64,000 bases of DNA from Deltaproteobacteria bacterium. GTDB lineage: Bacteria > UBA10199 > JACPAL01 > JACOUP01. Location of the stretch: assembly GCA_016177765.1 (NCBI GenBank), contig JACOUP010000003.1, positions 95,384 through 159,383 of the forward strand, in the 5' to 3' direction. The stretch's first letter is position 1, and the number at the start of each line of letters is the position of its first letter. This document shows positions 1 through 64,000 of this stretch, one piece after another. Made by a program: the position numbers and the translations under genes. Under the pieces are notes generated by a model. That model searched no databases, was not told the origin of the DNA, and saw only the letters and a program-made list of their open reading frames with translations.

Positions 1-1
1 T

Positions 2-124
2 GAGCAGAATACCGCCGGTTTCATGAAGGTGACGAAGATCGAGATCCGGCCGATGTATTCCAATCGTTCCCTGATGGATGTTTCCTGTGAAATTGCGAAC
101 TTTACACTGAAGAAGGGGACTTAA
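2..124 (+). CDS. 3' end of a gene that starts upstream of the window (partial); possibly a GspM/PilO-like T2SS component
   Basis: Open frame from the window edge to TAA at 122-124 (...KVTKIEIRPMYSNRSLMDVSCEIANFTLKKGT*), ending 4 nt before the gspN-like start. The function is guessed from position only. Confidence 0.3.
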   Translation, partial: EQNTAGFMKVTKIEIRPMYSNRSLMDVSCEIANFTLKKGT

Positions 125-128
125 AGAC

Positions 129-1049
129 ATGAAACTCTTTTTGAGACTGGCCCTTTACGGCGTCACCTTTTTCTTTTTCTTCCTCCTTTTTTTGCTGACG
201 CTCTTTCCCTATGACAGCATCAAGGGAAGAATCACCAGGGAACTGGAAAACGGTTTGGGGGGCGCCTACCAGGTGACGATCAACAAAATCAGGCCATTCC
301 CCCTCCTGGGGGTTGTCCTGAAAAATGTCCAGATCAAGGAGGCCCGGAGCCAGAACGATTTCATCAAGCTTGACAAGGCGAGTCTTTCCCTCAGGCTCCT
401 TCCCCTTTTGTGGGGCTCGGTGCAGACCCGGTTTGATGCCAAAATTGGGAAAGGGGAGTTGGAGGGTTCGTTCGCCTCCGGCCGCAACAGATACCATGTT
501 TCTCTCTCATTGGATGGGATTAATCTGGGTGAACTGAAATCCCTGGCGACCCGCTATGGATTGAATCTGTCGAGCCAGATTAGTGGCCAAGTGGATCTGG
601 AGCTGTTTCCGGCGGAACCGATACGGAATCAGGGCTCTGTGCATCTTGTTTTGAAGGAGCTCAGACTGCTGGAATCCGAGCTCAAGGTGGGGGAAGGGGA
701 GATGGCGATGAGTTTTAATCTTCCACCCCTTCAGATGGCGGTAAATACCGTCCCTTCCGTGATCGATATGAGGATGGATAAGGGGAATATGGAGGTCAAA
801 TCCTTCGAGTTCAAGGGGGGAGATCTTGAGTTGAATCTTTCTGGGAAGCTTTACATAGCCCAGAGTTTGAGTAATAGCCGTTTGAATCTGAAAGGGAGTT
901 TTGGCGTCAATCCTGCCGCCTCGAGTCGTCTGCCGTTTCTTGTCCTGATTGAAAAAGAAAAGGGGTCGGACGGGCAGTTCCCCCTGACGGTGACCGGCCG
1001 TGTGGAAAAACCGAGCATTCAGATTGGTAGCCTCAGAGTGCCTTTGTAG
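129..1049 (+). CDS. Type II secretion system protein GspN-like (membrane-anchored)
   Basis: 306-aa ORF with an N-terminal TM helix (LALYGVTFFFFFLLFLLTLF). Size and architecture resemble the Leptospira/delta-type GspN family. Assigned from memory, not from a search. Confidence 0.45.
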   Translation: MKLFLRLALYGVTFFFFFLLFLLTLFPYDSIKGRITRELENGLGGAYQVTINKIRPFPLLGVVLKNVQIKEARSQNDFIKLDKASLSLRLLPLLWGSVQTRFDAKIGKGELEGSFASGRNRYHVSLSLDGINLGELKSLATRYGLNLSSQISGQVDLELFPAEPIRNQGSVHLVLKELRLLESELKVGEGEMAMSFNLPPLQMAVNTVPSVIDMRMDKGNMEVKSFEFKGGDLELNLSGKLYIAQSLSNSRLNLKGSFGVNPAASSRLPFLVLIEKEKGSDGQFPLTVTGRVEKPSIQIGSLRVPL

Positions 1050-1058
1050 GGGCCAGTT

Positions 1059-1340
1059 TCAAGGCTCAGTAATGAAAACAAGTTCATTGGGCCGGACGAG
1101 ACCCAGCTCCTCACGAACCACTCTTTCCAGTTGTAACGGGTCTTTGAGCCGCTTGATTTCGAAGGCCAGCCGCTGGTTCTCTCTCCTGTTTTCCATGATG
1201 GAAGACTCCAATTGTTTTTCCAGGCGGGACAATCGGTAGAGTTTTAGCAACCCCTGGTTTCCATAGATGGCGGCGAGTAACATGATAGCGATGAGAACTG
1301 TCGTGATCTTGCGGAATGGGGGAGGGTTGTTAAGCCTCAT
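1059..1340 (-). CDS. ftsB: Septum formation initiator FtsB/DivIC family
   Basis: 93 aa with an N-terminal TM helix, a coiled coil ([28 protein letters not shown]) and the conserved tail [15 protein letters not shown]. Overlaps the ruvB stop by 11 nt. Confidence 0.7.
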
Positions 1341-2376
1341 TGAAGAGGGCTCCCTGATTTAAGCCTTTGATCGGTCGTCCTAAATGCTCGTAGGCAAGTC
1401 GTGTGGCGACCCGCCCGCGTGACGTGCGATTGAGATAACCGGACTGGATCAGGTAAGGTTCGTAGACATCCTCGATTGTTTCTCTTTCTTCGCTGATGGC
1501 GGAGGAGAGGGTTTCCACCCCGACCGGCCCCCCCTCAAATTTGTCGATAATCGTCAGAAGAATCTTTCGGTCCATCGCATCAAACCCTTTGTTATCCACC
1601 TCCAGCAAGGTGAGCGCCTTTTTGGCCCTGTCCAGATCAATCAGACCGGTTCCATGGACCTGGGCAAAATCCCGAACGCGACGGAGGAGCCGGTTGGTGA
1701 TCCTGGGGGTGCCGCGGGATCGCCCGGCAATCTCCAGGGCGGCCTCCGGATCCACCTGAACGCCGAGGATCTTGGCAGACCTGAGGACAATCTTGGTCAA
1801 CTCCTCAGGGGAGTAGAAATCAAGCCGCGCGGTAATCCCAAAACGGTCCCGGAAAGGGGAGGTCAAAAGCCCGGCCCGGGTTGTTGCGCCGATCAAGGTA
1901 AAACGGGGGAGGTCGAGCTTGACCGTCTTGGCGGAAGGGCCCTGGCCAATGACAATATCCAGCTTGTAATCCTCCATCGCCGGATAAAGGATCTCTTCAA
2001 TTATCTTTGATAACCTATGGATTTCATCTATAAAAAGTACATCCCCTTGTTCCAGATTGGTGAGGATGGCGGCCAAGTCTCCGGGGCGTTCGATGGCGGG
2101 GCCGGAGGTTGACTTGATCTGGACCCCCCGTTCGTGGGCGATGATATGGGCGAGTGAGGTTTTGCCCAAACCGGGCGGACCGCAGAAGAGGGCATGGTCC
2201 AGTGGTTCGTTACGCCTTCTGGCCGCTTCAATAAAGACGATCAGATTCTTTTTGACCGATTCCTGACCGATGAACTCGCCAAAGCTTTTTGGGCGGAGAG
2301 AGTTCTCGATCTCTAAATCGTCAGGGATCGGGATCGGGTCAAGGTCGGAACGGCGTGCAGGGTCTTTTAGGGTCAT
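1330..2376 (-). CDS. ruvB: Holliday junction branch migration DNA helicase RuvB
   Basis: 348 aa with Walker [12 protein letters not shown], Walker [10 protein letters not shown] and the RuvB C-terminal domain ([17 protein letters not shown]). Confidence 0.97.
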
Positions 2377-2405
2377 TGGGCCCTCAATTTAGACTACTTT
2401 GCCTG

Positions 2406-2421
2406 TTCGTGCAAGCACGAA
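2406..2421. promoter_or_regulatory. Perfect 16-bp palindrome TTCGTGCAAGCACGAA in the ruvB / ORFan divergent intergenic region (candidate operator)
   Basis: Read directly from the sequence. Lies 30 nt upstream of the ruvB ATG and 43 nt upstream of the ORFan ATG. Confidence 0.4.
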
Positions 2422-2463
2422 AAGACGCAACTTTCCTGCCCGGTGCCGATAAGGAAGGCCGCT

Positions 2464-4119
2464 ATGGCGCCACCCAGTCTTTCCCATCCTGAGATTAAGA
2501 GAGTCCAATTCGGTCGGGAAGTTTTTTATATAGACCCCAATATTGGCGCCCACCATGATTTTATCGAGGACTACGGTCAGTACAACCAAGGGCCTTATGC
2601 CGACCGTCGCAAGGACCTCCTGTGGGATCTTGAGATCATTGCTGGCCTTCTGGAGGGGAAGGATCCCCAGCAAGTCCCTCCCGCCAAGCTCGCTGAAGTA
2701 CGCAGAAAAATTATGGAGGCCTATACCGGTGTTTTTAAAAGACGTCGTCTCGAAGTAGGCGGTCATTATTCGCAAGACAGTTCCTTGGAAGCGATGGATC
2801 GGCGATGGCAAGCGAATTCTGTCAATCCCCCTGAAGTGGCTGGTTCCACTCTCTGGGTGGAGAGGATGGGATTGAGAAATCTGCTGGCCGGTCATGGGGA
2901 AGAAAAGAGTACCCCCGCGATGTTGGCTCGTTACAAAGCGGCCTTTTTTGACGATCAGAGGACGCCGGATAGCGGGTGGCGGGTCCTAGGTTATCGTTAT
3001 TTTGGGGTGACCGAGAGACGATCAAATTATCTGGACGAGAATGAAACCTTCTTCCTGAGGCATATTGAATACGTTTCCTCGCCGGGTGGTAAGCCGTCAC
3101 GGAAAGAGTATGTTTTTGCAAGACCCGGTTATCGGCGTTTTGCCTCGGAAACTGTTTTGAGGGAAATTTTGGACAGACCCGAATATCGTAATCTTGTCAG
3201 AGATATCTCGGCCGTTTTGGCAGAGGCCCATTCGCACAACGCCCCTCGCAACTTGATCGAAATGGCCTTCCTGGCGCTTCTTTTCGATGAATGGCAGGGG
3301 TTTGGGGATGAGGACCCCAAGCAGGATTGTCTCGCCGCCAAGGTTTCGGAGGCTCCGAATCGGCCAGAGATAGAGGCCAATTTCTGTAGTTTGATTTCCG
3401 GAAAAGCGGAAGAGTGGCTAAAGCGGGGAGTGAGTGCCTTTCCAACCGTTATTCCTGGTAAGAGTCTCAACTGGGAGGTTCAGGGGATCGGTCCCTATCA
3501 GGTCATTGTGGGACTTGCCATGGCGGCGGCGGGGAATGATCAGGTCTGGAGTCGCTGGAAAAAGCGTTTTCCAGAACTCAATCGAGAGCAATTTTCCACC
3601 AAGGAAAAGACAATGACGGCCCTTCTGGATTCCAGGACGGCGTTGATTATCAAAGGGATGACCTGGGATCTGGAGATGACCTTTCTGGATCATAGCTGGT
3701 TTACACCCAACAACGGTCTTCATGCCTCTATCGGTTGGCGGGGTGGGTGGGCTGATCCGACGCTTTCTCGGGGGATATTTTACCTGGGGGCGACACGATT
3801 TCTCGTCCAGTTTCCGGATCGTGCCGAAGAGGCAAAGAAGGTCTTGTTGTCATCCGATCCTCTATATCACTCCCTCATGGACGATGAGTTCAACGACTGG
3901 CTCGCGGTGGGGACGAGGATGGGTGTCGATTTAAAACTTCCCGGTTTTGACGTCAAAACCTGGGATGTTCCAGAATTGGGAAGAAAACAGGGGGATCTTC
4001 AGTGCTCCCTGTACGGCGGTCTTTATGCTTTTGATTACGTGTTGGAAGGTCCTGATAGGCTTCCCCAACAGTCGGTTCAGACATTTTGTTTTATCCCCAC
4101 CATCGATCATTTGGAATAG
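2464..4119 (+). CDS. Hypothetical protein (ORFan, 551 aa, no signal peptide) inserted between ruvB and ruvA
   Basis: Uninterrupted 1.66-kb ORF. ATG at 2464 is preceded by AAGGAAGG (2451-2458); the track start at 2443 is a GTG. No motif recognised. Confidence 0.7.
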   Translation: MAPPSLSHPEIKRVQFGREVFYIDPNIGAHHDFIEDYGQYNQGPYADRRKDLLWDLEIIAGLLEGKDPQQVPPAKLAEVRRKIMEAYTGVFKRRRLEVGGHYSQDSSLEAMDRRWQANSVNPPEVAGSTLWVERMGLRNLLAGHGEEKSTPAMLARYKAAFFDDQRTPDSGWRVLGYRYFGVTERRSNYLDENETFFLRHIEYVSSPGGKPSRKEYVFARPGYRRFASETVLREILDRPEYRNLVRDISAVLAEAHSHNAPRNLIEMAFLALLFDEWQGFGDEDPKQDCLAAKVSEAPNRPEIEANFCSLISGKAEEWLKRGVSAFPTVIPGKSLNWEVQGIGPYQVIVGLAMAAAGNDQVWSRWKKRFPELNREQFSTKEKTMTALLDSRTALIIKGMTWDLEMTFLDHSWFTPNNGLHASIGWRGGWADPTLSRGIFYLGATRFLVQFPDRAEEAKKVLLSSDPLYHSLMDDEFNDWLAVGTRMGVDLKLPGFDVKTWDVPELGRKQGDLQCSLYGGLYAFDYVLEGPDRLPQQSVQTFCFIPTIDHLE

Positions 4120-4156
4120 GTACCGGGTACCTTTTGGCCAAAAGGTACCCGGTACC
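4119..4156. repeat. Perfect 38-nt palindrome GGTACCGGGTACCTTTTGGCCAAAAGGTACCCGGTACC (copy 1); possible bidirectional hairpin between convergent genes
   Basis: Self-complementary over all 38 nt. An identical copy lies at 25571-25608. Overlaps the TAG of the ORFan (4117-4119). Followed by three tandem AAATG(G/C)CC-like units and a degenerate half-site GTGCCGGGTAC (4179-4189). Confidence 0.9.
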
Positions 4157-4196
4157 GAAATGCCGAAATGGCCAAATGGTGCCGGGTACCTACGAT

Positions 4197-4790
4197 CTAG
4201 GCGAGCAGTTTTAGGGCCTCTTTGAGGGCCGCTTCGATAGCGGTCCCTTCCTTCAAGTGAAGTTGAGACAGGGTCTTCTCCGCCATCGGGCGGCTGTAAC
4301 CCAGGTTGGTGAGGGCGGAAAAGAGGTCGTCGTAGATTTTGCGCTTGCCATCCGGTTCCATTTTCGAGGGGCGATGGGTCGCCATAAAACCGACCAGCTT
4401 GTCTTTCAAATCCACGATCATCCTCTCCGCTGTCTTGCGGCCGATGCCGGAGATCGCGGTCAGGCGAATGAGGTCTTCTTTGTAAAGGGAGGCGGCCAGT
4501 TCGTCGGGGGCGATTCCCGAAAGGATCGTTAAGGCGAGCTTTGGGCCGATGCCGGAGACGGTGATCAGTTTTTCAAACAGTTCCTTCTCGGAGGATTCCA
4601 AAAAGCCATAAAGTGAAATCTCCCCCTCCCGGACATGCGTGTGAATCAAAAGCAGAACGGTCTGGCCGAGGGGTGGAAGATGTTCATGGCAGGAGAGAGA
4701 GAGGAAGGTCTTATAGCCAACCCCTCCCACGTCAAGGATGACATGGTCTTTATCTTTGGCGACGAGGATTCCTTTAAGACGCGCGATCAT
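4197..4790 (-). CDS. ruvA: Holliday junction DNA helicase subunit RuvA
   Basis: 197 aa with N-terminus MIARLKGIL and HhH motifs (VSGIGPKLAL, ISGIGRKTAERM). Confidence 0.95.
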   Translation of the reverse strand: MIARLKGILVAKDKDHVILDVGGVGYKTFLSLSCHEHLPPLGQTVLLLIHTHVREGEISLYGFLESSEKELFEKLITVSGIGPKLALTILSGIAPDELAASLYKEDLIRLTAISGIGRKTAERMIVDLKDKLVGFMATHRPSKMEPDGKRKIYDDLFSALTNLGYSRPMAEKTLSQLHLKEGTAIEAALKEALKLLA

Positions 4791-5265
4791 AACGCCTCAT
4801 ATTTCTGGACTGCATATGACACAACGCGATCGCCAAGGCATCGGAGGCATCGATGGCGGCCGGTTCCGGTAATTTTAAAAGCCGCTGGACCATTTTTTGA
4901 ACCTGCTGTTTGTCTGCCTGACCATAACCGGTGATCGCCTGTTTCACCTCGCGGGCGGAGTACTCCGAAAGCGGAACTCCTTCGCCTTCTACCGCCAGGA
5001 GGGCCACGCCGCGTGCCTCTCCCAGTTTGAGGGCTGACCGCACGTTTTGTGCGAAAAAAACCTCTTCGATGGCAATCTCGTCCGGCGAGAACTCCCGAAT
5101 GACCTTGATCAATGTCGTGTAAATCTCAAGAAGACGGCTCGGAAAATCTTTTTTGGGGGAAGGGGCGATTACACCGCTGTCAATGTGAACAATGCCAGTT
5201 CCATTTTTGCCAATGATCCCATAACCGGTAACGAGTGAACCAGGGTCTATTCCAAGGACCTTCAT
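4774..5265 (-). CDS. ruvC: Crossover junction endodeoxyribonuclease RuvC
   Basis: Canonical N-terminus MKVLGIDPGS at the internal ATG 5265; the track start at 5331 would overlap yebC. Overlaps the ruvA start by 17 nt. Confidence 0.92.
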   Translation of the reverse strand: MKVLGIDPGSLVTGYGIIGKNGTGIVHIDSGVIAPSPKKDFPSRLLEIYTTLIKVIREFSPDEIAIEEVFFAQNVRSALKLGEARGVALLAVEGEGVPLSEYSAREVKQAITGYGQADKQQVQKMVQRLLKLPEPAAIDASDALAIALCHMQSRNMRRYDRAS

Positions 5266-5281
5266 TGATGGCGGAACGCCG

Positions 5282-6031
5282 TTAGACAGCGATCTTCTCC
5301 ATTTCTTCCTTGGGGATGTCAAAATTGGCATAAACGTTCTGAACGTCGTCGTGATCCTCCAGCGCCTCCATTAATTTGATCATCTGCTCCGCCTGCGGGC
5401 CGTGGAGCTGGACGGTATTTTGAGGGACCATCGTGACCTCGGATTCGAGGGGGGACAGCCCCTTGCCGGCCAGCCCTTTTTTGACCGATTCAAAATGGGC
5501 GGGATCGGTCAGGACATCAAAGGTGTCTCCTTCATCGTTGATATCCTGGGCGCCAGCTTCAAGGGCAACATCCATGAGCTGTTCCTCGCTGACCTTGTTC
5601 TTATCGAAACGTAGGATCCCTTTTTTGGCGAAAACCCAGGAGACACAACCGGCCTCCCCAAGATTCCCCCCATTTTTGCTCAAGAGATGGCGGAGTTCAG
5701 AGATAGTCCTGTTCTTGTTGTCGGTCATCACATCGAACATAATCGCGACACCGCCGGGACCGTACCCCTCATAGGTGGACTCCTCGTAATTGACCCCTTC
5801 CAGTTCGCCGGTTCCTTTCTTGATCGCGCGGGTGATGTTATCCTGGGGCATGTTAGCGGCCTTCGCCTTTTCAAGGACTGTTCGGAGACGAGGATTGCTG
5901 TTGGGATCGCCGCCGCCTGATTTGGCCGCAACGGTTAATTCGCGGATGACTTTGGTGAAAATCTTCCCCCGCTTGGCATCTTCCGCCCCTTTTTTACGCT
6001 TGATGGTCGCCCATTTGGAATGTCCGGACAT
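5282..6031 (-). CDS. yebC: YebC/PmpR family DNA-binding transcriptional regulator
   Basis: [27 protein letters not shown] is the hallmark N-terminus; 249 aa. Confidence 0.95.
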
Positions 6032-6065
6032 AACGGGGTAGCGCTAACACACGAATAAACCTATT

Positions 6066-7232
6066 TCAAGGGTTAAGGAAGGGGATCTTGGGTAACTTGT
6101 GCAGGACCCTTTGAGGTAATTTTCGGAGTCGATTCAACACCGGGGCTTGTTCTTTTATATAAGGGGCCAGTTTCCCGGTATAAGGGGTCAGTTTGGAGGG
6201 GTCCAGCGGTTGCCCCAAGAGATTAATCTGGTACCCTTTTTCAACAAAATTTCGGGGGTTATTCCAGCCGACAAATCCAACCCCGCTGACAATTACCAGC
6301 ACCATCAGAAAGACAAGGGGGTAATACCAGCGGTAAGGGGTTTTGATGACCACCGTTGCCGCTGCGACATCCCCCGGTCGTTGTCGTCTCTTGGAGAGGA
6401 GGGTGCAAAGGTAGGAGACCGGGTTGATGTCAAACGGGATGAAGAAAGATCGGGTCATGGTCCCCGCAAAACCGATACGTCGTCCCGATTCTTGGGAAAC
6501 CTTGATTCCCAGGAGGAGCTTGCCGGGACTCCCTTCAAAAAGGAGGTTCATCAGAATAATATAAATCAGTCCGAACAGCGGAATCAGGTTCAGAAAAAGG
6601 AGTGTGAGTCCGTTTTGTTCCGCGGGAATCAACAGGAGGATACCACCCATCAGACCACAGAAAAGAACCAGATCAAAGAGGAGGGAAAAGAAGCGCCGGA
6701 GTGTTGAGGCATAAACTCGCGTCTCATCGATCCTCTCATCCATCCTCCGCCGGACAACGGTGGTTCGGGCCAGGAAGTCGCCGAATCGTTGGCGACCCTC
6801 AGTCCCCTCCATGAAGGCGATCAGGAGGATCGGAAAAACAAGGAGATCCAGAAAGCGGATCAGGTTTCTGGCGATGATGGACCAGAGCGAAGGGGGGGTT
6901 CCCCGGATCCCCATCACCCGGATCCCGACAAGGAGTTTCCCCAGGCTTGCGGAAAAGATCCCTTCACCGATCAGGTAGTAGAGAAAGACAAAGGCAAAGC
7001 TCGTGGAAAAAAAGAGCATCGCCTGAAACCCTTGAAAATGGGGGAAGAGGGAAAGCTCCTTCTTGAAGAAAAGGGAGAGGGCCCCGGACCAGGCCCAGAT
7101 GAGGTAGCCCAGGATGAGACCGTCGGTGACAAAGGCGGCAAAACGGTCGTTCAGAGTGGCCAGCTTATAGGCAAAGCTCTGCTCTTCTGTCTTGTCGTCG
7201 TGGAGCGGGGCGGCCGCCTGTTCGTCATCCAT
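6066..7232 (-). CDS. RDD-family integral membrane protein (two RDD-like modules)
   Basis: 388 aa, multi-pass membrane protein. Two modules start RFAAFVTDGLILG... and RRFFSLLFDLVLF..., each ending with R..GD (RQRFGDFLART, RQRPGDVAAAT). Confidence 0.55.
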   Translation of the reverse strand: MDDEQAAAPLHDDKTEEQSFAYKLATLNDRFAAFVTDGLILGYLIWAWSGALSLFFKKELSLFPHFQGFQAMLFFSTSFAFVFLYYLIGEGIFSASLGKLLVGIRVMGIRGTPPSLWSIIARNLIRFLDLLVFPILLIAFMEGTEGRQRFGDFLARTTVVRRRMDERIDETRVYASTLRRFFSLLFDLVLFCGLMGGILLLIPAEQNGLTLLFLNLIPLFGLIYIILMNLLFEGSPGKLLLGIKVSQESGRRIGFAGTMTRSFFIPFDINPVSYLCTLLSKRRQRPGDVAAATVVIKTPYRWYYPLVFLMVLVIVSGVGFVGWNNPRNFVEKGYQINLLGQPLDPSKLTPYTGKLAPYIKEQAPVLNRLRKLPQRVLHKLPKIPFLNP

Positions 7233-7936
7233 TATTTCACGATCCTCCGAGCCAGTTCCAGGTGGTCCGTAATAATACCGGTAACCCCCAGGGAAGTTAG
7301 TCTTTGTATATCATTTTCTTCATTGACGGTCCAAACAAAAATTTCAAACCCTTCACGCCGGTACTGTTGGATCTTTTCATCGGTGGCCAGTTTGATCGAG
7401 GGGTGCAGGGAATAAGGTTTCAACCATCTTCTAGCCCAGGGTTGGCGGGAGAAGAAAATTGTTTGTTCGGCAAAGAGCATCCCGATTCTAAAGCGAGGGA
7501 GTTTCTTTTTAAGATAGTAGAGAGAAACCGGATTGAAGGAAGAGAAGAGGAAGCGGTTTGGGTTCCGATTGCCAACGAGGGAGGTCACCGCATCAGCCAT
7601 TCTCCGTGATTCCTGCAGTGAGGAAGCCTTCAGCTCAATGTTCAGGAGAAGCTCCTCTCCGGCGATTTCACAGAGATTGTCCAACGTCGGGATCTGGAGG
7701 TTTCCCTGGAGCCGGACTTCGCGGAGTTCACGCCAAGTCAGTTTTTCTACCTTTTCAGGACGGCCTGCCAGACGTTCCAGGGTCTTGTCATGAAACAGGA
7801 ACGGAATCCCATCGGCGGAAAGACGGAGATCGGTTTCAATCCCATCGGCCCCTTTTCGCACAGCCGCTGAGATCGCCTCCAAGGTGTTTTCCGTCGCCTG
7901 TTTTGTGTCGCCGCGATGGGCGATGACAAGGGTCAT
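7232..7936 (-). CDS. Glycerophosphodiester phosphodiesterase (GDPD family)
   Basis: VIAHRGDTKQATENTLEAI...GADGIETDLRLSADGIPFLFHD matches the GDPD catalytic signature (HRG...ENT...E.D). Confidence 0.85.
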   Translation of the reverse strand: MTLVIAHRGDTKQATENTLEAISAAVRKGADGIETDLRLSADGIPFLFHDKTLERLAGRPEKVEKLTWRELREVRLQGNLQIPTLDNLCEIAGEELLLNIELKASSLQESRRMADAVTSLVGNRNPNRFLFSSFNPVSLYYLKKKLPRFRIGMLFAEQTIFFSRQPWARRWLKPYSLHPSIKLATDEKIQQYRREGFEIFVWTVNEENDIQRLTSLGVTGIITDHLELARRIVK

Positions 7937-7948
7937 ATGATTGAAATG

Positions 7949-8701
7949 TTATAATGTCCCCATTTCGTACTGGAGGACGGATAAAAAGGTAATCGCCGCC
8001 GTTTCCGCCCGGAGGATCCGCCGGCCCAGACTGACCGGGATGAAGCCGGCTTCTTCCGCAAGGTCCATCTCTTCGTCCGAAAAACCTCCTTCGGGACCGA
8101 TCAGACCGACAATTTTTTCGATTCGGAAGGGGATAATGTTTCGGAGAGAAGTCCCTGCCGCCGATTCCCTCAATATTTCTTTTAAGTGGCGTTTTGTCCT
8201 CCTCTCGGAGAGGAGGAGCCGGACGGTGGTTTTGTCAAACTGGGTTAGGAGTTCTGGCATCGGGCAGGGGCTCATGATTTCCGGAAGGGTCGCCCGTCCG
8301 GATTGTTTGGCGGCGGCCAGGATTATTTTTTGCCACCGCTCCAGTTTGGCGCCCGGGTCTTTGGGAACGGTACGGGAAGAAAAGAAGGGCAGGATTTTGC
8401 TGACCCCCAACTCGGTCGCCTTCTGAAAGATCAGTTCCATCTTGTCGCTTTTGAGGCAGGCCTGCGCGAGGGTGATTTCAAATCTTTCAGGAGGGATTGT
8501 TTCTTTTTCCAATAGCTGGATGGTGACTACCGAACCGGCACTCATGATTTCCCCCTTGTACTGATGCCCCCGCCCGTCAAAGAGGACGATGCTCTCCCCG
8601 GGACCAAGCCGGAAGACATTCCTGACGTGTCTCGCCTCGGCCCCTTTCAGGACTGCTCTGTTTTCTGTGAAATCTTTTGGGTCAACGTAGAAGGAGGGCA
8701 T
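7949..8701 (-). CDS. rsmE: 16S rRNA (uracil1498-N3)-methyltransferase RsmE
   Basis: MPSFYVDP...LKGAEARHVRNVFRLGPGESIVLFDG N-terminal PUA-like domain and C-terminal GPEGGFSDEE SPOUT motif. The internal ATG at 8701 was chosen. Confidence 0.85.
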   Translation of the reverse strand: MPSFYVDPKDFTENRAVLKGAEARHVRNVFRLGPGESIVLFDGRGHQYKGEIMSAGSVVTIQLLEKETIPPERFEITLAQACLKSDKMELIFQKATELGVSKILPFFSSRTVPKDPGAKLERWQKIILAAAKQSGRATLPEIMSPCPMPELLTQFDKTTVRLLLSERRTKRHLKEILRESAAGTSLRNIIPFRIEKIVGLIGPEGGFSDEEMDLAEEAGFIPVSLGRRILRAETAAITFLSVLQYEMGTL

Positions 8702-8767
8702 CGGCCTGTCATAGGTGAAGGATCGCCTCTTGTAAAGAGGGACAATTTCGTTTATACCGCTCTGAAG

Positions 8768-9724
8768 ATGCAACTAGCCTTGGGTATCGATGTCGGAGGA
8801 ACGAATACGCGAGGGGTCCTGGTCGGTCCCGATGGGAAGATTCTCCAGCGTCAGCAGATCCTTTCTGAATCCCGGATGGGTCGGGGGCGTTTTGTGGTCC
8901 GATTAAAACAGTTGATCGACGATTTGGTGTCAATGTCTGCTTCAAGCGGGTCATCTCTCAGAGGCATCGGCATCGGTTTGCCGGGAATTCTCGATTCCAA
9001 AGAGGGGATTTTATACGCCTCTCCCCATTTTGAGGATTGGAAAAACTGGAAGGTGAGGGAGGAGCTGGAGAAAATCATTGGCCGGCCGCTTCTGCTGGAT
9101 AATGACGCCAACTTTGCCGCCCTGGGGGAGTCTTGGAAAGGGGCCGGCCGGGATTGGGAGAATTTTCTCATGCTGACTTTAGGAACCGGCATCGGCGGCG
9201 GTATTGTGATCGGGAAAAAATTGTGGCGTGGGGACAGGGGATTTGCCGGGGAGTTCGGCCACATTGTGGTGGAGAGCGAAGGGGTGCGTTGTTTTTGTGG
9301 CGGCCGCGGTTGTCTTGAAATGTATGCCTCGGCGACCGGTCTGAAGACCTTGATTGACCTGTCTCCGGAAGAGACCGAGAAACGGCGATTTCTGCAGATT
9401 TTCGAACGAGGGATTGAAAATATCACCGTCGAAGAGGTCCACAACCTTGCGAGGGATGGGAACATCTTTGCCGTCGGTCTCCTCAAACGGATCGGGTATT
9501 ATCTGGGGATCGGTGTGGCCACCCTGGTGAACGCCTTTGGCCTGGAGAAGGTGATTCTCGGTGGGGGGATTGCCCCGGCCTGGGATTTTTTTATCGGCGA
9601 TGTCAAAAAGGAGATAGCCCGGAGGACTTACAGGGAAACAGCCTCAAAAGTTCAAATAGCACCGGCCCTCTTAGGGAACGACGCCGGCATTCTCGGGGCG
9701 GCCTCGGCAGTTTTTAGTCAGTAA
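8768..9724 (+). CDS. ROK family glucokinase
   Basis: MQLALGIDVGGTNTRG ATP-binding N-terminus and ROK zinc motif CFCGGRGCLE. Start set at ATG 8768, so the track's N-terminal extension is removed. Confidence 0.85.
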   Translation: MQLALGIDVGGTNTRGVLVGPDGKILQRQQILSESRMGRGRFVVRLKQLIDDLVSMSASSGSSLRGIGIGLPGILDSKEGILYASPHFEDWKNWKVREELEKIIGRPLLLDNDANFAALGESWKGAGRDWENFLMLTLGTGIGGGIVIGKKLWRGDRGFAGEFGHIVVESEGVRCFCGGRGCLEMYASATGLKTLIDLSPEETEKRRFLQIFERGIENITVEEVHNLARDGNIFAVGLLKRIGYYLGIGVATLVNAFGLEKVILGGGIAPAWDFFIGDVKKEIARRTYRETASKVQIAPALLGNDAGILGAASAVFSQ

Positions 9725-11229
9725 TCAGACAAATAAGTGGGCGAGAACCAGAGGTAATAGGCGATCTGAAATTCTTTGTCTGCCGGTAGGGGGCGTGAAA
9801 CAACCGATCCTTTTTCCGGGTACCGGACGTCCTGGGCCAGGGCGATGTTGACGACCGGTTTTTCGGCCTTGATCCCGAAGTGGGAGAGATCAATATATTT
9901 TCTCAACTCCTCCGGGCGGATGTCGGGGAACGGCATAAAGTTGGAGGTGAAAATGCCGTTGGAGTGGGAGGCGAGCAACGCCCCGTGTGATCCCTCGACG
10001 TGGGCGTAGATTCCGGAGACTGTTTCCAGCGTCCTCAAGAGTGTCTTGTCGGCTGAGGTGTAACCATCCTTGAGACTCACGATCAGGTTGGGGGGGTTCT
10101 CGGTCAGGGTGAAAAATCCGTCGTAGATCCGGTGGAGGGCATCCGGGTATTGGTGATTGAGGGTTATTGGGAAGAGGTCTTCATCCTTGATAAAACCGTT
10201 TTGGTCGACCTTCCCCTCGGCGGATAGTTTCTGAAGCAGGGGGGCATAGTTGAGTGGGTCCCCCGTGAACGGGTGGTAGCGGTAGCCTCTCTTTCCGTGC
10301 TCGATTTCGGCACTCCCTTCCTTTGAAAGGACCACAACCTTGTTGCCGGACCGGTAGGTGATCAGGTCCACCGCCTTGTCCTGGATCAACGATTCAGCCA
10401 GTTCCCGGTCATGGCGTCCGGCGGTGTGGAGCGTTGTGACGGTTGCGAATCCTTCCACCACTTTCACGACACTCCGGTCGTCATGAAGGGCCTCATCATA
10501 ATGGAATCCTTTTTTGGCGAGGATCGCCTCCCAGTCGCGGAATTTCAGAGGAATCATATTGTTGCCGTGATCGGAGACCAGCATCAGGAGAAGGGGACGC
10601 CCGGTCCTTTCCTCGTACTTGTGTAAAATTTCCTTGAGGCGGGCGTCCAGTTTTGTCAAAAAGCCCTTTGTTTTTTCCCGGCCCAACATGTGGGCGAGGG
10701 CATCGGTGCCGCCGATATAGCCAAAAAAGATCGGGTCTTCGGAGCGGAAAAAGGCCTCTTCGAGCTGATCGATCTCTCTCAAGGTGGTGGCGAGGGGGAA
10801 TATGAAAGAACCCAGTTTTTGAAGTGTGTTGTTGTCCGAATACTGCACGATTCTCTCCCAGCTCATCGCCCCGACAAGGGCGGTCAGAGCGCCGTAATTT
10901 TCCTCCTTCTTGTTGTTCTGGATGTTAAAATAACCGCGGACATAGCCGGGCAACTTCTTGTCGGTGAACATCCGGGCAAAGGAGGGGTTGGAAATGGAGG
11001 GGAAGGGGGCGATCATCCGGGCGGTCGGGTAGAGGTAGCCAAAAAGTCCCTCCCGCTGGGTCTCCTGAAAGAGGTGGTAAGGGATCCCGTCCAGCAAAAG
11101 GACAAGAAGCCTTGGTTGACGTCCCGAGCGTTCGGACGATTTCGCCGAAAAATGGTTAGAAAAGAAAAAAACGACCGTCATCAACAGTGTCAGAAAGACC
11201 GCAAACCGGACTATTGCCTTTTGGAGCAT
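9718..11229 (-). CDS. Alkaline phosphatase / nucleotide pyrophosphatase-phosphodiesterase family protein (membrane anchored or secreted)
   Basis: N-terminal hydrophobic helix, metal-site-like motifs LLVLLLDGIPYH and LMLVSDHGN. Confidence 0.65.
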   Translation of the reverse strand: MLQKAIVRFAVFLTLLMTVVFFFSNHFSAKSSERSGRQPRLLVLLLDGIPYHLFQETQREGLFGYLYPTARMIAPFPSISNPSFARMFTDKKLPGYVRGYFNIQNNKKEENYGALTALVGAMSWERIVQYSDNNTLQKLGSFIFPLATTLREIDQLEEAFFRSEDPIFFGYIGGTDALAHMLGREKTKGFLTKLDARLKEILHKYEERTGRPLLLMLVSDHGNNMIPLKFRDWEAILAKKGFHYDEALHDDRSVVKVVEGFATVTTLHTAGRHDRELAESLIQDKAVDLITYRSGNKVVVLSKEGSAEIEHGKRGYRYHPFTGDPLNYAPLLQKLSAEGKVDQNGFIKDEDLFPITLNHQYPDALHRIYDGFFTLTENPPNLIVSLKDGYTSADKTLLRTLETVSGIYAHVEGSHGALLASHSNGIFTSNFMPFPDIRPEELRKYIDLSHFGIKAEKPVVNIALAQDVRYPEKGSVVSRPLPADKEFQIAYYLWFSPTYLSDY

Positions 11230-11303
11230 GGCTGGGGGATACCATCCGCTCCTCTTTTTTGCACCTTGTTTTTAGGGGCTTTCTTTGATAGCCGAGGAGG
11301 CTC

Positions 11304-13718
11304 ATGTACCTTAAGCTCGCCCGGCCGGCCGTTCGTCTTTTTCATCGGCATCCCTTGATTGTTCTGACCGTCATCTTCCTCGCATTCGCCGCAGCCATCC
11401 CCTCAACCATCCGGCTTTTCGGCACAATCCAGACCGATCTTTCGGCCCTTCTTCCGGAGAGCTACCACAGTGTCCAGCTGATCAGGAAGGCTCGTGACAA
11501 GATGGAGGGGTTGGGCAGTCTCATCATCGTCCTCGAAGGAGATAAAAGGGAAGGGATTATCCAGTTTGCCTCCGATCTTTCGAAGAAACTTTCAGGGGAT
11601 TCCCTCATCAAGGAGGTGGTTTCCACAAAACCGGGGTATCAGTTCTTTTCCGATCACAAACTCCTCTATGTTGATCTGGAAGACCTTGAGGAGATTCGGG
11701 ACCGGATCGACCGGCGCATCCAGAGGGAAAAACTCGGTGGGTTGCTGATCAATCTGGAAGAGGGGAGATCCGGCGACAGGCTGGATTTCAAGGATATTGA
11801 AGAAGAATACCGAAAGAAATACTCCGAGGGGAAAAGAAGCCCCTATTATGAAAGTGATGATGGCCGGGTTTTTCTTATTCATGTTTACCCGACGGGGACC
11901 AGCTCCGACTTCGGTTTTGCCAAAAAGGTGACCCGGTATGTCAGCGGTGTCGTCGAGGACTTTGATATTGCTTCTTACGATCCTTCCCTGAAGGTTTATT
12001 ACGCCGGGACCTTTCAGACACGGATTAATGAATACAACGCCCTGATCCAGGATCTGGCCCTGGCCGGACTGATTGCCGTTGTCGGCATTACCCTCCTCCT
12101 TTTGCTCCGGTTCCGCAATCCGGTTGTCCTTCTCTTGTTGTTGGCCCCGATGGGGATAGGACTTGTCTGGACCTTTGGACTGACCCGTCTCTTTATCGGG
12201 AATCTCAATGTGGTAACCTCCTTTCTCTTTTCGATCCTGAGCGGTTTGGGGATTGAATTTGGCATCCATCTCTTTTCCCGCTATCTGGAGGCGAAGGAGT
12301 CGGGCAAAGAGCCCCTGGCCGCCATTGAGGAAATGATTACTTCCGTGGGACGGTCCTCACTGACCAGTTCGGCAACGGCGGGTGTCCCGTTTCTTCTCCT
12401 GGGGTTTAACGATTTCAAAGGTTTTTCCGAATTCGGTCTCATCACCGGTTCCGGTATTTTCATCACACTTCTGGCCTATCTGCTGACTCTCCCGCCTCTC
12501 ATTGTCATTTTGGAGAGATTCCATCTCCTTCGGGTCAGGGCGATCCACAAGGGACTTTTCCTGCACAATCGGGGGACGCGGTTTCATTACGCCCGGCCGC
12601 TGTTCTGGGGAGCCCTCATCCTTTCGATGATTTGTCTAGCGTTCATTCCCAGACTCCGGTTCGAATATGATTTCAACAAGCTGAAACCGAAGCTTCCCTT
12701 CCATGAGGAGATCCGGAAGAAGGTCCACAAGGTGGTGCCTCCGGTCAACAGTCCGGCGATGGTTATTGTTGAGAGGGATGAAGAGGCCGCACTGATCAAG
12801 GAAGCTCTTCTGACCAGGAAAAAGCTGACTTCTTCCAGTCTTATCCAGGGGGTGAAGATTGCGACAGACCTGGTTCCCAAAGACCAGGAGGCCAAGGAAA
12901 AGATTTTATCGGATATTCAGAAGATGATCGAGGAACCCCTGATTCAAAAGGGGATCAAGAAAGGGGGGAGAAAGAAGGCATTGGACGAATTCGTCCGCTC
13001 CCTGGATGTGCCGCCGGTCACCCTGGATGATGTTCCTGACGAGGCGAAACGGATCTTTTATGGCAGGAAGGAGGTCCCCGGACAGGTTATTTTCATCTTT
13101 GCCGATCCGGATGTGGAACTCTCGGATGGCCGGATCGCGATGCGTTTTCAGAGTGAGGTGGCCGAGATCCCGACGGCCGTCAAGACCTACCACGCTACGA
13201 GTGACGCCATCGTCTTTGCCGATGTCTTGAAGGTAATGCTCCGGGACTCTAAGAAGGCGATAGCGTTGGCCGTTTTCGGGGTTCTTTTCTTTGTTATTCT
13301 CGATTTCAGAAAGCCAATTCGTGTTGCCCTGGTGATGCTTCCGATTGTCGGCGGCATCTTTTGGATGTGCGGTCTGATGGGGATGATCGATTTCCGGTTC
13401 AGTTTTTACAACATGGTGGTCATCCCGTCGGTGGTTGGCACGGCCATCGACAACGGGGTTCATATGTACCATCGGTACATGGAAGAACGTTTCAGTGCCG
13501 TTGGCAAAGTCGTCCGGACGGCGGGACAGGCGGCCTTTCTCTCCTCCCTCACCAACATCATCGGGTTTCTGGGGCTTGTTTTTGCGGAGCATAATGGGCT
13601 TGCTTCTATTGGAAAAGCGGCGATGATCGGCATGGTGGCCTGCATGGTCTGTTCCTTGACCCTTTTCCCGGCCGCTTTGCAGTTGCTGGAGGACTGGCGC
13701 AAGAAAGGGACGTTGTGA
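11304..13718 (+). CDS. MMPL/RND-superfamily transporter (HpnN-like, 12 TM with two periplasmic loops)
   Basis: 804 aa with two 6-TM bundles separated by large soluble loops. GGAGG RBS precedes ATG 11304. The stop overlaps the trpE start (GTGA). Confidence 0.8.
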   Translation: MYLKLARPAVRLFHRHPLIVLTVIFLAFAAAIPSTIRLFGTIQTDLSALLPESYHSVQLIRKARDKMEGLGSLIIVLEGDKREGIIQFASDLSKKLSGDSLIKEVVSTKPGYQFFSDHKLLYVDLEDLEEIRDRIDRRIQREKLGGLLINLEEGRSGDRLDFKDIEEEYRKKYSEGKRSPYYESDDGRVFLIHVYPTGTSSDFGFAKKVTRYVSGVVEDFDIASYDPSLKVYYAGTFQTRINEYNALIQDLALAGLIAVVGITLLLLLRFRNPVVLLLLLAPMGIGLVWTFGLTRLFIGNLNVVTSFLFSILSGLGIEFGIHLFSRYLEAKESGKEPLAAIEEMITSVGRSSLTSSATAGVPFLLLGFNDFKGFSEFGLITGSGIFITLLAYLLTLPPLIVILERFHLLRVRAIHKGLFLHNRGTRFHYARPLFWGALILSMICLAFIPRLRFEYDFNKLKPKLPFHEEIRKKVHKVVPPVNSPAMVIVERDEEAALIKEALLTRKKLTSSSLIQGVKIATDLVPKDQEAKEKILSDIQKMIEEPLIQKGIKKGGRKKALDEFVRSLDVPPVTLDDVPDEAKRIFYGRKEVPGQVIFIFADPDVELSDGRIAMRFQSEVAEIPTAVKTYHATSDAIVFADVLKVMLRDSKKAIALAVFGVLFFVILDFRKPIRVALVMLPIVGGIFWMCGLMGMIDFRFSFYNMVVIPSVVGTAIDNGVHMYHRYMEERFSAVGKVVRTAGQAAFLSSLTNIIGFLGLVFAEHNGLASIGKAAMIGMVACMVCSLTLFPAALQLLEDWRKKGTL

Positions 13719-15193
13719 GGTTGCGCAAGAAAAATCAATTGGTCCCGATACGCCTCAGGAAGGATGTTGACTGCGAGACGCCGGTTTCTCTTTTTCAGAA
13801 ACTGAGATCGCCGGGGCCGTCATTTTTATTGGAGAGTGTTGAGGGGCAGGAAAAGTGGGCTCGGTACAGTTTTATCGGTTTGGAGCCTTTGGCCCTGTTC
13901 CGGAGTAAAGGCGATCGTGTACACCTTGACATCGCCGGACGGGAATCGAAAAAACGGGTCAAAGACCCACGGGTCGAGGACCCTTTCAAGGAGTTGGAGA
14001 AACTCTTTCATTCCTATTCGGTTGCCCTTGATTCATCGGAGGTGAGTCATTTGCCCCGCTTTTTTGGCGGGGCGGTTGGCTATCTTTCCTACGATATGGT
14101 CCGGTTCTTTGAAAAACTGCCTCGCCATGGCCGGGATGATCTCCAACTCCCCGATTCCATTTTCATGATCCCGCGGGTTTTGCTTATTTTTGACAATATT
14201 CGGCACACGCTGGAGATCGTCGGGTTTGCGGAGAGGGGGGAGGAGAAGAAGGTGGAGGCGCGCCTGAAGGAGATTTCGGAGAAGATTGATCAAGGGGGAA
14301 GCGGGTGGCGAGGGGAACTCCCCCGCCAATCGGGGGAGATGTCCCATAGGGACAGAGAGGGCGGTCAGGGCGCCCCTACAAAATTGAATTGGTCCCCCGC
14401 CGCTTTTCAAAAAGGGGTTCGGCGGGTCAAGGAGTATATCCTGGCGGGGGATGTGACGCAGACCGTTTTGTCGCTTCGGGAGTCACGGGATTATTCCGGG
14501 GATCCGTTTCATCTCTACCGGTCGTTACGTCGCCTGAACCCGTCTCCCTACATGTTCTTTTTCGATTTTGGTGACCTTCAACTGGTCGGGGCCTCTCCGG
14601 AGACGATGGTTCGGTTGGAGGAGGGACAGTTGACTCTTCGTCCGATCGCTGGCACACGGCCAAGGGATCCTGACCCGATCAAGGATGCCGCCCTGGAAAA
14701 AGAACTGTTGAATGATCCCAAGGAAAAGGCGGAACATATTATGCTCGTTGATCTGGGGAGGAACGATCTGGGACGGGTCGCCCGCACAAAGACGGTGACG
14801 GTGGACCAGCTGATGATTGTGGAGAGGTACTCCCATGTCCGGCACCTGGTTTCCAACGTCCGTGCCGAACTGGCCGACGGGAAAAACGCCTTTGACGTGA
14901 TCCGGGCAACCTTTCCGGCCGGGACGCTCAGTGGTTCCCCCAAAATCCGGGCGATGGAGATTATTGAAGATCTGGAGCCGACCCATCGTGGACCGTACGG
15001 CGGGTGCGTCGGCTATTTTGGTTTTTCGGGCAATATGGATATGGCGATCACCATCCGGTCTGCCGTGATTCACAACGGGCGGATTCATATCCAGGCGGGG
15101 GCCGGGATTGTTGCCGATTCAGACCCGGGACGGGAGTATGAGGAATGTAGGAACAAGGCCAAAGGGGTGCTCGATGCTCTTGATGATCGATAA
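13715..15193 (+). CDS. trpE: Anthranilate synthase component I TrpE
   Basis: Chorismate-binding signature ([31 protein letters not shown]). GTG start overlaps the upstream TGA. Confidence 0.95.
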
Positions 15194-15746
15194 TTACGAT
15201 TCTTTTACCTACAACCTCGTCCAGTATTTTCTGGAACTGGGAGAAGAGGTGAAGGTTTACCGCAATGACGAAATCACCCTTCGGCAGATTGAGAGAAAGA
15301 AACCAGCGAAGCTGGTGATCTCACCGGGACCTTGCTCTCCCAAAGAGGCCGGGATTTCCGTGGCGGCGATCAGGAAATTTCAGGGGAAGATTCCGATCCT
15401 CGGGGTCTGTCTGGGGCATCAGTCGATGGCGGAGGCGCTGGGGGGGAAGGTGATCCGCGCCCCTCGTCTGATGCACGGGAAGACCTCGCCGATTCTGCAC
15501 GACGGCAAGACCCTGTTTACCAGTTGCGAGAACCCGTTTGAGGCGACACGGTACCACTCTCTCATTGTTGAGAGAAAAACCCTGCCGGATTGTTTTGAAG
15601 TCTCTGCCTGGACCGCCGAACAAGAAATTATGGGGATCCGCCACAAAAAAATCCTGATGGAAGGGATCCAGTTTCATCCTGAATCGATCCTGACGCTGGA
15701 GGGGAAGAAAATTTTAAGGAACTTTCTCGAATTATGCCGTCGCTAG
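15174..15746 (+). CDS. trpG: Anthranilate synthase component II (glutamine amidotransferase) TrpG
   Basis: [18 protein letters not shown], catalytic ILGVCLGHQ and FHPES. Start at the internal ATG 15174, a 20-nt overlap with trpE. Confidence 0.95.
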
Positions 15747-16717
15747 AAACAGCATTGCGGGAGATCATGTCCGGCCGGATGCCGGAGGGAGAGGTTTCCT
15801 CCTTCCTCACGACACTTCGGGACCGGGGTGAAACCGTTGAAGAAGTGACTGCGGCGGCCTCGGTGATGAGAGAATTTGCCGTCAAGAGTGGCTGGTCTCT
15901 GGAGGAGGGGGTCGATACCTGCGGCACCGGAGGGGATCAGAAGGGGACCTTCAATATTTCAACGGCCGCCGCCTTTGTGGTGGCCGGGGCTGGGGTCAAG
16001 GTGGCAAAACATGGAAACCGGAGCGTCAGCTCCCAGTGCGGGAGCGCCGATCTCTTGGAGGCGTTGGGGGTGAAGATCGATTTGCCCCCCGAGTCTGTTA
16101 AAAAATGTGTCGACGACACCGGGATCGGTTTCTTTTTTGCCCCGCGGTACCATCCGGCGATGAAAAATGTGGCGGCGGTCCGGAAAAAAATCGGCACCCG
16201 GACTATCTTTAATCTCTTGGGACCGCTTTTGAATCCGGCCGGCGTCAGGCACCAGGTGATCGGCGTTTTTGATCAAAAGTGGATCGAACCGATGGCCCGG
16301 GTGGCGGCGAGGCTTGGCTCCAGTCATGTTCTTGTGGTTCATGGGGAGGATGGGCTTGATGAAATCACGCTGACCGGCCCAACGACTGTTGCCGAATTTA
16401 AAAATGAGAGGGTGATTCACCCAAAAATTTCTACCTTTGTCGTTCAACCGGAAGATTTCGGTTTTAAACTCTGTTCTCTGGAAGATTTAAGGGGAGGGGA
16501 TGCCAAAGAGAATGCTTCGACCCTGAAGGCTGTTCTAGAAGGACTTGAGGGGCCGATCCGCGACGTGGTGATCCTGAATGCCGCGGCCGCTTTAGTTGCG
16601 GTGGGTCGTGCCGAGGATTGGCATCAGGGGGTTCTATTGGCGAAACGTTCTCTGGATCATGGGACGGCCCTCAACTGTTTGCAAAAGATGGTGGAGGTTT
16701 CCAATCGTGATTCTTGA
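15734..16717 (+). CDS. trpD: Anthranilate phosphoribosyltransferase TrpD
   Basis: [17 protein letters not shown] and KHGNRSVSS motifs; 327 aa. Confidence 0.95.
16410..16424. repeat. GGGTGATTCACCCAA motif copy inside trpD, in a different reading frame from the copies in the giant ORFs
   Basis: Exact 15-mer shared with 55584-55598. Read here as R-V-I-H-P-K. Confidence 0.6.
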
Positions 16718-17525
16718 TAAGATTTTAAAATACAAAAAAGAAGAACTGGAATCCCTCAAGCGTCGCCATTCCTTGAAAGACGTTGAAAAAGAGGCGGCTG
16801 ACCAGAAACCGGCCCGTGATTTTATGGGGGCCTGTAGGGGCGGTTCGCGAACCGCCCGTACCCGAATCATCGCCGAAATCAAAAAGGCCTCCCCCTCGGC
16901 AGGGGTGATCCGTGAAGATTTTGATCCCCTTCGTCTGGCCTCGACTTACGAAGAAAACGGGGCGGCGGCACTCTCCGTTTTGACGGACGAGCATTTCTTT
17001 CAAGGGTCTCTCGAACATTTAAAGAAGATTCGCAAGGCGATGGGCCTTCCGCTCTTAAGAAAAGATTTTGTCTTTGACGAGTATCAAATTTTTGAGGCCC
17101 GGGCCGCAGGGGCCGATGCGGTCCTGCTCATCGTCAGGATTCTGGAAAAGGCCCAGTTGAAGGATTATCAGGCCATGGCCATGGAGTTGGGAATGGCGGC
17201 GCTGATCGAGGTGCATGATGAAAAGGAGATGGGAATTGCTCTGGATTTGAATTCTCCTTTGGTAGGGATTAACAACCGTGATTTGGACACGTTGAAGGTT
17301 GATTTGGAAACGACCGAGAAATTGATGAATTTTGTAGGGGCGGCCCCCGTGCCTGCCCCTACATTTATCTCCGAATCCGGCATCTCCTCCCGTGCCAATA
17401 TTGAAAGACTGCAGAAGGTTGGCGTTCATGCCTTTCTGGTAGGGGAGATCTTGCTCAGGGAGAAAAATGTTGGGTACAAGTTAAAAGAACTCTTGGGACA
17501 GACCTCTCCCCGTCCCTCTCCTTAG
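16707..17525 (+). CDS. trpC: Indole-3-glycerol phosphate synthase TrpC
   Basis: [12 protein letters not shown]..., IAEIKKASPS, INNRDL motifs. GTG at 16707 has GGAGG 9 nt upstream and overlaps the trpD stop. The last codons and the TAG lie inside a palindromic element. Confidence 0.9.
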   Translation: MILDKILKYKKEELESLKRRHSLKDVEKEAADQKPARDFMGACRGGSRTARTRIIAEIKKASPSAGVIREDFDPLRLASTYEENGAAALSVLTDEHFFQGSLEHLKKIRKAMGLPLLRKDFVFDEYQIFEARAAGADAVLLIVRILEKAQLKDYQAMAMELGMAALIEVHDEKEMGIALDLNSPLVGINNRDLDTLKVDLETTEKLMNFVGAAPVPAPTFISESGISSRANIERLQKVGVHAFLVGEILLREKNVGYKLKELLGQTSPRPSP

Positions 17526-17559
17526 CTAAGGAGAGGGTGGCCGGAGGCCGGGTGAGGTC
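17501..17559. repeat. CCCTCTCC / GGAGAGGG / GGGTGAGG palindromic element, copy 1 (trpC-trpF junction)
   Basis: 24-nt perfect palindrome CCCTCTCCTTAGCTAAGGAGAGGG (17514-17537), then GGCCGGAGGCC and GGGTGAGG. Outer arms are GACCTC/GAGGTC. Confidence 0.8.
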
Positions 17560-17570
17560 TGAACACAACT

Positions 17571-18188
17571 ATGATCTTCGTCAAGGTTTGCGGCATTACC
17601 AATCTCGATGACGCGCTCGATGCGGTTGAATTCGGCGCCGATGCCGTTGGGTTTAATTTTTACAAAGACAGCCCTCGTTATATCGATCCCGAGAGGGTTT
17701 TGGAAATCCTGGAAGATCTTCCCCCGGCGGTCGCCAAGGTCGGTGTTTTTGTGAATGAGAAAGAAGAGGCGGTCAAGGGGATCTCCCAGTTTCTCTCCCT
17801 CGATTTTCTCCAGTTTCACGGAGATGAGACCCCTTACTATTGTGAACAGTTTGCGACCCCTTACTGGAAGGCGTTCCGTTTGAAGGATGAGCAGACGCTG
17901 GAATTGATCGGGAAGTACAAGCCGGATGCCTTTCTGATCGATGCGTATGTTCAAAAGATGTGGGGGGGGACAGGGGTGACGGCCCATTGGGATCTGGCGG
18001 CCCGTGTAAAAGAAAAAGGACGTATCATTTTGGCGGGTGGGTTGAGGCCGGAGAATGTTGAGATGGCAATTGCCACCGTCAAACCGTATGGTATTGATGT
18101 CTGCTCCGGTGTGGAGGAGAAACCGGGCAGAAAGGATCATTACAAACTGGAAGAATTTTTAAGAAAGGCGAAAGGTGCGACTACCTGA
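17571..18188 (+). CDS. trpF: Phosphoribosylanthranilate isomerase TrpF
   Basis: [15 protein letters not shown]..., [15 protein letters not shown] motifs; 205 aa. Confidence 0.9.
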
Positions 18189-19347
18189 TAAGCACGGGCA
18201 TTTCGGTATTTACGGCGGCCGCTATGTCGCCGAGACCTTGATGCCGGCCTTGAAGGGGTTGGAAGCGGCTTATCGCAAGATTGTTTCTTCCCGGTCCTTT
18301 AAGGAGGAGCTTCTCTATTATCAAAAACATTATGTTGGCCGGCCGACGCCGCTCTACTATGCCGAACGATTGACCCAAAAAGCAAAAGGGGCCCGCCTTT
18401 ATTTAAAACGGGAGGACCTTTGTCATACCGGGGCCCATAAGATCAACAACACCTTGGGCCAGTCTCTCTTGGCGAGAAGGATGGGGAAGAAGCGGGTCAT
18501 CGCGGAGACGGGGGCCGGTCAGCATGGAGTGGCGACCGCCACGATGGCGGCGTTGTTGGGCCAAGAGTGTGTCGTCTACATGGGTTCGGAAGATATCAAA
18601 CGCCAGGAGCCGAATGTTTTTCGAATGAAGTTACTTGGAGCAAAAGTTATTCCGGTCCAATCCGGGTCAAAGACCTTAAAGGATGCCCTGAATGAGGCGC
18701 TTCGGGATTGGATCACGAACATCGAGACCACCTATTATTGCATCGGTTCGGTGGCGGGACCGCACCCGTACCCGATGATGGTCCGGGATTTTCAATCGGT
18801 CATCGGTCGTGAGGTCAAACAACAGGCGCTGAAGCGACCTGATTATCTTGTTGCCTCTGTCGGTGGTGGCTCCAACGCGATGGGGCTTTTTTATCCTTTC
18901 TTGCAGGACAGGCGGGTTCGGATGATCGGTGTGGAGGCGGCTGGCAGTGGTCTTTCTTCGGGCCGTCATGCGGCGACGCTGGTGGCGGGATCCGTCGGGA
19001 TCCTCCATGGTTCCAAGTCGTATCTCCTTCAGGACCGGTTTGGTCAGGTGACCGAGACCCATTCCATCTCTGCCGGGCTTGATTATCCAGGGGTTGGTCC
19101 CGAACACAGCTATTTAAAGGATACCCGGAGGGTTCAGTACGTTGCCGTCACCGACAAAGAGGCCCTCGCGGCGTTTCATCTTTTGACGGAAGAGGAGGGG
19201 ATCATCCCGGCACTCGAATCGGCCCATGCTATTGCCTATGCGATGAAACTGGCCCGTCGTCTTCCGAAGACCAAGACGATCGTTATCAACCTCTCCGGCC
19301 GGGGGGATAAGGATTTGGGGACGATTGTCCACCATAAAACCACTTGA
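18175..19347 (+). CDS. trpB: Tryptophan synthase beta chain TrpB
   Basis: [22 protein letters not shown]-lysine motif [20 protein letters not shown] start overlaps trpF by 14 nt. Confidence 0.97.
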
Positions 19348-19386
19348 AAACTAGCCCCGGTTCTGACATTAATCAAAGAGATTCTC

Positions 19387-19469
19387 TCCTCCCCCTTGAG
19401 GGGGGAGGATAAAGGAGAGGGTGGTCCTGTGGTCACCCTCCCCTTAGTCCCCTCCCATCAAGGGAGGGG
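19387..19469. repeat. Cluster of three GC-rich hairpins related to the CCCTC/GAGGG element family (trpB-ispG spacer)
   Basis: TCCTCCCCC-ttgag-GGGGGAGGA (19387-19409); GGAGAGGGTG...CACCCTC (19414-19440); CCCCTCCC-atcaa-GGGAGGGG (19449-19469). Confidence 0.75.
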
Positions 19470-19487
19470 GGAGTTTACCGGGGATTT

Positions 19488-20612
19488 ATGAAACAGCGAA
19501 AGACACGCGAAATCCGGATCAAAAATTTAAAGATTGGCGGGAAGAACCCGATCGCCGTCCAGTCGATGGCAGCCACCAAAACAACCGATATTCCGGCGAC
19601 CCTTCGTCAGGTGAAGATCCTGGAGAAGGCGGGGGCGGATCTCATACGGATTGCGATCGACAACATGCGGGATCTGGAGGCGCTCTCCGAGATCAGCAGA
19701 GAGACCGACAAACCGCTCTCGGTCGACCTTCAGGAAAATTGGAAATTGGCGGAGCCGGTTGCCCCCTATGTCCACAAGATCCGTTATAACCCGGGACACC
19801 TTCACCATATTGAGAAAGACAAAACGGTCGAACAAAAAGTCGCCTGGATTGCGGCGATTGCGGGGAAGCATGATCTCGCGATCCGGATCGGTGTGAACTG
19901 CGGTTCCGTCGCGCCGGACTTTTTGGCCAAATACCCGACAGAAGAAGAAGCGATGATTCAATCGGCTGCCTACCACTGCAAGCTTTTAGATGACTTGGGT
20001 TTTACAAACTACTGTGTCTCTCTCAAAGATTCTGACCCCAAGAAGGTGATCGATATCAATAAAAAATTTGCCGCGTTGCGGCCGGACGTGCCGTTGCATT
20101 TGGGGGTCACCGAAGCGGGCCTCCCGCCGGAAGGGGTCATCAAGACGCGTGTTGCCTTTGAACAGTTGATCAGTCAGGGGATCGGCGACACGATTCGCGT
20201 TTCTTTAACAGTCCCTTTTGATAACAAGGGGGAGGAGATCAGGGTCGGTCGGCAGATTTTGGATGATATCGAGCATGGCCGTTTTCGATCGGTCCCCGAT
20301 TTTGGGGATAAAAAGCTGAATATCATTTCCTGTCCCTCTTGCTCACGTGTCGAAAACGAAAAATTTGTCGATCTGGCGATCAAGGTGAGGGAGATGACCC
20401 AGTATGCGAAGGAACACCGGCTCACGATTGCCATCATGGGGTGTCGTGTGAACGGCCCGGGGGAGACGGATGACGCCGACCTCGGCCTCTGGTGCGCCCC
20501 GACGGTGGTGAATCTCAAAAAGAAGGATGAATTAATAGGAACTTATTCTTACGAAGAGATTATTCCTCGTCTGAAGCAGGAAGTTGACCGGCTGATTGCC
20601 CAACAAAAGTAG
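19488..20612 (+). CDS. ispG: 4-hydroxy-3-methylbut-2-en-1-yl diphosphate synthase IspG (GcpE)
   Basis: 374 aa with TIM-barrel N-domain and Fe-S cysteines ([17 protein letters not shown]). Confidence 0.95.
20553..20601 (+). repeat. Direct repeat A (3' end of ispG) flanking the AbiE islet
   Basis: 43/49 nt identical to 22036-22084 by manual alignment, with a perfect 20-nt core ATTCCTCGTCTGAAGCAGGA. Confidence 0.85.
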
Positions 20613-20624
20613 CTCCATTTCATA

Positions 20625-20659
20625 TTGACAGATAGTATTAAAATATAATAATATCTGTC
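20625..20659 (+). promoter_or_regulatory. Sigma-70-type promoter (TTGACA-N18-TAATAT) overlapped by the inverted repeat GACAGATA-N17-TATCTGTC (candidate AbiEi operator)
   Basis: -35 at 20625-20630, -10 at 20649-20654, inverted repeat arms at 20627-20634 and 20652-20659. The abiEi ATG at 20663 has no SD, so the mRNA may be leaderless. Confidence 0.5.
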
Positions 20660-20662
20660 TTT

Positions 20663-21280
20663 ATGAAGATAGATGCCAAAATATTCTTGGCCCTGCAATC
20701 TCTCATTCCAAAACATCGCGGGATTTTTACCGTTAGTGACTTGAGCAATCTGTTGTTGGCAAAAAGGGAGGTCGAGGTCCAACAAAAACTGAAACCTTTT
20801 TTGAAAGAAAAAATTCTAAACCGTTTTTGCCGTGGGATCTATGTTACCCAAAATTTTGATTTGGACGATCTCTCCCAGCGAATTTGTCCCGACTCTGCCA
20901 TCAGCTTTGGATCGGTGCTTGCAAAAGAGAGGCTCATCGGATCGATCCCGCAGAAAGCGGTCTACGCGGTGAAAATCGGCAAGACACGGATTTATAAATC
21001 TCCATTGGGGCAGGTGGTGCATTTGGGATTTGCAGGGAGCGGCTTGAAAATGTGGTTTGGATATGAAATGGGAACAAACGGCATTCGGTATGCCGATGCA
21101 GAAAAAGCATTTTTGGACACCCTTTACTTTTATCAAAAGGGGCACAAATTTTCATTTAATCTCTATTCGGATATTCAGATTGATCGCTTGAATCAAAAAA
21201 AACTGCGGCGGTATTTGGGCCGATACAAAAATCCAAAATTTAGGACATTTGTCCAAGGAGTTCTGGATGGATACCGTTAA
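20663..21280 (+). CDS. AbiEi-family type IV toxin-antitoxin antitoxin / transcriptional regulator
   Basis: N-terminal wHTH-like segment GIFTVSDLSNLL...LKEKILNRFCRGIYV (AbiEi_4-type rGxY motif). Sits immediately upstream of, and overlaps, an AbiEii-like gene. Confidence 0.6.
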   Translation: MKIDAKIFLALQSLIPKHRGIFTVSDLSNLLLAKREVEVQQKLKPFLKEKILNRFCRGIYVTQNFDLDDLSQRICPDSAISFGSVLAKERLIGSIPQKAVYAVKIGKTRIYKSPLGQVVHLGFAGSGLKMWFGYEMGTNGIRYADAEKAFLDTLYFYQKGHKFSFNLYSDIQIDRLNQKKLRRYLGRYKNPKFRTFVQGVLDGYR

Positions 21281-22019
21281 ATCTGACGAATCGTTGCGTG
21301 TCTTGATCATCAATCATCTGGGGAAACAGCTGGGAGAGCACGCCATTCTTAAAGGAGGGATGGTACTGAGGCTTCTCGATTGCCCGCGCACCACAAACGA
21401 TCTCGACTATATTTTCGTTCCGTTCAAATCCAAGAAGGAGATCGTGCCGCTAGTTTTGGAAGTATTAAAGGAGCTGGAAGAGGTGACCGTGCAACATCGT
21501 TTGCATTCTACCAACGCGCAATTTGATGTCACCCTAAAAAATGAGTTCGGGACCTTTCGAACGCAACTTGAAGTCAATGTTTCGAATCATTGCGAAACAG
21601 AGCCGCTGACAACGGGGGATTTTGCACTGCAGTTCCAACAATCCCCCCAAATTATCCGTGTCATGCGGTTTGATGTGATGCTGGCTCACAAACTGGCCGC
21701 TTGGAATGAACGGCGTCTCATGCGTGATTTGTACGATGCCTATTTTATCTACAAGAATCTGAACATCACTCCCAACCTGGATCTATTACAAGGCCGTTTG
21801 CAAGATGTTCATTACGCCAAGCGGATGTCCGGAAGATCGCTCCCCAAAAAGATGAGCCTTGAAGAGTTTTGGCAATTGTTAGCCTCGGAATTAAAGACTC
21901 TGACACCCGCCGATCTCGAAAATGAACTTCGAGATTCGTTAGATACCCATCAGCTATTGGGCCTCGACAAAAAAATCACGATTGCTCTGACGCAGATGAT
22001 GGATCAAGTGGCCATCTAG
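21267..22019 (+). CDS. Nucleotidyltransferase AbiEii/AbiGii toxin family protein
   Basis: ILKGGMVLRLLDCPRTTNDLDYIF matches the LKGGTAL...R.T.DLD NTase signature of DUF1814/AbiEii. AAGGAG lies 6 nt upstream of ATG 21267. Confidence 0.7.
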   Translation: MDTVKSDESLRVLIINHLGKQLGEHAILKGGMVLRLLDCPRTTNDLDYIFVPFKSKKEIVPLVLEVLKELEEVTVQHRLHSTNAQFDVTLKNEFGTFRTQLEVNVSNHCETEPLTTGDFALQFQQSPQIIRVMRFDVMLAHKLAAWNERRLMRDLYDAYFIYKNLNITPNLDLLQGRLQDVHYAKRMSGRSLPKKMSLEEFWQLLASELKTLTPADLENELRDSLDTHQLLGLDKKITIALTQMMDQVAI

Positions 22020-22035
22020 CAGGCACCGCCATGGG

Positions 22036-22084
22036 GGAGAGATCATTCCTCGTCTGAAGCAGGAGGTTGATCGCCCGATTGCCC
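22036..22084 (+). repeat. Direct repeat B (displaced remnant of the ispG 3' end)
   Basis: See repeat A. Extends in frame to TGA at 22103-22105, overlapping the 3' end of the convergent 721-aa gene. Confidence 0.85.
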
Positions 22085-22091
22085 GGAAGGC

Positions 22092-24257
22092 TTACTTCCT
22101 GATTGCCTCTTGACGCAGAGTTTCAAGATAGAGGTCCGCCCTCTCGGGCGAAACCCTCCGGTAGTTTGCCAACGCCTTATCCTGCCATTCCTTTATTTTA
22201 GCGGCCCGTTCTTCTAGTTCCTTTGCCGGGACCCCTCTCTTGGTTTGCATCTGAATGGCGAAGGCTTGGTCATTCTGGAGGTCCGCCGCCTGTTCATAAA
22301 GAGTGGCGTCCTCATAAATCCTGACACCCCTTTCCGGATCTTTAAGATCGTTGATGGCGGTGAGGGCGGCGGCTTCGACTTTTCCGAGGCGAAGGTAGTC
22401 GGTAATCGCCCCTTCAGGATCTCCATCAGCGGATTTGAGATCGGCTAGATTTTCCGGATTGTCCCCGGAAAACCTCCTGGCAATATCTGGTTTGCCTTCT
22501 TGAAGGGCAAAGCGGAAGAGGTCTTGTTCCGCCTCCCCCATTTCCAAGAGGGCATTGACCATCCCTTCCGTATCTTCCCCGTTATCGGCAAAGAGGTGCG
22601 AGGCAAGATCTTCCAATAGGGTTGAATTATCGAAGGAATGCCCTGTCTTTTGAAAGTAGGCCTTGGCGAGGAGGTACTGATCCTTGGGCTGAAGGACGGG
22701 AACCCCTTTTTCATTGGTTGTTTGAATGCACCTTTTCATGTACTCCGGATTTCGGGAGAGAAGGACCAAGCGGATGATTTCCTCAGTATCCCCTCGGGCC
22801 TCGGCCAGGCTGATAAAGTCCGAGAAAAAATTCTGCTGTGCATTAAGGGGGATTGGTTTCCCCTCATGATAGTCGGAGAGATTGAAATAATTGTGAGGCA
22901 TAGTCTCATCTGGAGGCCAGAAGTTCATGGAACCGCCGTCCCCCTGCGGTTCAAAGAAATCGAGGCGCCCTTGGTTCAAGACCCATCCTTCCTGAGACCG
23001 TGCAAATTCTACTGCAACAGGAAAGAGGATTCTGTTACCGGTAAAGGGGAGGTAGTTCTGGCCGCCATCGACGGTTTCTCCATAAACCCCGACGGTGATC
23101 TTCCCATCGTCTCTTGTTTGGGGGAGTTGTATCTCCGAGTAAAATCGTTCGACGACGTTGGTTTCCAGGGAAAGACTCCCCCCAAATTGTTTCAAGGTGA
23201 GCTGGGTTCCCCCCGGGGTATCTGCATAAATGGAATCAAAGGTGGGGTTTTGTAGTTCTACCATAACGTTATTCCCTTCCCGCAGGCTGAATTTGAGTCT
23301 CGGCTCGATAGCGTAGTTATTTTCTCTAGCGAGGATTTCAATAGTACTTGCTTGATAATCTCTGGGCCGGATGGCACCGGGGGTCATCTCCCCAAAGGAA
23401 AAGAAGGTAGGCTTGGAGACAGTGAATATCCCGTAACTCTTGGCGATATCCTCCCCGTTGCCGGCAGGGGGCTCGCCAAAGCCGAAGCGTGAGCGGGGGG
23501 AAAAACCGAACCGGTCCGGGTCGATCAGGACAACGTCTCCATTTTCGACAAAGAGAGAATTGTCCTCTCTCTCTGCCGGTTGGATGAGAAGCCTTTGACT
23601 GGTTGTCACCACAGGGTAACCATCAGGACCGGGGATCACGCGGAAACTTTTATTGGAAACCAGGGTGAAGCTCCCCGATGAGGTCGTTAATTGAACCGTT
23701 CCCTCGGGCCTCGCCCCGTCGCGCGAAAGGGCAGCTTTTTCCACCTGGAGGGAAAATTGTTCCTCCACCAACTCACCATTTTCAAGGAGTGGTTGTTCCC
23801 CGTCACTGCGGAGTGTTCCTTGGGTGACCAGCATCGTCCCGTTATTATCCTGAAGGGTTCCTCCCTCGGTTACGCTCCAGTCGTGGGGATAGAGCCCCGG
23901 CTGGATAATCAGACCGGCCGAGGTGGTGCACGGTTTGCTGGTAACCTGATCCAGCGTCGCCCCAGCCGGAAGTAGTTCCATGGGAGGGGAGGGTTTGAGT
24001 TGGCTCAGATAACTTTGGAGCGTCCGGACCATCTCCCGCCGTTGGGGGGCGGGGAGTTCATCAAATCTTTCAAAGGTATCGCGGTTCTGGCTGACAAAAA
24101 AACCGATCCCTTTCTCTTTTTCCAGACGTCCTTCCATCTCTGCCAACTTCAACTCATCAATCTCCCCATCCGGTTCCTTCCCGAGCCCGTAGCGATCGAG
24201 CGATTCAAAGAGCCGGCGGAGTTCGGGGGAGAACTGTCTGTAAGAAATGGGGGCCAT
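22092..24257 (-). CDS. Hypothetical protein (ORFan, 721 aa, no signal peptide, helical C-terminal third)
   Basis: 2.17-kb uninterrupted ORF, 38 nt downstream of the YD-repeat lipoprotein gene on the same strand. No motif recognised. Confidence 0.7.
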   Translation of the reverse strand: MAPISYRQFSPELRRLFESLDRYGLGKEPDGEIDELKLAEMEGRLEKEKGIGFFVSQNRDTFERFDELPAPQRREMVRTLQSYLSQLKPSPPMELLPAGATLDQVTSKPCTTSAGLIIQPGLYPHDWSVTEGGTLQDNNGTMLVTQGTLRSDGEQPLLENGELVEEQFSLQVEKAALSRDGARPEGTVQLTTSSGSFTLVSNKSFRVIPGPDGYPVVTTSQRLLIQPAEREDNSLFVENGDVVLIDPDRFGFSPRSRFGFGEPPAGNGEDIAKSYGIFTVSKPTFFSFGEMTPGAIRPRDYQASTIEILARENNYAIEPRLKFSLREGNNVMVELQNPTFDSIYADTPGGTQLTLKQFGGSLSLETNVVERFYSEIQLPQTRDDGKITVGVYGETVDGGQNYLPFTGNRILFPVAVEFARSQEGWVLNQGRLDFFEPQGDGGSMNFWPPDETMPHNYFNLSDYHEGKPIPLNAQQNFFSDFISLAEARGDTEEIIRLVLLSRNPEYMKRCIQTTNEKGVPVLQPKDQYLLAKAYFQKTGHSFDNSTLLEDLASHLFADNGEDTEGMVNALLEMGEAEQDLFRFALQEGKPDIARRFSGDNPENLADLKSADGDPEGAITDYLRLGKVEAAALTAINDLKDPERGVRIYEDATLYEQAADLQNDQAFAIQMQTKRGVPAKELEERAAKIKEWQDKALANYRRVSPERADLYLETLRQEAIRK

Positions 24258-24295
24258 CGCTAAGTAGGTATTTTACGTCAAACGCCCTTATTTTA

Positions 24296-25372
24296 CTACA
24301 GTGAGTCATCGAGACTCAAAGGTTGCTGGATCGGGGTGTAATCCTCTTCCAAGATGGTGACCTGTGAATTGAGGTCTCCACCATGCCCCTTGTAGGTCAA
24401 CGGTTTTCCCTTGTCATCGTAGGTCCATTCTCTGGAATAGGTTACCGGTGAGGCGAGGTCTCCACTATGCCACTTGTGGGTCAACGGCCTCCCCTTGTCA
24501 TCGTAGGTCCATTCTCTGGAATAGGTTACCGGTGAGGCGAGGTCTCCACAGGTTACCGGTGAGGCGAGGTCTCCACTATGTTCCTTGTAGGTCAACTTAT
24601 TTCCCTTGTCATCGTAGGTCCATTCGCTGGAAGAGGTTAACGATGAGTTGAGGTCTCCACTATGTTCCTTGTAGGTCAACTTATTTCCCTTGTCATCGTA
24701 GGTCCATTCTCTGGAAGAGGTTACCGGTGAATTGAGACCTTTCTCATGTTCTTTATAGGTCAGGATTCCCCCTTTGTTGTTATAAAGGGATTCCAAGGAT
24801 CCGGTGACTCTGGAGGAGAGTGCCGGAACGGGTGGCCCTTGTCTGAGGGGGATTACAATTTTACCGATAGAGGTGAGGAGCCTCCTCTCCTGATCCCATG
24901 TCGTTTCAACGACCCCATTGGCATACACGGAACGTCCGTTGAACAGACCGACTTGTTGATGAAACTCTGTCTTCTTGAGGGGGAGCCAATAGTAGACCCC
25001 ATCGCAGTTAAAATCCTTGAATCCGTCGTCATTTTCCCATTTTGTGCTCCCGGGGTTTACTGTTTTATCATTATCGTTACAATCAGTCTTGTTGGCGACA
25101 TAACCGGCCGGGGGGGTTCCCTCTTTTGAATCGAGAGGGGATAAGGGGTCACCAAACCCATCCCCGTCTTTATCGGCAAAGTACTGGAAGGCCTGTTGGG
25201 TCCCGTTGCCCGGTTGTTGGGTGCCGGGGGGAGGGGTTGTTTCATCCCCCTTTTTTTCTTCTTTTTTATCCTCAGGCTTTGTCTCTTCCTTACTGCCATC
25301 ACACCCAGTCCAGTAAAGGAAGAAGCAGAGAAGGGGGAGGAGGAAAAAGAGGCTTCTTACCGGTTGTTTCAT
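24296..25372 (-). CDS. Putative lipoprotein with a MopE-like Cys/Asp metal-binding motif and about five YD-type 28-aa repeats
   Basis: Start at ATG 25372 (GGAG 8 nt upstream) gives MKQPVRSLFFLLPLLCFFLYWTGC, a signal peptide plus lipobox-like TGC. Also DKDGDGFGDP...CNDNDKTVNPG, and repeats SREWTYDDKGxxLTYKEHSGDLxSxVT. The track's longer N-terminus runs through intergenic palindromes. Confidence 0.75.
   Translation of the reverse strand: MKQPVRSLFFLLPLLCFFLYWTGCDGSKEETKPEDKKEEKKGDETTPPPGTQQPGNGTQQAFQYFADKDGDGFGDPLSPLDSKEGTPPAGYVANKTDCNDNDKTVNPGSTKWENDDGFKDFNCDGVYYWLPLKKTEFHQQVGLFNGRSVYANGVVETTWDQERRLLTSIGKIVIPLRQGPPVPALSSRVTGSLESLYNNKGGILTYKEHEKGLNSPVTSSREWTYDDKGNKLTYKEHSGDLNSSLTSSSEWTYDDKGNKLTYKEHSGDLASPVTCGDLASPVTYSREWTYDDKGRPLTHKWHSGDLASPVTYSREWTYDDKGKPLTYKGHGGDLNSQVTILEEDYTPIQQPLSLDDSL
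24353..24790 (-). repeat. 84-bp tandem repeat array (about 5 units) encoding the YD-type repeats
   Basis: The AGGTCCATTC unit recurs at 24421, 24505, 24616 and 24700 (period 84; one unit is 111 = 84+27). Confidence 0.85.
24524..24577 (-). repeat. 27-bp tandem duplication (26/27 identical) inside one repeat unit
   Basis: GGTTACCGGTGAGGCGAGGTCTCCACA / GGTTACCGGTGAGGCGAGGTCTCCACT. Encodes GDLASPVTCGDLASPVTY. Confidence 0.9.
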
Positions 25373-25401
25373 AGAGTGATCTCCTTGGTAATATAACTTA
25401 A

Positions 25402-25417
25402 AGCAAGCTTCATGCCA
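25402..25417 (-). promoter_or_regulatory. Sigma-54-type promoter TGGCAT-GAAGC-TTGCT upstream of the lipoprotein/721-aa operon
   Basis: The minus strand reads TTGGCATGAAGCTTGCTT. GG and GC have the canonical spacing and 15/16 match YTGGCACGrNNNTTGCW. The predicted TSS near 25391 leaves a ~19-nt leader containing GGAG. Confidence 0.55.
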
Positions 25418-25463
25418 AAACATCCCTGTCCTGTCACAAAAACATCTTTTTAATTTTGATAGG

Positions 25464-25507
25464 TTACACGCGTGCCTGGCACAAATGACCCTCGTGGTGC
25501 CAGGCAC
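25464..25507. repeat. Hairpin family TTAYACGCGTGCCTGGCAC-loop-GTGCCAGGCAC, copy 1
   Basis: Arms at 25472-25482 and 25497-25507 (11 bp) with a 14-nt loop. 18/19 left-flank identity with the copy at 42325. Confidence 0.8.
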
Positions 25508-25520
25508 CAAGAGATAAGAT

Positions 25521-25535
25521 TTCTCAAATTGAGAA
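25521..25535. promoter_or_regulatory. Palindrome TTCTCA-AAT-TGAGAA (candidate enhancer/UAS), ~110 bp upstream of the sigma-54 -24 element
   Basis: Perfect inverted repeat. The same half-sites occur twice at 33079-33111. Confidence 0.5.
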
Positions 25536-25570
25536 AGAGGCGTCGGAATTTTGACAACTTCTTTCGTTAC

Positions 25571-25608
25571 GGTACCGGGTACCTTTTGGCCAAAAGGTAC
25601 CCGGTACC
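25571..25608. repeat. Perfect 38-nt palindrome GGTACCGGGTACCTTTTGGCCAAAAGGTACCCGGTACC (copy 2)
   Basis: Identical to 4119-4156. Lies between the divergent lipoprotein gene and trpA. Confidence 0.9.
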
Positions 25609-25656
25609 CAAACTTCGTCTTGTTTTGTCGGAGCGGATTGGTTAGTTTGCCTGCCA

Positions 25657-26397
25657 ATGAAAAAGGCCCTCATCCCATTTTTTACCGCCGGGGACCCCAG
25701 TCTCACAATCACCGAAAAACTGGTGTTGATGGCAGAGGAGGCCGGTGCGACTATTGTAGAGTTGGGGGTTCCATTCTCCGACCCGATGGCCGACGGTCCG
25801 GTGATCCAGGCCGCTTCCGAAAGGGCCCTCAAAAAAGGGGTCACGCTGGAAAAGGTCTTGGCGTTGGTCCGGTCGATCCGCAAGAAAAGTTCTGTTCCCC
25901 TCCTCCTGATGGGGTACTACAACCCACTCTACCACTTTGGTCTCAGAAGGTTTGCCAAAGAGGCCAGGCGTTCAGGGGTCGATGCGATTTTGGTGGTTGA
26001 TCTCCCGCCGGAAGAATCGTTTGAATTAGATCGTGAGTTGAAAAAGGTTGGGATTGTTCTTGTCTATCTGCTGGCCCCGACCAGTTCTACGGAAAGAATC
26101 AAGATTGTCTGCCGGAAGGCGCGCGGCTTTATCTATTTTGTCTCAGTGACCGGTATTACCGGCGCCTCGTTGAAGGGGGAAGGGGCGATTCGCCGGCAGA
26201 TCCAGAAGATCAAGAGACAAAGCCATCTGCCGGTGGTGATCGGTTTCGGTATTACCCGACCCGAACAGGCAAAGAAAATGGCTCGCCTGGCGGATGGGGT
26301 GGTGGTCGGGAGCGCGTTGGTGAACCTTGTTCATCGAACACACGGTTCGGTTGCTGCGGCCCAAAAAATGGTGGCGAATTTCCGCAGGGCTGTGTAG
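25657..26397 (+). CDS. trpA: Tryptophan synthase alpha chain TrpA
   Basis: LIPFFTAGDPS..., ELGVPFSDPMADGPVIQ, GFGI... motifs; 246 aa. Confidence 0.95.
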   Translation: MKKALIPFFTAGDPSLTITEKLVLMAEEAGATIVELGVPFSDPMADGPVIQAASERALKKGVTLEKVLALVRSIRKKSSVPLLLMGYYNPLYHFGLRRFAKEARRSGVDAILVVDLPPEESFELDRELKKVGIVLVYLLAPTSSTERIKIVCRKARGFIYFVSVTGITGASLKGEGAIRRQIQKIKRQSHLPVVIGFGITRPEQAKKMARLADGVVVGSALVNLVHRTHGSVAAAQKMVANFRRAV

Positions 26398-26404
26398 ATT
26401 GAAA

Positions 26405-26428
26405 CGCCGACCGAATAAATTCGGCGGC
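26405..26428 (+). terminator. Hairpin downstream of trpA (possible intrinsic terminator); two further hairpins follow at 26451-26466 and 26476-26500
   Basis: CGCCGACCGAAT-aaa-ATTCGGCGGC followed by an A/T-rich tract (TAATAAATATAAATT). There is no clean U-run. Confidence 0.4.
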
Positions 26429-26512
26429 TAATAAATATAAATTCCTCTGGAATTCCGGAAGGAATTTGAAAAATTAGCCCACGAATTCATTCGTTGGGCT
26501 TGAGCAGGTACA

Positions 26513-28918
26513 ATGTCTTACGACCCAAAGTCGATCGAGTCCAAGTGGCAGTCTTTCTGGGATAAAAACCGTTCTTTTAAGGTGACCGAAGACCGATCCA
26601 GGAAAAAATATTATTGCTTGGAGATGTTCCCGTACCCTTCGGGACGGATCCATATGGGGCATGTGCGCAACTACGCCATCGGGGATGCGGTCGCCCGATT
26701 CAAGCGGATGCAGGGGTTTAATGTCCTTCACCCGATGGGGTGGGACGCCTTCGGTCTGCCGGCGGAGAATGCGGCGATTGAGAACAAGAGTCATCCCAAA
26801 CAATGGACCGATGCGAACATGACTTACATGCGGGGGCAACTGAAGAAGATGGGGCTCTCCTACGATTGGGATCGGGAGCTCGCAACCTGTCACCCCAATT
26901 ATTACCGGTGGGAGCAGAAGATTTTTATCCAGATGGTGGAAAGAGGGCTCGCCTATCGAAAACAGTCGCAGGTTAACTGGTGTGACCAGTGTCAGACTGT
27001 TTTGGCCAATGAACAGGTGGAGAAAGGGGTCTGCTGGCGCTGTTCCTCCACCGTCAGGATGCGTCTCTTGGATCAGTGGTTCTTTAGGATCACCGCTTAT
27101 GCCGAAGAGTTGTTGGCGGACCTTGAAAAATTAAGAGAAGGCTTGCCTGAAACAGGCTGGCCGGAACGGGTCTTGACGATGCAAAAGGAATGGATCGGGA
27201 GGAGTGAAGGGGCGATGATAAAATTTAAGGTTGAGGGAGAGGGTTTTATTGAAGTCTTTACGACACGTCCCGACACACTTTTTGGGGCGACCTTTCTTTC
27301 CTTGGCGGCGGAACACCCGTTGACACTCAAGCTCTCTCACGAGACCCCTCATGAAAAAGAGGTCCGAGAGTTTGCCGAGAAGGCTTCAAAGATCGACAGG
27401 ACACAACGGATCGAAGGCTCTTATGAAAAGGAGGGGGTCTTTACCGGGGCCTACTGTATCAACCCGGCAACAGGCGAAAAGATCCCTGTCTACGCCGCCA
27501 ACTTTGTCCTGATGGAATACGGGACAGGGGCGGTGATGGCAGTCCCGGCCCATGACCAGAGGGATTTTGAGTTTGCAAAAAAATACAATTTGCCGATTAA
27601 GGTGGTGATTCAGGGTGGGGGTGAGGGGATAACTGAAGCCTATGAGGGGGAAGGAACCCTCGTCGACTCCGGCCCATTCACCGGTCTGCCGAGCGAGAAG
27701 GCCAAAAAAGAAATTATCCGGCATCTGGATCAAAAAAAATTAGGGAAGGAGAAGGTCACCTATAAACTCCGTGATTGGGGAATTTCGCGACAACGGTATT
27801 GGGGGACGCCGATCCCGATGATCCATTGTGATCAATGTGGGGTTGTCCCTGTCCCAGAAAAAGATCTCCCTGTCCGTTTGCCGACCGATGTTGCGTTAAC
27901 GGGGGAGGGAGGGTCCCCTCTTCTAAAGGTGAAAAAATTTATCGAGGCAAAATGCCCTCAATGCTCGAAAAAAGCGAGACGGGAAACCGATACCATGGAC
28001 ACCTTCGTAGAATCGTCCTGGTATTTCTTCCGGTACTGTTCCCCCCGTGACGAAAAGGCCCCTTTTAATAAGGAAGCGGTTTCTTATTGGATGCCGGTCG
28101 ATCAATACATCGGTGGGATCGAACATGCCGTGCTCCACCTCCTCTATGCCCGATTTTTTACCAAGGTTTTGAGGGACCTTGGTTATCAAGAGATCCCAGA
28201 ACCTTTCAAGAATCTTTTGACTCAAGGGATGGTGATCAAGGACGGCTCCAAGATGAGCAAGTCGAAGGGGAATGTGGTCGACCCGAACTACCTGATCGAA
28301 CGGTACGGGGCCGATACGGCGCGCCTCTTTTCGCTCTTTGCCGCGCCACCGGAGAAGGACCTCGATTGGAATGATCAGGGGGTTGAAGGGGCGTATCGGT
28401 TTCTCAAAAGAGTTTGGAAGCTTGTCGGCGAAGATTCAAAAGGGAGTGGGAGTGAGGAAGAGGACCGGCTCCGGCATAAGACGATTAAAAAAGTCACCGA
28501 CGACCTCAATCGTTTTCAGTTCAACACCGCGATCGCCGCCCTGATGGAGTTTTATAATTTTCTTTCAGCGAACCCAAAGGGGGCTTCTCAAGAATCCTTG
28601 GAGGCGATGGTCCTTCTTTTAAATCCCTTTTCGCCGCATATTGCGGAGGAACTTTGGCAGATGTTGGGGCATAAAGAATCGCTCGCCAATGCCGGTTGGC
28701 CCGGCTACGATGAAAAAAAGCTCTTAACCGATGAAGTCACAATTGTGGTTCAGGTGAATGGAAAACTCCGGGGTCAAATCGTTTGCACGCCAAACCTGTC
28801 GGAAAAACAGGTCCGGGAGCAGGTTTTGAAAGATGAAAAGATCCAAAAACATCTGCAAGGGGCCGCGGTCAAAAAAATGGTTTACGTCCCGGGGCGGCTT
28901 GTGAATCTGGTGATCTGA
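26513..28918 (+). CDS. leuS: Leucyl-tRNA synthetase LeuS
   Basis: 801 aa with [17 protein letters not shown] (HIGH region) and KMSKSKGN (KMSKS). Confidence 0.98.
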
Positions 28919-29842
28919 ATGATTCTATTTTTCCTAAGCGAATCGTCCCTGCTTCTTGAAAGGGCCTTTAAGAAACGAATGGGAGAGAAGTCCGTTTCTT
29001 CAGAGACTGTTGACGCCTTTGATGGCAAGGAAACCAAGACTGACGAGATTTTCAGGGCCGGTGAGACCGTTTCGCTTTTTGCCTCCAAGCGGCTCATTGT
29101 GATCCGCCATGCCGAGGAACTCAGAAAAGAGGAGATGGAGAAACTGCTCGCCTACCTCCCGAAGGCGAACCCCGCCACGGAATTCATTTTTTTGGCCGGG
29201 AAGATCGACAAGCGTCAAGGGTTTTGGCAGTCCCTGATGAAAATTTCCCGATTTGAGGAAATCAAGCCCCCCTTCCGCCGTGAAATCCCCTCCTGGGTAA
29301 TGGCGGAAGGGAAAAGATTCGGCCTGGACCTTTCCTTCGATACGGCTGTTTCTCTGGTAGGGCTTGTGGGGGAGGATCTTGGGGTTCTCTCCCTTTCCCT
29401 GGAGAGGCTCTCCCTTTCTTTTCCTGAGAAAAAGAAGATCAGCCAGGAGGAGCTTGAGGTCCTGGCCGACATCTCTTCAAAAACGGTTTTTGACTTAACC
29501 GATGCCTTGGGGCAGAAAGAGGTCGGGCGGTGTCTCAAACTCCTAAAAAAAGGGCTCGCGGCCCGTGAAAATTTTCCGCTCCTGGTCTCCATGATCTATC
29601 GACACTTCAAGATTTTGCTCAACCTTCAGGAGTTGAAGGGGAAGGAATCCGGCGAAATCGGGAAAATTTTGGGGATCCCTCCCTATTTTGTTAAAAACTA
29701 TCAGGATCAGTCAGAACGGTTCTCAAAGGAGAGGTGTCGAATGGTGCTGGATCTTCTTTTTCAAACCGACCGGTTGTTCAAGACCTCATCCCTTCCGGCG
29801 GAGATCCTGGCGCAGAACTTTATCAAGGGAGTGGTACTTTGA
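28919..29842 (+). CDS. holA: DNA polymerase III delta subunit HolA
   Basis: LFASKRLIVIRHAEEL, EFIFLAGKIDKRQ, VFDLTDALGQKE fit the HolA pattern. The ATG directly follows the leuS TGA. Confidence 0.75.
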   Translation: MILFFLSESSLLLERAFKKRMGEKSVSSETVDAFDGKETKTDEIFRAGETVSLFASKRLIVIRHAEELRKEEMEKLLAYLPKANPATEFIFLAGKIDKRQGFWQSLMKISRFEEIKPPFRREIPSWVMAEGKRFGLDLSFDTAVSLVGLVGEDLGVLSLSLERLSLSFPEKKKISQEELEVLADISSKTVFDLTDALGQKEVGRCLKLLKKGLAARENFPLLVSMIYRHFKILLNLQELKGKESGEIGKILGIPPYFVKNYQDQSERFSKERCRMVLDLLFQTDRLFKTSSLPAEILAQNFIKGVVL

Positions 29843-29847
29843 TTTTG

Positions 29848-30153
29848 TTACAAACTGGCGATGGTTTGCGAGAGACGGGCGACACGGCGGGAGGCGTTGC
29901 GTGAATGGATAACCCCCCTGGAGGCGGCCTTGTAAAGGACCGAGGTCACATTCCGGAGTTGTTCCAGGGCCGCTTTCTTATCCTTTTTTTGGATCGCCTG
30001 GCGGACTTTTTTAACGGACGTCTTGATGAAGGAACTCACCGCGAGATTTCGCACCGCCCGTTTGACATCTTGGCGCTGGCGTTTAATCTGGGAGAGGTGT
30101 CTCCCCTTCGGGACGTTCCGTTTTTTGGCAGTGCCTTGGGCCGCTTCAGCCAT
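29848..30153 (-). CDS. rpsT: 30S ribosomal protein S20
   Basis: 101 aa, highly basic, with AKKR...QIKRQRQD...KAASRGVIHSRNASRR, typical of S20. Confidence 0.92.
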   Translation of the reverse strand: MAEAAQGTAKKRNVPKGRHLSQIKRQRQDVKRAVRNLAVSSFIKTSVKKVRQAIQKKDKKAALEQLRNVTSVLYKAASRGVIHSRNASRRVARLSQTIASL

Positions 30154-30211
30154 AGTGGCGGCGGAGTATAGTGAAGAAAGGTTTTATGTCAATGGAAAAG
30201 GAGGGCTGATC

Positions 30212-30721
30212 ATGGAAAGAATGCTTAGGGTTCTTAATGATCTAGAACAGGAAGGCATTATTAAAGGCCATGCCTTAGGGGGAGCAATGGCCCTCTTATT
30301 TTACTCCGAGCCCACGTTAACTGATGATGTAGATATATTCGCCTATTTGCCAACGAAAGGACATTTTATTGATTTACCGCGTGTCTACGAAGCCCTCCAA
30401 AAAAAAGGATATACACTAAAAGGCGAACACTTTATAATTGAAGGGCTTCGCGTCCAATTTCTTCCAGCAGATGGTAAGGCCCTTTGGGAAGAAGGAGTCA
30501 AGGAGGCAACAGCAAGAGACTTCCAGGGGACTCAAATTAGGGTTATAAGCATTGAACATCTTGTAGCTATTATGCTAGATACTAATCGTCCAAAAGACAG
30601 GGCGAGAATAGGGCAGTTGTTGGAGGCGGAAGTGGAATTTGATCAAAAGAAGCTTCTCGCAATTTTGACTAAGTACAAACTTAAAGAAAGGTGGGAGAAA
30701 ATAATTGGCGAGGAAGAATAA
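30212..30721 (+). CDS. Minimal nucleotidyltransferase-fold protein (169 aa), first gene of an AT-richer 3-gene islet
   Basis: ATG 30212 preceded by AAAGGAGGG. HALGGAMALLFYSEPTLTDDVDIF fits the hG[GS]-x9-13-D-x-D minimal NTase signature (DUF2204/AbiEii-like). Confidence 0.55.
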   Translation: MERMLRVLNDLEQEGIIKGHALGGAMALLFYSEPTLTDDVDIFAYLPTKGHFIDLPRVYEALQKKGYTLKGEHFIIEGLRVQFLPADGKALWEEGVKEATARDFQGTQIRVISIEHLVAIMLDTNRPKDRARIGQLLEAEVEFDQKKLLAILTKYKLKERWEKIIGEEE

Positions 30722-31037
30722 ACGGATTGAGAAGATTTTTAAGGCTAAAAAAGAATGTCGTAAAGAACTAGCCCGTCTTCCGATCGAAGAGAAATTCAGG
30801 ATACTTCTCCAGTTGCAGAAAATCGCCAGCTCTATTTTGCAATCTCGCGGTGTGGAGAAGAAGCCTTGGGATATGGCAAATGATGTGGTAGGTAGGGTCT
30901 TTCAAGTTCAAATTAGAGACCCGAAGGTAGTTGACTCTCAACGTATGACGCCAGTTGACATGCGGGTTCCTGACAAAGGTTGGGTCCGATATTCTCGATT
31001 GGATCAGGTTTTTCCTCAGTGGAGAGGGCTTAAATGA
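30705..31037 (+). CDS. Hypothetical protein (110 aa)
   Basis: TTG start with GGTGGGAG 7 nt upstream. Overlaps the upstream gene by 17 nt and the downstream gene by 4 nt (ATGA). The N-terminal half is basic and helical (KKECRKELARLPIEEKFRILLQLQKIA). Confidence 0.5.
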   Translation: MARKNKRIEKIFKAKKECRKELARLPIEEKFRILLQLQKIASSILQSRGVEKKPWDMANDVVGRVFQVQIRDPKVVDSQRMTPVDMRVPDKGWVRYSRLDQVFPQWRGLK

Positions 31038-31468
31038 TTAATCACGTTTGGACCGTTGTCTGCGAAAAAAGCATTATAGATAGAGAAACCAATAATATTT
31101 CATTGGATGCCCTTGAACAGTTGAACATTAAAATTCCACCTTCTCCTGAAGAAGTAAAGGGGGTGATCTATCCAGGAAAAATAGAGATAGTAAGTCTTTG
31201 GTACCGTGATCAAGGAGAAAAGGGGATAAGGGGCAAAGGTCAGTTAAAAATAGAAGCACCAAATAGCAATGTTGTTGGTACCGCCAATATAGATATTAAC
31301 CTGACGGAGAGTCACCGATGCAGGACGTTGGTTCGATTAGAAGGACTTCCCATACCTAAAAGTGCCTCTGGTCTTTTCTGTTTTATGGTGTCACTGGAAT
31401 CAGATAACAAGTGGATTGAAGTTGCGCGTGTACCTCTAGAAGTTGATGTAAAACTTATTGCTTCTTAG
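31034..31468 (+). CDS. Hypothetical protein (144 aa, predicted all-beta)
   Basis: ATG 31034 preceded by GGAGAGGG. Translationally coupled to the upstream gene. No motif recognised. Confidence 0.55.
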   Translation: MINHVWTVVCEKSIIDRETNNISLDALEQLNIKIPPSPEEVKGVIYPGKIEIVSLWYRDQGEKGIRGKGQLKIEAPNSNVVGTANIDINLTESHRCRTLVRLEGLPIPKSASGLFCFMVSLESDNKWIEVARVPLEVDVKLIAS

Positions 31469-31503
31469 GTAGGTCTGTATCACTAATCCACTATCGGAAA
31501 ATT

Positions 31504-33060
31504 ATGTCTGAAAACCGTTTGGTGGCTAGAAGGACAGGGACGGTCGGCTTTTTCACCCTCATTTCCCGTATCTTTGGACTCCTCCGGGACATGGCCATTG
31601 CCAATGTCTTTGGGACAAAATTGGCGGCAGACGCCTTTTTTGTCGCCTTCCGGATCCCGAACCTCTTTCGGCGGCTCTTTGCGGAAGGGGCGATGACCGT
31701 TTCCTTTGTCCCGATCTTTACGGAGTCTCTCAAAAAATCCAGGGAGGAGGCTCGTGAGACGGTCAACACCCTCTTCAGTCTGGCCGTTGTTGTCCTTTCC
31801 CTTGTTTCGATCCTGGGGATCCTATTTTCACCATGGATTGTGAAGCTGATCGCCTATGGTTTTGTCAGCGATCCGGAGAAATTCAATCTGACGGTTTATC
31901 TGAACCGGATCATGTTTCCTTATTTGGTGGTTGTCTCCCTCGCGGCGGTTGGGATGGGGATTTTAAATTCCCTCAAACATTTTGCCGCTCCCGCGGCAGG
32001 ACCGGTGCTGATGAATTTGGGGATTATTGCCGGGGCTCTCTTCTTTGTCCGGTGGTTCGACCCTCCCGTGGTGGGGCTTGCCATTGGCGTTCTTCTGGGG
32101 GGACTCCTGCAGGTAGCAATTCAGATTCCCGCCCTACGTCGCCATCAGTTTTTCCCCAAGTGGCACTGGAACCTCAAACACCCTTCCGTGAACAAGATGG
32201 CGCGGCTGATGCTCCCTTCGGCCTACGGGGCGGCCGCCTATCAGTTTAATGTGGTGATCATCACACTGCTCGCCTCTTTTCTTCCGTCCGGATCTGTCTC
32301 CTACCTTTGGTATGCCGACCGGGTGATGGAGTTTCCGGTCGGTGTCTTCGGGATCGCGATGGCCACAGCGATCCTCCCAACCCTTTCCGACTACGCCGCT
32401 GAAAAGCAAATGGGAAAATTGAAAGAGACCTTCAACTACGGCCTCCGCCTCATCTTTTTTATTACGATCCCGGCGACCTTTGGATTGTTTATTTTGTCAC
32501 ACCCGATTGTCAAAATTCTCTTTGAGCATGGTCGTTTCACCGCAGAATCGAGCCATCATACGGTGACGGCGCTCCAACTCTTTGCCCTTGGTCTTCCTTT
32601 CATTGCCGGGGTCAGAATGACCTCCAACGCCTTTTATTCCCTTCAGGATGCCCGGACTCCGGTGCGAATTGCGAACTGGGCGGTGGTGGTGAATATTATT
32701 CTTTCACTTTTATTTCTGAAACCATGGGCCCACAACGGGCTCGCCCTGGCCTTGAGCCTTTCGGCCCTTTTTAATTTTGGGATGCAACTCTACGAGTTCC
32801 GGAAAAAGGTGGGTCTGCTGGGACTAAAGAGTGTGGTCGGATCGCTCATCAAACAACTAGTGGCCTCAGTGGTGATGGCCGTTTTTCTCTGGGTTATTCT
32901 TCATTACTATCCGCCCGCATTGTCTCTCTGGAAGAGCAGTCTCTACCTCTTTTCTCTGATCATCGCCGGCATCGCCCTCTTCCTCGTTTCTTCCTGGCTC
33001 TTGAGGGCCAAGGAGTTGGGAGAGCTGATCCAGGTTTTTACCCACAAAGCCCATCCCTAA
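31504..33060 (+). CDS. murJ: Lipid II flippase MurJ (MviN)
   Basis: 518 aa, about 14 TM, with SRIFGLLRDMAIANVFG and FFVAFRIPNLFRRLFAEGA, the conserved MurJ N-terminal motifs. Confidence 0.93.
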   Translation: MSENRLVARRTGTVGFFTLISRIFGLLRDMAIANVFGTKLAADAFFVAFRIPNLFRRLFAEGAMTVSFVPIFTESLKKSREEARETVNTLFSLAVVVLSLVSILGILFSPWIVKLIAYGFVSDPEKFNLTVYLNRIMFPYLVVVSLAAVGMGILNSLKHFAAPAAGPVLMNLGIIAGALFFVRWFDPPVVGLAIGVLLGGLLQVAIQIPALRRHQFFPKWHWNLKHPSVNKMARLMLPSAYGAAAYQFNVVIITLLASFLPSGSVSYLWYADRVMEFPVGVFGIAMATAILPTLSDYAAEKQMGKLKETFNYGLRLIFFITIPATFGLFILSHPIVKILFEHGRFTAESSHHTVTALQLFALGLPFIAGVRMTSNAFYSLQDARTPVRIANWAVVVNIILSLLFLKPWAHNGLALALSLSALFNFGMQLYEFRKKVGLLGLKSVVGSLIKQLVASVVMAVFLWVILHYYPPALSLWKSSLYLFSLIIAGIALFLVSSWLLRAKELGELIQVFTHKAHP

Positions 33061-33078
33061 AGAGTGTTCTCAATTTAA

Positions 33079-33111
33079 TTCTCATTTTGAGAAATTTTCT
33101 CATTTTGAGAG
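33079..33111. promoter_or_regulatory. Two tandem palindromes TTCTCA-TTT-TGAGAA / TTCTCA-TTT-TGAGAg (18-nt phasing) plus a half-site at 33067-33072; candidate enhancer (UAS)
   Basis: Read directly. Centres lie ~147 and ~129 bp upstream of the -24 GG at 33233. Confidence 0.5.
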
Positions 33112-33199
33112 GGATTTTGGGTTCGACTGTCGCTTCAGCCGGAGGCTGATCCGTCCTTTGGCGGACACCATGTCCCTTTATTTTCAATAAGTTATAAGT

Positions 33200-33210
33200 G
33201 TACCCGGTAC
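33200..33210. repeat. GTACCCGGTAC, the 11-bp palindromic half-unit of the 38-nt palindrome
   Basis: Same 11-mer as 4146-4156 and 25598-25608. Located 22 nt upstream of the sigma-54 -24 element. Followed by TGATCC-gaa-GGATCA (33213-33227). Confidence 0.6.
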
Positions 33211-33231
33211 GGATGATCCGAAGGATCAGAT

Positions 33232-33247
33232 TGGCACCCCCCTTGCA
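33232..33247 (+). promoter_or_regulatory. Sigma-54-type promoter TGGCAC-CCCCC-TTGCA
   Basis: Perfect match to both conserved blocks with correct spacing. It is intergenic and immediately upstream of the 963-aa secreted protein gene. Caveat: the predicted TSS (~33258) leaves only 3-4 nt before ATG 33262. Confidence 0.55.
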
Positions 33248-33261
33248 TGATAATGGAGGTG

Positions 33262-36153
33262 ATGAAGCGATTTCTCCTCAGATCCCCCCTCCTTATTATA
33301 CTGGGCCTCGTGCCCCTTTATGGGGGGAGCGCCTTTTCACAGATGATCTCACCGGGGGCGAGGGTTAATTCTTCCTCTTCGTCGGCAACAAGAGTTGGTT
33401 CCTCCGGGATGAGGATCAATCAGGCGGCGCCACCGGTGGCAACGTCCAATTCCCGACCGTCGGTTACTGTCAGTGGTGCTACCACCGCCAGTGGGGCTAC
33501 CACCTTGAAGCTCTTGGGCAACACCAACAGAACCAACACCGATAAAGTCCAGAGTTCACAGGGTGAGATAAGGATTAATACGGTGACCTCGTCAACTCCC
33601 GCAACAGGCATGACCATTCGGGATATCCCCGCGGCCAATATTGTTACCACCACGCCTCCTCCCACACCCTCGGCGATAGTGATTCCCGGCGGGGCGACGA
33701 TGGCGGCACCGGGTTCTGTTTTGGTTCCTCCCACGGTCACGATTCCGGCCGGCGGGGGTGCCACAACGGTTATAATCCCCCCATCGGTGACATCAACAAT
33801 CCAGAATATCCCCGCGGCAAATATTGTGACCACCGCACCTCCCGCATCCGGAGTGGCGGCCGGTGCCATCAACGTCAATGGATCAATCGTAGACCGGATT
33901 ACCGAGGGTGTGGGCAACATCTTTAATACGGTGGTTGACACCGTTGCCGATTTCCTGACCTCCGGCGACAACCGGATTTCCGACATCGTGACCACAGTCA
34001 ATACGGGTGGAACAACGACCACTCCTCCCCCCGCTTCAACCGGAGGGGCTATCTACGAAGGGGGAGGCAGAAATTTTCTGATCGAGACGGGCGGGACGAC
34101 GATGGCCGGTGGTACAGGGGGAGGGACGACAACGACAGGGGGCGGCTCCGGGGGTGTTTCCACAACCACTCCCCCACCGGTATGTACCGGGAGCCCGGGC
34201 GACCCTCCGGCGTGCCATGCTCAAGGGGCCGATTCCCAGCCAACCTCACAACCGACCTGTGATACCGCCTATCCGGAGACCTGTGCCCCCGCCAGTCAAC
34301 CGACCTCTATGCCGGTCGGTTCCTTCTGCGTTGGCGGCGCTCCGCCTGTTTTTCAGGAAACCTTGGTGACTTCGGGGCAGGGGATCGATCAAGTGGCGGT
34401 TCACGAAGGGGTTTGGGTGGATGGGATCCCTTCACAGGGTTCAATTTCGTGGTTTAGGATCAATCCGGAAGGACTGTTCCAGGCCTACCGGGGCATGACC
34501 GCCACGAGCGGGCCTGTCGGTTCCACGCAAACGGAGGCGGATATCCATCTTTTCACCCTCGGGGATTTTTTACAAAACGATCCGGAGATCGACCTTCTGA
34601 CGATGACCCCGTATTATTTGTTCAGCGCCTTTTCACCGGAGTACAATTTTTCCCCGCAGAATTTTCCATCCGTGACCAGTCATCCTGCTTTTATGACCGG
34701 TTTGGAGATAGGGGACGCGGGAGAGAGTGAATATGCGGCGGCCTGGGAATCCGGGACTGTCTTAGTCGGCAGGGTGCCTCACCCTGGGGGGTCTGAACAA
34801 CCAAAGACGATGACCCTTCTGTCCCAGAATAACGACAAGATTTACGATTTTGCAAAAATGTCGGTTTCAGGGGCCGGAGGGGATTTCCTCATAACCCTCA
34901 CAAGGAATCTGCAAAATCAGAAGGTACAACTCATTTATGTTGGCACAGGCCCTCATTTTTTTCAGGGTGAGCCGGTTTCCCGCTTTTTGGAGATCGATAC
35001 CGTTGGCACCCCTCGGCGGATGGCTGTTACGGGGAGCCGGGTTGTGGTTGTGACCAATGACAATACCACCCGGAAGAGTTATCTCTACACGGTCCCGATC
35101 AGTTATTCCCCCGCAGAGGATCGCCTTTTGAAAGGGGAGGTCAGCTCTCTGGAGATCCCCGGCGGTGTCGGTTTTGTAGCGGTGGCGGACTTGAACCGGG
35201 ACGGGCGGGACGATCTGGTTTTGTACGTCGTGGATCCGACCACTTCGGCTTCGAACAGCACAGGGTCGATCCAGATCTTTTATCCGGATTCAAGCGGTGT
35301 GTTCCGATCGGATCAGGTTCTTTCCCATCCTGTTCCCGCCGGCAAGATTGTGCGGGATCTGGATGCAGGGCCGGTCGGTTCCGGGATCGGCATCGGTTAT
35401 CTGACAGGTGGGGCAACGGCCGTTGCTTCCCGGTTTAGCGGCAGTGGAGGAGATTACCGGGTTGAGTCGACCGATACGGTCGCTGTGCCGCCAACCCTTG
35501 AGGTCTCTTTCCTGCAGGTTTCCTGTCCAGGTGGTTCAGCAGGCGGAACGGTGCCAGGTCCTTATGGCGAGACAACCCTCCCGCCACCCCCTCCAGCCTC
35601 TGTATTGCCACCTCCTCTGAAGGATCAGGTCATTACCCTGGAACCGATCAAAAAAAGCTGTATCCAGGGGGAAGAGGTCACCATCGCTATTCCGGTCGAT
35701 AAGGTCGACAATCCTGAGCTCAAGGCGCTGGCAATCAAGAAGGATGCCGTTATCGATTCCACACTCACCCAGATGAGCGGCCCTTATCTGGGAGAGATTG
35801 ACAGGACACGCGAGTGGAAACTCGAGGCGGTTCCCCAGGAGGGAAGGGTTCTGGCGGCCAAGGTTCGAAGCCAGGATTTCAAATCAGCCCTCTCCGCCTT
35901 CGGGACGATGGGAGAAGATGGGGCCCTGGTTGTCAAAACCAAGTCTTCCGAGGTGACCCCCTCCGATCCCTTTGAGGTGAAGATCACCTGTGGTCTTGTG
36001 CCGATGAATGCCAAAGAACCCACTTATGTCGCTGATCTTGTCTATACGGCCAAATTGCCGGACGGGACAAGCCTCATCCAGCCGATTCAACTGGACGCCG
36101 AATTGATGAAACTGGGGGGCGGCGGCGGCTGTAGCCTTATTCCAGAACAGTAA
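33262..36153 (+). CDS. Large secreted protein (963 aa): signal peptide, Thr/Gly/Pro-rich low-complexity region, Cys-rich linker, FG-GAP/VCBS-like segment
   Basis: Start moved to ATG 33262 (GGAGGTG upstream), giving MKRFLLRSPLLIILGLVPLYGGSAFSQ. Repeated IPAANIVTT(T/A)PPP. ADLNRDGRDDLVLYV is FG-GAP-like. C-terminus is ...LGGGGGCSLIPEQ*. Confidence 0.75.
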   Translation: MKRFLLRSPLLIILGLVPLYGGSAFSQMISPGARVNSSSSSATRVGSSGMRINQAAPPVATSNSRPSVTVSGATTASGATTLKLLGNTNRTNTDKVQSSQGEIRINTVTSSTPATGMTIRDIPAANIVTTTPPPTPSAIVIPGGATMAAPGSVLVPPTVTIPAGGGATTVIIPPSVTSTIQNIPAANIVTTAPPASGVAAGAINVNGSIVDRITEGVGNIFNTVVDTVADFLTSGDNRISDIVTTVNTGGTTTTPPPASTGGAIYEGGGRNFLIETGGTTMAGGTGGGTTTTGGGSGGVSTTTPPPVCTGSPGDPPACHAQGADSQPTSQPTCDTAYPETCAPASQPTSMPVGSFCVGGAPPVFQETLVTSGQGIDQVAVHEGVWVDGIPSQGSISWFRINPEGLFQAYRGMTATSGPVGSTQTEADIHLFTLGDFLQNDPEIDLLTMTPYYLFSAFSPEYNFSPQNFPSVTSHPAFMTGLEIGDAGESEYAAAWESGTVLVGRVPHPGGSEQPKTMTLLSQNNDKIYDFAKMSVSGAGGDFLITLTRNLQNQKVQLIYVGTGPHFFQGEPVSRFLEIDTVGTPRRMAVTGSRVVVVTNDNTTRKSYLYTVPISYSPAEDRLLKGEVSSLEIPGGVGFVAVADLNRDGRDDLVLYVVDPTTSASNSTGSIQIFYPDSSGVFRSDQVLSHPVPAGKIVRDLDAGPVGSGIGIGYLTGGATAVASRFSGSGGDYRVESTDTVAVPPTLEVSFLQVSCPGGSAGGTVPGPYGETTLPPPPPASVLPPPLKDQVITLEPIKKSCIQGEEVTIAIPVDKVDNPELKALAIKKDAVIDSTLTQMSGPYLGEIDRTREWKLEAVPQEGRVLAAKVRSQDFKSALSAFGTMGEDGALVVKTKSSEVTPSDPFEVKITCGLVPMNAKEPTYVADLVYTAKLPDGTSLIQPIQLDAELMKLGGGGGCSLIPEQ

Positions 36154-36226
36154 ACAATTCACCGCTTGACAGTGTTCGCCAAAAAGGTAGGGTTTCGGCT
36201 CCTTTCCCAAATGATCATTTCTTGCT

Positions 36227-36607
36227 ATGATATTCCTTAAAAGCTACTTTGTGGCCACAACGACTGGGGTGGATAAGATTAATATTATCCACGACGTGAA
36301 GCGTGCGATGCGAGAGTCAACGATCCTCAAGGGACTTGTAACGATCACCCCTCCGGCAGGCAAGGCCTTGTTGACGGTAACTACGGAGGAGGAATTAAAA
36401 GCGGCCGGTTTGGTACAGGCCCGTTCTCTGACACTGCCGGTGGAAAAGGGGGATCTGCTCCTGGCCCCCAGAGAGCAGATCTTTTTGATTGATTCCGACC
36501 CGTCCGGCCGGCGGAGGGAGTTTTGGGTGCAGGTCATTGGAGATGGGGCCGGGGCGGCTAAAAAAGCGGCCCCGATAAGGGGACCGCAAGGTTCGCCAAA
36601 AAGGTGA
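36227..36607 (+). CDS. Small protein, divergent YjbQ/UPF0047-like (central His-containing region absent)
   Basis: The C-terminal [25 protein letters not shown]...[10 protein letters not shown] resembles the YjbQ tail. No clear RBS. Weak call. Confidence 0.35.
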
Positions 36608-36612
36608 CCATT

Positions 36613-37611
36613 ATGGGAAAAAAGGAAAGATCAAAGGAGACAAAAGGTCAACTCCTGAAACTCCAGTTTGACGACAACAACCTGGCCCGAAATCTGTTTG
36701 GCGCCGAGGATAAACACCTCCGGTCTCTGGAGAACCAGCTCGGTGTCGCCATCACGGTCCGGGGGAGCGATGTCAGCATCCGCGGGCAGGAAGAAGGGGT
36801 CCAGCTCGTCGAAAAGGTTTTATCGGAACTGTATACCCTCCTCAAGAAAGGGTACCCGATCTTTGGTGCCGATATCGAACGGGCGGCCAAGATGCTGGCG
36901 GCGGATCAAAATTTAAGCCTCCAGGATTTTTTCATGGACAGCATTTTTATTCCGGCCAAACACAAGGTGATTGCCCCCAAGTCTGTTCACCAGAAGGAAT
37001 ATCTGGAGGCGATCCGGGCCAACGACATGGTTTTCGGCATCGGGCCGGCCGGAACCGGCAAGACTTATCTGGCGGTGGCGATGGCGGTTACGTCACTGAT
37101 GAAGAAAGAGGTCAGCCGGATTATTCTGGCGCGGCCTGCTGTTGAAGCGGGAGAAAAACTGGGATTCTTGCCCGGCGATATTGCGGAAAAGGTTAATCCC
37201 TATTTAAGACCTCTCTACGATGCCCTCCATGATATGCTGGATGGTGACAAGGTCCTTCACCTCGTTGAAAAAGGGGTTATTGAGATCGCGCCGCTCGCCT
37301 TCATGCGCGGACGGACGCTCAACAATTCTTACGTCATCCTGGATGAGGCCCAAAACTGCACAACCGAACAGATGAAGATGTTCCTCACACGGCTCGGCTT
37401 TGATTCCAAGGCGGTGATCACGGGGGATGTCACGCAGATTGACCTTCCGCCGGGGCGTATCTCCGGCCTTATTGAGGCGGAACGGCTTCTGAAAGGAATT
37501 GGCGGGATCGCCTTTCAGTATTTTTCTGAAGAAGATGTTGTTCGCCACAAGCTGGTTTCGGATATTTTAAGGGCTTATGAAAAGGATCGCATAAACGGAA
37601 AAACCAAATGA
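36613..37611 (+). CDS. phoH: PhoH family ATPase
   Basis: [18 protein letters not shown] (Walker A), VILDEAQN (Walker B). ATG 36613 is preferred over the track's GTG 36604. Confidence 0.93.
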
Positions 37612-39401
37612 GATCAAAAAAGACCAAAGAGGTTCTGAGAGGGGGGTGGCTGTTATTCCTGTTGCTGGCGATCGGTTTAAGCCTGATCATGAACGCCCAC
37701 TGGAGCCGCCTGCCGGACAATGTTCAGGTCGCCTCCATTGCCGTTCACGACATCAAGGCGGACAAAGATTACGAAATTGTGGATGAAGAGGAGACCAAGG
37801 CCTTGCAAGAGAAGGCCTCAGGGGAGGTGGCGCCGGTGATCCTCTCGGTCAAACGGGGGGAATCGATTATCCGGAGCGGAGATCGGTTTCGTCCCTGGCA
37901 TGCCAAGGTCATCAACGGCATCCGCAAGATCCAGTCTCGACAAGATTTCAAAATCCGCCTCGTCGGTTCTTTTTTGCTGGCTCTCTTTATCTTGACGGCC
38001 CTGTTTGTTTTTGGGGGGCTTTTTGTCAAAGGGTTCAAACCGGTTCGCAAAGACCTCGTCTTTTGCGGTCTCCTTCTGGCTATCTCGCTTCTAGTTGTCA
38101 AAAGCTCTTTTGCCGTGGCGACGGGACTGCAAACCAGTCTGCCGTTCACACTCCCGGTCACCGCTTTTTATTATGCCCTTCCGATCGCCTTTGGGGCGAT
38201 GCTTGTTCGACTGGTTCTCACCACGGAAATCGCCCTCTTTTTTGCCATGGCGGCCTGTCTCTTTGCGGGGGTCGAAATGGAGAATGACTTTCTCTATTTT
38301 GTTTATTGTTTCTTTTCGTCTCTTGCCGGGATTGTTTTGATCGGGCATGCCCGAAGCCGGATGGATATCTTCAAGGCCGGCGTCTGGACCGGTCTGGTCT
38401 CAGCCTGTTTTGTTTTTGTGCTTCATCTGGTCGGACTCTCTTCCGCCATCCAGCCGTTGATCCAGTGGGATATCGTTTCTGATATGGGGGCGGCCCTGTT
38501 TGGAGGGATTGTGAGCAGTATCCTTGTTTTTGTACTGACCCCCCTCGCCGAATCGATTTTTGGTTACCTGACAGACGTCAAACTTCTTGAACTGGGGAGC
38601 TTAAACCATCCTGTCCTTCAGGAACTGATTGTTCGCGCCCCCGGTACGTATCACCACAGCCACATGGTGGGAACCCTCGCTGAGGCGGCGGCCGAGGCGA
38701 TCGGGGCCAATGGACTTTTCGCACGCGTGGCCTCCTATTTTCATGACATCGGCAAGATGAAAAAATCGGAATATTTCATTGAAAACCAGCCTCCCGATGA
38801 GAACCGTCACGAAAAACTGGCCCCTTCCATGAGTGCCTTGATCATCTCCTCGCATGTGAAAGAGGGGATCGATATGGCCAGGGAATACAAACTTCCGGAG
38901 AGGATTGTGGATATTATTCCCCAGCACCAGGGGACAAAACTGATCAGCTATTTCTACAGCAGGGCCAAAGAAGCGGGCCAGGATCTGGCGAATGAAAAGG
39001 ATTACCGGTACCCCGGCCCCAAACCACAGACTCGTGAGGCGGGAATCATCCTTCTGGCCGATACGGCCGAGGCCTCAACACGCTCGCTCAAGGACCGGTC
39101 GCCCGCCCGGATTGAAGAGGTGGTTCGGAACATGATTAATAAGAATTTCATCGATGGCCAACTGGACGAGTGCGAGTTGACCTTGCAGGATCTGAACCTG
39201 ATCGCGCAGAGCTTCAACAGGATACTGATCGGCATCTACCACAAGAGGATTGAGTACCCGACCATCCCCGAAGAGGAGACGATCCTTCCCCCCGAACATG
39301 CCACCGATAAATATACAAAATCGAAACCGCTCGCGGAAGGTCCCGGCACGCCCGGTAAAACAGGCGGTGGGGCGACTCTTCGAAGGATTGGGCCTCGCTG
39401 A
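37608..39401 (+). CDS. 7TM-HD (HDIG) membrane phosphohydrolase, PgpH/YqfF family
   Basis: N-terminal extracellular domain, 7 TM, HD domain ([25 protein letters not shown]). ATGA overlap with phoH. Confidence 0.85.
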
Positions 39402-39720
39402 CTGCGAGCTTTCAATCGTCTTTGTTTCCGATCGGGTGATTCAGAAGTATCATGCCCAGTATTTCAATGATTCTACGCCAACAGATGTGATTTCTTTTCC
39501 TTCGGGTGAGCAAAATGGATTTTTAGGGGATATCCTCATCTCCCTCGATACCGCCGCCCGTCAGGCACGGCAGAAGAAACATTCGACCTGGGATGAGGTG
39601 AAACTCCTCCTTGTTCATGGCATTCTTCATCTTCTGGGGTATGATCACCAAAAAAAGAGGGACAGACAAAAAATGTGGCAAAAACAACGGGCCCTGTTAA
39701 GATCAATCGCCAATTTATGA
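39298..39720 (+). CDS. ybeY: rRNA maturation endoribonuclease YbeY
   Basis: PTDVISFP and zinc motif HGILHLLGYDH. Start at ATG 39298 ([10 protein letters not shown]...) overlaps the pgpH-like gene by 104 nt. Confidence 0.9.
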   Translation: MPPINIQNRNRSRKVPARPVKQAVGRLFEGLGLADCELSIVFVSDRVIQKYHAQYFNDSTPTDVISFPSGEQNGFLGDILISLDTAARQARQKKHSTWDEVKLLLVHGILHLLGYDHQKKRDRQKMWQKQRALLRSIANL

Positions 39721-41231
39721 AAAAGTTTCTTCCGTTGTTGTTGACAAGTCTAATTACCTTTCTCGCCTTCCCGACACTCCTCTTCCGCCAACCGCTTCCC
39801 TCTCTGGGCCTTCTCGCCTGGTTCTCCCTCGTCCCGCTTTTTATTTTTTTCAAGGATAAAACCCCTCGACAAGTCTTTTGGACCAGTTTTATAGCCGGTT
39901 TCCTTTTTTACAGCGGCGCCTTTTACTGGATCTATAATGCCCTTCATTATTTCGGTCATCTCTCTCCCAGTGCCTCTCTGGGGGCCTTGGTGGTGATGAT
40001 GACGGCAATGACTTTGTATCTGGCGGGAGCCCTGGCACTGGCCCGTTGGCTCTCTCTGAAGACCGGTCTCTCTTTCTATCTCCTCCTCCCCTGGACCTGG
40101 GTGGTTCAGGACTTCTGCCTCAATTATTTTCCGGTGGGAGGATTCTCTTGGGGGGCCCTGGCCTATACACAGACAAAACTTCTTCCCATGATCCAGATTG
40201 CCGATTTGGGAGGTCCGTACCTTGTTACTTTTTTGATTGTCCTCTTGAATGCCTCCATAGCCCGGGTTCTTGTTAGAGAAAAGGGGGCTTGGGTCCAATC
40301 TCTCCTGGTGTCGGTTTTGTTGATACTGACGGTCGGTTATGGGTTTTACCGGATTCTCTCCTACTCTGAAGAAGACCGTCCCCATTTTCAAGTCTCCCTT
40401 TTGCAGGGAAACATCCCTCAGGAGGAGAAGTGGCAGGAACGGCGCGCCCAGGCGATTCTGGGCATCTATCAGGAAATGATGGATCAGGTTGTGGCCAGTG
40501 ACCTTGTTGTCTGGCCGGAGGCTTCTTACCCCTACCTGTTGTCTTTTCCTCTGAGAGGCTCTTCCGGGCTCGGGGCTTCCTTCAAATTTGACACGATTGT
40601 CGGCGCCGTCACGGGGCAATTCACCAAGAAGGAGACCATTAGCAATTCGGCTCTTCTGATCAAAAAAGGGGGGGAGTTTGCCGGTGCTTATCACAAACTC
40701 CATCTGGTCCCGTTTGGGGAGTATGTCCCGTATCAGACGGTTCTCTCGTTTCTCCACAAGGTCGTTCCGGTGATCGGCGAGATGAAGGCTGGCGAGGACG
40801 CTCGTTTGCTGAAGACAGAAAAGGCCCAACTGGCCCCTTTGATCTGTTATGAGGATCTCTTCCCGGAGATCGCCCGGAATTTTACAAAAAAGGGGGCGGA
40901 CCTTCTGGTCAATATCACCAACGACGCCTGGTACGGAGTGACCTCGGCCCCGATCCAGCATATGGAACTCTCCCGGTTCCGGGCGATTGAAAACAGGCGA
41001 TACCTGATTCGCTCCACCAACACCGGGCTCTCCGCCATCATCGATCCCCTCGGGCGGGTTGTTAAAAAAGGGAGACTTTTCCAACGGGAAATGATGGAAG
41101 GGGAGGTGGTCTTGGGGGGTCCGACGACTTTTTACACCCGCCATGGAGATTTGTTTGCCTGGGGGGCCGTCGTTGTGGTAGTTATCCTCGGCCTGATCAG
41201 TTGTTTCAAAAATAAGGAGAACAAGGGATGA
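39717..41231 (+). CDS. lnt: Apolipoprotein N-acyltransferase Lnt
   Basis: N-terminal multi-TM region plus CN-hydrolase domain (VVWPEASYP, catalytic ICYEDLFPE). ATGA overlap with ybeY. Confidence 0.9.
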   Translation: MKKFLPLLLTSLITFLAFPTLLFRQPLPSLGLLAWFSLVPLFIFFKDKTPRQVFWTSFIAGFLFYSGAFYWIYNALHYFGHLSPSASLGALVVMMTAMTLYLAGALALARWLSLKTGLSFYLLLPWTWVVQDFCLNYFPVGGFSWGALAYTQTKLLPMIQIADLGGPYLVTFLIVLLNASIARVLVREKGAWVQSLLVSVLLILTVGYGFYRILSYSEEDRPHFQVSLLQGNIPQEEKWQERRAQAILGIYQEMMDQVVASDLVVWPEASYPYLLSFPLRGSSGLGASFKFDTIVGAVTGQFTKKETISNSALLIKKGGEFAGAYHKLHLVPFGEYVPYQTVLSFLHKVVPVIGEMKAGEDARLLKTEKAQLAPLICYEDLFPEIARNFTKKGADLLVNITNDAWYGVTSAPIQHMELSRFRAIENRRYLIRSTNTGLSAIIDPLGRVVKKGRLFQREMMEGEVVLGGPTTFYTRHGDLFAWGAVVVVVILGLISCFKNKENKG

Positions 41232-42323
41232 CTAAAGAAGAAAAAGAATCGGTCCGATCTTTTACCGAACGGACCTCCAAGCTTCGAGGTCTTCTTTGAC
41301 ATCGCTTCAAAGAAAAAACGTCTTGAGGAAATAGAGCAAACAGCCGCAGCGGCAGGATTCTGGAGCGACAACAAGAAAGCAGAGGCGGTTCTTAAAGAGA
41401 AAAAACTCTTGGGTGATCTTGTTTCCCGGTTCCAAAAACTGGAGAGTGAGATCGAAGAGACGACCCTGCTCCTGGAACTCGGTGCCGAAGGGGCCGATGA
41501 AGATTTGAAAGGGGAGGGGAAGACAAGGCTTGCCGGGATTGAAGCAACCCTCGCCCAATTTGAATTTGAAAGAATGCTCTCCGGAGGGCATGACCACAAC
41601 AGTGCCATCCTTTCGATCAATGCTGGTGCCGGTGGGACGGAGTCCTGCGATTGGGCCGAGATGCTTCTCCGGATGTACCGGATGTGGGCCGACAAACAGG
41701 GGTACAAGAACGAGGTGGTTGACTTCACCCTTGGAGATCAGGCCGGTTTCAAATCGGCAACGGTGACGGTTTCTGGTGATTATGCCTACGGCTATTTAAG
41801 GGCGGAGATCGGCGTCCATCGTCTTGTCCGGATTTCCCCTTTTGACGCCAACAAACGGCGTCATACCTCTTTTGCCTCTGTCTTTGTTTATCCGGATATT
41901 GAAGACGAGATCCAGATTGAGGTCAAGGATTCGGATCTCCGTGTGGATACCTTCCGTTCCAGTGGGGCCGGGGGGCAGAAGGTCAACAAGACCGATTCTG
42001 CGGTTCGTCTGACCCATCTCCCAACGGGGATTGTCGTCGCCTGTCAGAATGAACGGTCCCAACACCAGAACCGGGCGCTCGCCTTAAAGATCCTCAAGGC
42101 CCGGTTGTATGAAGAGGAGATGAAGAAAAAGGACGCGGAAAAGGCCAAGATTGAATCCTCCAAAAAGGATATCGAGTGGGGTTCCCAGATCCGTTCGTAC
42201 GTCCTGCACCCGTACAAGATGGTGAAAGACCATCGGACCGGCGTAGAGGTCGGGGATGCCCAACGGGTCCTGGACGGAGACCTGAATCTGTTCATCCGGC
42301 AATTTCTTCTTCATAATCAATAA
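41228..42323 (+). CDS. prfB: Peptide chain release factor 2 PrfB, requiring a programmed +1 frameshift at 41294-41300
   Basis: Frame 0 reads MTKEEKESVRSFTERTSKLRGLL then TGA (41297-41299). The +1 frame continues DIASKKKRLEEIEQ...FWSD... into the 41409 ORF. SPF (RISPFD) and GGQ (SGAGGQKVN) motifs are present. Confidence 0.93.
41286..41300 (+). promoter_or_regulatory. RF2 autoregulatory +1 frameshift site: SD-like GAGG, then CTT CTT TGA C
   Basis: Same CUU-UGA-C slippery/stop context as the E. coli prfB site, with an internal SD-like element 4 nt upstream. Confidence 0.9.
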
Positions 42324-42324
42324 A

Positions 42325-42372
42325 TTATACGCGTGCCTGGCACCAGACCCCCCCTTTGGTGCCAGGCACGCG
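42325..42372. repeat. Hairpin family TTAYACGCGTGCCTGGCAC-loop-GTGCCAGGCAC(GCG), copy 2, directly after the prfB stop
   Basis: 14-bp stem (42330-42343 / 42359-42372) with a 15-nt loop and no U-tract. The track's ORF start at 42333 runs through it. Confidence 0.8.
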
Positions 42373-42428
42373 GGGAACCTTCGGGATTAAGGCAACTTTT
42401 TGCCCTTTCCGCCGAGAACCGCCCCACG

Positions 42429-45400
42429 ATGCCGGGAGGGGTGACTATCAGCCGCGAGTCTCTTTTGGGCAGGCTCTATTCGGAGCTTTCCGTCCCCGGC
42501 GACCCTTCCCTGATTGCCCTTGTCGATACCTTGGTCCGTCTGACCGGTTCGGATCAGTTTGTTCAGCACCATCCGTCGGATCGGTTCGAGATCACTATGC
42601 CGGATCATTCCCACCGGCTTCTCCGCTATGAGGAACTCCTGCAAGGGCTTGTTGAAAGGTATTACGGTCACAGTCATCCCCCCGAATACCGCGAGAGACT
42701 CTACAAGACCCTTCTTTCCGCGACCAGCCTCGCCGAGTCGGCAATCGCGGGAGGGGGTGAGATCCTTTATTGTGAAGAGCCCCCTTCCTGGGAGCCGTTC
42801 GTCTTTCCCCGTGAGGCGGTGACGATTGTGTTGGTGCCGTCGCCCTCTTCGGAAGAGGGGAGCCGGCGAGCCGCAGGATCTCCTTTTTCAATCTGGGGAC
42901 ATCTCCCTCGCCGGGAGGAGTTGCATGGGGAGGCAGTCCTGGTGGCCGTTCACCAGCAGGGTCCTTCGACCGTGGAATTGGTCGTCAAGACGATCGCCCC
43001 TATCACACATCGGTTTGTTGATGATCCGTCAACGGAGCTCCGCCTCCCGGTTTATGCCGATTCTATAAGACTGACTCGAAGGGGAGGCGATTTTATCCTG
43101 CAAGGCTTTTCCTATCCCCGGAGGGAAGAGATTGAGATCCCTCTTTCGGGAGACTGGGTAGGGGATGATTCCCTCATCCGTAATCTCGGACGGATCCCAC
43201 CCGGAAGCGACCGGTTTCAAAGACTCCTTTATTTATCGGCCGCCGCCAATGCCCTTTTTCTGGAAGGGACTGCCGATGCCCCATCCTTTGAATTTGCCCC
43301 CGGAGAGTTGTTTCTCTCAAGCCGTTTCAGGGGAAAGGTTGTCTCTCTCTTCCCGCTCCTCTCTCGCTCCGAGCCATCCCTTTTGGGGATGATAGAAATA
43401 GGGGCGACGGGGCTCCATACCTTTAGTGTCGCCGTTCCAGGGCGTCTCCGCCTTGTCCCTTCCCGGTCAGGTGATTTACCTGGGGGTGGTTCACCCAAGG
43501 GTGATTCAGGGGTTGTGGGGGAAAGCTGGGAGATTGACTATGAAGCGATCACCCCGTGGGAAGGGGTCACCTTCACCCGTTCCCTTCAACTCCATCCGTC
43601 CCACCCTGTTGTGGCGCGATGGATGAGCCGAGTGACCGGAGGGAGTTGGGGAGCGGCCTCTTATCCCATCTCGGAAGAACAACTCAAGGAACTGGTCGAG
43701 GCGCAGAGACTTTCGGCGGAGGAGATTGAAGTCCAACGACAGGCCAGGGACTGGGTTGATTCCAACTTGGCCGACAAAATAAGGGAGACCGGCTCTCTCC
43801 ACAGGGCTGTTTTGGCGATTATCTATGTGGATCTCGAAGAAGGGAAAAAAGGACCGGGTGGAACAGGAGGGGGTGCCGGAGGAGGGACCGACCCTGAGGC
43901 ATCGCCTCCTCCCCCCTGGATGCTTTCTGGTTTAAGAGATTCCCGACCAGGTGCCTTTCTGGTTGAGGGTGATTCACCCTTGGGTGCCCCACCCAAGGAT
44001 GGTTTTGTTGGAGGAGTGACAACTTCCCCAGGGGAGTCTGGGTCATCCGGTGGGCCTCTTCTGCCATTAGTCGGTCGTCTCATCACCCCGGGTGAGGAGT
44101 TTACCGTTCCCTCCGGGCTGGTCTATCGGTTTTCTCCTGTTGATCAAGGGGCCCTCTGGTTGTTGCCGCCGGACCCCGATGGGGTCGGATTGGAAGGGTA
44201 CCGGCGCGACGAGATCGCCGAAATTCTCTCATTGTTGGAGGGGGAAGAGCCGGTTGTTGCTGTTGCCGGTTGGCGAGGGACCGGCAAGTCAAGGATAGCC
44301 AGAGAGACCCTTCCTGCGGCCTTGAGGGGGAAAGGGAAAAAAGTAGCCACACTGAAGCTTTCGGATGAGGGGGTGGAGGGAGGGGAACTGGAACAGGTTT
44401 CAGCCTTGATGGCCGGGAATCCTGACATTCTGATTCTGGATGAGGCGGCGATCAGACCGGAGGAGAAGGTGTGGCACCGGTTGATCCCTCTGGCATTCCT
44501 CCTTCACCGTTATCTGGAGGGAGGGGGAAGGATTGTCCTTTTTGGGGGGGGCGACTTTCTGACGCCGGAGGAACAGGCTGTTTGGATGCGGTGGACCGGA
44601 TGGACACCCCCCTTGGTCCGACTCGACCTGAAACCGTTCAACCGAAGACAGGCCCACGAGTTCCTGATCCCTCCCGATTCCAGGCTAAGCCCTGCCGATC
44701 AACAGGCCTACGTCCGGCTCGCCTCGCAGTGGGTCCCGCCGTATCCCGGACTTTTGAGGTACGTCCGGTTGGGTCCCGATATCGATCATCTGGAAGATCT
44801 CCACTTGTCACTCTTGTTCCGGTTTCATCCGCTCGATCCCTGGGAGAGGGAGGGAGTCCAAGTTCTGGCATGGCCTCATGGGTCACCCAGTTTTTCAGAC
44901 CTCTCCGTGACCCCTGTCGGTTATCGTCGCGACGACTCCGAGCATCGGGTCCGGCTCCTCTTTCTGATGACCGGCCGGCTCCTTGAATTATTGCGTGAAG
45001 AGACCCGCAGGTACCCTTCCGACGATGGGATCGGTCTGACGCTCGCGGTCGCGGCGACAGAATACAATATCCTGGGGCAAATGCTTGCGGGCGCTCCAGA
45101 CAAGGGTGGTTCACCCAACCTTGGTTTTGAACCGATGTCGGCCCCGGAGGCCCGGCTGGAACTCCGGGGGTATCTGAGCCCTCTCAGGGGGACCAGGGCC
45201 TCCGAGACGGTGGTGCTGGTTTTGGGAACAGAGATCCGTCTCCTCCAGAAAATTTTTAGAGAGACGGAGGAATGTTCCGAAGCTGAACAGATCGTCCAAG
45301 AGAGGATAGGGATCTTGAGGCAACGGTTACAGGAGACACTGGCATCGATTCAAAAAATTGACCAGACTGCCGAGGTTCCTGCCTCTCAAGAGGTTGCCGA

Positions 45401-46415
45401 TCTTGATGGGACTGTGGGTCCGATGGTGAATGCGACGGCCCTTATTGTCCACCGTGACTTCTTGCGGCGACTCCGCCGGGAGCAAAAGGAGACCGCCGGG
45501 CAGTTCAATCCTCTTTTGGACGAAGCGGTTTTTTATACCGTGGGGATGATTGATCAGAATGTCACCCCGCCGTTCCTAAAAAAGGATCTGACCCCCCAAG
45601 AGCGCCGCGCTTATGTTTATTTAAACCGTCGCTATCTGGAGTACCTCGATGCCAGAATGGCCGAGGGGCCTGCCGACCCATTTGACCGATTTTTCCCGAT
45701 TGCCCTTCGCGGCAAAATCAGACGTCTGGTGGATGACCTTTCGATCCTCACAGCGATCGATCAGGAGCCTCTCCCTGAGGGAGTCCTCCACCTGCCCGAT
45801 TACGGGGAAAGCCTAAAACTCTTGGTCTCTCTCTTGCCGCGGCATATCGAGGCGGTTGCTCAACATAGAGAATCCCCGTGGGCCTTGGCGATTGCCCAGG
45901 ATGCCGGCCTTGGCCGGGATGTCTCCTCCTACCTGATTGTGCAAAGGGATCACTTGGCCCGTGCCCGGCGCCGGCTGGCCGCTCTGAACAGGCCTCCTTC
46001 CGGTGGGGGAAAGGGGGGCGGTAGTCTACCGGGAGGCAATCCGGCGGGGGGGATCGTTCCGCCAGTGGATCCCGCTATTGTGCGAGGGATAGCTGAAGCG
46101 ATGGGGCCGGAGTATTTAACAAGGGTTACCTCTTATCCCTCTCCCAATTGGGGAGAGGGTGCCCGAAGGGCGGGTGAGGGGGAGCAACATTTCCCCGGAG
46201 AGGATTCTTTCTCCGTCGCCGTTAGGTATCTTGCCGGAACCCTTCGAGATGACCCGGCGGCCGTGATGGCACTCGACCGAGCAGTCTTGATGATGAGAGA
46301 AACACCAACACCCCTCAGACCGGAAGGAATGGTTCGTTTTGAAGAGAGAAAAGCGGTGGAGGCTGGCCGTGCCAGGGGTGGAGAATTGCTCTGGCGCAGT
46401 AACGCCGCGCGTTAG
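42429..46415 (+). CDS. Giant cytoplasmic P-loop NTPase (STAND/Orc-like ATPase core flanked by about 600-aa unknown regions)
   Basis: About 4-kb uninterrupted ORF. Start tentatively ATG 42429 (downstream of the hairpin, no clear SD). Walker A VAGWRGTGKS (44268-44291), Walker B ILILDEAA (44427-44444), then LDLKPFNRRQAHEFL (hxLxPhxxxEaxxhh motif). No signal peptide. Confidence 0.7.
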   Translation: MPGGVTISRESLLGRLYSELSVPGDPSLIALVDTLVRLTGSDQFVQHHPSDRFEITMPDHSHRLLRYEELLQGLVERYYGHSHPPEYRERLYKTLLSATSLAESAIAGGGEILYCEEPPSWEPFVFPREAVTIVLVPSPSSEEGSRRAAGSPFSIWGHLPRREELHGEAVLVAVHQQGPSTVELVVKTIAPITHRFVDDPSTELRLPVYADSIRLTRRGGDFILQGFSYPRREEIEIPLSGDWVGDDSLIRNLGRIPPGSDRFQRLLYLSAAANALFLEGTADAPSFEFAPGELFLSSRFRGKVVSLFPLLSRSEPSLLGMIEIGATGLHTFSVAVPGRLRLVPSRSGDLPGGGSPKGDSGVVGESWEIDYEAITPWEGVTFTRSLQLHPSHPVVARWMSRVTGGSWGAASYPISEEQLKELVEAQRLSAEEIEVQRQARDWVDSNLADKIRETGSLHRAVLAIIYVDLEEGKKGPGGTGGGAGGGTDPEASPPPPWMLSGLRDSRPGAFLVEGDSPLGAPPKDGFVGGVTTSPGESGSSGGPLLPLVGRLITPGEEFTVPSGLVYRFSPVDQGALWLLPPDPDGVGLEGYRRDEIAEILSLLEGEEPVVAVAGWRGTGKSRIARETLPAALRGKGKKVATLKLSDEGVEGGELEQVSALMAGNPDILILDEAAIRPEEKVWHRLIPLAFLLHRYLEGGGRIVLFGGGDFLTPEEQAVWMRWTGWTPPLVRLDLKPFNRRQAHEFLIPPDSRLSPADQQAYVRLASQWVPPYPGLLRYVRLGPDIDHLEDLHLSLLFRFHPLDPWEREGVQVLAWPHGSPSFSDLSVTPVGYRRDDSEHRVRLLFLMTGRLLELLREETRRYPSDDGIGLTLAVAATEYNILGQMLAGAPDKGGSPNLGFEPMSAPEARLELRGYLSPLRGTRASETVVLVLGTEIRLLQKIFRETEECSEAEQIVQERIGILRQRLQETLASIQKIDQTAEVPASQEVADLDGTVGPMVNATALIVHRDFLRRLRREQKETAGQFNPLLDEAVFYTVGMIDQNVTPPFLKKDLTPQERRAYVYLNRRYLEYLDARMAEGPADPFDRFFPIALRGKIRRLVDDLSILTAIDQEPLPEGVLHLPDYGESLKLLVSLLPRHIEAVAQHRESPWALAIAQDAGLGRDVSSYLIVQRDHLARARRRLAALNRPPSGGGKGGGSLPGGNPAGGIVPPVDPAIVRGIAEAMGPEYLTRVTSYPSPNWGEGARRAGEGEQHFPGEDSFSVAVRYLAGTLRDDPAAVMALDRAVLMMRETPTPLRPEGMVRFEERKAVEAGRARGGELLWRSNAAR
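43470..43512. repeat. GGGTG(A/G)TTCACCCAA motif cluster (degenerate copy + full copy + half copy)
   Basis: GGTGATTTACC (43470-80), GGGTGGTTCACCCAAGG (43484-43500), GTGATTCAGGGG (43501-12). Encodes GDLPGGGSPKGDSGV. Confidence 0.7.
43967..43998. repeat. GGGTGATTCACCC-TTGGGTG-CCCCACCCAAGG motif copy
   Basis: Contains the nested palindromes GGTGATTCACC and CACCCTTGGGTG. Encodes GDSPLGAPPKD. Confidence 0.7.
45102..45124. repeat. AAGGGTGGTTCACCCAACCTTGG motif copy
   Basis: Encodes KGGSPNLG, in the same frame as the other giant-ORF copies. Confidence 0.7.
46137..46180. repeat. CCCTCTCC / GGAGAGGG / GGGTGAGG palindromic element, copy 3, in frame inside the giant NTPase gene
   Basis: CCCTCTCCC-aattg-GGGAGAGGG, TG, GCCC-gaa-GGGC, GGGTGAGG. 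Same layout as 17514-17558. Encodes YPSPNWGEGARRAGEG. Confidence 0.8.
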
Positions 46416-46488
46416 AGGGTGACAAGAAAATTGAAAAAAGGCTTGCGGGAAGCCCTCCCTTTCTATACGCCTTGTCAGCAAGAGGCGT

Positions 46489-49400
46489 ATGATGAGAAGG
46501 CAGAGGCTTCTTTCAATTGTCGGGCTTTTCTTCAGTATCCCTTTATTTTTCTCCTGTGCCTTTGATCAAGGGGATCCCTTTCAATTTGGGGCCGGTGGCG
46601 CCGCCAGTCCTGGGGGGGACGAGAGGAACATTAATAATGCCTGTCAGTCGGATGCCGATTGTGCCGGGGCCGTTTGTGATTTGATCTCCGGTCTCTGTTC
46701 TGTCTCTCTTCCCCCGGTAACACCAAAGTTTGGTTGTGGGGCGGATGCCGATTGCCCGGGGGGGCAGGTCTGTGACCTGGGAACTTTCCAGTGCCGCGCT
46801 CCAAAGACCACCTGTCCGGGGGTCTCCTGCCGGGAGGATCAATCGCTGGATACTGCGACCTGTCGTTGCATCAACACCTGCCCTGTTGATTTTAATGCAA
46901 CGCTTGTCCTCAAGGGGGATTCTCCGGTGGAGGACAAATACGACATCCCGGCAGACTGTCGGCTTTACGGGCTCGACCTGAATGAGCCTTTCGACGGGCC
47001 TTACCCTCCCACCCCCCAGGAACACCGGGATCTCTATTGTTGCAACAATCCTGATCCTGACCTGAGCATGAGTTACCCTTATGGTTCCCGGGATTGCGAC
47101 GAAACACCGAGCCCGGCGAAGAAGATCAATACGATCCGCTATTTTCCGGACAAGCCGATGAAACTGAAGTTTGATCTTTCGGATCCGGCCCGTTGCCGCG
47201 TTTTTCTGGAGGCGAGGGATTTTCCGACCTATAGGATCGCTAACACCGCCATGGATGCCGCTTTAAAGATTGATGCCGGACAGGGGGAGGGGGATTTTGA
47301 GGGGCTGACAGCCCAAGGGAGTTGTCGTGAGGAAGGGGGAGTTATTCATATTGAGGAGTTCGAGGGACTCCACTTCCGGATCCGTTTCTATGATCGCCTC
47401 ACGGATACCAGTTTTCCGATACTTGATCCCGAAGCGCCGTTTACCGGGGGGACAATTTTCCCCCCCCAGGTGGTTCCCCCTTTTGAGGACGACCCGGGAA
47501 CCCCCATTCAGGATCAGGAGGGGCTCAGCCTGACGACCGGATCGGTGACGGTCCCGCCGGGGACGCCTCCTCCGGTGAGATTCAGCGATGTCGGGCCCAA
47601 GACGACAACCGGTTCTCCTCTTCAAAATGGTCATCTGAAACTGGTTACCGGTGTCCCGCTTTCCAATGAGGCCAGTCCCCCTTTGGGTGGGAAGCTCTCT
47701 GTCGCCCTTGCCGGGGCGGCCCTCGCGGCGGATATTGAGGGAGAGGTTACTCATCCGGCGACCGATGAACCGGTAATGACTCTGGAGGGGATCAAAAATA
47801 ATTGTGAGGTTCTTCCCTCCGGCCCCGATCTCGCCATTTTTGCAAAACATAGTTGGTCTGCGGGGGAGACGACAACGGCCGGGGAAGAGGGGATTTCTCT
47901 CGCCGGAAACCCCAGTCAAGGTTTTTCAGGAACGGTGACCTTCCGACAGAGTCCGTTTATCAGGCGGACTAACGAAGAGGCAGTGAATCAGGCCTATGCC
48001 AATTCTGAGGTGCGTCGCCGCTTTGAATCCGAGGAAACCATCCTCATCACCAACGAGGCGGATCATACGCCGCTGGCGCTGGACCCGACAATAACGCCGG
48101 CAGATGGCGCCTTTCAACTGGCGGGTGAGGGGACAACGCCGTCACTGGAGGTGGGGGGACTCCTGCCACTGGTCCTCTCCTTCCGGCCGGTTGAGGGGGC
48201 GCCGGGATGCACGACAGAGGGGGTCTGTCAGGCGACCCTCACGCTGGCGGCCAATCGGTTGACACTTGTCCTGCGGGCCACCGCGAGCGTCCGGAGCGGA
48301 CGACTCTCCATCTCGGAGGTCCAGAAAGGGGCGTCTTATAACGATGACAGTTACGGGTCCAATCTCGGCAGAGTCCTGTCGGCACCGGCCCCCGTCAATG
48401 AAAACAGTTATTTTGGCCTCTATCCGGACGAGACGACCCTGCAGGGGACCTGCCGGAGCAAGGTCTACCGTGTTTCCAATACAGGGGTCCTCAATATCGG
48501 GTCGGTCGGTCTGCCGATAATGGAGGCGACCGGGTATTTTACGAGGGGACAGATCCGTCAGGGAGAGGTTTTTAGGACGGCACCCCCCATTTCAGGGGGC
48601 AGTTTACCGGCCCGGTCAATCACCCCTGACGGAAAAACCGATATTTTCTTTTACCTCCGGTTCTGCCCGACGACCCTTCCCAACCTGAATCCGATCAACT
48701 CCCAGTATGGGGTCAGTTCCAACGCCGGTTCATTTTCATTCAATGTTGAGGGGAAGCCGGAGAAAAAGGCGGATGCGATCCCGCAGATTTATATCAGTGA
48801 CTTCGAGGCCTATTCCGGGGCCGATTGTACCGATAGCCGGAGCGGAATCCCAAAAACAGCCGACCTTGTGGCCCCTGATGGAAAATGCCTCTATGCGGTT
48901 CGTGAGGTGATCGATCCGGTCACTTCTAAAATCAGTGGAGAATTCAGCCTTCGTTCCAACAGGGTGACAAGGGATGTTTATGTTGTGAACAGGAAGGCCA
49001 AGAATGGCGCCGACCGGCTTCGTGTGAATCAGATTATCTTTGGTGGCGCGCACGACCAGTTTTCTTTCACTCCCGGAACGGCCCTCCCCTTTGATGTCAG
49101 TCACTGTCCCGATGCTGGCAATGGGGGGACTCGTTGTCCCATTGGGGCCTCTTGTGATGAGACGCCGACAACAGGGTGGTGCCGCAAGATCGGGACGATC
49201 ACCTTTGGGTCCGATCCGGCCGGTCCCTTTGGGATTGTCAGCCATGATTTCAAATTGGTCACAAAGACGGTCCGGGCCTCGGGAGAGGCCGATCTCCCGG
49301 AGACTGAAATGGCCTTTAAAGGGGCGAATGGGGCACCGAGCGGTTTCAAGACATTCCATGTCGGTCGCCTTTTTGCCGGTTTTCCCAACAAACTGGCGGG

Positions 49401-50604
49401 CGCCGTCGGGATCGCCTCCAGCGTCACCCAGGCACAGGTTATCGGGGCACAACGCTCGGATATCCCGGGTGCTTCCCTCGAAGAGGATGTTGACCGTTTT
49501 TCAATCCTGGTGGAATTGAGGCCGGAGGCCGGGGTCATTTTGATTCCCGGTGTTTATACCCCGGTGACTGAGAGTTTCACCCCTCCCAATTACACCCGCC
49601 GGAGTTCCGAAGGGATCAGTCTCTTCAATGCGCCGGGTTCCAGCGCTGACCGCCCCAATGAATATCTTTATTCTTTTCAATGTCGTTCTGCCACCTGTCG
49701 TTATTTCTCCGCCTTTCTTGCCGATCGCGGCCTTGTCCTGAAGGGCTCGGATTCTTGTCGTCGTTCCTTTTATGGTCAGAATACGACCCCCGGAGAGGCC
49801 TGTTATAATGACGGGTCCCGCGGTTTTTATGGCCTGTATGCCGGTGATCTGAGTCCGGTGGCTGGTTTGAACCCCAAGGTCGAATCGATGGCCAACCAGT
49901 TGAGGAGTTCCCTGTCCCAGGACGATGCCAGGATAGCGGGGTTCTTTGACCCTGTAACAGGCGAACTGCTCTTCAGCAACAACATCGTTGTCCGGCTCTT
50001 CAGTCCGGAAGTCCCTCTCCTGGATGCCACGGATGCGGACGTGACGATTGAGCTCTCTCTCACCACTGGATGCGTCGATACGGAGCTTGTCCCCCTTTAT
50101 ACCGGTATCCCGGGCTCTTATTTCCCCTTGGCTGTGGGACAGGTGCCAGGCCGTTATGATGCCGGGGAGTCAAGCATCCTGAATCCACGGATCAACTCTC
50201 TGATCGTGAATGCCAGTGAGGGCAGCCCTGGGCTCAGTTATTATGGCCCGAACCCGCTCCCCTATTATGTGGCCGGCGCCGCAGGAGAGACGACCGCGAA
50301 TCCCTCTTCCTGCCGGCCGGGGATCCTTCACGGGAGGCGGATGTGGGGGGGATCCGGCCATGAGGAGAACCTGGATCATACCGGGACACTGGATAAGGAC
50401 CGGTCCAATCCCGATTCGGAGACCAACCGTTTCCGGAACCCTAATTTTGATCTTGCCGGGGTAGGGGTCATGAGGTCGAATCAGGCGACGGTACACAATC
50501 GTCCCATTTACCTTGTCATCAAGGGGTGTCTTGGCGAGAGCGAGACCGGACCCGATGGGACGCCCAGGCCGGTTTCTCCCGGTGCTGACCCCGATTGTCA
50601 GTAG
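46489..50604 (+). CDS. Giant secreted Cys-rich protein / putative lipoprotein (1371 aa)
   Basis: MMRRQRLLSIVGLFFSIPLFFSC is a signal peptide with a non-canonical lipobox. Two CxxDxDCxGxxCDxxxGxC modules plus further Cys pairs. No catalytic motif recognised. Confidence 0.75.
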   Translation: MMRRQRLLSIVGLFFSIPLFFSCAFDQGDPFQFGAGGAASPGGDERNINNACQSDADCAGAVCDLISGLCSVSLPPVTPKFGCGADADCPGGQVCDLGTFQCRAPKTTCPGVSCREDQSLDTATCRCINTCPVDFNATLVLKGDSPVEDKYDIPADCRLYGLDLNEPFDGPYPPTPQEHRDLYCCNNPDPDLSMSYPYGSRDCDETPSPAKKINTIRYFPDKPMKLKFDLSDPARCRVFLEARDFPTYRIANTAMDAALKIDAGQGEGDFEGLTAQGSCREEGGVIHIEEFEGLHFRIRFYDRLTDTSFPILDPEAPFTGGTIFPPQVVPPFEDDPGTPIQDQEGLSLTTGSVTVPPGTPPPVRFSDVGPKTTTGSPLQNGHLKLVTGVPLSNEASPPLGGKLSVALAGAALAADIEGEVTHPATDEPVMTLEGIKNNCEVLPSGPDLAIFAKHSWSAGETTTAGEEGISLAGNPSQGFSGTVTFRQSPFIRRTNEEAVNQAYANSEVRRRFESEETILITNEADHTPLALDPTITPADGAFQLAGEGTTPSLEVGGLLPLVLSFRPVEGAPGCTTEGVCQATLTLAANRLTLVLRATASVRSGRLSISEVQKGASYNDDSYGSNLGRVLSAPAPVNENSYFGLYPDETTLQGTCRSKVYRVSNTGVLNIGSVGLPIMEATGYFTRGQIRQGEVFRTAPPISGGSLPARSITPDGKTDIFFYLRFCPTTLPNLNPINSQYGVSSNAGSFSFNVEGKPEKKADAIPQIYISDFEAYSGADCTDSRSGIPKTADLVAPDGKCLYAVREVIDPVTSKISGEFSLRSNRVTRDVYVVNRKAKNGADRLRVNQIIFGGAHDQFSFTPGTALPFDVSHCPDAGNGGTRCPIGASCDETPTTGWCRKIGTITFGSDPAGPFGIVSHDFKLVTKTVRASGEADLPETEMAFKGANGAPSGFKTFHVGRLFAGFPNKLAGAVGIASSVTQAQVIGAQRSDIPGASLEEDVDRFSILVELRPEAGVILIPGVYTPVTESFTPPNYTRRSSEGISLFNAPGSSADRPNEYLYSFQCRSATCRYFSAFLADRGLVLKGSDSCRRSFYGQNTTPGEACYNDGSRGFYGLYAGDLSPVAGLNPKVESMANQLRSSLSQDDARIAGFFDPVTGELLFSNNIVVRLFSPEVPLLDATDADVTIELSLTTGCVDTELVPLYTGIPGSYFPLAVGQVPGRYDAGESSILNPRINSLIVNASEGSPGLSYYGPNPLPYYVAGAAGETTANPSSCRPGILHGRRMWGGSGHEENLDHTGTLDKDRSNPDSETNRFRNPNFDLAGVGVMRSNQATVHNRPIYLVIKGCLGESETGPDGTPRPVSPGADPDCQ

Positions 50605-50686
50605 GGTTTAACACAGCGCCATAAGAGTCATCGACAAATTTCATAAATATCTATATAAATCAGTAGGATGGTAACAGATTTTTTTT

Positions 50687-50716
50687 TAGAATATTCTTGC
50701 ACCTCCCCCTAGAACA
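50687..50716 (+). promoter_or_regulatory. Possible sigma-70 promoter TTGCAC-N18-TACAAT in the AT-rich 162-bp spacer
   Basis: -35 at 50687-50692, -10 at 50711-50716, 51 nt upstream of ATG 50767. Pattern match only. Confidence 0.35.
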
Positions 50717-50766
50717 GAGTTACAATAAACCCATATTATTTATCTAAATGAAAGTAATGGGGGTAT

Positions 50767-53700
50767 ATGAATTCCATATCTCTTAGACGGCGGGTTACCG
50801 GTTGGCGAGGGGTCATTGCGCTCGGTCTCCTGGTCTCTCTCCCCTTCCTGGGTTGGTTTCTGTTTCACTCATCGCTTGCTGTCAGACAGGCCAATGCGGC
50901 GCTTCAGTCAGTTCCCTTTTATTTTATTGAAAATCAGGGGGAGGTTACTCCCACCATCCGCTATTTTGCCAGGGGAAGGGATTTTCAGATCGGTTTCGCC
51001 GACTCCGGCATCCAGTTGGCGCTCCCAGATCAGCGTCTTGCCCTCTCTCCTGTCCAGCCGGAAAAAGGGCTGAAGATCAGAGGGACAGAAAAACAAAAAG
51101 CGACTGTCAACTTCTTCAGGGGAAACGATCCGGCAAAATGGAGGAGGGATCTTCCGACCTATGCCGGGGTCGTCTATGAAAACCTCTGGTCCGGGATCGA
51201 CTGGCATGTTGCCGGGAAGGGAAAAACACTGAAGTACGAATTTGTCGTGAAACCGGGAGCGGATCCCCGCCAGATCAAACTGGCCTACCAGGGGGTTGAG
51301 AGGCTTGTCCTCTCCGATGCCGGCGAGTTGGTTGTGAAACTCCGCTCGGGAGAACTCCGGGACGCCAAGCCGACCGTTTATCAGGAAAAGGGAGGGGAGA
51401 AAATCCCGGTCGAGGCCCGGTTTGCATTGATCAATGCCCGGATCTATGGTTTTGCCCTGGGTCCCTATGATCCCCAGTTGCCCCTGATCATCGATCCCTC
51501 GCTCTATTTTGCAACCTATCTGGGAGGTGACAGCTGGGACTTTCCCGATGATATGGTCATTGACGGGAGCGGCAACATCTATGTGACCGGTTATACCACC
51601 TCCACCGATTTTGCGACCGTCGGGGCCTATGACACCAGCCAGAATGGAAGTGACGATATCTTTGTCGCCAAATTGGCGTCGAACGGCCAGAGCCTCACTT
51701 GGTGCACCTACATTGGGGGGTCCTCCGGTGATGGCGGCAAGGCGATCGCCGTGGATTCCTCCGGCCGTGCCTACGTTGCCGGTTACAGCTATTCAACCGA
51801 CTTCCCGACCGCTTCCGCCTATCAAGGCTCAAAAGGGGGGAGCGGGACGACCACAAGGGATGCGGTTGTGTTCAAGCTGAATGCCAGCGGGAGCAGTCTC
51901 CTTTATTCAACCTATCTGGGGGGAACCACTACCGCCCACGATAGCGCCCATGGCATTGCGGTGGACAATAATGGAATCGCCTGGGTGGCGGGGAAGGCTG
52001 CATCCACCGATTTTCCAACAACGGCAGGCGTCTATGATACGAGTTGGAATGGGGGGACAGACTTCTTTGTGGCCAAGCTGGACACCGCACAAAGCGGAAG
52101 TTCAAGTCTTTCCTGGTCAACCTATGTGGGGGGGACCAATCCCGACGAGATGGACTGGTTGAAGGGGGGGATGGCGGTTGACGGGAGCGGCAACGTCTAC
52201 GTAACGGGGGAAGCGAAGGCAGGATTTCCAACGACCGTCGGTGCTTATGATACAAGCTACAATGACACGGGATCGAGCTGGGATGTCGTTGTCTTTAAAC
52301 TGAACTCCAGCGGGACCAGTCTTGTCTATTCGACCTATCTCGGGGGGACGGCCATTGATGTCCCCTTTGGCCTCACCCTTGATTCAAGCAATCAGGCCTG
52401 GGTCACCGGGTACACCAGCTCCTCCGGTTTCCCGACGACGGTCGGGGCCTATGATCGAACCCGCAAGGCTTCAGCCTACTCTGCGTTTGTTGCCGCCTTG
52501 AATGCCGATGGAACCGGTCTCGTCTTCGGAACCTTCCTGGAAGGGGCCTCCGGTTATTATGATTATGGGTATGATATCGCCATCGATTCAACCGGCAGGA
52601 TCCATGTCGCCGGGTCGACCGCTCCGGCAACCGGATCCTCCGCCTTCCCGACAACGGCGGACGCCTACGATCGGACAACCAATGGGAGCGACGACTGGTT
52701 TTATACGCGATTCAATGCCGCCGGTTCGTCCCTCGTCTATTCCAGTGTCTTTGGAACATCGGGTCAGGATACCTGCAAGGCGATGGCGATTGATGCCACG
52801 GGAGACATTGTCTATCTGGCCGGCTCGATGGCCTCCGGTTTTACCACCCAGAGTGCCTACCGCTCCAGCGGGACCTCCTATGAAGGGCTTGTTATCAAGA
52901 TAGGGCCGAACACCGCCCCTGTTGCCAACGCCGGTTCCGACCAGAGTAATATCCCGGAAGGGGCGACCGTCACACTGAACGGGTCGGGCAGTTCCGATGC
53001 TGATGGGGACTCTCTGACCTACAGCTGGTCCTGCACCGTCAACTGCACCGGTGTTTCTCTTTCGAGTAGCACCGCCGTCAGCCCGACATTTACCGCCCCC
53101 GATGTCTCCCTCAACACCGCGATTACCTTGTCACTGACCGTCAATGACGGGATCGCCAACTCCTCCGCCGATACGGTGAACATTAATGTGAATGCCAGGC
53201 CGCTGGCCAATAACCAGACGGTGACCACCAATGAAGACACCGCCGTTTCCATTACCCTCAGCGCCTCCGACCCTAACAGCGAAACGCTGACTTATGCCGT
53301 GGTCACCTGGCCGACCCAAGGTTCTTTAAGCACCCCCTTCACAGGGAGTCCGGCCCGGATTACCACCTATACGCCGAATGCCAACTACAACGGGGCGGAC
53401 AGTTTTACCTTTTGGGTGAGCGATGGTCTTCAGGAGAGCAATGTCGCCACTGTTTCTATCAGTATTGGTGCTGGCAACGACCCGCCAACGGCGAATGCCG
53501 GATCAGACCAGTTAAACGTCAGCCCGGGGACGACGGTGACCCTGAATGGGACCGGGAGTTCCGATCCGGACGGGGACAGCCTGACCTACTCCTGGACCCA
53601 GACCTCCGGCCCAACCGCCACCCTCTCCAGCACCACGGCGGCCCAGCCGACCTTTACGGCCCGGAGGGCGGGAACATTGGTCTTCAGTCTCATTGTCAAC

Positions 53701-55830
53701 GACGGGACCATCGGCAGTAATCCGGATTCGATCACCGTCACGGTGACTAATGTGGCCCCCGTCGTCAATGCCGGGAGTGATGACAACTGTGAACCGGGAT
53801 CAACCGTTCAACTTGCCGGAAGCGCCACGGATACCAATAATGATACACTGACCTACGGCTGGGCGCTTGTCTCGGGACCGGGCGTCACATTTTCCAATAT
53901 GGCGATTGCCAATCCCACGGTCACGGTCCCGATGTACTATCCCCTCGGAACGATGATTACCCTGAGACTGACCGTCTCGGACGGTGTTGGTGGTTCCAGC
54001 TCCGACCTGGTGGTCTTGACCTACGGGGCCAAAGCCCCTACCGGGAGCCTGGGGGGCTCTTTTACGAGTGATGGTGTCTTCAACTTCGGGAGTAATTCCT
54101 TTACCGCTTACAGCAGTGATACCATGTCCTACAGCTGGAACGTTGTCAGTTGCACCGATCCCAATGCCACATTTGACAGCTCCAGCACGGACAAACCGAG
54201 CCTGACAGCGATCAAGGTGGGGACCTGTCAGGTGCGTGTCTGTGTCACGGACGGTTCGAGCCAGCAAAACTGTTTCACCCATACGGTGACAACCCCCAAC
54301 TATGTTCCCAAGATCACAAAAATTAAGGGGGAGATCCGGAGTGAATTGCGGCCTGGCGAGGTGATTGATATTGACACCCTTGGCATCTCCTCGGTTTCCG
54401 ACTCCAATCAGGACACCATCACCACCACCTGGGCCGTGAATTCCGGCCCGGCCACTCTGCAGGTCAGCAACGGAAAGATTGACTGTCGCAACTATCCATG
54501 TCCTCGGGGGACCTATACCTTCCAGCAAGTCTCTGTTGATCCGAACGGTGGGACCGCCCATGAGACCGTCAATTTCATCTTTCCCAACAATGCCCCGGCC
54601 AAGCCGACACTGAAGGAGAGCCACTTCAAAGGGGCGGATGTCGTCCTGCAGGGGGACAGCGTCAAATTCCGAAATTTCTCAAAGGATGTGAGCCTCCGTG
54701 ATGTCGTCTTTGGCGATGATGACGGGGACAACCTGGCCTACACCTGGACCCTCAACAAACCGGTCGGTCTCAAGAAGAGTGATGGGGCGTTTGGTTTTGT
54801 GAGGGCCGGTTCCGGCCTGTTGGACCTGAAGGCGAGGCTCCCCGGAACGTATACCCTGACGGTAGAGGTGAGCGATGGTTACGGCGGGGTGACCTCCAAG
54901 AATATCACCGTCGTCATCCCTCTTCCTGAGGTGGACGACCTGCCGATTGAGGTGAAATCCCGGACTCCGGTCGGTTCCACGGAAGAGGTGGAGGGAACCG
55001 TTGACTCCCCCGTCTTCCCGATCGTCTCCGTGAATGGGGTTGAGGCGGAGGTGACCCTGGTGGCCGAGGGGACAAGCACTTTGAGCGCCATGACCCTGGA
55101 AACCGGTGACTTCAAGGGACAAACCACATCCGGCACGGATGAGACCTACGATAGCTATAGCTTTAAGGCCTCCGGTGTCCCTTCTTCCAGCGAGCTGGAT
55201 ATTGAGGTGGCGACCGATGTTGACGGGGAGGTTGTCGCGTTGGTCAGCAAACAGTTTACAGACAGCTCCTCAACCGGCACCGGTTCTTCTGATGGTGGGG
55301 GGGGAGATTCAGATTCTCCCTCTTCCGGGGGTTGCGGACTTAGCCAGTCGTCATCGCCCACTGCCCAATCGGGCCCTTCTTCAACGAAGCCAGCCGCTAC
55401 CGGCGGGGGTTATTCCGGAGGGACCCTCTCGGCGATGACGGCGGAGGAAACAACAACCTCTCCTTCGGGTGATATCTCCCTGGATGAATCATCCGTGAAG
55501 AAATCGGATCAAAAAGAGAGTTTTTCGAGAGGAAGGACGCCATCCATTGTGGCGGTGAAGGAGGGGGAGACAGCCTCTACCAAGGGTGATTCACCCAATG
55601 GGGTATCACCCAAGGGTTCTTTCAAGCAACCGTCGGCCCCTTTTAGTGAGGGTTTTTCGGGGGGAACCACAACGGTGGCTATGGCGGCAAAGGGGTCAAA
55701 AACACCGTCGGCCGTAACCCTGTCAGCGACGACCGATTCAGAAAGATCCCTGAAACCGGCAGTTCTTCTCCTCCTGGCCCTCGGGCTGCTGGTCCTTGGA
55801 CTGTTTTCCCTTTCAGTCCGTAGAGATTAA
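50767..55830 (+). CDS. Giant surface protein (1687 aa): SBBP beta-propeller repeats, about four PKD-like domains, cadherin/VCBS-like Ig domain, Ser/Thr/Gly-rich tail, C-terminal TM helix + RRD
   Basis: N-terminal signal/anchor. VPFYFIENQGE... followed by repeated YSTYLGG...G.AVD.SG..YV.G.T.S.DFPT (SBBP). ANAGSDQ...V.LNG.GSSD.DGDSLTYSW x3 and related. NEDTAVSITL...YTPNANYNGADSFTFWVSDG. C-terminus is LKPAVLLLLALGLLVLGLFSLSVRRD*. Confidence 0.85.
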   Translation: MNSISLRRRVTGWRGVIALGLLVSLPFLGWFLFHSSLAVRQANAALQSVPFYFIENQGEVTPTIRYFARGRDFQIGFADSGIQLALPDQRLALSPVQPEKGLKIRGTEKQKATVNFFRGNDPAKWRRDLPTYAGVVYENLWSGIDWHVAGKGKTLKYEFVVKPGADPRQIKLAYQGVERLVLSDAGELVVKLRSGELRDAKPTVYQEKGGEKIPVEARFALINARIYGFALGPYDPQLPLIIDPSLYFATYLGGDSWDFPDDMVIDGSGNIYVTGYTTSTDFATVGAYDTSQNGSDDIFVAKLASNGQSLTWCTYIGGSSGDGGKAIAVDSSGRAYVAGYSYSTDFPTASAYQGSKGGSGTTTRDAVVFKLNASGSSLLYSTYLGGTTTAHDSAHGIAVDNNGIAWVAGKAASTDFPTTAGVYDTSWNGGTDFFVAKLDTAQSGSSSLSWSTYVGGTNPDEMDWLKGGMAVDGSGNVYVTGEAKAGFPTTVGAYDTSYNDTGSSWDVVVFKLNSSGTSLVYSTYLGGTAIDVPFGLTLDSSNQAWVTGYTSSSGFPTTVGAYDRTRKASAYSAFVAALNADGTGLVFGTFLEGASGYYDYGYDIAIDSTGRIHVAGSTAPATGSSAFPTTADAYDRTTNGSDDWFYTRFNAAGSSLVYSSVFGTSGQDTCKAMAIDATGDIVYLAGSMASGFTTQSAYRSSGTSYEGLVIKIGPNTAPVANAGSDQSNIPEGATVTLNGSGSSDADGDSLTYSWSCTVNCTGVSLSSSTAVSPTFTAPDVSLNTAITLSLTVNDGIANSSADTVNINVNARPLANNQTVTTNEDTAVSITLSASDPNSETLTYAVVTWPTQGSLSTPFTGSPARITTYTPNANYNGADSFTFWVSDGLQESNVATVSISIGAGNDPPTANAGSDQLNVSPGTTVTLNGTGSSDPDGDSLTYSWTQTSGPTATLSSTTAAQPTFTARRAGTLVFSLIVNDGTIGSNPDSITVTVTNVAPVVNAGSDDNCEPGSTVQLAGSATDTNNDTLTYGWALVSGPGVTFSNMAIANPTVTVPMYYPLGTMITLRLTVSDGVGGSSSDLVVLTYGAKAPTGSLGGSFTSDGVFNFGSNSFTAYSSDTMSYSWNVVSCTDPNATFDSSSTDKPSLTAIKVGTCQVRVCVTDGSSQQNCFTHTVTTPNYVPKITKIKGEIRSELRPGEVIDIDTLGISSVSDSNQDTITTTWAVNSGPATLQVSNGKIDCRNYPCPRGTYTFQQVSVDPNGGTAHETVNFIFPNNAPAKPTLKESHFKGADVVLQGDSVKFRNFSKDVSLRDVVFGDDDGDNLAYTWTLNKPVGLKKSDGAFGFVRAGSGLLDLKARLPGTYTLTVEVSDGYGGVTSKNITVVIPLPEVDDLPIEVKSRTPVGSTEEVEGTVDSPVFPIVSVNGVEAEVTLVAEGTSTLSAMTLETGDFKGQTTSGTDETYDSYSFKASGVPSSSELDIEVATDVDGEVVALVSKQFTDSSSTGTGSSDGGGGDSDSPSSGGCGLSQSSSPTAQSGPSSTKPAATGGGYSGGTLSAMTAEETTTSPSGDISLDESSVKKSDQKESFSRGRTPSIVAVKEGETASTKGDSPNGVSPKGSFKQPSAPFSEGFSGGTTTVAMAAKGSKTPSAVTLSATTDSERSLKPAVLLLLALGLLVLGLFSLSVRRD
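55582..55616. repeat. AAGGGTGATTCACCCAATGGGGTATCACCCAAGGG motif copy in the tail of the surface protein
   Basis: Encodes KGDSPNGVSPKG. Shares the exact 15-mer GGGTGATTCACCCAA with 16410-16424. Confidence 0.7.
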
Positions 55831-55915
55831 CTCCCCCTTTTCCCTTGACTAAAGAACTTCCCTGCCGATAGACTCGCCCCGCTTTTTTATCAATTTCTTC
55901 AGTAATTCTCGGCCA

Positions 55916-57265
55916 ATGGACGAAACCAATAAGCTCATTCAGGAACGTCTGAAAAAACTGGAGGCGCTTCGGGCCGCAGGGATCAATCCGTACCCGAACA
56001 ACCTTTGTCCCACCCATACTCTTGGGCAGATTCGGCAGAAGTATGACCTCCTTTCCAAAGAGGATCTGGAGAAGGTTGCCGACAGATTTTCCGTGGCGGG
56101 GCGGGTGATGATGGTTCGCTCGTTCGGCAAGGCCTCGTTTGCGGTCCTTCAGGACCGGAGCGGTTTACTGCAACTCTTTTTCCAGAAGAACAGCCTGACG
56201 GAAAAGGAGTTTCAACTCTTTCAAACGATTGACCGCGGCGATTTTCTGTTTGTAACAGGGCCTCTGTTTCGGACCAAGACGGGGGAACTGACGCTTCATG
56301 CCGAAACCTTCCGGCTGGCGGCCAAATCGCTCCAGCCATTGCCGGAGAAGTGGCACGGGCTCTCAGATGTTGAGATTCGTTATCGCCAGCGGTATGTCGA
56401 TCTGATCGTCAATGAAGAAGTCCGCGAGGTTTTTAAAAAGCGGTCGCAGATCATCCAATTTTTGAGGGAGTTTTTGGTGGCGCGGGAATTTTTGGAGGTG
56501 GAGACGCCGATGATGCACCCGATTGCCGGGGGGGCCACTGCAAAACCGTTTATCACCCACCACAACACGCTTGACAGGGATCTCTATCTGCGGATCGCCC
56601 CGGAACTGTACCTTAAAAAACTGGTCGTCGGCGGTTTTGAAAGGGTCTTTGAAATCGGCCGGAATTTCCGGAACGAAGGGATCAGCACCCAGCATAATCC
56701 GGAATTCACGATGGTGGAGTTCTACCAGGCGTATGCGACTTACGAAGACCTGATGACACTGACCGAAGAGCTCCTTCAATTTTTGGCAAAAAAACTGGGC
56801 AAGACAGAATTGATCTATCAGGGGACGACGATCAGCCTGAAGAGTCCTTTCAAGCGGATTACCTACGCCGAGATGGTAAAGATTGGGGAAGACAAGCTGG
56901 TGCAGCCAACCTTTGTCACCGATTTCCCGGTTGAAGAGTCACCGCTTGCGAGAAAAAATGATAAAAACCCGGGTGTGGTAGATCGTTTTGAGTTGTATAT
57001 TACCGGACGGGAGATTGCCAACGCCTTTTCCGAACTGAATGACCCTCTGGACCAACGGGAGCGCTTCGAGGCCCAGATGGAGAAAAGGAAAAAGGGGGAT
57101 CTGGAGGCGATGGCTTTTGATGACGACTTTATCCGTGCCCTGGAAGTCGGGCTCCCCCCAACGGCGGGGGAGGGGATCGGGATCGACCGGCTCGTGATGC
57201 TCTTGACCGATCAACCCTCGATTCGCGACGTCATCCTTTTTCCCCTTTTGAGGCCGGATCCATGA
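55916..57265 (+). CDS. lysS: Lysyl-tRNA synthetase (class II) LysS
   Basis: OB-fold N-domain ([21 protein letters not shown]) and class II motifs ([52 protein letters not shown]). 449 aa, slightly short. Confidence 0.93.
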
Positions 57266-58470
57266 TCCTTTCCTGGATCGCCCGACGGACCTTGGGGGGA
57301 GCCCGACGACCGTTGTTCATCAGTCTCCTTTCCGGAATTGGTGTGGCGGGCACCGGGCTCGGCGTTTTTTCCCTGATCGTTGTCCTTTCCGTCATGAACG
57401 GTTTTGAGAAAGATTTTAGGTCGAGGATTGTCGGTTTCAACGGGGCGTTGACGATTTCAACGCCTGATCCCCTCACCCTGACCCTCTCCCACAAAGGGGA
57501 GAGGGGCCAGAGAGCCTATCCGATTGTGGAGGCGGAGGGGATTTTACAATCCGAGGCGAGGGAAACAATGGGGGTCAAGATTCGAGGGATTGAGCAAAAG
57601 GATTTCCGGATCGACCGGTATTTTAAGGTGAACTACGCCCTTGGTTCGGAGATCAAGGACCTCTTTGACCGGAACGAGCCAGGAATTATTATCGGTCAGG
57701 AGCTGGCGCTCGCCCTGAATGTCCATCCCGATTTTGAGGATCGCGTACTCCTGATTTCACCCCTCGGGGATGTCGGCCCTTCGGGGGATTTTATACCGCG
57801 TCTCCGTCAGTTCCGGGTGATCGGGATCTTCAAGTCCGGCTTCTACGAGTACGACACCAAGTTCGCGATTGTGGCCTACCCCCAGGTCTTATCCCTCTTT
57901 CCCCACTCTTCAGAAAAGAAGATTGTCACCGACGGGATCGACTTTCAGACTGCGGTAGTGATGAAGGCAAAGCTGGAAAAGGAAAACCCTTCCCTGGCCG
58001 GCAAGGTGACCACTTGGCAGGAGCAAAACAAAAAACTGTTCGGGGCCCTCCGGATGGAGCGGATCGGCATGTTTCTGCTCCTTTCCATGATTGTGCTGAT
58101 CTCCTCGGTGACGATCTTCGGGATGCTCTCTCTTATTATTCTGGATAAGGTCAGGGAGATGGCCCTTTTGCGGGCGATCGGTCTGGAGAGAGGGTCGATT
58201 CGGCGGATCTTTCTCTGGCAGGGGATCGGTATCGGACTGAAAGGGACCGCCTGCGGCGGTTTGTTGGGGGTTCTCGTTGTTCTCCTGCTCTATTTCATCA
58301 AGATCCCCCTCCCTTCTTCCTATTATCTTGATTTTCTGCCGGTCTCCCCCAGTTTTTCGCAAATCGGTCTGGTTCTGCTGACGGCGCCCCTGTTGGCGGT
58401 GGTGACCGCCTTTTACCCGGCCGGACAGGCCTCTAAAATGGAGATCGCCCCACTGTTAAGGTATGAATAG
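57262..58470 (+). CDS. LolC/LolE-family lipoprotein-releasing ABC transporter permease (FtsX/MacB-type)
   Basis: 402 aa with TM1, a periplasmic domain and 3 TM. C-terminal FtsX-like [19 protein letters not shown] overlap with lysS. Confidence 0.85.
57468..57506. repeat. CCTCACCC / CCCTCTCCC / GGGGAGAGGG palindromic element, copy 4 (inverted orientation), in frame inside the lolC/E-like gene
   Basis: CCCCTCACCCTGA-CCCTCTCCC-acaaa-GGGGAGAGGGG. Encodes [13 protein letters not shown] in the predicted periplasmic domain. Confidence 0.8.
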
Positions 58471-58502
58471 AAACTATTTGGACATGGTGAGTTTATCGAA
58501 CC

Positions 58503-59729
58503 ATGAATAATCTTGTCTTTACTTATCTCCGCAAAAAACGGGGTCGGCCGCTCATCCGTGTCGCCTCGGTCCTGACGGTAGGTGGGATCACCCTGGCGGT
58601 GATTTCCCTCTTAACCGGGCTTTCCGTTTTTAGCGGTTTCAAAAAGGAATACCTCAAGGCGGTGCTCAACTTTAATGCCCCTCTTGTTGTGATGAAGGTG
58701 GGGGAGATGGAACAGGTTTCTGGAGAAAAAACAAAATTAGAAAATTACCTCGAGTCCAAAAATGAAAAAGGGGTGGTGACGCCGTTTCTCTACCGGGAAG
58801 GGCTTCTTGTCCTCAAAGGAAAGGTTAAGGGGGTGGTGATCAAGGGTGTCGATCTCGACAAGATCGAACAGGTCTCCGGCACAAAGATCCGTTATTTTAG
58901 TGAGAAAAAGGAAGGATTAATTCTGGGGGAGGTGCTTGCCCGTTCCCTGGGAGTGGCCGCTTCGCCGGAGAAACTCCATCTTTTTTTACCGGAAGAGGGG
59001 GAGGAAAAAATCGCTTCGCGCCATTTTCTCCGTTTCCCGGTAGCCGGCGTTTTTGAATCCGGGATGTACGACTACGACGCCGGTTTTGCCTTTCTCCCCC
59101 TGGCGGAGATCCAGAAGATCCTCAAAATCAGGGATCGGGTGACCGGTTTTGAAATCTGGCCTGCTCCAGGCGAGCCTGCTTCAGGCGAGCCCGATCATCC
59201 GGAAAAGGTACTTTCGTGGGGAGAAACCATGAGAAAGGACCTCGGTTATCCTTATTCGGTAATGACCTGGTATGATCTCAATAAAAATATTTTTGAGGCG
59301 CTCCGTCTGCAAAAATTGATTTTCACGATCCTCTTGGGTTTTCTGGTCCTCGTCGCCTCCTTTAACCTCACCGGGATCCTCGTGATGAAGATGCTGGAGA
59401 GGCGACAGGATATAGCGATCTTTCGGGCCTTTGGGGCAGGTCCAAAAAAATTAAGGCGGCTCTTTTTTGCAGAGGGGTTTTTCTGGGGCGGCACCGGCCT
59501 CCTCCTGGGGACGATTCTGGCCTTTGGTTTTTCCCGACTCCTGGCGCAAAGGGAATGGATTCCGCTCTCCCCGGAGGTCTATTTCATCTCTTCAGTCCCC
59601 TCGGCCTGGTCCTGGGGCGAGGCGCTTGTGGTCTTTGGTGTTGGATTTTTGTTTCTTTTTGGTGCGGTTTGGTTTTCACTGTCGCGGCTTTCCCGTTTGA
59701 ATCTGGTACGGGCGTTAACAGAGGCTTAA
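58503..59729 (+). CDS. Second LolC/LolE-family ABC transporter permease
   Basis: 408 aa with the same topology and FRAFGAGPKKLRRLF. Contains a 15-bp in-frame tandem duplication at 59160-59189 (PAPGE/PASGE). Confidence 0.85.
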   Translation: MNNLVFTYLRKKRGRPLIRVASVLTVGGITLAVISLLTGLSVFSGFKKEYLKAVLNFNAPLVVMKVGEMEQVSGEKTKLENYLESKNEKGVVTPFLYREGLLVLKGKVKGVVIKGVDLDKIEQVSGTKIRYFSEKKEGLILGEVLARSLGVAASPEKLHLFLPEEGEEKIASRHFLRFPVAGVFESGMYDYDAGFAFLPLAEIQKILKIRDRVTGFEIWPAPGEPASGEPDHPEKVLSWGETMRKDLGYPYSVMTWYDLNKNIFEALRLQKLIFTILLGFLVLVASFNLTGILVMKMLERRQDIAIFRAFGAGPKKLRRLFFAEGFFWGGTGLLLGTILAFGFSRLLAQREWIPLSPEVYFISSVPSAWSWGEALVVFGVGFLFLFGAVWFSLSRLSRLNLVRALTEA

Positions 59730-59731
59730 AA

Positions 59732-60424
59732 ATGTCGCCGCTTATCGAAGTTCATAACCTTACCAAGAGTTATTTTTTGGAGAGCCAGGAACTCTCCGTC
59801 CTCAAAGGGGTCAATCTGACCCTCTTTGCCGGGGAATGTCTTTTTATCCTTGGGGCCTCAGGGAGTGGTAAAAGCACACTCCTCCACCTTTTGGGGTCGC
59901 TGGATGTCCCGTCTTCGGGGACTATTCTTTATGAAGGGGAGGGGTTGTTTCAAAGAGGGGAAGAGGCGCTGGCCCGGTTTCGTAATCAAAAAATCGGGTT
60001 TGTCTTTCAGTTTCATTACCTTTTGGGGGATTTTACGGCGCTTGAAAATGTGATGATGCCGCTTTTGATCCGTGGCGAAAAAAGGAATCAGGCCAGCCTT
60101 AAGGCTTCCCAGGTATTGGATCAGTTGGGGTTGGGGGGGCGAAAGGGGCACCGGCCATCCGAGCTCTCCGGTGGGGAACAACAAAGGGTGGCCGTTGCCA
60201 GGGCCCTGGTGACTGAACCCTGTTTGTTGCTGGCGGACGAGCCGACAGGGAATCTCGATACGGAAACCGGTCTGAAGCTGATCGATCTCTTGCTGGAGGC
60301 CCACCTTCAGAAAAAGGTCACGCTGGTTATCGTGACCCATAATGAAGATTTGATCCAACGGGCCAAAGGGAGGACCACCGTTCGTTCTCTTCGGTTGAAG
60401 GACGGGACACTGCAAGCATGTTGA
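59732..60424 (+). CDS. lolD: Lipoprotein-releasing system ATP-binding protein LolD (ABC ATPase)
   Basis: GASGSGKSTLL (Walker A), LSGGEQQRVAVARAL (signature), LLLADEPTGNLD (Walker B). Start at ATG 59732. Confidence 0.9.
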   Translation: MSPLIEVHNLTKSYFLESQELSVLKGVNLTLFAGECLFILGASGSGKSTLLHLLGSLDVPSSGTILYEGEGLFQRGEEALARFRNQKIGFVFQFHYLLGDFTALENVMMPLLIRGEKRNQASLKASQVLDQLGLGGRKGHRPSELSGGEQQRVAVARALVTEPCLLLADEPTGNLDTETGLKLIDLLLEAHLQKKVTLVIVTHNEDLIQRAKGRTTVRSLRLKDGTLQAC

Positions 60425-62706
60425 AACGGGTCTTCCTTGCCGTCTGCCTTTTGCTCCTCTGGTCCCCGTCCGTCCTGGCGATTTCCTTCGGGCGAATCGC
60501 CCTTGTCCGCACAATCAAGGTGGAGGGAAACAAGAAGGCCGAAGAGTCGGCCATCCGCGCCACCATGGAGACAAAGGAAGGGATGACCTTCTCGGAGGAG
60601 AGGGTCCGTCGGGATATTGAGTATCTTTACAAACTGGGGCTCTTCCGCGGAATCGAGGTGGTGAGGGAGATGACCGAGAAGGGGCTGGTTCTGACCTACC
60701 GCCTGGAGGAGAAGGGAGAGATCACAAAGATTCTCTTCAAGGGAAACAAGAAAATCAAGGAGGAGAAGCTTCGTGAAGATCTTGAGATCAAACCGTATGA
60801 AGTCCTGAACCCCGCAAAAGTCGCCTCCTCCATCCAGAAGATGATCCGTCGGTATGCGCAGGATGGCTACCATCTCGTCACCATCACCACGGAATTGAAA
60901 AAGGATGGGGAAGGGCCGGGCCAGGAGCTGTTTTTCCATGTGCGGGAGGGGCCGGGAATCCGGATCAAACGGATCAACTTCATCGGGAACAAACATTTCA
61001 ATGACAAGAAGCTGAAAAAAGTCATCCACTCGAAGGAAAAGGGGTATTTTTCATGGCTCTCCAGCTCCGGGAAATATCAGGAAGAGTTTTTGGAGAGAGA
61101 TGCCGCTCTCCTCGTTTACCACTACCTGAACAATGGTTACCTCAAGGTCAAGGTGGAGAAACCGAGGGTTTCTCTCTCCCGCGACCGACAGTGGCTTTTT
61201 CTCACCTTCGCCGTGACGGAGGGGGAAAGGTACAAGATCCGTTCGATTGATATGGAAGGAGAGATCCTGACGACCAAACAGGAGCTGATCAAAAAGATGG
61301 TGACCAAACCAGGGCAGTATTATTCACGGAAGAATGTGGAAGAGGATATCCAGATGCTCTCCACCCTCTATGGGGACCATGCCTATGCCTTTGCCAGCTT
61401 CAACCCGATCACACTCCCCGATGATGCCACCCGGACCGCCTCCATCACCTACAAGGTGGAGAAGGGGAGCCGGATTCAGATCGAAAGGATCAATATTTCA
61501 GGCAATGCGATCACGCGGGACAAGATCATCCGCCGGGAACTCAAGGTGAAGGAAAACAGCCTGTACAGTGAGACCGCCCTGAAAGAGTCGCGGCAAAGGC
61601 TGGAGGCGCTGGGGTATTTTGAGGAGGTCAACTTTGCGACACCGCGCGGGAGTGCAGATGACAAAATTGTCCTGAACATTACCGTCAAGGAAAAGCCGAC
61701 CGGCACCTTCAGCATCGGCGCCGGGTTTTCATCGGTGGAAAATTTTATTTTCAACGCCTCCATCAGCAAGGCCAACTTTTTCGGCTATGGGGTGACGGGG
61801 CAGTTTTCGACGGAGCTTTCTTCACGACGCCAACTCTTTATCCTCTCTTTTGAGGATCCGTATTTTCTGGACAGTGAGTGGATTCTGGGACTCTCCGGTT
61901 ACCGGACGGTCAACCGTTTCACCGATTTTAGCCGCGATTCCTTCGGTGGTTCTCTCAGTTTGGGGCGCCACATCTTTGAATATTCCTCTCTTCGCCTGAC
62001 CTATGAGGCGGAAAAGGTCAATGCCAGCGATTTTTCCACGGTTGTTCCCTATCCCTTTGGGGAGACCCTGGGAGGGTTGACGTCCTCTCTCGGGTTTACC
62101 TTTATCCGGGACACGCGGAACAACCGGCTCTTCCCCTCTAAGGGGACCTACAACCAGTTCACCAGCGAATTTTCCGGCGAAAAACTGGGAGGGGATAACG
62201 ATTTCTACCGCCTGACGGCGAACAGCCGGTTTTACCATCCGCTCTTCTGGAAGGTTATTTTCAAGACGAATGCCCTGTTGGGTTATATCCGGAGCCTCAA
62301 CAACCTGCCGGTTCCGCTGTTTGAACGGTACTTTCAGGGGGGTGTTAATTCCCTCCGCGGCTTCTTTCCGCGTTCGATCGGTCCCAAGGTCCAGGTGCCG
62401 ACCGCTCCCCAGGGGGGGGATGCCGAATTTGTCATTGGCGGCAACAAGATGGTCCAATTCAACTTTGAGATCGAGGCCCCGCTTTATGACCCGGCCGGTT
62501 TCAAAATCGTCAGTTTCTTTGATGCCGGTAACGCCTTTTCGGAGGAGGAACAGTATTCGCTGACAAATCTCCGGTCCGATTACGGTTTTGGACTCCGGTG
62601 GAACTCCCCCTTTGGCCCGATGCGATTCGAGTGGGGGATCCCGATCGATGCCCGCCGCGGGGAGGATGATGTCGTATTTAATTTTACCATCGGATCATTT
62701 TTTTAG
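60418..62706 (+). CDS. bamA: Outer membrane protein assembly factor BamA
   Basis: 762 aa with a signal peptide, POTRA repeats (I.V.GN..........), and a C-terminal beta-barrel ending ...VVFNFTIGSFF. Overlaps lolD by 7 nt. Confidence 0.95.
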   Translation: MLKRVFLAVCLLLLWSPSVLAISFGRIALVRTIKVEGNKKAEESAIRATMETKEGMTFSEERVRRDIEYLYKLGLFRGIEVVREMTEKGLVLTYRLEEKGEITKILFKGNKKIKEEKLREDLEIKPYEVLNPAKVASSIQKMIRRYAQDGYHLVTITTELKKDGEGPGQELFFHVREGPGIRIKRINFIGNKHFNDKKLKKVIHSKEKGYFSWLSSSGKYQEEFLERDAALLVYHYLNNGYLKVKVEKPRVSLSRDRQWLFLTFAVTEGERYKIRSIDMEGEILTTKQELIKKMVTKPGQYYSRKNVEEDIQMLSTLYGDHAYAFASFNPITLPDDATRTASITYKVEKGSRIQIERINISGNAITRDKIIRRELKVKENSLYSETALKESRQRLEALGYFEEVNFATPRGSADDKIVLNITVKEKPTGTFSIGAGFSSVENFIFNASISKANFFGYGVTGQFSTELSSRRQLFILSFEDPYFLDSEWILGLSGYRTVNRFTDFSRDSFGGSLSLGRHIFEYSSLRLTYEAEKVNASDFSTVVPYPFGETLGGLTSSLGFTFIRDTRNNRLFPSKGTYNQFTSEFSGEKLGGDNDFYRLTANSRFYHPLFWKVIFKTNALLGYIRSLNNLPVPLFERYFQGGVNSLRGFFPRSIGPKVQVPTAPQGGDAEFVIGGNKMVQFNFEIEAPLYDPAGFKIVSFFDAGNAFSEEEQYSLTNLRSDYGFGLRWNSPFGPMRFEWGIPIDARRGEDDVVFNFTIGSFF

Positions 62707-62778
62707 CCGCATTTTTCCCCTTGTTTTCCAAGGTTATTTTTGGTTACCTGTCCCCCTACAAAAGGGAGGGGTAAGACT

Positions 62779-63324
62779 ATGCGTAAGCGAGCGGTAATGG
62801 GGGTTGTTTGTTTCTTGGCCAGCTTCGCACCCGTTGTCGGGGCGGCGGAGAGTAGTGGCATTAAGATAGGGCTTGTTAATTTTCAGAAATGTCTCAATTC
62901 GGTCGAGCAGGGTAAAAAGGCGAAGGAGGCCCTGAAGGCGGAGTTTGATACCAAACAGAAGAAGCTCGATCTTCAGCAGAATGAGCTGAAGAGGATCCGT
63001 GACGATGTCGAAAAACAGAAACTGGTGATGTCCGAAGAAGCCCTGAGAAGCAAGGAGAATGATTACAAGACCAAGGTGATGGAGATCCAGAAAAATCTGG
63101 GCGATTTTCGCCAGGACCTGATGACCAAGGAAGGAAAAATGACGAGTCTGATTCTGGAAAATCTTCGTAAACTGGTTGCCGAGGTTGGCCAGAAGGAAAA
63201 TTACACCCTCATCGTCGAGGGATCCCAGGATGCCGTTATCTACACCGCCAGCAAGGACGATCTTACCGACAAGATCATCTCCCTCTATAACCAGCGCTAC
63301 AAGGGGAACCTGAACATCAATTAA
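62779..63324 (+). CDS. skp: OmpH/Skp periplasmic chaperone
   Basis: Start at ATG 62779 (AAGGGAGGGG upstream), signal peptide MRKRAVMGVVCFLASFAPVVGAAES, Lys/Glu-rich coiled coil typical of Skp. Confidence 0.85.
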   Translation: MRKRAVMGVVCFLASFAPVVGAAESSGIKIGLVNFQKCLNSVEQGKKAKEALKAEFDTKQKKLDLQQNELKRIRDDVEKQKLVMSEEALRSKENDYKTKVMEIQKNLGDFRQDLMTKEGKMTSLILENLRKLVAEVGQKENYTLIVEGSQDAVIYTASKDDLTDKIISLYNQRYKGNLNIN

Positions 63325-63325
63325 A

Positions 63326-63994
63326 ATGGGCTTCAATGCTGAACTCCTTTCCGTCCTTGCCTGTCCTCAATGCAAGGGGGAGTTGCAATTGATCCGTGAT
63401 GAGACGCTGGGTTGTGAGGGGTGTCAGCTCCTCTTCCCGATCAAGGAGGGAATGCCTGTTTTCCTTTCCGAAGAGACATTGTCCTGGGAGGAACAGGTTT
63501 CTTCCCCCTCGATCAGAGAGCCTTCTCTCAACTATGCACCGATTCCGGGCGGCCAGAAGGTCGCCGTTTTTACCGTTGTAGAGGGGAAAAACAGCGGCAA
63601 GGTGGTGAGACTTGAGAAGTCAACCTGCAAGGCGATCGGTCGTTCCCTGGACGACAAGGAAAAGACCCAGGTCTTTAGCGTGGAATCAGCCGCTTCTCTC
63701 GACGATTTTTCCAAGAAACTGGTGATGAATTACATCGGCCGGCAATTTGAAAAAAAGGAAAGGGGATCGGGGGATCTCGGTTCCTTCAGGAGGCTTGCCG
63801 ACTGGCCGCTGGATGATGTTTCTGTCTCCCGCCTTCATGCGATGATCTTTTTCGGGGATTCCGGCGTCGGAATTCTGGATCTGGTCAGCAAAAATGGGAC
63901 CTATGTGAATGGTGTGGAGGTGGAGTCACGGCTCCTGAAGGAGAGTGACCTGATCGCGATTGGCGGAACCAAGATCCGTTTTCAAATGGGATAA
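63326..63994 (+). CDS. Trm112/UPF0434-like zinc ribbon fused to an FHA domain
   Basis: LLSVLACPQCKGEL...LGCEGCQLLFPIKEGMPVFL (Trm112-like). C-terminal CKAIGRS...VSRLHAMIFF...LDLVSKNGTYVNG...IAIGGTKIRF (FHA). Confidence 0.7.
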   Translation: MGFNAELLSVLACPQCKGELQLIRDETLGCEGCQLLFPIKEGMPVFLSEETLSWEEQVSSPSIREPSLNYAPIPGGQKVAVFTVVEGKNSGKVVRLEKSTCKAIGRSLDDKEKTQVFSVESAASLDDFSKKLVMNYIGRQFEKKERGSGDLGSFRRLADWPLDDVSVSRLHAMIFFGDSGVGILDLVSKNGTYVNGVEVESRLLKESDLIAIGGTKIRFQMG

Positions 63995-64000
63995 TTACGT

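Follow-up and report, generated by a model that had tools for sequence, protein, structure and literature searches.

Do all of the palindromes in the 284-bp spacer between a lipoprotein gene and trpA belong to one dedicated control region, or do elements of different origin meet there? We analyzed this spacer within a 64-kb stretch of DNA (64,000 nucleotides, termed the window) from an uncultured groundwater bacterium. The preliminary description of the locus had placed in it a sigma-54 promoter, a TTCTCA palindrome, a hairpin and a perfect 38-nt palindrome, and direct reading together with a repeat search recovered all four features at these positions. Our reading is that the spacer is probably a mix, in which a sigma-54 promoter and its activator site stand beside copies of two palindromic repeats that are scattered through the genome. 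The spacer and its flanking genes comprise the following features:

25373–25656: spacer, between the lipoprotein ATG (25372, minus strand) and the trpA ATG (25657)
24296–25372, minus strand: lipoprotein gene, 358 aa, with a signal peptide, a ...WTGC lipobox, a MopE-like metal-binding motif and YD-like repeats
22092–24257, minus strand: near-orphan gene, 721 aa, second gene of the operon
25657–26397, plus strand: trpA (Pfam Trp_syntA, 1.4e-84), cut off from ispG and the trp operon
25381–25386, minus strand: Shine-Dalgarno sequence AAGGAG, 8 nt before the lipoprotein ATG
25402–25417, minus strand: putative sigma-54 −24/−12 promoter TGGCATGAAGCTTGCT, GG at 25416–25415 and GC at 25404–25403, with a predicted start near 25391
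25390–25418, minus strand: rival sigma-70-like promoter TTGGCA-17-TATATT, overlapping the sigma-54 element
25459–25510: interspersed repeat A, a hairpin with 11-bp arms at 25472–25482 (GTGCCTGGCAC) and 25497–25507 (GTGCCAGGCAC)
25521–25535: putative upstream activator sequence TTCTCAAATTGAGAA of the SypG type, its centre ~137 nt upstream of the predicted start
25571–25608: interspersed repeat B, a perfect 38-nt palindrome made of two units GGTACCSGGTACC around TTTTGGCCAAAA

The sigma-54 element lies a single mismatch from TGGCAC-N5-TTGCW, and the start predicted from it leaves the 19-nt leader with a ribosome-binding site that had been proposed for the lipoprotein gene. The arms of the hairpin are 100% complementary, whereas the CTGGCAC that had been attributed to each arm is present only when the two arms are read on their respective strands. 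When folded as single-stranded DNA, the hairpin yielded −13.8 kcal/mol (z = −3.6), the 38-mer −19.4 kcal/mol (z = −6.1) and the TTCTCA palindrome −4.6 kcal/mol (z = −2.6).

The 721-aa ORF begins 38 nt past the lipoprotein stop codon, as had been stated, and its product matched no Pfam family and no PADLOC entry. Six weak relatives were found for it among 1.84 billion representatives, and its AlphaFold model was unusable (mean pLDDT 38). The designation of the gene pair as an ORFan operon therefore suits this protein but not the lipoprotein, for which about 50 partial relatives were obtained. More distant YD-repeat homologues (P0042, P0044) are located in parAB-serS operons and were uninformative on the promoter, and the window's own proteins had no exact matches on record. 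Within the lipoprotein gene, the YD-like repeats (24434–24687) broke all four Logan assemblies of groundwater metagenome DNA runs, with anomalous depth at this position, and their copy number may vary. Elsewhere in the window, two very large ORFs (1360 and 1371 aa) without a significant Pfam family occupy 42333–50604, and the next ORF, of 1687 aa, extends over 50767–55830.

The candidate sigma-54 promoter has its GG and GC exactly 10 nt apart within TGGCAT-N5-TTGCT and is located on the right strand at a short distance from the gene. Matches with at most one mismatch numbered two in the 64-kb window against 1.2 expected, indicating that the match on its own is not beyond chance and is convincing only through its context and conservation. 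Three relatives of the lipoprotein show 35–37% identity over more than 80% of its length, and the element is kept before two of them: TGGCATGAAATTTGCT lies ~25–37 nt ahead of the lipoprotein start at L001 (protein 36% identical) and TGGAACAACTTTTGCT ~25–43 nt ahead of it at L123 (37% identical), where no DNA similarity to the window besides the sigma-54 element was detected. The conservation count is confined to these two homologues, the third relative (L122) being ambiguous. This retention supports the sigma-54 promoter that had been proposed for the lipoprotein operon, and we regard the promoter as probably real.

Alternatively, the housekeeping sigma factor would use the overlapping TTGGCA-17-TATATT (25418–25390), the sigma-54 likeness being a by-product of TTGGCA. 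This site matches at 10 of 12 positions with a 17-nt spacer, is the sole sigma-70-like site found by the scan in this region and could act alone or alongside the sigma-54 element, whose own match count does not exceed chance. However, transcription from it would start near 25383, within the AAGGAG ribosome-binding site. Furthermore, both L001 and L123 keep the GG-N10-GC core and TTGCT, while their −10 positions, read by eye, become CATTTT and ATTACC (2–3 of 6), and an enhancer fitting the SypG type as far as its consensus is quoted lies at a typical distance from the sigma-54 promoter. We consider this reading unlikely and retain the sigma-54 promoter. A TTCTCA site is absent before the L001 and L123 homologues, and, as both conserve the promoter, promoter and TTCTCA enhancer are not always linked. 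Neither rpoN nor an activator gene was found among the ORFs of the 64-kb window scanned against Pfam. The sequencing runs found to contain this DNA are all DNA runs, with no RNA-seq run among them.

The upstream activator sequence of SypG, a sigma-54 activator of Vibrio fischeri, is given as TTCTCANNNTGMDWN (Ray et al. 2013, quoted in PMC10162802), and TTCTCAAATTGAGAA fits every position specified in the consensus as quoted there. Located at ~−137, TTCTCA-N3-TGAGAA falls within the range of 70–200 bp upstream for activator sites. Three sequences in the 64 kb match this site with one mismatch or none, and each is placed 103–138 nt upstream of a sigma-54 match; sigma-54 matches within the same limit number only two. 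The second of these pairings consists of:

33079–33111: two further putative activator sites TTCTCATTTTGAGAA and TTCTCATTTTGAGAG, 18 nt apart, exact at 33079 and with one mismatch at 33097
33200–33210: single repeat unit GTACCCGGTAC, between these activator sites and the promoter, in DNA missing from the relative
33232–33247, plus strand: perfect sigma-54 consensus TGGCACCCCCCTTGCA, before the gene of a secreted 963-aa VCBS-repeat-like protein (ATG 33262)

Here, the activator sites at 33079 and 33097 are positioned 120–138 nt upstream of the sigma-54 site at 33232. In the closest relative (L254), the homologous gene is preceded by TTCTCATTTTGAGAA and then TGGCATCTTGATTGCA, with the promoter and the start-codon region conserved, a 73-nt gap between activator site and promoter and no GTRCCNGGYAC unit, the general form of the repeat units considered below. 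The fit to the quoted consensus, the pairing with both of the good sigma-54 sites that the window contains and the presence of the site upstream of the homologous sigma-54 site support the regulatory role that had been assigned to the TTCTCA palindrome, and 33079–33247 represents a putative second member of the same regulon. At this second promoter (33232–33264; L254 2799–2831), the start is predicted only ~4 nt before the conserved ATG, an unusual leader with the same geometry in L254, which suggests short-leader or leaderless translation of the mRNA for the 963-aa protein.

Scanning JGI metagenome contigs for an activator site followed 100–130 nt on by TGGCAY-N5-TTGC yielded at least 120 loci with about 103 distinct sequences, where ~5–20 would be expected by chance in the whole collection (an estimate made without a control scan). 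Among the matches listed (at least 120), clustering of the downstream ORFs gave 68 unrelated groups, many of these ORFs encode a signal peptide or a lipobox, and the activator-to-promoter gap peaks at 109–110 nt within the 100–130 nt to which the scan was restricted. A sigma-54 activator is encoded in 11 of the matches listed, for six of them directly beside the site (L130, L143, L159, L163, L189, L190), where the activator genes adjoin a TTCTCA-N3-TGAGAR site and a sigma-54 promoter. The sensor domains of these six NtrC-family activators vary (receiver, PAS/GAF-like, TPR-like), and activators that differ in their regulation may have a single DNA-binding specificity in common at the six loci. 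One activator beside such a site is LuxO/SypG-like, LuxO being the closest paralogue of SypG. A literature search for TTCTCA/TGAGAA with 'enhancer binding protein' returned no paper, and the TTCTCA motif is not present in the text of a paper on the Desulfovibrio sigma-54 regulome. Based on the metagenome loci, the combination of a SypG-type site and a sigma-54 promoter appears to be widespread among environmental bacteria.

Further parts of a dedicated regulatory ensemble had been seen in the GCGTGCCTGGCAC hairpin and in the perfect 38-nt palindrome, a role that our data did not support, as both are multi-copy interspersed repeats in the genome. Each arm of repeat A is an 11-nt palindromic unit GTGCCWGGCAC, and in both repeats the units are 25 nt apart. 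The units of repeat A are located at about −86 and −111, inside the activator-to-promoter loop, and those of repeat B at about −186 and −211, beyond the enhancer. Exact matches to the general unit GTRCCNGGYAC amount to 10 in the window against 0.09 expected, and all ten are intergenic. Besides the spacer, the window contains two larger copies:

4119–4190: second copy of repeat B with a hybrid third unit GGTGCCGGGTACC, filling the gap between the convergent ORF 2443–4119 and ruvA
42330–42372: variant copy of repeat A, with a 16-bp stem and a different loop, directly after the stop codon of a release-factor-like gene

The repeat B copy at 4119–4156 is identical to 25571–25608 letter for letter, and no inverted repeats in the whole 64 kb are stronger than the copies of repeats A and B. 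In the Logan assemblies of the four groundwater runs, contigs end inside both palindromes, with at least 11–14 contigs per element per run, most of which continue into flanks unlike those of the window. The listed repeat-carrying pieces of at least 800 nt have a depth equal to that of the window's own contigs, repeat A is present on at least 11–13 other contigs with the depth of this genome, and the summed depth relative to a single copy is about 14–19x for repeat A (loop included) and about 18–40x for repeat B. The near-identity of the copies, spacer letters included, indicates copying and not independently evolved operator sites. Repeats A and B are REP-like interspersed repeats of GTRCCNGGYAC units, present in tens of copies in the genome. 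The preliminary description had itself held that REP-like elements elsewhere in the genome would speak against its view of the palindromes, and such elements are what we found. Moreover, no unit lies in the activator-site-to-promoter gaps of the matches listed (at least 120 loci of the same architecture), indicating that the repeats are not part of the activator–promoter architecture.

An intrinsic terminator was considered for either palindrome and rejected, as the scan flags neither of them and neither stem is followed by a T-tract; repeat B does have a T-run, but inside its loop and not past the stem. Rfam gave no match at gathering score for the whole window, and a permissive search of the spacer resulted only in hairpin-like microRNA-model matches far below threshold. 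No relevant paper came up in a literature search for the unit sequences.

The gene order around the spacer was compared with that at the nearest TrpA (81% identical), encoded at L124 in a MAG labelled 'Deltaproteobacteria bacterium'. The order there is trpB, ispG, trpA, leuS, with the ispG stop codon 1 nt from the trpA ATG and 12 nt between trpA and leuS. In the window, the end of ispG (20612) and the start of trpA (25657) enclose one block:

20613–25656: block of ~5.04 kb absent from the closest relative L124, containing abiEi/abiEii, the 721-aa gene, the lipoprotein gene and the spacer

As ispG and trpA are 1 nt apart in L124, this block is most simply an insertion; we infer the direction, insertion here and not deletion in the relative, from one close relative. 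The spacer would then most simply represent the right-hand edge of a ~5-kb insertion and not an old divergent promoter region, a point that the preliminary description had missed. The abiEi/abiEii genes are matched by PADLOC and Pfam and have a GC content of 41–46% compared to 53% for the window, whereas the GC content of the two-gene operon is host-like, and the operon may be a separate event from the AbiE part. A search of the insertion junctions found neither a duplication nor an att-like repeat, the best local alignment being weak and rich in gaps. In the four runs, no contig joins ispG directly to trpA or is without the block, which is thus fixed in the sampled populations.

Upstream of abiEi (20613–20662), a promoter TTGACA-17-TAATAT is overlapped by an inverted repeat (GACAGATA / TATCTGTC) that is likely an autoregulation site, and the abiEi ATG at 20663 would be nearly leaderless. 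The location of ispG inside the trp cluster, between trpB and trpA (13715–20612), is shared with the closest relative; in a more distant relative (L125), trpB overlaps trpA and no ispG is present. The trpA–leuS gap (26398–26512) measures 115 nt here compared to 12 nt in the closest relative and contains three hairpins; its segment 26406–26499 is found again elsewhere in these metagenomes, differing by 10 changes and 4 gaps, and represents another repeat family. Upstream of trpA itself, neither a Shine-Dalgarno sequence nor a sigma-70 match of at least 8/12 was found, and the best promoter candidate, a weak TTGGCC-17-CAAACT, begins at the middle of palindrome B (region 25609–25656).

These surroundings bear on whether the repeats, even if selfish in origin, have been co-opted, with repeat A setting the distance or bend between enhancer and promoter in place of an IHF site, and repeat B separating the divergent transcription units as a barrier or supplying the −35-like TTGGCC for trpA. 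An IHF-like site is absent between the enhancer and the first promoter and present at the second one. With repeat A included, the gap at the first promoter amounts to 103 nt, within the range common among the metagenome loci listed (peak at 109–110 nt), and the best trpA promoter candidate, though weak, begins in the centre of repeat B. Nevertheless, what counts as a typical gap is biased, as the scan covered gaps of 100–130 nt only, and the second promoter of the relative has a 73-nt gap and no unit, and we give co-option a low probability.

A dedicated control region in which all four palindromes are operators for the divergent lipoprotein gene and trpA, the implicit view of the preliminary description, is highly improbable. 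In its favour, the palindromes crowd into 284 bp, the units are compatible with the loose GT-N7-AC form of NorR boxes, and the second sigma-54 promoter also has a single unit nearby. Against it, copies that agree fully or almost fully, down to the spacer letters, occur between convergent genes and behind a stop codon, tens of copies exist in the genome, units are absent from at least 120 comparable loci and from the second promoter of the relative, and the region appears to be a recent junction and not a co-evolved control region. NorR is a sigma-54 activator for which three GT-N7-AC boxes lie upstream of the sigma-54 norV promoter, and the units here likewise read GT-N7-AC or GGT-N7-ACC upstream of a sigma-54 promoter. 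However, this motif is low in information, and the NorR likeness was rejected because identical elements lie away from promoters in tens of copies.

The account that we consider likely joins a sigma-54 promoter with a TTCTCA activator site, passenger REP-like repeats and the inserted block 20613–25656. In this account, an NtrC-family activator encoded outside the window would bind the 15-bp palindrome TTCTCAAATTGAGAA at ~−137, loop to the closed sigma-54 holoenzyme complex at −24/−12 and open the promoter by ATP hydrolysis, such that the promoter at 25417–25402 (minus strand) would transcribe the lipoprotein gene and the 721-aa gene. The same activator would probably drive the secreted 963-aa protein at 33262, and, if so, the two targets would constitute a small cell-envelope regulon. 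Sigma-54 dependence, activator binding and the regulon are thereby predicted from the sequence elements and their conservation. The GTRCCNGGYAC repeats would have spread through the intergenic DNA of the genome and be passengers here, where repeat A in the enhancer–promoter loop and repeat B beyond the enhancer would at most alter spacing or local DNA structure. With the block inserted between ispG and trpA, we propose that trpA relies on a weak promoter located within the spacer or close to it.

Promoter and enhancer provide a new example of an already known type, with the same 15-bp motif upstream of a −24/−12 promoter as at the syp locus of Vibrio fischeri, as quoted in PMC10162802 (Ray et al. 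2013). In contrast to the syp locus, the host is an uncultured groundwater bacterium with relatives labelled 'Deltaproteobacteria', and, in place of a polysaccharide locus, the putative targets comprise the lipoprotein, the near-orphan protein and the VCBS-repeat-like protein. The repeats resemble the REP/BIME elements of enterobacteria and pseudomonads in being short G+C-rich palindromes in tens of copies, strictly intergenic, single or clustered and often at gene ends or between convergent genes. They differ from REP/BIME in unit design, as each unit is an 11-nt palindrome in its own right and the distance between units is fixed at 25 nt, and no GTAG is found in the elements, neither as a 5' tetranucleotide nor elsewhere. 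In addition, no RAYT gene or other transposase family was detected among the ORFs of the 64-kb window scanned against Pfam, and the copy studied here sits in a divergent spacer. The left part of the block resembles AbiE (AbiEi/AbiEii) toxin-antitoxin or abortive-infection islets, matching both components, with low GC and a promoter overlapped by an inverted repeat, but differs from them in that our search detected neither an integrase nor a tRNA gene nor a direct repeat at its flanks.

Units 25 nt apart were also observed in multiple copies, mostly non-coding, in unrelated phyla among the matches listed (L002–L121; e.g. L013 7562–7697, L012, L023, L080), and among these matches the 25-nt-spaced GTRCCNGGYAC units appear to be depleted from coding frames in several unrelated phyla. 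The taxa with multi-copy units among the matches listed are Rossellomorea, where tandem arrays of units show a period of 50 bp, Halanaerobium, Acidimicrobiales, Planctomycetes and groundwater MAGs, and many units in other phyla have a WWWWGGCCWWWW spacer resembling that of palindrome B. In the groundwater MAG nzgw370 (L029 6070–6290, L089 745–860), GTGCC-type units are contained in a ~100-nt repeated element found in both orientations; tblastx against the nzgw370 loci gave no matches. A wider proposal, which we regard as doubtful, is that the GTRCCNGGYAC units form one undescribed intergenic element class and that TTCTCA-N3-TGAGAA is a pan-bacterial sigma-54 enhancer code. Such a class may be characterized by the fixed 25-nt spacing, often with an A/T-rich spacer centred on GGCC, and a shared dimeric DNA-binding or mobilising protein might read its units. 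Having entered sigma-54 enhancer–promoter loops of this genome, the units may alter looping, and the enhancer code may serve cell-envelope genes and not be peculiar to Vibrio.

For this spacer, look-alike palindromes could be separated into a regulatory site and genomic repeats by copy number and comparative data alone. The resulting picture predicts that two promoters of an uncultured groundwater bacterium form a regulon for lipid-anchored and secreted proteins, which can be put to the test, and trpA, orphaned from its operon by the proposed insertion, would provide a natural case of a biosynthetic gene needing a new expression route. If the SypG-type motif is as widespread as suggested, it could let activator–target links be read from metagenomes.

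Follow-up and report, generated by a model that had tools for sequence, protein, structure and literature searches.

A probable sigma-54 promoter with SypG-type upstream palindromes and a predicted start at the ATG of a lineage-specific secreted-protein gene

Analysis of a 64,000-nucleotide stretch of DNA (the window) from an uncultured deltaproteobacterium-like lineage revealed, in the spacer between murJ and a gene encoding a 963-aa secreted protein (locus 1), what has the look of a genuine sigma-54 promoter, conserved in evolution and accompanied by SypG-type activator palindromes. On the sequence evidence, we consider it likely that this spacer holds an activator-dependent sigma-54 promoter. 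The module is an ordinary kind of switch, and is unusual solely in that its predicted transcription start falls right at the start codon. The elements that the first-pass annotation had quoted at 33067-33262 are all present (Table 1), and its sigma-54 reading gained strength from the exact consensus, from the co-occurrence of promoter and palindromes at two loci of the window, and from their retention at an orthologous locus.

Table 1. Positions of the features at the two loci of the window
Feature	Sequence	Position	Strand	Remark
Isolated half-site	TTCTCA	33067..33072	+	12 nt before UAS-1
UAS-1	TTCTCATTTTGAGAA	33079..33093	.	perfect 6-3-6 palindrome; predicted bEBP dimer site
UAS-2	TTCTCATTTTGAGAG	33097..33111	.	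predicted; 18 nt after UAS-1 (start to start)
Weak terminator-like hairpin	GGACAccaTGTCC then CTTTATTTTC	33163..33185	+	inside ~67 bp missing from L003
IHF-like site	TTTCAATAAGTTA	33182..33194	+	one mismatch to WATCAANNNNTTR; 50 nt before TGGCAC
REP-like repeat copy	GTACCCGGTAC	33200-33210		other copies at 4120-4189, 25472-25507, 25572-25607, 42333-42369
Palindrome	TGATCCgaaGGATCA (TGATCC-gaa-GGATCA)	33215..33229	.	abuts -24 element
Sigma-54 -24/-12 promoter	TGGCAC-CCCCC-TTGCA	33232..33247	+	exact consensus match; blocks 33232-33237, 33238-33242, 33243-33247
Predicted transcription start		33257..33260	+	11-14 nt past -12 C; canonical sigma-54 geometry
Target gene, 963-aa secreted protein		33262..36153	+	no curated family
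Locus-2 UAS	TTCTCAAATTGAGAA	25521..25535	.	predicted; centre ~ -137 from predicted minus-strand start
Locus-2 sigma-54 promoter	TGGCAT-GAAGC-TTGCT	25402..25417	-	predicted
Locus-2 targets		22092..25372	-	358-aa putative lipoprotein 24296-25372; 721-aa protein 22092-24257

The locus-1 element shows a GG-to-GC separation of exactly 10 nt. It is intergenic, lies on the same strand as the ORF and faces it, with the murJ stop at 33060 and the ORF start at 33262. The exact TGGCAC-N5-TTGCW-type pattern was found once in the 64 kb, at locus 1, and a single one-mismatch copy lies on the minus strand at 25417..25402 (locus 2). By a weighted -24/-12 score, the sites at 33232 and 25417 rank far above all others. 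They are the only two strong sites in the window; both face ORF starts and each carries a palindrome 100-150 bp upstream.

The palindromes lie at positions suited to activator binding. At locus 1, TTCTCATTTTGAGA(A/G) occurs twice at 33079-33111 with 18-nt phasing, the centres being at about -172 (UAS-1) and -154 (UAS-2) from the predicted start. The corresponding centres are at about -137 at locus 2, and at about -107 and -126 at two comparison loci outside the window (L003 and L011, respectively), all within the range of ~70-200 bp upstream that is expected of a UAS. With at most one mismatch, the TTCTCA-N3-TGAGAA palindrome occurs three times in the 64-kb window, in every case beside one of the two -24/-12 sites. 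The composite of palindrome, 95-125 nt and TGGCAY-N5-TTGC gave two matches in the window versus 0.00 in 100 shuffles.

The first-pass annotation had reported three ingredients shared with a lipoprotein operon at 25.4-25.6 kb. Promoter and palindrome indeed recur there, ahead of the 358-aa ORF on the minus strand; the third ingredient, GTACCCGGTAC, proved to be a dispersed REP-like repeat. Its pattern GTRCCNGGYAC has 10 copies in the window versus 0.07 expected, and it shows the features of the REP-like class, namely numerous intergenic copies that frequently pair as hairpins, irrespective of gene function. We rejected it as part of the module, as some of the copies stand at promoterless sites and none was found in L003. 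At locus 2, transcription is predicted to start near 25391, giving a 19-nt leader with AAGGAG before the ATG at 25372. The 358-aa putative lipoprotein contains YD-like repeats; the search for the 721-aa protein returned no homologue, and phylogenetic footprinting of locus 2 thus had no material. The activator of locus 1 probably also drives this minus-strand operon (25372-22092), by way of the palindrome and the -24/-12 element that precede it. Such shared control, or a 'regulon', is drawn from two loci in 64 kb.

Comparison with other genomes supports treating palindrome and promoter as one module, as had been claimed, since they co-occur at both window loci, are retained in L003 and recur in L011. 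L003 is the only orthologous locus, with ~50% protein identity and the syntenic order leuS-holA-rpsT-murJ-ORFan. Its promoter, TGGCAT-CTTGA-TTGCA, keeps the two blocks while the spacer between them has changed from CCCCC to CTTGA, and it retains TTCTCATTTTGAGAA together with a degenerate second palindrome. L011 comes from a different MAG, where it precedes the gene of a non-homologous secreted protein longer than 1027 aa. Its promoter 16-mer is identical to that of locus 1, and TTCTCATTTTGAGAA, TTTCAAACGGTTA, TGGCACCCCCCTTGCA and GTGATGAA are present as well. We examined L011 as an orthologous locus and rejected it, because its protein shows no similarity to the window; it is therefore an independent instance. 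The evidence on conservation consists of one orthologue and one analogous locus. In more distant relatives (LeuS 66-68% identical), murJ is followed by convergent genes, and ORFan, promoter and palindrome are all absent.

Further elements were found in the spacer. The motif TTTCAANNNNTTA is present as a single copy in the 64-kb window. In locus 1, L003 and L011 alike, it stands in the gap from palindrome to promoter, its position being -49 in L003 and -37 in L011. The IHF-like site TTTCAATAAGTTA is predicted to be a DNA-bending site between UAS and promoter. The palindrome TGATCCgaaGGATCA is possibly the site of a second regulator; at the equivalent position L003 has TTGATCAA. The hairpin at 33163..33185 is a possible insulator from murJ read-through; it is weak, as terminator-like matches of the GGACAccaTGTCC kind are about equally common in shuffles (0.9).

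The motif was also searched in 185,579 species genomes, with the pattern of palindrome, 74-104 nt and TGGCAY-N5-TTGC. At least 120 stretches matched, for a chance estimate of roughly 17-50. A bEBP gene with GAFTGA lies within 8 kb in 30 of the 121 matches listed, in many cases with its end shortly before the palindrome, and IHF-like sites are enriched in the gaps between UAS and promoter (16 of the 121 matches listed versus 2.3 expected). Among the matches listed, the palindrome accompanies -24/-12 promoters and neighbouring bEBP genes in Bacteroides, Clostridia, Bacillaceae, Nitrospirota and others, and the three Vibrio matches precede a GT4 glycosyltransferase. Since the bEBP genes beside the motif in Bacteroides, Clostridia and Bacillaceae are unrelated, the motif is not diagnostic of SypG.

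From the arrangement of these elements, we infer the following course of events. Sigma-54 RNA polymerase would bind TGGCAC-N5-TTGCA as a closed complex, and an NtrC-class enhancer-binding protein with a DNA specificity like that of Vibrio SypG would occupy the two TTCTCA-N3-TGAGA palindromes ~150-170 bp upstream. The intervening DNA would loop, probably aided by a bend at the IHF-like site, and ATP hydrolysis by the activator would open the promoter. Transcription would then begin at ~33258-33259, on the G of the conserved GTGATGAA.

A start at this position would leave the mRNA of the 963-aa protein leaderless or with a leader of 3-4 nt. The -12 GC has its C at 33246, and the A of the ATG, which opens a signal peptide (MKRFLL...), is 16 nt further on at 33262; 33259 is the G of GTGATGAA, which is invariant in the window, L003 and L011. 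For the whole predicted start region, the leader amounts to 0-4 nt. The distance from -12 C to ATG is likewise 16 nt in L003, and 15 nt in L011. The caveat of the first-pass annotation that the mRNA would be nearly leaderless therefore describes a real and conserved spacing and not an annotation artefact. In textbook examples of sigma-54 promoters, the leader spans tens of nucleotides and includes a ribosome-binding site. This usual, though not defining, feature is missing at locus 1 and present at locus 2, and near-leaderless spacing was seen in only ~3 of the 121 comparable promoters among the matches listed, which makes it atypical for sigma-54. A metagenome scan for near-leaderless examples with the same UAS gave a single match (L127), which was discarded, as its ATGAA is not the real start. 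Tentatively, the conserved cassette of SypG-type UAS, IHF-like site, TGGCAY-N5-TTGCA and GTGATGAA might give sigma-54-dependent leaderless mRNAs, a proposal that we hold with less than even confidence. To our knowledge, no example of such an mRNA has been described, and a literature search returned nothing specific on leaderless sigma-54 transcripts.

A rival reading has a sigma-70-type polymerase making a classical leaderless mRNA, with the palindromes as ordinary repressor or activator sites and the -24/-12 match as coincidental or vestigial. A -10-like GATAAT at 33249-33254 stops 7 nt short of the A of the ATG, as is usual for leaderless sigma-70 transcripts. A sigma-70-like TTGGCA-17-TATATT (10/12 matches) overlaps the -24 element of locus 2, and two 9/12 sigma-70-like matches lie upstream in L003. 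However, the promoter scan found no sigma-70 promoter at locus 1, where TTGGCA is just 12 nt from GATAAT, and conservation of the -10-like hexamer is lacking: L003 reads GGTAAT, without the crucial A at position 2, and L011 offers no counterpart. The -24 and -12 blocks, on the other hand, persist across a diverged spacer, and in different phyla the palindrome goes together with -24/-12 elements and bEBP genes. We therefore regard a sigma-70 origin as unlikely.

Less probable still is a non-productive role, in which the sigma-54 holoenzyme binds and its closed complex occludes or modulates a longer, GGAGGT-bearing transcript from murJ or an upstream promoter. Non-productive or intragenic sigma-54 sites have been reported in enterobacteria. 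The perfect GGAGGT 1 nt before the ATG, sensible only on a longer transcript, would be missing from a sigma-54 transcript, whose leader would in any case be too short for Shine-Dalgarno initiation. However, at 1 nt from the ATG, this GGAGGT is too near for a normal ribosome-binding site, and a terminator-like hairpin stands between murJ and the promoter. The conserved UAS palindromes and the IHF-like site at activator distances make sense for activation alone. It is highly improbable that the TTCTCA palindromes merely form weak terminator hairpins for murJ, unconnected with the -24/-12 match. They do begin 19 nt past the murJ stop and can fold as RNA into an AU-rich hairpin (-19.9 kcal/mol, z = -2.1) followed by GGGAUUUUGGG. 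However, their A/T-rich stems differ from the G+C-rich stem and T run of an intrinsic terminator and, having no run of G-C pairs, are not called by the terminator scan. The locus-2 copy lies between divergent genes with nothing to terminate, the distal palindrome of L003 overlaps the murJ stop codon, and in many phyla the palindrome is again found ahead of -24/-12 elements.

The preferred reading, activation through sigma-54, concerns proteins that are difficult to annotate. The 963-aa protein has a signal peptide, a Thr/Ser/Gly/Pro-rich region, a sub-threshold FG-GAP-like repeat and the C-terminal tail GCSLIPEQ. One orthologue, that of L003, was found among 5.8 billion proteins, and no relatives were found in JGI metagenomes. 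No Pfam or NCBIfam family matched the targets of locus 1 and locus 2, and none of these is a glycosyltransferase or export gene. Pfam scans of ~40 ORFs of the 64 kb detected neither rpoN nor a bEBP gene, and no bEBP gene was found in L003 or L011. The presence of sigma-54 in the host was assumed from its affinity with Geobacteraceae-like lineages, to which LeuS is ~63% identical, this being the sole basis for it.

Among generic NtrC-class sigma-54 promoters, glnAp2 and nifH are activated with IHF-assisted looping. Similar to these and to the orp promoters, locus 1 has tandem dimer sites upstream of a consensus -24/-12 element, with an IHF-like site in the gap from UAS to promoter; unlike them, it has its ATG 16 nt past the -12 C and essentially no 5' leader. 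The orp operons of Desulfovibrio vulgaris depend on sigma-54, OrpR and IHF (PMC3897727, PMC8359166). In the same species, the cell exterior is the largest class of sigma-54 targets, and UASs lie ~100 nt from the promoters (PMC4641369).

The closest likeness is to the SypG-dependent syp promoters of Vibrio fischeri, which use sigma-54 and the 'syp enhancer' TTCTCANNNTGMDWN (Ray et al. 2013, as quoted in PMC10162802). By the consensus as quoted there, TTCTCATTTTGAGAA, TTCTCATTTTGAGAG and TTCTCAAATTGAGAA all fit at every specified position and share the 6-3-6 inverted repeat, the placement ~100-170 bp upstream of a -24/-12 promoter and targets at the cell surface or outside the cell. The window differs from syp in that its palindrome is perfect and tandem, that its targets are lineage-specific secreted proteins and not a syp-like polysaccharide locus, and that its host is an uncultured deltaproteobacterium-like lineage. 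The LuxO UAS TTGCAWWWTGCAA at qrr promoters has the same architecture of inverted repeats spaced by 3 nt and is also bound by an NtrC-family response regulator, but its half-site is TTGCA as against TTCTCA in the window. SypG and LuxO sites overlap in V. fischeri (PMC10162802).

If correct, this reading would offer a handle on the regulation of lineage-specific secreted proteins that otherwise resist annotation in an uncultured bacterium; one signal-responsive activator would switch them on jointly. It would also widen the range of the enhancer motif TTCTCA-N3-TGAGA from Vibrio SypG to many phyla. That the lack of a leader is conserved is the sole point that could concern specialists beyond annotation. 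If true, large secreted proteins would be made from 5'-GUGAUG transcripts without a ribosome-binding site, and enhancer-dependent transcription would be linked to leaderless (70S-type) translation initiation, an unusual coupling for sigma-54.

The spacer between murJ and the 963-aa ORF is 201 bp long, and all the elements that the first-pass annotation had listed in it were located (table). No Pfam or NCBIfam family matched the 963-aa ORF, the signal peptide of which begins at ATG 33262 (position of the A); the -12 GC has its C at 33246.

Elements of the murJ/ORFan spacer and copies of the GTRCCNGGYAC repeat in the window
Feature	Position	Remark
murJ	31504-33060	Pfam MurJ, E = 3e-132
TTCTCA half-site	33067-33072	
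UAS-1 palindrome TTCTCATTTTGAGAA	33079-33093	
UAS-2 palindrome TTCTCATTTTGAGAG	33097-33111	18 nt start to start from UAS-1
GTACCCGGTAC (GTRCCNGGYAC copy)	33200-33210	murJ/ORFan spacer
TGATCCgaaGGATCA	33215-33229	murJ/ORFan spacer
Predicted sigma-54 promoter TGGCAC-CCCCC-TTGCA	33232-33247	GG to GC exactly 10 nt
GTRCCNGGYAC copies	4120-4189	between convergent genes
GTRCCNGGYAC copies	25472-25507	
GTRCCNGGYAC copies	25572-25607	
GTRCCNGGYAC copies	42333-42369	directly 3' of prfB

The 64-kb window has one exact copy of the promoter pattern and a single one-mismatch copy, TGGCATGAAGCTTGCT, at 25417..25402 on the minus strand. By a weighted -24/-12 score both sites are far ahead of the rest, the other sites in the window being weak and intragenic. 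The palindrome at one mismatch or fewer is found three times in 64 kb, twice in the murJ/ORFan spacer and once at 25521-25535, and the composite pattern (palindrome, 95-125 nt, TGGCAY-N5-TTGC) gives two matches in the window versus 0.00 in 100 dinucleotide-preserving shuffles. The second promoter points at a 358-aa putative lipoprotein ORF (ATG 25372), followed by a 721-aa ORF, with a predicted leader of 19 nt containing AAGGAG. Of the three ingredients claimed to recur at 25.4-25.6 kb, the palindrome and the -24/-12 element are confirmed; the GTACCCGGTAC-type ingredient is a dispersed REP-like repeat. Since a good sigma-70-like TTGGCA-17-TATATT (10/12 matches; 25390-25418, minus strand) overlaps the -24/-12 element there, the lipoprotein operon is possibly under both sigma-70 and sigma-54 control. 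The genes trpB (18175-19347) and trpA (25657-26397) are about 6.3 kb apart in the window, separated by ispG, an AbiEii-type toxin pair and the two minus-strand ORFans; they adjoin in the relative L124, and L126 has a different 944-aa minus-strand gene there.

A search of 5.8 billion proteins revealed one homologue of the 963-aa protein, in GCA_030649435.1, a MAG that bears the label Deltaproteobacteria bacterium. The contig of this orthologous locus, L003, is syntenic with the window (leuS-holA-rpsT-murJ-homologue), and the true ORF of the homologue has 1342-1345 aa with 49% identity to the window protein. L003 carries TTATCAAATTGATAA, TTCTCATTTTGAGAA and TGGCAT-CTTGA-TTGCA. Alignment with the window revealed that the -24 block, the -12 block and the stretch from TTGCA through codon 7 are kept, while the promoter spacer differs at 4 of 5 bases and the UAS-to-promoter DNA is otherwise unlike and about 65 bp shorter in L003. 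The non-orthologous locus L011 (3835-3985), on a groundwater 'Deltaproteobacteria' MAG contig without synteny to the window, has TTCTCATTTTGAGAA and a 16-mer, TGGCACCCCCCTTGCA, identical to that of the window; its downstream protein is secreted, exceeds 1027 aa and has no similarity to the window. L011 is an independent instance of the module, separate from the orthologous locus. In a three-way alignment of the window, L003 and L011, TGGCA, TTGCA and GTGATGAA are invariant. The three also share TTTCAANNNNTTA, 37-50 nt upstream of TGGCA and with one mismatch to the IHF consensus WATCAANNNNTTR; this shared motif has no second copy in the 64-kb window. Neither the ORFan nor the promoter module was present in more distant relatives. 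The 963-aa protein and its orthologue have a common C-terminal tail, G-rich, then GC[ST]LIPE[QN] and stop (window 36120-36153; L003 9330-9365), with no transmembrane segment; the tail could be a so far unrecognised signal for sorting or processing.

The GTRCCNGGYAC family, which includes GTACCCGGTAC, has 10 copies in the window versus 0.07 expected, mostly paired 25-26 bp apart to form perfect 36-38-nt hairpins such as GGTACCGGGTACCTTTTGGCCAAAAGGTACCCGGTACC. None was found in the L003 contig, though L003 keeps the promoter module, and GTACCCGGTAC was therefore rejected as the third, shared ingredient proposed earlier. It falls within the extra ~67 bp of the window, bounded by the direct repeats GGCTGATCCG and GGATGATCCG. 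Short-read contigs of several SRR121134xx samples break at 33146-33149, the left edge of this segment, where the Logan contigs L001/L002 end and L128/L130 begin. The common break and the flanking repeats suggest a heterogeneous population, or else that a small element was inserted between UAS and promoter. CTTTGAC at 41294-41300 is upstream of the RF2 ORF (41409-42323), whose PCRF match begins only at profile position 37, consistent with a prfB gene with the usual programmed +1 frameshift. The listed GTG of the following 1360-aa ORF (42333-46415) is inside the REP-like hairpin directly 3' of prfB, so the true start is probably farther downstream. Neither this ORF nor the 1371-aa ORF (46489-50604) has a confident Pfam family, with a sub-threshold AAA_16 in the former only; the 1687-aa ORF (50767-55830) has PKD, cadherin-like and beta-propeller domains. 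The sigma-54 module was found at none of the three.

The tandem palindromes might instead act as the murJ terminator, which the first-pass annotation had named as a refutation, and they can fold as RNA (-19.9 kcal/mol, z = -2.1). However, their stems are A/U-rich, the terminator scan makes no call on them, the same palindrome sits between divergent genes at the lipoprotein locus, and a hairpin with a T-run at 33163-33185, though weak, is a better candidate for the end of murJ transcription. Sigma-70 transcription of the ORFan from GATAAT at 33249-33254, which would set the start on the ATG, is unlikely, as this hexamer has no -35 partner, reads GGTAAT in L003 and is missing in L011, and a sigma-70 promoter search at the spacer gave no match.

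All three window palindromes match the UAS consensus of the Vibrio activator SypG (Ray et al. 2013, as quoted in PMC10162802), where the UAS of LuxO is given as TTGCAWWWTGCAA. A scan of 185,579 species, one genome each, with TTCTCANNNTGAGA, 74-104 nt and TGGCAYNNNNNTTGC yielded at least 120 stretches; we put the number of chance matches in the entire collection, by estimation and not from a computed control, at about 17 for random sequence, or perhaps 30-50 after allowing for real sigma-54 promoters and A+T-rich spacers. The matches listed concentrate in sigma-54-using groups, and in 30 of the 121 a GAFTGA-type bEBP gene lies inside the 8-kb locus, many such genes among those listed having their 3' end a short way before the palindrome, as in Bacteroides kdp operons, several Clostridia, Neobacillus and Sunxiuqinia. 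The IHF-like WWTCAANNNNTTR is enriched in the UAS-to-promoter gaps (16 of 121 listed versus 2.3 ± 1.5 in shuffles). On these grounds the motif is a bEBP site of wide distribution, and its presence does not single out SypG. Three Vibrio matches sit ahead of a GT4 glycosyltransferase, as expected for candidate syp-like loci. In Bacteroides and relatives (L005, L010, L013, L017, L062, L081, L101, L105), KdpA-like genes (start MNTEI.G...) are ~260 nt downstream of TTCTCA-N3-TGAGA and a -24/-12 promoter, and a bEBP gene of response-regulator size ends immediately 5' of the palindrome; therefore, one enhancer motif seems to serve quite different bEBP systems across phyla.

Transcription from sigma-54 promoters usually starts 12-13 nt after the -12 C. 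The predicted start in the murJ/ORFan spacer is thus 33258-33259, the latter being the G of the invariant GTGATGAA, and the ORFan mRNA would start 5'-GUGAUG. The geometry behind the earlier caveat of a near-leaderless mRNA is borne out, with 16 nt from the -12 C to the ATG in both the window and L003 and 15 nt in L011. GGAGGT at 33255-33260, 1 nt from the ATG, is too near for a normal ribosome-binding site and would be mostly missing from the predicted transcript. Coding nt 1-21 are identical in the window and L003 despite only ~50% protein identity, which hints at nucleotide-level constraint near the start. Such geometry is found in only about 3 of the 121 promoters listed: L004 (the L003 contig), L011 and L014, a Verrucomicrobia MAG locus (UAS and sigma-54 match at 1667-1782, minus strand). 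In L011 and L014 the ATG that opens a signal peptide follows the -12 C by 15 nt, making their transcripts further candidate near-leaderless cases. The single match from a scan of metagenomes for further cases was false, and no literature report of leaderless sigma-54 transcripts was found.

The host belongs to a deep uncultured lineage, and its LeuS has identities of 79% to the L003 MAG, 68% to other MAGs and ~63% to Geobacteraceae. Neither rpoN nor a bEBP gene was found in the 64-kb window, and we infer the presence of sigma-54 from relatives. The cell exterior makes up the largest class of sigma-54 targets in Desulfovibrio vulgaris, with UASs ~100 nt from promoters (PMC4641369), which makes the proposed exported targets plausible. 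As a well-supported in-silico prediction, the murJ/ORFan spacer carries an enhancer-dependent sigma-54 promoter of the ordinary kind, together with an IHF-like site and activator sites of the SypG type in tandem, and the module would be common to two or more loci that encode lineage-specific exported proteins. The conserved missing leader is the sole feature that merits experiment.

Follow-up and report, generated by a model that had tools for sequence, protein, structure and literature searches.

Three very large genes between prfB and lysS in a groundwater Deltaproteobacteria bacterium: a probable old, lineage-specific interruption

In an uncultivated groundwater Deltaproteobacteria bacterium, three very large genes separate prfB from lysS, and the question arises whether these genes build one system or merely share a place. 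A first-pass annotation of the 64-kb stretch of DNA analysed here (the window) regarded the block as an insertion into a conserved gene pair and proposed that the product of the first gene, a cytoplasmic NTPase, might be functionally coupled to two surface proteins encoded by the others. With moderate confidence, we instead regard the 13.5 kb as an old, lineage-specific interruption of the order lnt-prfB-lysS-lolC that holds three unrelated genes and no dedicated three-gene system. Because homologues found elsewhere are never neighbours, three separate lineage-specific genes are proposed rather than a single new machine. This reading draws on gene structures, domain content, the rarity of homologues, the lack of a conserved neighbourhood and native codon usage. 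It brings into view two protein families for which no relatives are recognised, and the variability of the slot that follows prfB.

The upstream boundary gene, prfB (41228-42323, plus strand), encodes release factor 2 with PCRF and RF-1 domains, and its ATG overlaps the stop codon of lnt. It contains the canonical +1 frameshift site CTT TGA C at about 41294-41300, with the in-frame TGA at 41297-41299; the open reading frame that stops at 42323 is the C-terminal part of the protein. prfB shares 84% identity with its counterpart in the Q7S98 metagenome-assembled genome (MAG). All on the plus strand, g1 (42429-46415, 1328 aa), g2 (46489-50604, 1371 aa) and g3 (50767-55830, 1687 aa) follow, and lysS (55916-57265, plus strand; Pfam tRNA-synt_2) is the downstream boundary gene. 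With g1 starting at ATG 42429, the prfB-g1 gap measures 105 nt; the next two gaps are exactly 73 nt (46416-46488) and 162 nt (50605-50766). The ORF list and Pfam searches thus agree with the earlier description of three large co-directional genes, gaps included. On the 3' side of lysS lie lolC, lolE, lolD, bamA and skp, according to gene calls on contig L084 and an OmpH match.

How conserved is the interrupted gene order? In 35 of the 72 species-representative loci whose sequence extends far enough upstream, prfB lies 27-306 nt ahead of lysS; the complete order lnt-prfB-lysS-lolC was found in 20 loci of other species. In 33 of the 72, prfB is absent within 10 kb, and the pair is thus far from universal. 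It is also split in both closest relatives with data. In one of them, Q7S98 (contig L096), synteny with the window extends over a YjbQ-like gene, phoH, a 7TMR-HD gene, ybeY, lnt and prfB; there, prfB is followed by genes for a desaturase and a 475-aa protein and then by a g1-like gene, the last encoding the g1 N-domain and lying 2.7 kb downstream of prfB. In the other (L002), unrelated ORFs of 1426 aa and 469 aa precede lysS. The slot downstream of prfB is variable. An insertion into the prfB-lysS pair is therefore borne out relative to a widespread order, whereas the view of a conserved pair holds for the 35 adjacent loci but not for the closest relatives. As the slot in the closest relative also holds a g1-family gene, g1 appears to be a neighbour by history. 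Sampling is thin, with homologues in only three related MAGs and contigs, L096 and L098 among them, that end inside genes of interest; a g2- or g3-like gene farther downstream of the Q7S98 g1-like gene is possible.

Codon usage gives an indication of the age of the block. The GC content at third codon positions (GC3, 0.60-0.66) and the correlation of relative synonymous codon usage (RSCU) with housekeeping genes (0.81-0.87) are the same for g1-g3 as for the neighbouring housekeeping genes, and the higher GC content of the block stems from codon positions 1 and 2 (Gly/Pro/Ala content). As both measures are native, the block is considered an old, lineage-typical interruption and no fresh island. 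Further large ORFs without Pfam matches lie between housekeeping genes of the same window (33247-36153, 22092-24257 and 24296-25657), and such wedged orphan-ORF insertions are typical of this genome.

The most readily classified product is that of g3. A signal or anchor segment (residues 10-39) is followed by DUF7948 (53-244), an SBBP beta-propeller (about 250-715), an array of PKD, Big_9 and cadherin-like domains (about 716-1400), a Ser/Thr/Gly-rich stalk, and a membrane helix (1659-1686) with a final RRD. Pfam E-values are 6e-54 for DUF7948, 3e-49 for K319L-like PKD, 6e-36 for SBBP and 2.5e-32 for Big_9, and the bit scores (183.7, 122.6, 165.3 and 112 for DUF7948, SBBP and PKD/Big_9) lie far above the cutoffs of 20.5-27; cadherin-like models also exceed their Pfam thresholds. 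Together with the hydropathy profile, these scores substantiate the earlier assignment as an SBBP/PKD/cadherin-like protein with a terminal transmembrane helix. Judged by its domains, g3 is a surface protein of the ordinary DUF7948-SBBP-PKD/cadherin kind whose C-terminus anchors it in the membrane, and is comparable to giant surface proteins such as the Leptospira LipL53 family. Unlike members of the LipL53 equivalog, it scores only 66.6 bits against a cutoff of 400, and NCBIfam matches are confined to repeat regions, all below cutoff. In contrast to SBBP-repeat lipoproteins, its predicted anchor is a C-terminal membrane helix and no lipid. To our knowledge, DUF7948 has no established function. 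The protein would be a conventional beta-propeller/Ig-like molecule of adhesin type, tethered by the C-terminal helix and held on a long Ser/Thr-rich stalk.

With its stalk, hydrophobic helix and basic RRD cluster, the g3 end resembles the substrates of PEP-CTERM/exosortase, MYXO-CTERM/myxosortase and GlyGly-CTERM/rhombosortase systems, and its PKD region is similar to that of models for myxosortase- or rhombosortase-dependent M36 peptidases. The helix differs from such C-terminal sorting signals in lacking a preceding PEP, GG or Cys motif, none of the NCBIfam sorting-signal models match g3, and the window genes examined include none for an exosortase, rhombosortase or myxosortase. On the evidence of its sequence and of these window genes, g3 is not regarded as a substrate of any of the three enzymes.

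For g2, a signal peptide and lipobox are encoded at 46489-46557, followed by Cys-rich repeats at about 46636-46893, and the only hydrophobic segment is N-terminal. The family has three members (P0001-P0003), g2 and its only two homologues, which are 51% and 40% identical to it. The lipobox Cys is invariant among them, with LFFSC, LGGC and WASC sharing one alignment column, and 33 of the 39 cysteines in g2 are conserved in all. By the criterion of signal peptide and lipobox, g2 is predicted to be a lipoprotein, in line with the earlier description of a Cys-rich protein with a lipobox-like site. The N-terminal repeats (C-x-S/A-D-A-D-C-x-x-x-x-C-D-x-x-x-G-x-C) resemble those of myxococcal Cys-rich repeat proteins (TIGR04201) and Dickkopf_N. 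The matches are below cutoff, though (E 6e-4 for TIGR04201 on g2; E 9e-4, likewise weak, for Dickkopf_N on the HYS22 homologue), and span fewer than 50 of 1371 residues, whereas the other ~1200 match nothing; g2 has no Pfam or PDB match. Both homologues belong to another conserved trio, in which a gene for a protein of some 300 aa and one for a 1391-aa lipoprotein accompany that of the g2 homologue; neither homologue has a g1-like or g3-like neighbour. We propose that g2 is a disulfide-rich lipoprotein matured by the general pathway through Lnt and LolCDE, whose genes happen to lie nearby. Both g2 and g3 are probably contributors to the surface.

The least familiar of the three is g1. Its earliest possible start, GTG 42333, falls inside a hairpin, and in alignments the homologues' N-termini coincide with ATG 42429, which corroborates a length of 1328 aa. 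A word-indexed homologue search yielded zero matches for g1; an exhaustive search yielded 22, each spanning one module only. The individual modules find their counterparts in different proteins encoded by separate genes, of which the named ones belong to the related MAGs HYS22, Q7S98 and Q7S00, and g1 is apparently a fusion of modules that related MAGs encode as separate genes. The N-domain (42435-43898, residues 3-490) has the homologues P0008, P0009, P0014 and P0020 (phmmer E 1e-15 to 1e-46) and no Pfam or PDB match. The AAA+ P-loop ATPase module (44085-44897, residues 553-823) contains Walker A GWRGTGKS (44268-44291, residues 614-621) and Walker B ILILDEAA (44427-44450, residues 667-674), in agreement with the AAA+/ASCE patterns GxxxxGK[ST] and hhhhDE. 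Both are conserved across a 19-sequence alignment (A2), and a family motif K-P-[LF]-N-x-x-Q-A lies at 44622-44666. The all-helical C-domain (44907-46007, residues 827-1193) has a sole homologue, P0004 of the Q7S98 MAG (E 1.7e-51), and no Pfam match; AlphaFold2 predicts long helices with moderate confidence, among which no repeat family and no winged helix was recognised. The C-terminal tail (46008-46412) is, by a tail alignment, common to HYS22-type members. All these modules are on the plus strand. No hydrophobic segment was detected (maximum KD19 1.42), which, together with the Walker motifs, is consistent with the earlier view of a protein without signal peptide and with a central NTPase core; its location would be cytoplasmic.

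Profile searches as well as AlphaFold2 with Foldseek brought out only a generic AAA+ likeness of the NTPase and nothing envelope-specific. Pfam AAA_16 scores 21.6 bits against a gathering threshold of 32.6 and covers the Walker A region only (residues 624-666 in the 1360-aa ORF), and the A2 profile retrieves P-loop-level matches only from PDB. AlphaFold2 predicts the ATPase core with pLDDT mostly >90 as an alpha/beta core with a helical lid. Best Foldseek matches are FtsH, RuvB-like proteins, DnaA (1l8q, 2hcb), Orc/Cdc6 (2qby, 5zr1), RFC and IstB (5bq5, 8q3w). The top PDB matches are all AAA+ with a probability up to 1.00, at E-values of 1.6e-3 or weaker and with TM-scores that are low because the whole 789-residue g1 model served as query. 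Residues 553-823 share GxxGxGKS and hhhhDE, and may share the confidently predicted core and lid, with initiator, clamp-loader and STAND-like AAA+ proteins (Orc1/Cdc6, DnaA, IstB/DnaC, RFC, AAA_16), and the motif after strand 5, K-P-[LF]-N-x-x-Q-A-x-E-x-L, recalls the L-x-P-L-x-x-x-E of Orc/Cdc6 and STAND families. In contrast to the initiators and clamp loaders, g1 stays below all family-model thresholds, has no recognised winged-helix or DNA-binding domain, and carries flanking domains of 490 aa and 370 aa without known relatives. The modelled resemblance to Orc/Cdc6, DnaA and IstB is considered generic.

Do the three genes nevertheless make up a functional module, with display, assembly or sensing of g2 and g3 under the control of the cytoplasmic ATPase? 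Several features fit this idea: the common strand and short gaps, the identical arrangement in assemblies from several sequencing runs, the short cytoplasmic RRD tail of g3, which would be reachable from the cell interior, and a 19-nt palindromic motif common to g1 and g3 and found nowhere else in the window, which may be a weak DNA-level link. A sequence scan found no convincing intrinsic terminator between the genes, and co-transcription is possible. The g2-g3 spacer, however, is AT-rich (32% GC) and contains a weak promoter-like TTGCAC-18 nt-TACAAT (50697-50726) that a stricter consensus scan missed; g3 may have its own promoter, and separate transcription of the three genes is suggested. 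A further promoter-like element, TTGACT-18 nt-TAGACT (55845-55874), precedes lysS in the promoter scan, and a strong hairpin after prfB is another sequence signal that bears on transcription. Evidence against the module comes from homologues: at eight loci with g1-family genes (L090, L092, L093, L095-L099), no g2 or g3 homologue lies beside them, the g2 family has other conserved partners, and zero homologues of g1, g2 or g3 were found in 160 loci retrieved with lysS or lnt. In addition, g1 lacks a membrane segment and any recognisable envelope-related domain. The proposed coupling, which the first-pass annotation itself had made dependent on shared neighbourhood elsewhere, is thus not upheld and appears unlikely; an envelope-related role for g1 is possible. 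Within the favoured reading of three unrelated genes, g1 would be a soluble cytoplasmic fusion that joins two orphan domains, the N-domain and the helical domain, to an Orc/Cdc6-DnaA-IstB/STAND-like AAA+ ATPase and a tail peculiar to the family, and would most likely act as an ATP-driven switch or remodeller of a cytoplasmic partner and not at the envelope.

The block had earlier been said to match no named system, and Pfam, NCBIfam and PADLOC agree. In its size of about 1300 aa and its central P-loop, g1 resembles large defence ATPases of the BREX/DISARM type, and relatives combine the module with a ParB-like DGHHR region and a possible methyltransferase-like fold, but the partner genes of such PADLOC-type systems are absent here. 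As g1, g2 and g3 have no match in PADLOC-DB 2.0 at E up to 0.1, a known anti-phage defence system was rejected. A related proposal places g1 at the centre of a STAND-like or conflict system (anti-phage or inter-bacterial), as its NTPase core, with the N-domain as effector or sensor, the C-domain as sensor, and g2 and g3 unrelated. The succession of N-domain, AAA_16-like NTPase and helical C-domain recalls the three-part build of STAND proteins, NLR-type entries occur among the weak Foldseek matches, the g1 family is multi-copy and fast-evolving, and relatives recombine the NTPase with the DGHHR region and with a Rossmann-like, methyltransferase-resembling region. Against this, AAA_16 and PADLOC fail as described, ParBc_2 reaches only E = 0.27, and the methyltransferase resemblance stems from sequence inspection, with no methyltransferase model matching. 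Moreover, the closest structural matches are AAA+ proteins of the initiator and clamp-loader kind and not NLR or Avs, and no nuclease, protease or other effector domain turned up in g1. STAND NTPases carry helical arm/winged-helix domains and a C-terminal repeat-type sensor (TPR, WD40, LRR) behind the NTPase; the g1 C-domain is predicted all-helical, with no repeat family or winged helix recognised in it. We consider the proposal quite improbable.

The distribution of the g1 family raises another explanation. The family is modular and occurs, so far, mainly in three related groundwater MAGs, where its genes sit among housekeeping genes. Nine otherwise unrelated proteins of the Q7S98 MAG share one tail, [IV]-S-Y-R-[SG]...D-G-S-E-L-L-G...G-E-[IT]-V...L-P-R; a second type, D-P-A...M-G-P-E-Y...F-S-V-A-V, is common to g1, P0026, P0010 and P0014, and a leader, M-[AS]-C-D-P-x-x-Q-S-C-P, to P0005, P0010, L096_475 and L098_391. 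Such termini might mean that the family's proteins travel, as cargo or effectors, along an export or packaging route not yet described, which would recognise a Gly-rich linker and the C-terminal tail, in some cases with the leader; g1 would then be no resident cytoplasmic regulator. This is doubtful at best, as no member was seen adjoining a secretion-system gene, g1 itself has no leader and a degenerate, repeat-interrupted tail, and gene conversion between paralogues or a common oligomerisation domain could explain the conserved termini equally well. A broader and similarly speculative version treats the post-prfB slot as a conserved landing site for an undescribed modular superfamily, with the termini as export, packaging or assembly signals, g1 as a fused member, and g2 and g3 as the surface end of the process. 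The modules of this proposed superfamily are the AAA+ ATPase, the DGHHR region, the Rossmann-like region and orphan domains, and Gly-rich linkers are common to its members.

Finally, the junction of prfB and g1 was considered. Directly 3' of the prfB stop lies a REP-like hairpin (42330-42372) with a 17-bp stem (GCGTGCCTGGCACCA...TGGTGCCAGGCACGC), a loop with C7 and no U-tract; the fold of 42318-42432 reaches -54.3 kcal/mol (z = -7.25). Its arm sequence recurs at 25470, which makes it a member of a repeat family. Short-read contigs assembled independently from several runs match the window with 100% identity across 33146-42338 and 42343-60604, and g1-g2-g3-lysS-lolC is thus no assembly chimera. 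All of them break within the hairpin, and the prfB-g1 join is supported by the source assembly and by synteny with a relative. A mis-join at this dispersed repeat, with the three genes truly elsewhere upstream of lysS, would account for the breaks but is very improbable, since the contig ends on the two sides are at most 5 nt apart and fall in one hairpin copy whose loop is unlike that of the other copy, the closest relative likewise has a g1-family gene shortly 3' of lnt-prfB, and the independent assemblies keep the remaining block contiguous. A second REP-like palindrome (46137-46159) interrupts the g1 tail in frame (peptide SPNWGEGARRAGEGE); four short-read contigs begin in this region, at 46150-46156, and P0022 consists of this repeat translated in tandem.

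The three large co-directional genes that had been proposed between prfB and lysS were confirmed in the ORF table, and the claimed gaps of 73 and 162 nt proved exact. The release factor 2 gene prfB (+ strand, identified by Pfam) starts at 41228, overlapping the lnt stop codon, ends at 42323 and contains the canonical +1 frameshift site, CTT TGA C. Gene 1 (42333/42429–46415), gene 2 (46489–50604) and gene 3 (50767–55830), all on the + strand, are followed by lysS (55916–57265, identified by Pfam). Gene 1 almost certainly starts at ATG 42429, giving 1328 amino acids, because the earlier GTG sits within a hairpin and because the homologue N-termini MPPPVRTIESRFL and MAPNVHTIPRNML line up with MPGGVTISRESLL. 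The upstream order is murJ, an orphan secreted protein of 968 amino acids, a YjbQ-like gene, phoH, a 7TMR-HD protein, ybeY, lnt and prfB, and the downstream order is lysS, lolC, lolE, lolD, bamA and skp. The block sits amid envelope-biogenesis genes (murJ, lnt, lolC, lolE, lolD, bamA and skp; 31504–33060 and 39675–63324), and gene 2 lies between genes for lipoprotein N-acylation and lipoprotein export, a position that is probably a coincidence.

Short-read contigs from several sequencing runs were 100% identical to the window over 33146–42338 and 42343–60604. As independent contigs are identical across the second interval, the order of genes 1, 2 and 3, lysS and lolC is reproducible. All of these contigs stop within the hairpin after prfB, at 42338 when coming from the prfB side and at 42343 from the gene 1 side. 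The break points to micro-heterogeneity there or to trouble in sequencing or assembly, and the join of prfB to gene 1 rests on the source assembly and on synteny with a relative.

Gene 1 encodes a predicted soluble AAA+ protein with no hydrophobic segment. Pfam gave only a sub-threshold AAA_16 match over the Walker A region, NCBIfam and PADLOC returned no match, and PDB sequences none beyond the generic P-loop. A known defence system was ruled out, as none of the three proteins had a PADLOC match. Word-indexed searches of 5.8 billion proteins with gene 1 and with a 20-sequence family alignment were empty, probably due to low-complexity words using up the limit of 8000 candidates. An exhaustive HMMER search of 1.84 billion cluster representatives identified 22 relatives, each matching one part only: the N-domain (residues 3–490; P0008, P0009, P0014 and P0020), the ATPase (residues 553–823; P0005, P0006/P0026, P0007, P0010, P0011, P0012 and, twice, P0013, as well as the stand-alone or truncated proteins of 250–517 amino acids P0015–P0019, P0021 and P0023–P0025) or a helical domain (residues 827–1193; P0004 only). 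Gene 1 thus unites in one protein modules that separate genes encode elsewhere. AlphaFold2, run on a 19-sequence alignment, modelled the ATPase core with pLDDT mostly >90 and the C-domain as long helices. Foldseek put the core among AAA+ proteins (FtsH, RuvB-like, DnaA, Orc/Cdc6, RFC, IstB and Hda; best E only 1.6e-3), and no specific AAA+ family stood out in Foldseek or profile searches of the ATPase. Profiles of the ATPase and the N-domain gave at most generic P-loop matches in the PDB, and the model only generic helicase and AAA+ matches among viral structures. The ATPase is a new, uncurated AAA+ variant in a new architecture. The protein would act as an ATP-dependent switch or remodeller in the cytoplasm and probably belongs to a fast-evolving modular family, whose role may be conflict or regulation. 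A literature search found nothing relevant to any of the three proteins.

The named relatives of gene 1 come nearly all from three related groundwater MAGs, HYS22, Q7S98 (GCA_030649435.1) and Q7S00 (GCA_030649755.1), the sole exception being P0025 from an uncultured bacterium. In P0007 and P0010 the ATPase module is joined to a region bearing a ParB-like DGHHR motif, and in P0005, P0010, L096_475 and L098_391 to a Rossmann-like region; neither region reached a Pfam model. The ParB-like and methyltransferase-like readings are impressions from the motifs DGHHR and VVGAG...DVVDP; when the family modules and the partner proteins were compared with Pfam at E up to 1, ParBc_2 (E = 0.27) was the single match. 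Eight family members are scattered among housekeeping genes. The fetched locus L090 reads Fic, permease, P0010, P0006, ACT-domain gene, 1534-aa ORF and IS200-type transposase; L092 reads UbiA, DUF420, MFS transporter, P0005 and HAD hydrolase; L093 has pyrG, P0014, a 570-aa ORF and rpoN; L095 has P0007, a 917-aa ORF and thiolase; and in L099, P0016 adjoins mtgA and efp. The Y1_Tnp transposase (16636–17319) and the Fic gene of L090, a HYS22 locus, flank P0010 (2350 aa) and the 1534-aa orphan.

Locus L096 of Q7S98 is syntenic with the window over the YjbQ-like gene, phoH, 7TMR-HD, ybeY, lnt and prfB (84% identical). There, prfB is followed by a fatty-acid desaturase, a 475-aa family member and the N-domain homologue P0008, which runs into the contig end. 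From this synteny and the presence of P0008 it follows that a gene of this family lay downstream of prfB before the two organisms diverged. Shared termini were compared at L092, L095, L096, L097 and L098 (Q7S98) and at L090 and L093 (HYS22). Nine Q7S98 proteins with unrelated bodies have a common Gly-rich linker and C-terminal tail, [IV]-S-Y-R-[SG]...D-G-S-E-L-L-G...G-E-[IT]-V...L-P-R. A leader, M-[AS]-C-D/N-P/R-x-x-Q-S-C-P, is common to P0005, P0010, L096_475 and L098_391, and a second tail, D-P-A...M-G-P-E-Y...F-S-V-A-V, to gene 1, P0026, P0010 and P0014. Such common N- and C-terminal peptides on unrelated proteins, the most intriguing by-product of the analysis, hint at a targeting or recombination mechanism; they could serve as targeting signals or have arisen through gene conversion.

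Gene 2 encodes a cysteine-rich protein with a signal peptide and a lipobox. Its family shows no variation at the lipobox cysteine, and 33 cysteines are invariant. Only two homologues were found in 5.8 billion proteins, with 51% (HYS22) and 40% identity (Q7S00), and gene 2 is an orphan. Its N-terminal repeats, C-x-x-D-A-D-C, show weak similarity to the myxococcal Cys-repeat model and to Dickkopf_N; the rest of the protein had no match, and neither did gene 2 among PDB sequences. AlphaFold2 of residues 131–1330 from a 3-sequence alignment reached a mean pLDDT of 29, and the model was unusable. The protein would be acylated and sorted via the general Lnt/Lol pathway. Both homologues are found in a conserved trio (L081, 10001–20361; L083, 1374–8475) made up of the gene 2 homologue, a protein of ~300 amino acids and a cysteine-rich lipoprotein of 1391 amino acids; Pfam matched no member of the trio. 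The flanks differ, with coaD-like...GAF-histidine kinase-purH in one locus and a comEC-like gene in the other; the GAF-histidine kinase follows the trio in HYS22.

Gene 3 is, by Pfam, a textbook DUF7948-SBBP-PKD/Big_9/cadherin-like protein with an N-terminal signal/anchor, a stalk rich in Ser/Thr/Gly and, at its C-terminus, a membrane helix plus RRD; Pfam and hydrophobic-segment analysis here agree with the first-pass annotation. With several beta-propeller/Ig-like domains and an anchor at the C-terminus, it is an ordinary representative of a known protein kind. NCBIfam matches to sortase-dependent M36 peptidases cover the PKD array only and lie far below cutoff, and no NCBIfam sorting-signal model matched. 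The protein would be displayed in the envelope on its stalk, and genes 2 and 3 may both serve adhesion or surface architecture.

The first-pass annotation had coupled the NTPase to the two surface proteins, and a three-gene system of this kind is not supported. The genes are co-directional with short gaps and no clear terminator between them, and a 19-nt partly palindromic motif, GGTGATTCACCCAAGGGTG, is found within the 64 kb only in gene 1 in two or three copies (43485–43503 and 43968–43993) and in gene 3 in one copy (55585–55603). It has 4 matches compared with 0.03 expected by chance, and it encodes G-D-S-P-K/L/N-G in disordered stretches. However, there is no conserved neighbourhood: relatives of genes 1 and 2 occur elsewhere without the other partners beside them. 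All-against-all BLAST found no gene 2 or gene 3 homologue in the gene 1 family loci, the two gene 2 homologue loci have no gene 1-like or gene 3-like gene, and the gene 2 family has different conserved partners, of which the window holds no homologue. A very stable REP-like hairpin (17-bp stem, z = -7.25) separates prfB from gene 1, gene 3 is preceded by a spacer of 32% GC with TTGCAC-18 nt-TACAAT in it, a promoter-like site lies before lysS, and other orphan large ORFs are wedged among housekeeping genes in the same window. Because the related MAGs from which the neighbourhoods were compared are fragmentary, a slim chance is still given to one unit of all three genes.

The separate claim of an insertion was supported relative to a widespread gene order. 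From 80 species-representative loci fetched with lysS, 72 had enough upstream sequence; prfB lay 27–306 nt upstream of lysS in 35 of these, and the whole order lnt-prfB-lysS-lolC was found in 20 loci of the set. Taking this order as reference, the 13.5 kb is an insertion relative to it, but the pair is far from universal, since 33 of the 72 loci have no prfB within 10 kb. None of the 80 loci contained a homologue of gene 1, 2 or 3. Among metagenome loci fetched with lnt, prfB followed lnt in 27/58 and lysS then followed prfB in only 1/22; these loci had no homologues of the three genes, and the scan gave no closer relatives (best match 41% identical compared with 59% for Q7S98). In the species collection, no lysS came closer than 62% identity, the value for MAGs from the Rifle site that are labelled Deltaproteobacteria. 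In one of these, the RIFCSPHIGHO2_01_FULL_43_49 MAG (L002, 4139–9968), ftsH-folP is followed by helical ORFs of 1426 and 469 amino acids and then lysS; with no Pfam match and unrelated to genes 1, 2 and 3, they are a different orphan insertion on the same side of lysS.

Arrival by recent horizontal transfer or on a mobile island was ruled out by native codon usage and by the lack of any tRNA gene or Rfam feature in the window, of an integrase among the genes checked and of flanking direct repeats. The block has the higher overall GC (0.55–0.58 vs about 0.52–0.54), a surplus that arises at codon positions 1 and 2 and reflects Gly/Pro/Ala-rich proteins; GC3 (0.60–0.66) and the correlation of synonymous codon usage with housekeeping genes (r 0.81–0.87) are the same as in the neighbours. 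Further Pfam-less large ORFs are wedged between housekeeping genes (murJ/phoH and leuS), namely the 968-aa secreted Thr/Gly-rich protein (33247–36153, +), a 721-aa protein (22092–24257, -) and a 453-aa protein (24296–25657, -) with five 84-nt tandem repeats at 24356–24814. Orphan insertions appear common in the source genome, and wedged orphan ORFs are a habit of it, not special to the prfB-lysS locus.

If the conservative reading of three separate genes is true, the block clearly illustrates a wider warning: uncultivated lineages scatter giant, fast-evolving, lineage-restricted genes even through their most conserved housekeeping clusters, and genes therefore do not form a system just because they share a direction and lie close together. 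What is left of value is an AAA+ family outside all curated models, known mainly from three related MAGs and found in recombination with other modules, a 1371-aa lipoprotein with its invariant cysteines, whose detectable relatives are confined to two MAGs and whose fold could not be predicted, and the shared terminal peptides.

Several repeats were additionally observed. The REP-like hairpin family has copies at 42330–42372 and 25465–25510 with arms GCGTGCCTGGCAC / GTGCCAGGCAC and differing loops; that of the copy after prfB contains a C7 tract. Another palindromic repeat, GGTACCGGGTACCTTTTGGCCAAAAGGTACCCGGTACC, probably also a REP-type element, is present in two copies of 98% identity 21 kb apart (4119–4160 and 25571–25612). 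The palindrome CCCTCTCCCAATTGGGGAGAGGG lies in frame in the gene 1 tail (46137–46159) and encodes SPNWGEGARRAGEGE; four independent contigs begin at it, and P0022, a database protein, is this repeat translated in tandem. A similar-looking 13-residue peptide in lolC (57472–57510) may, judged by its sequence, be a related in-frame insertion.
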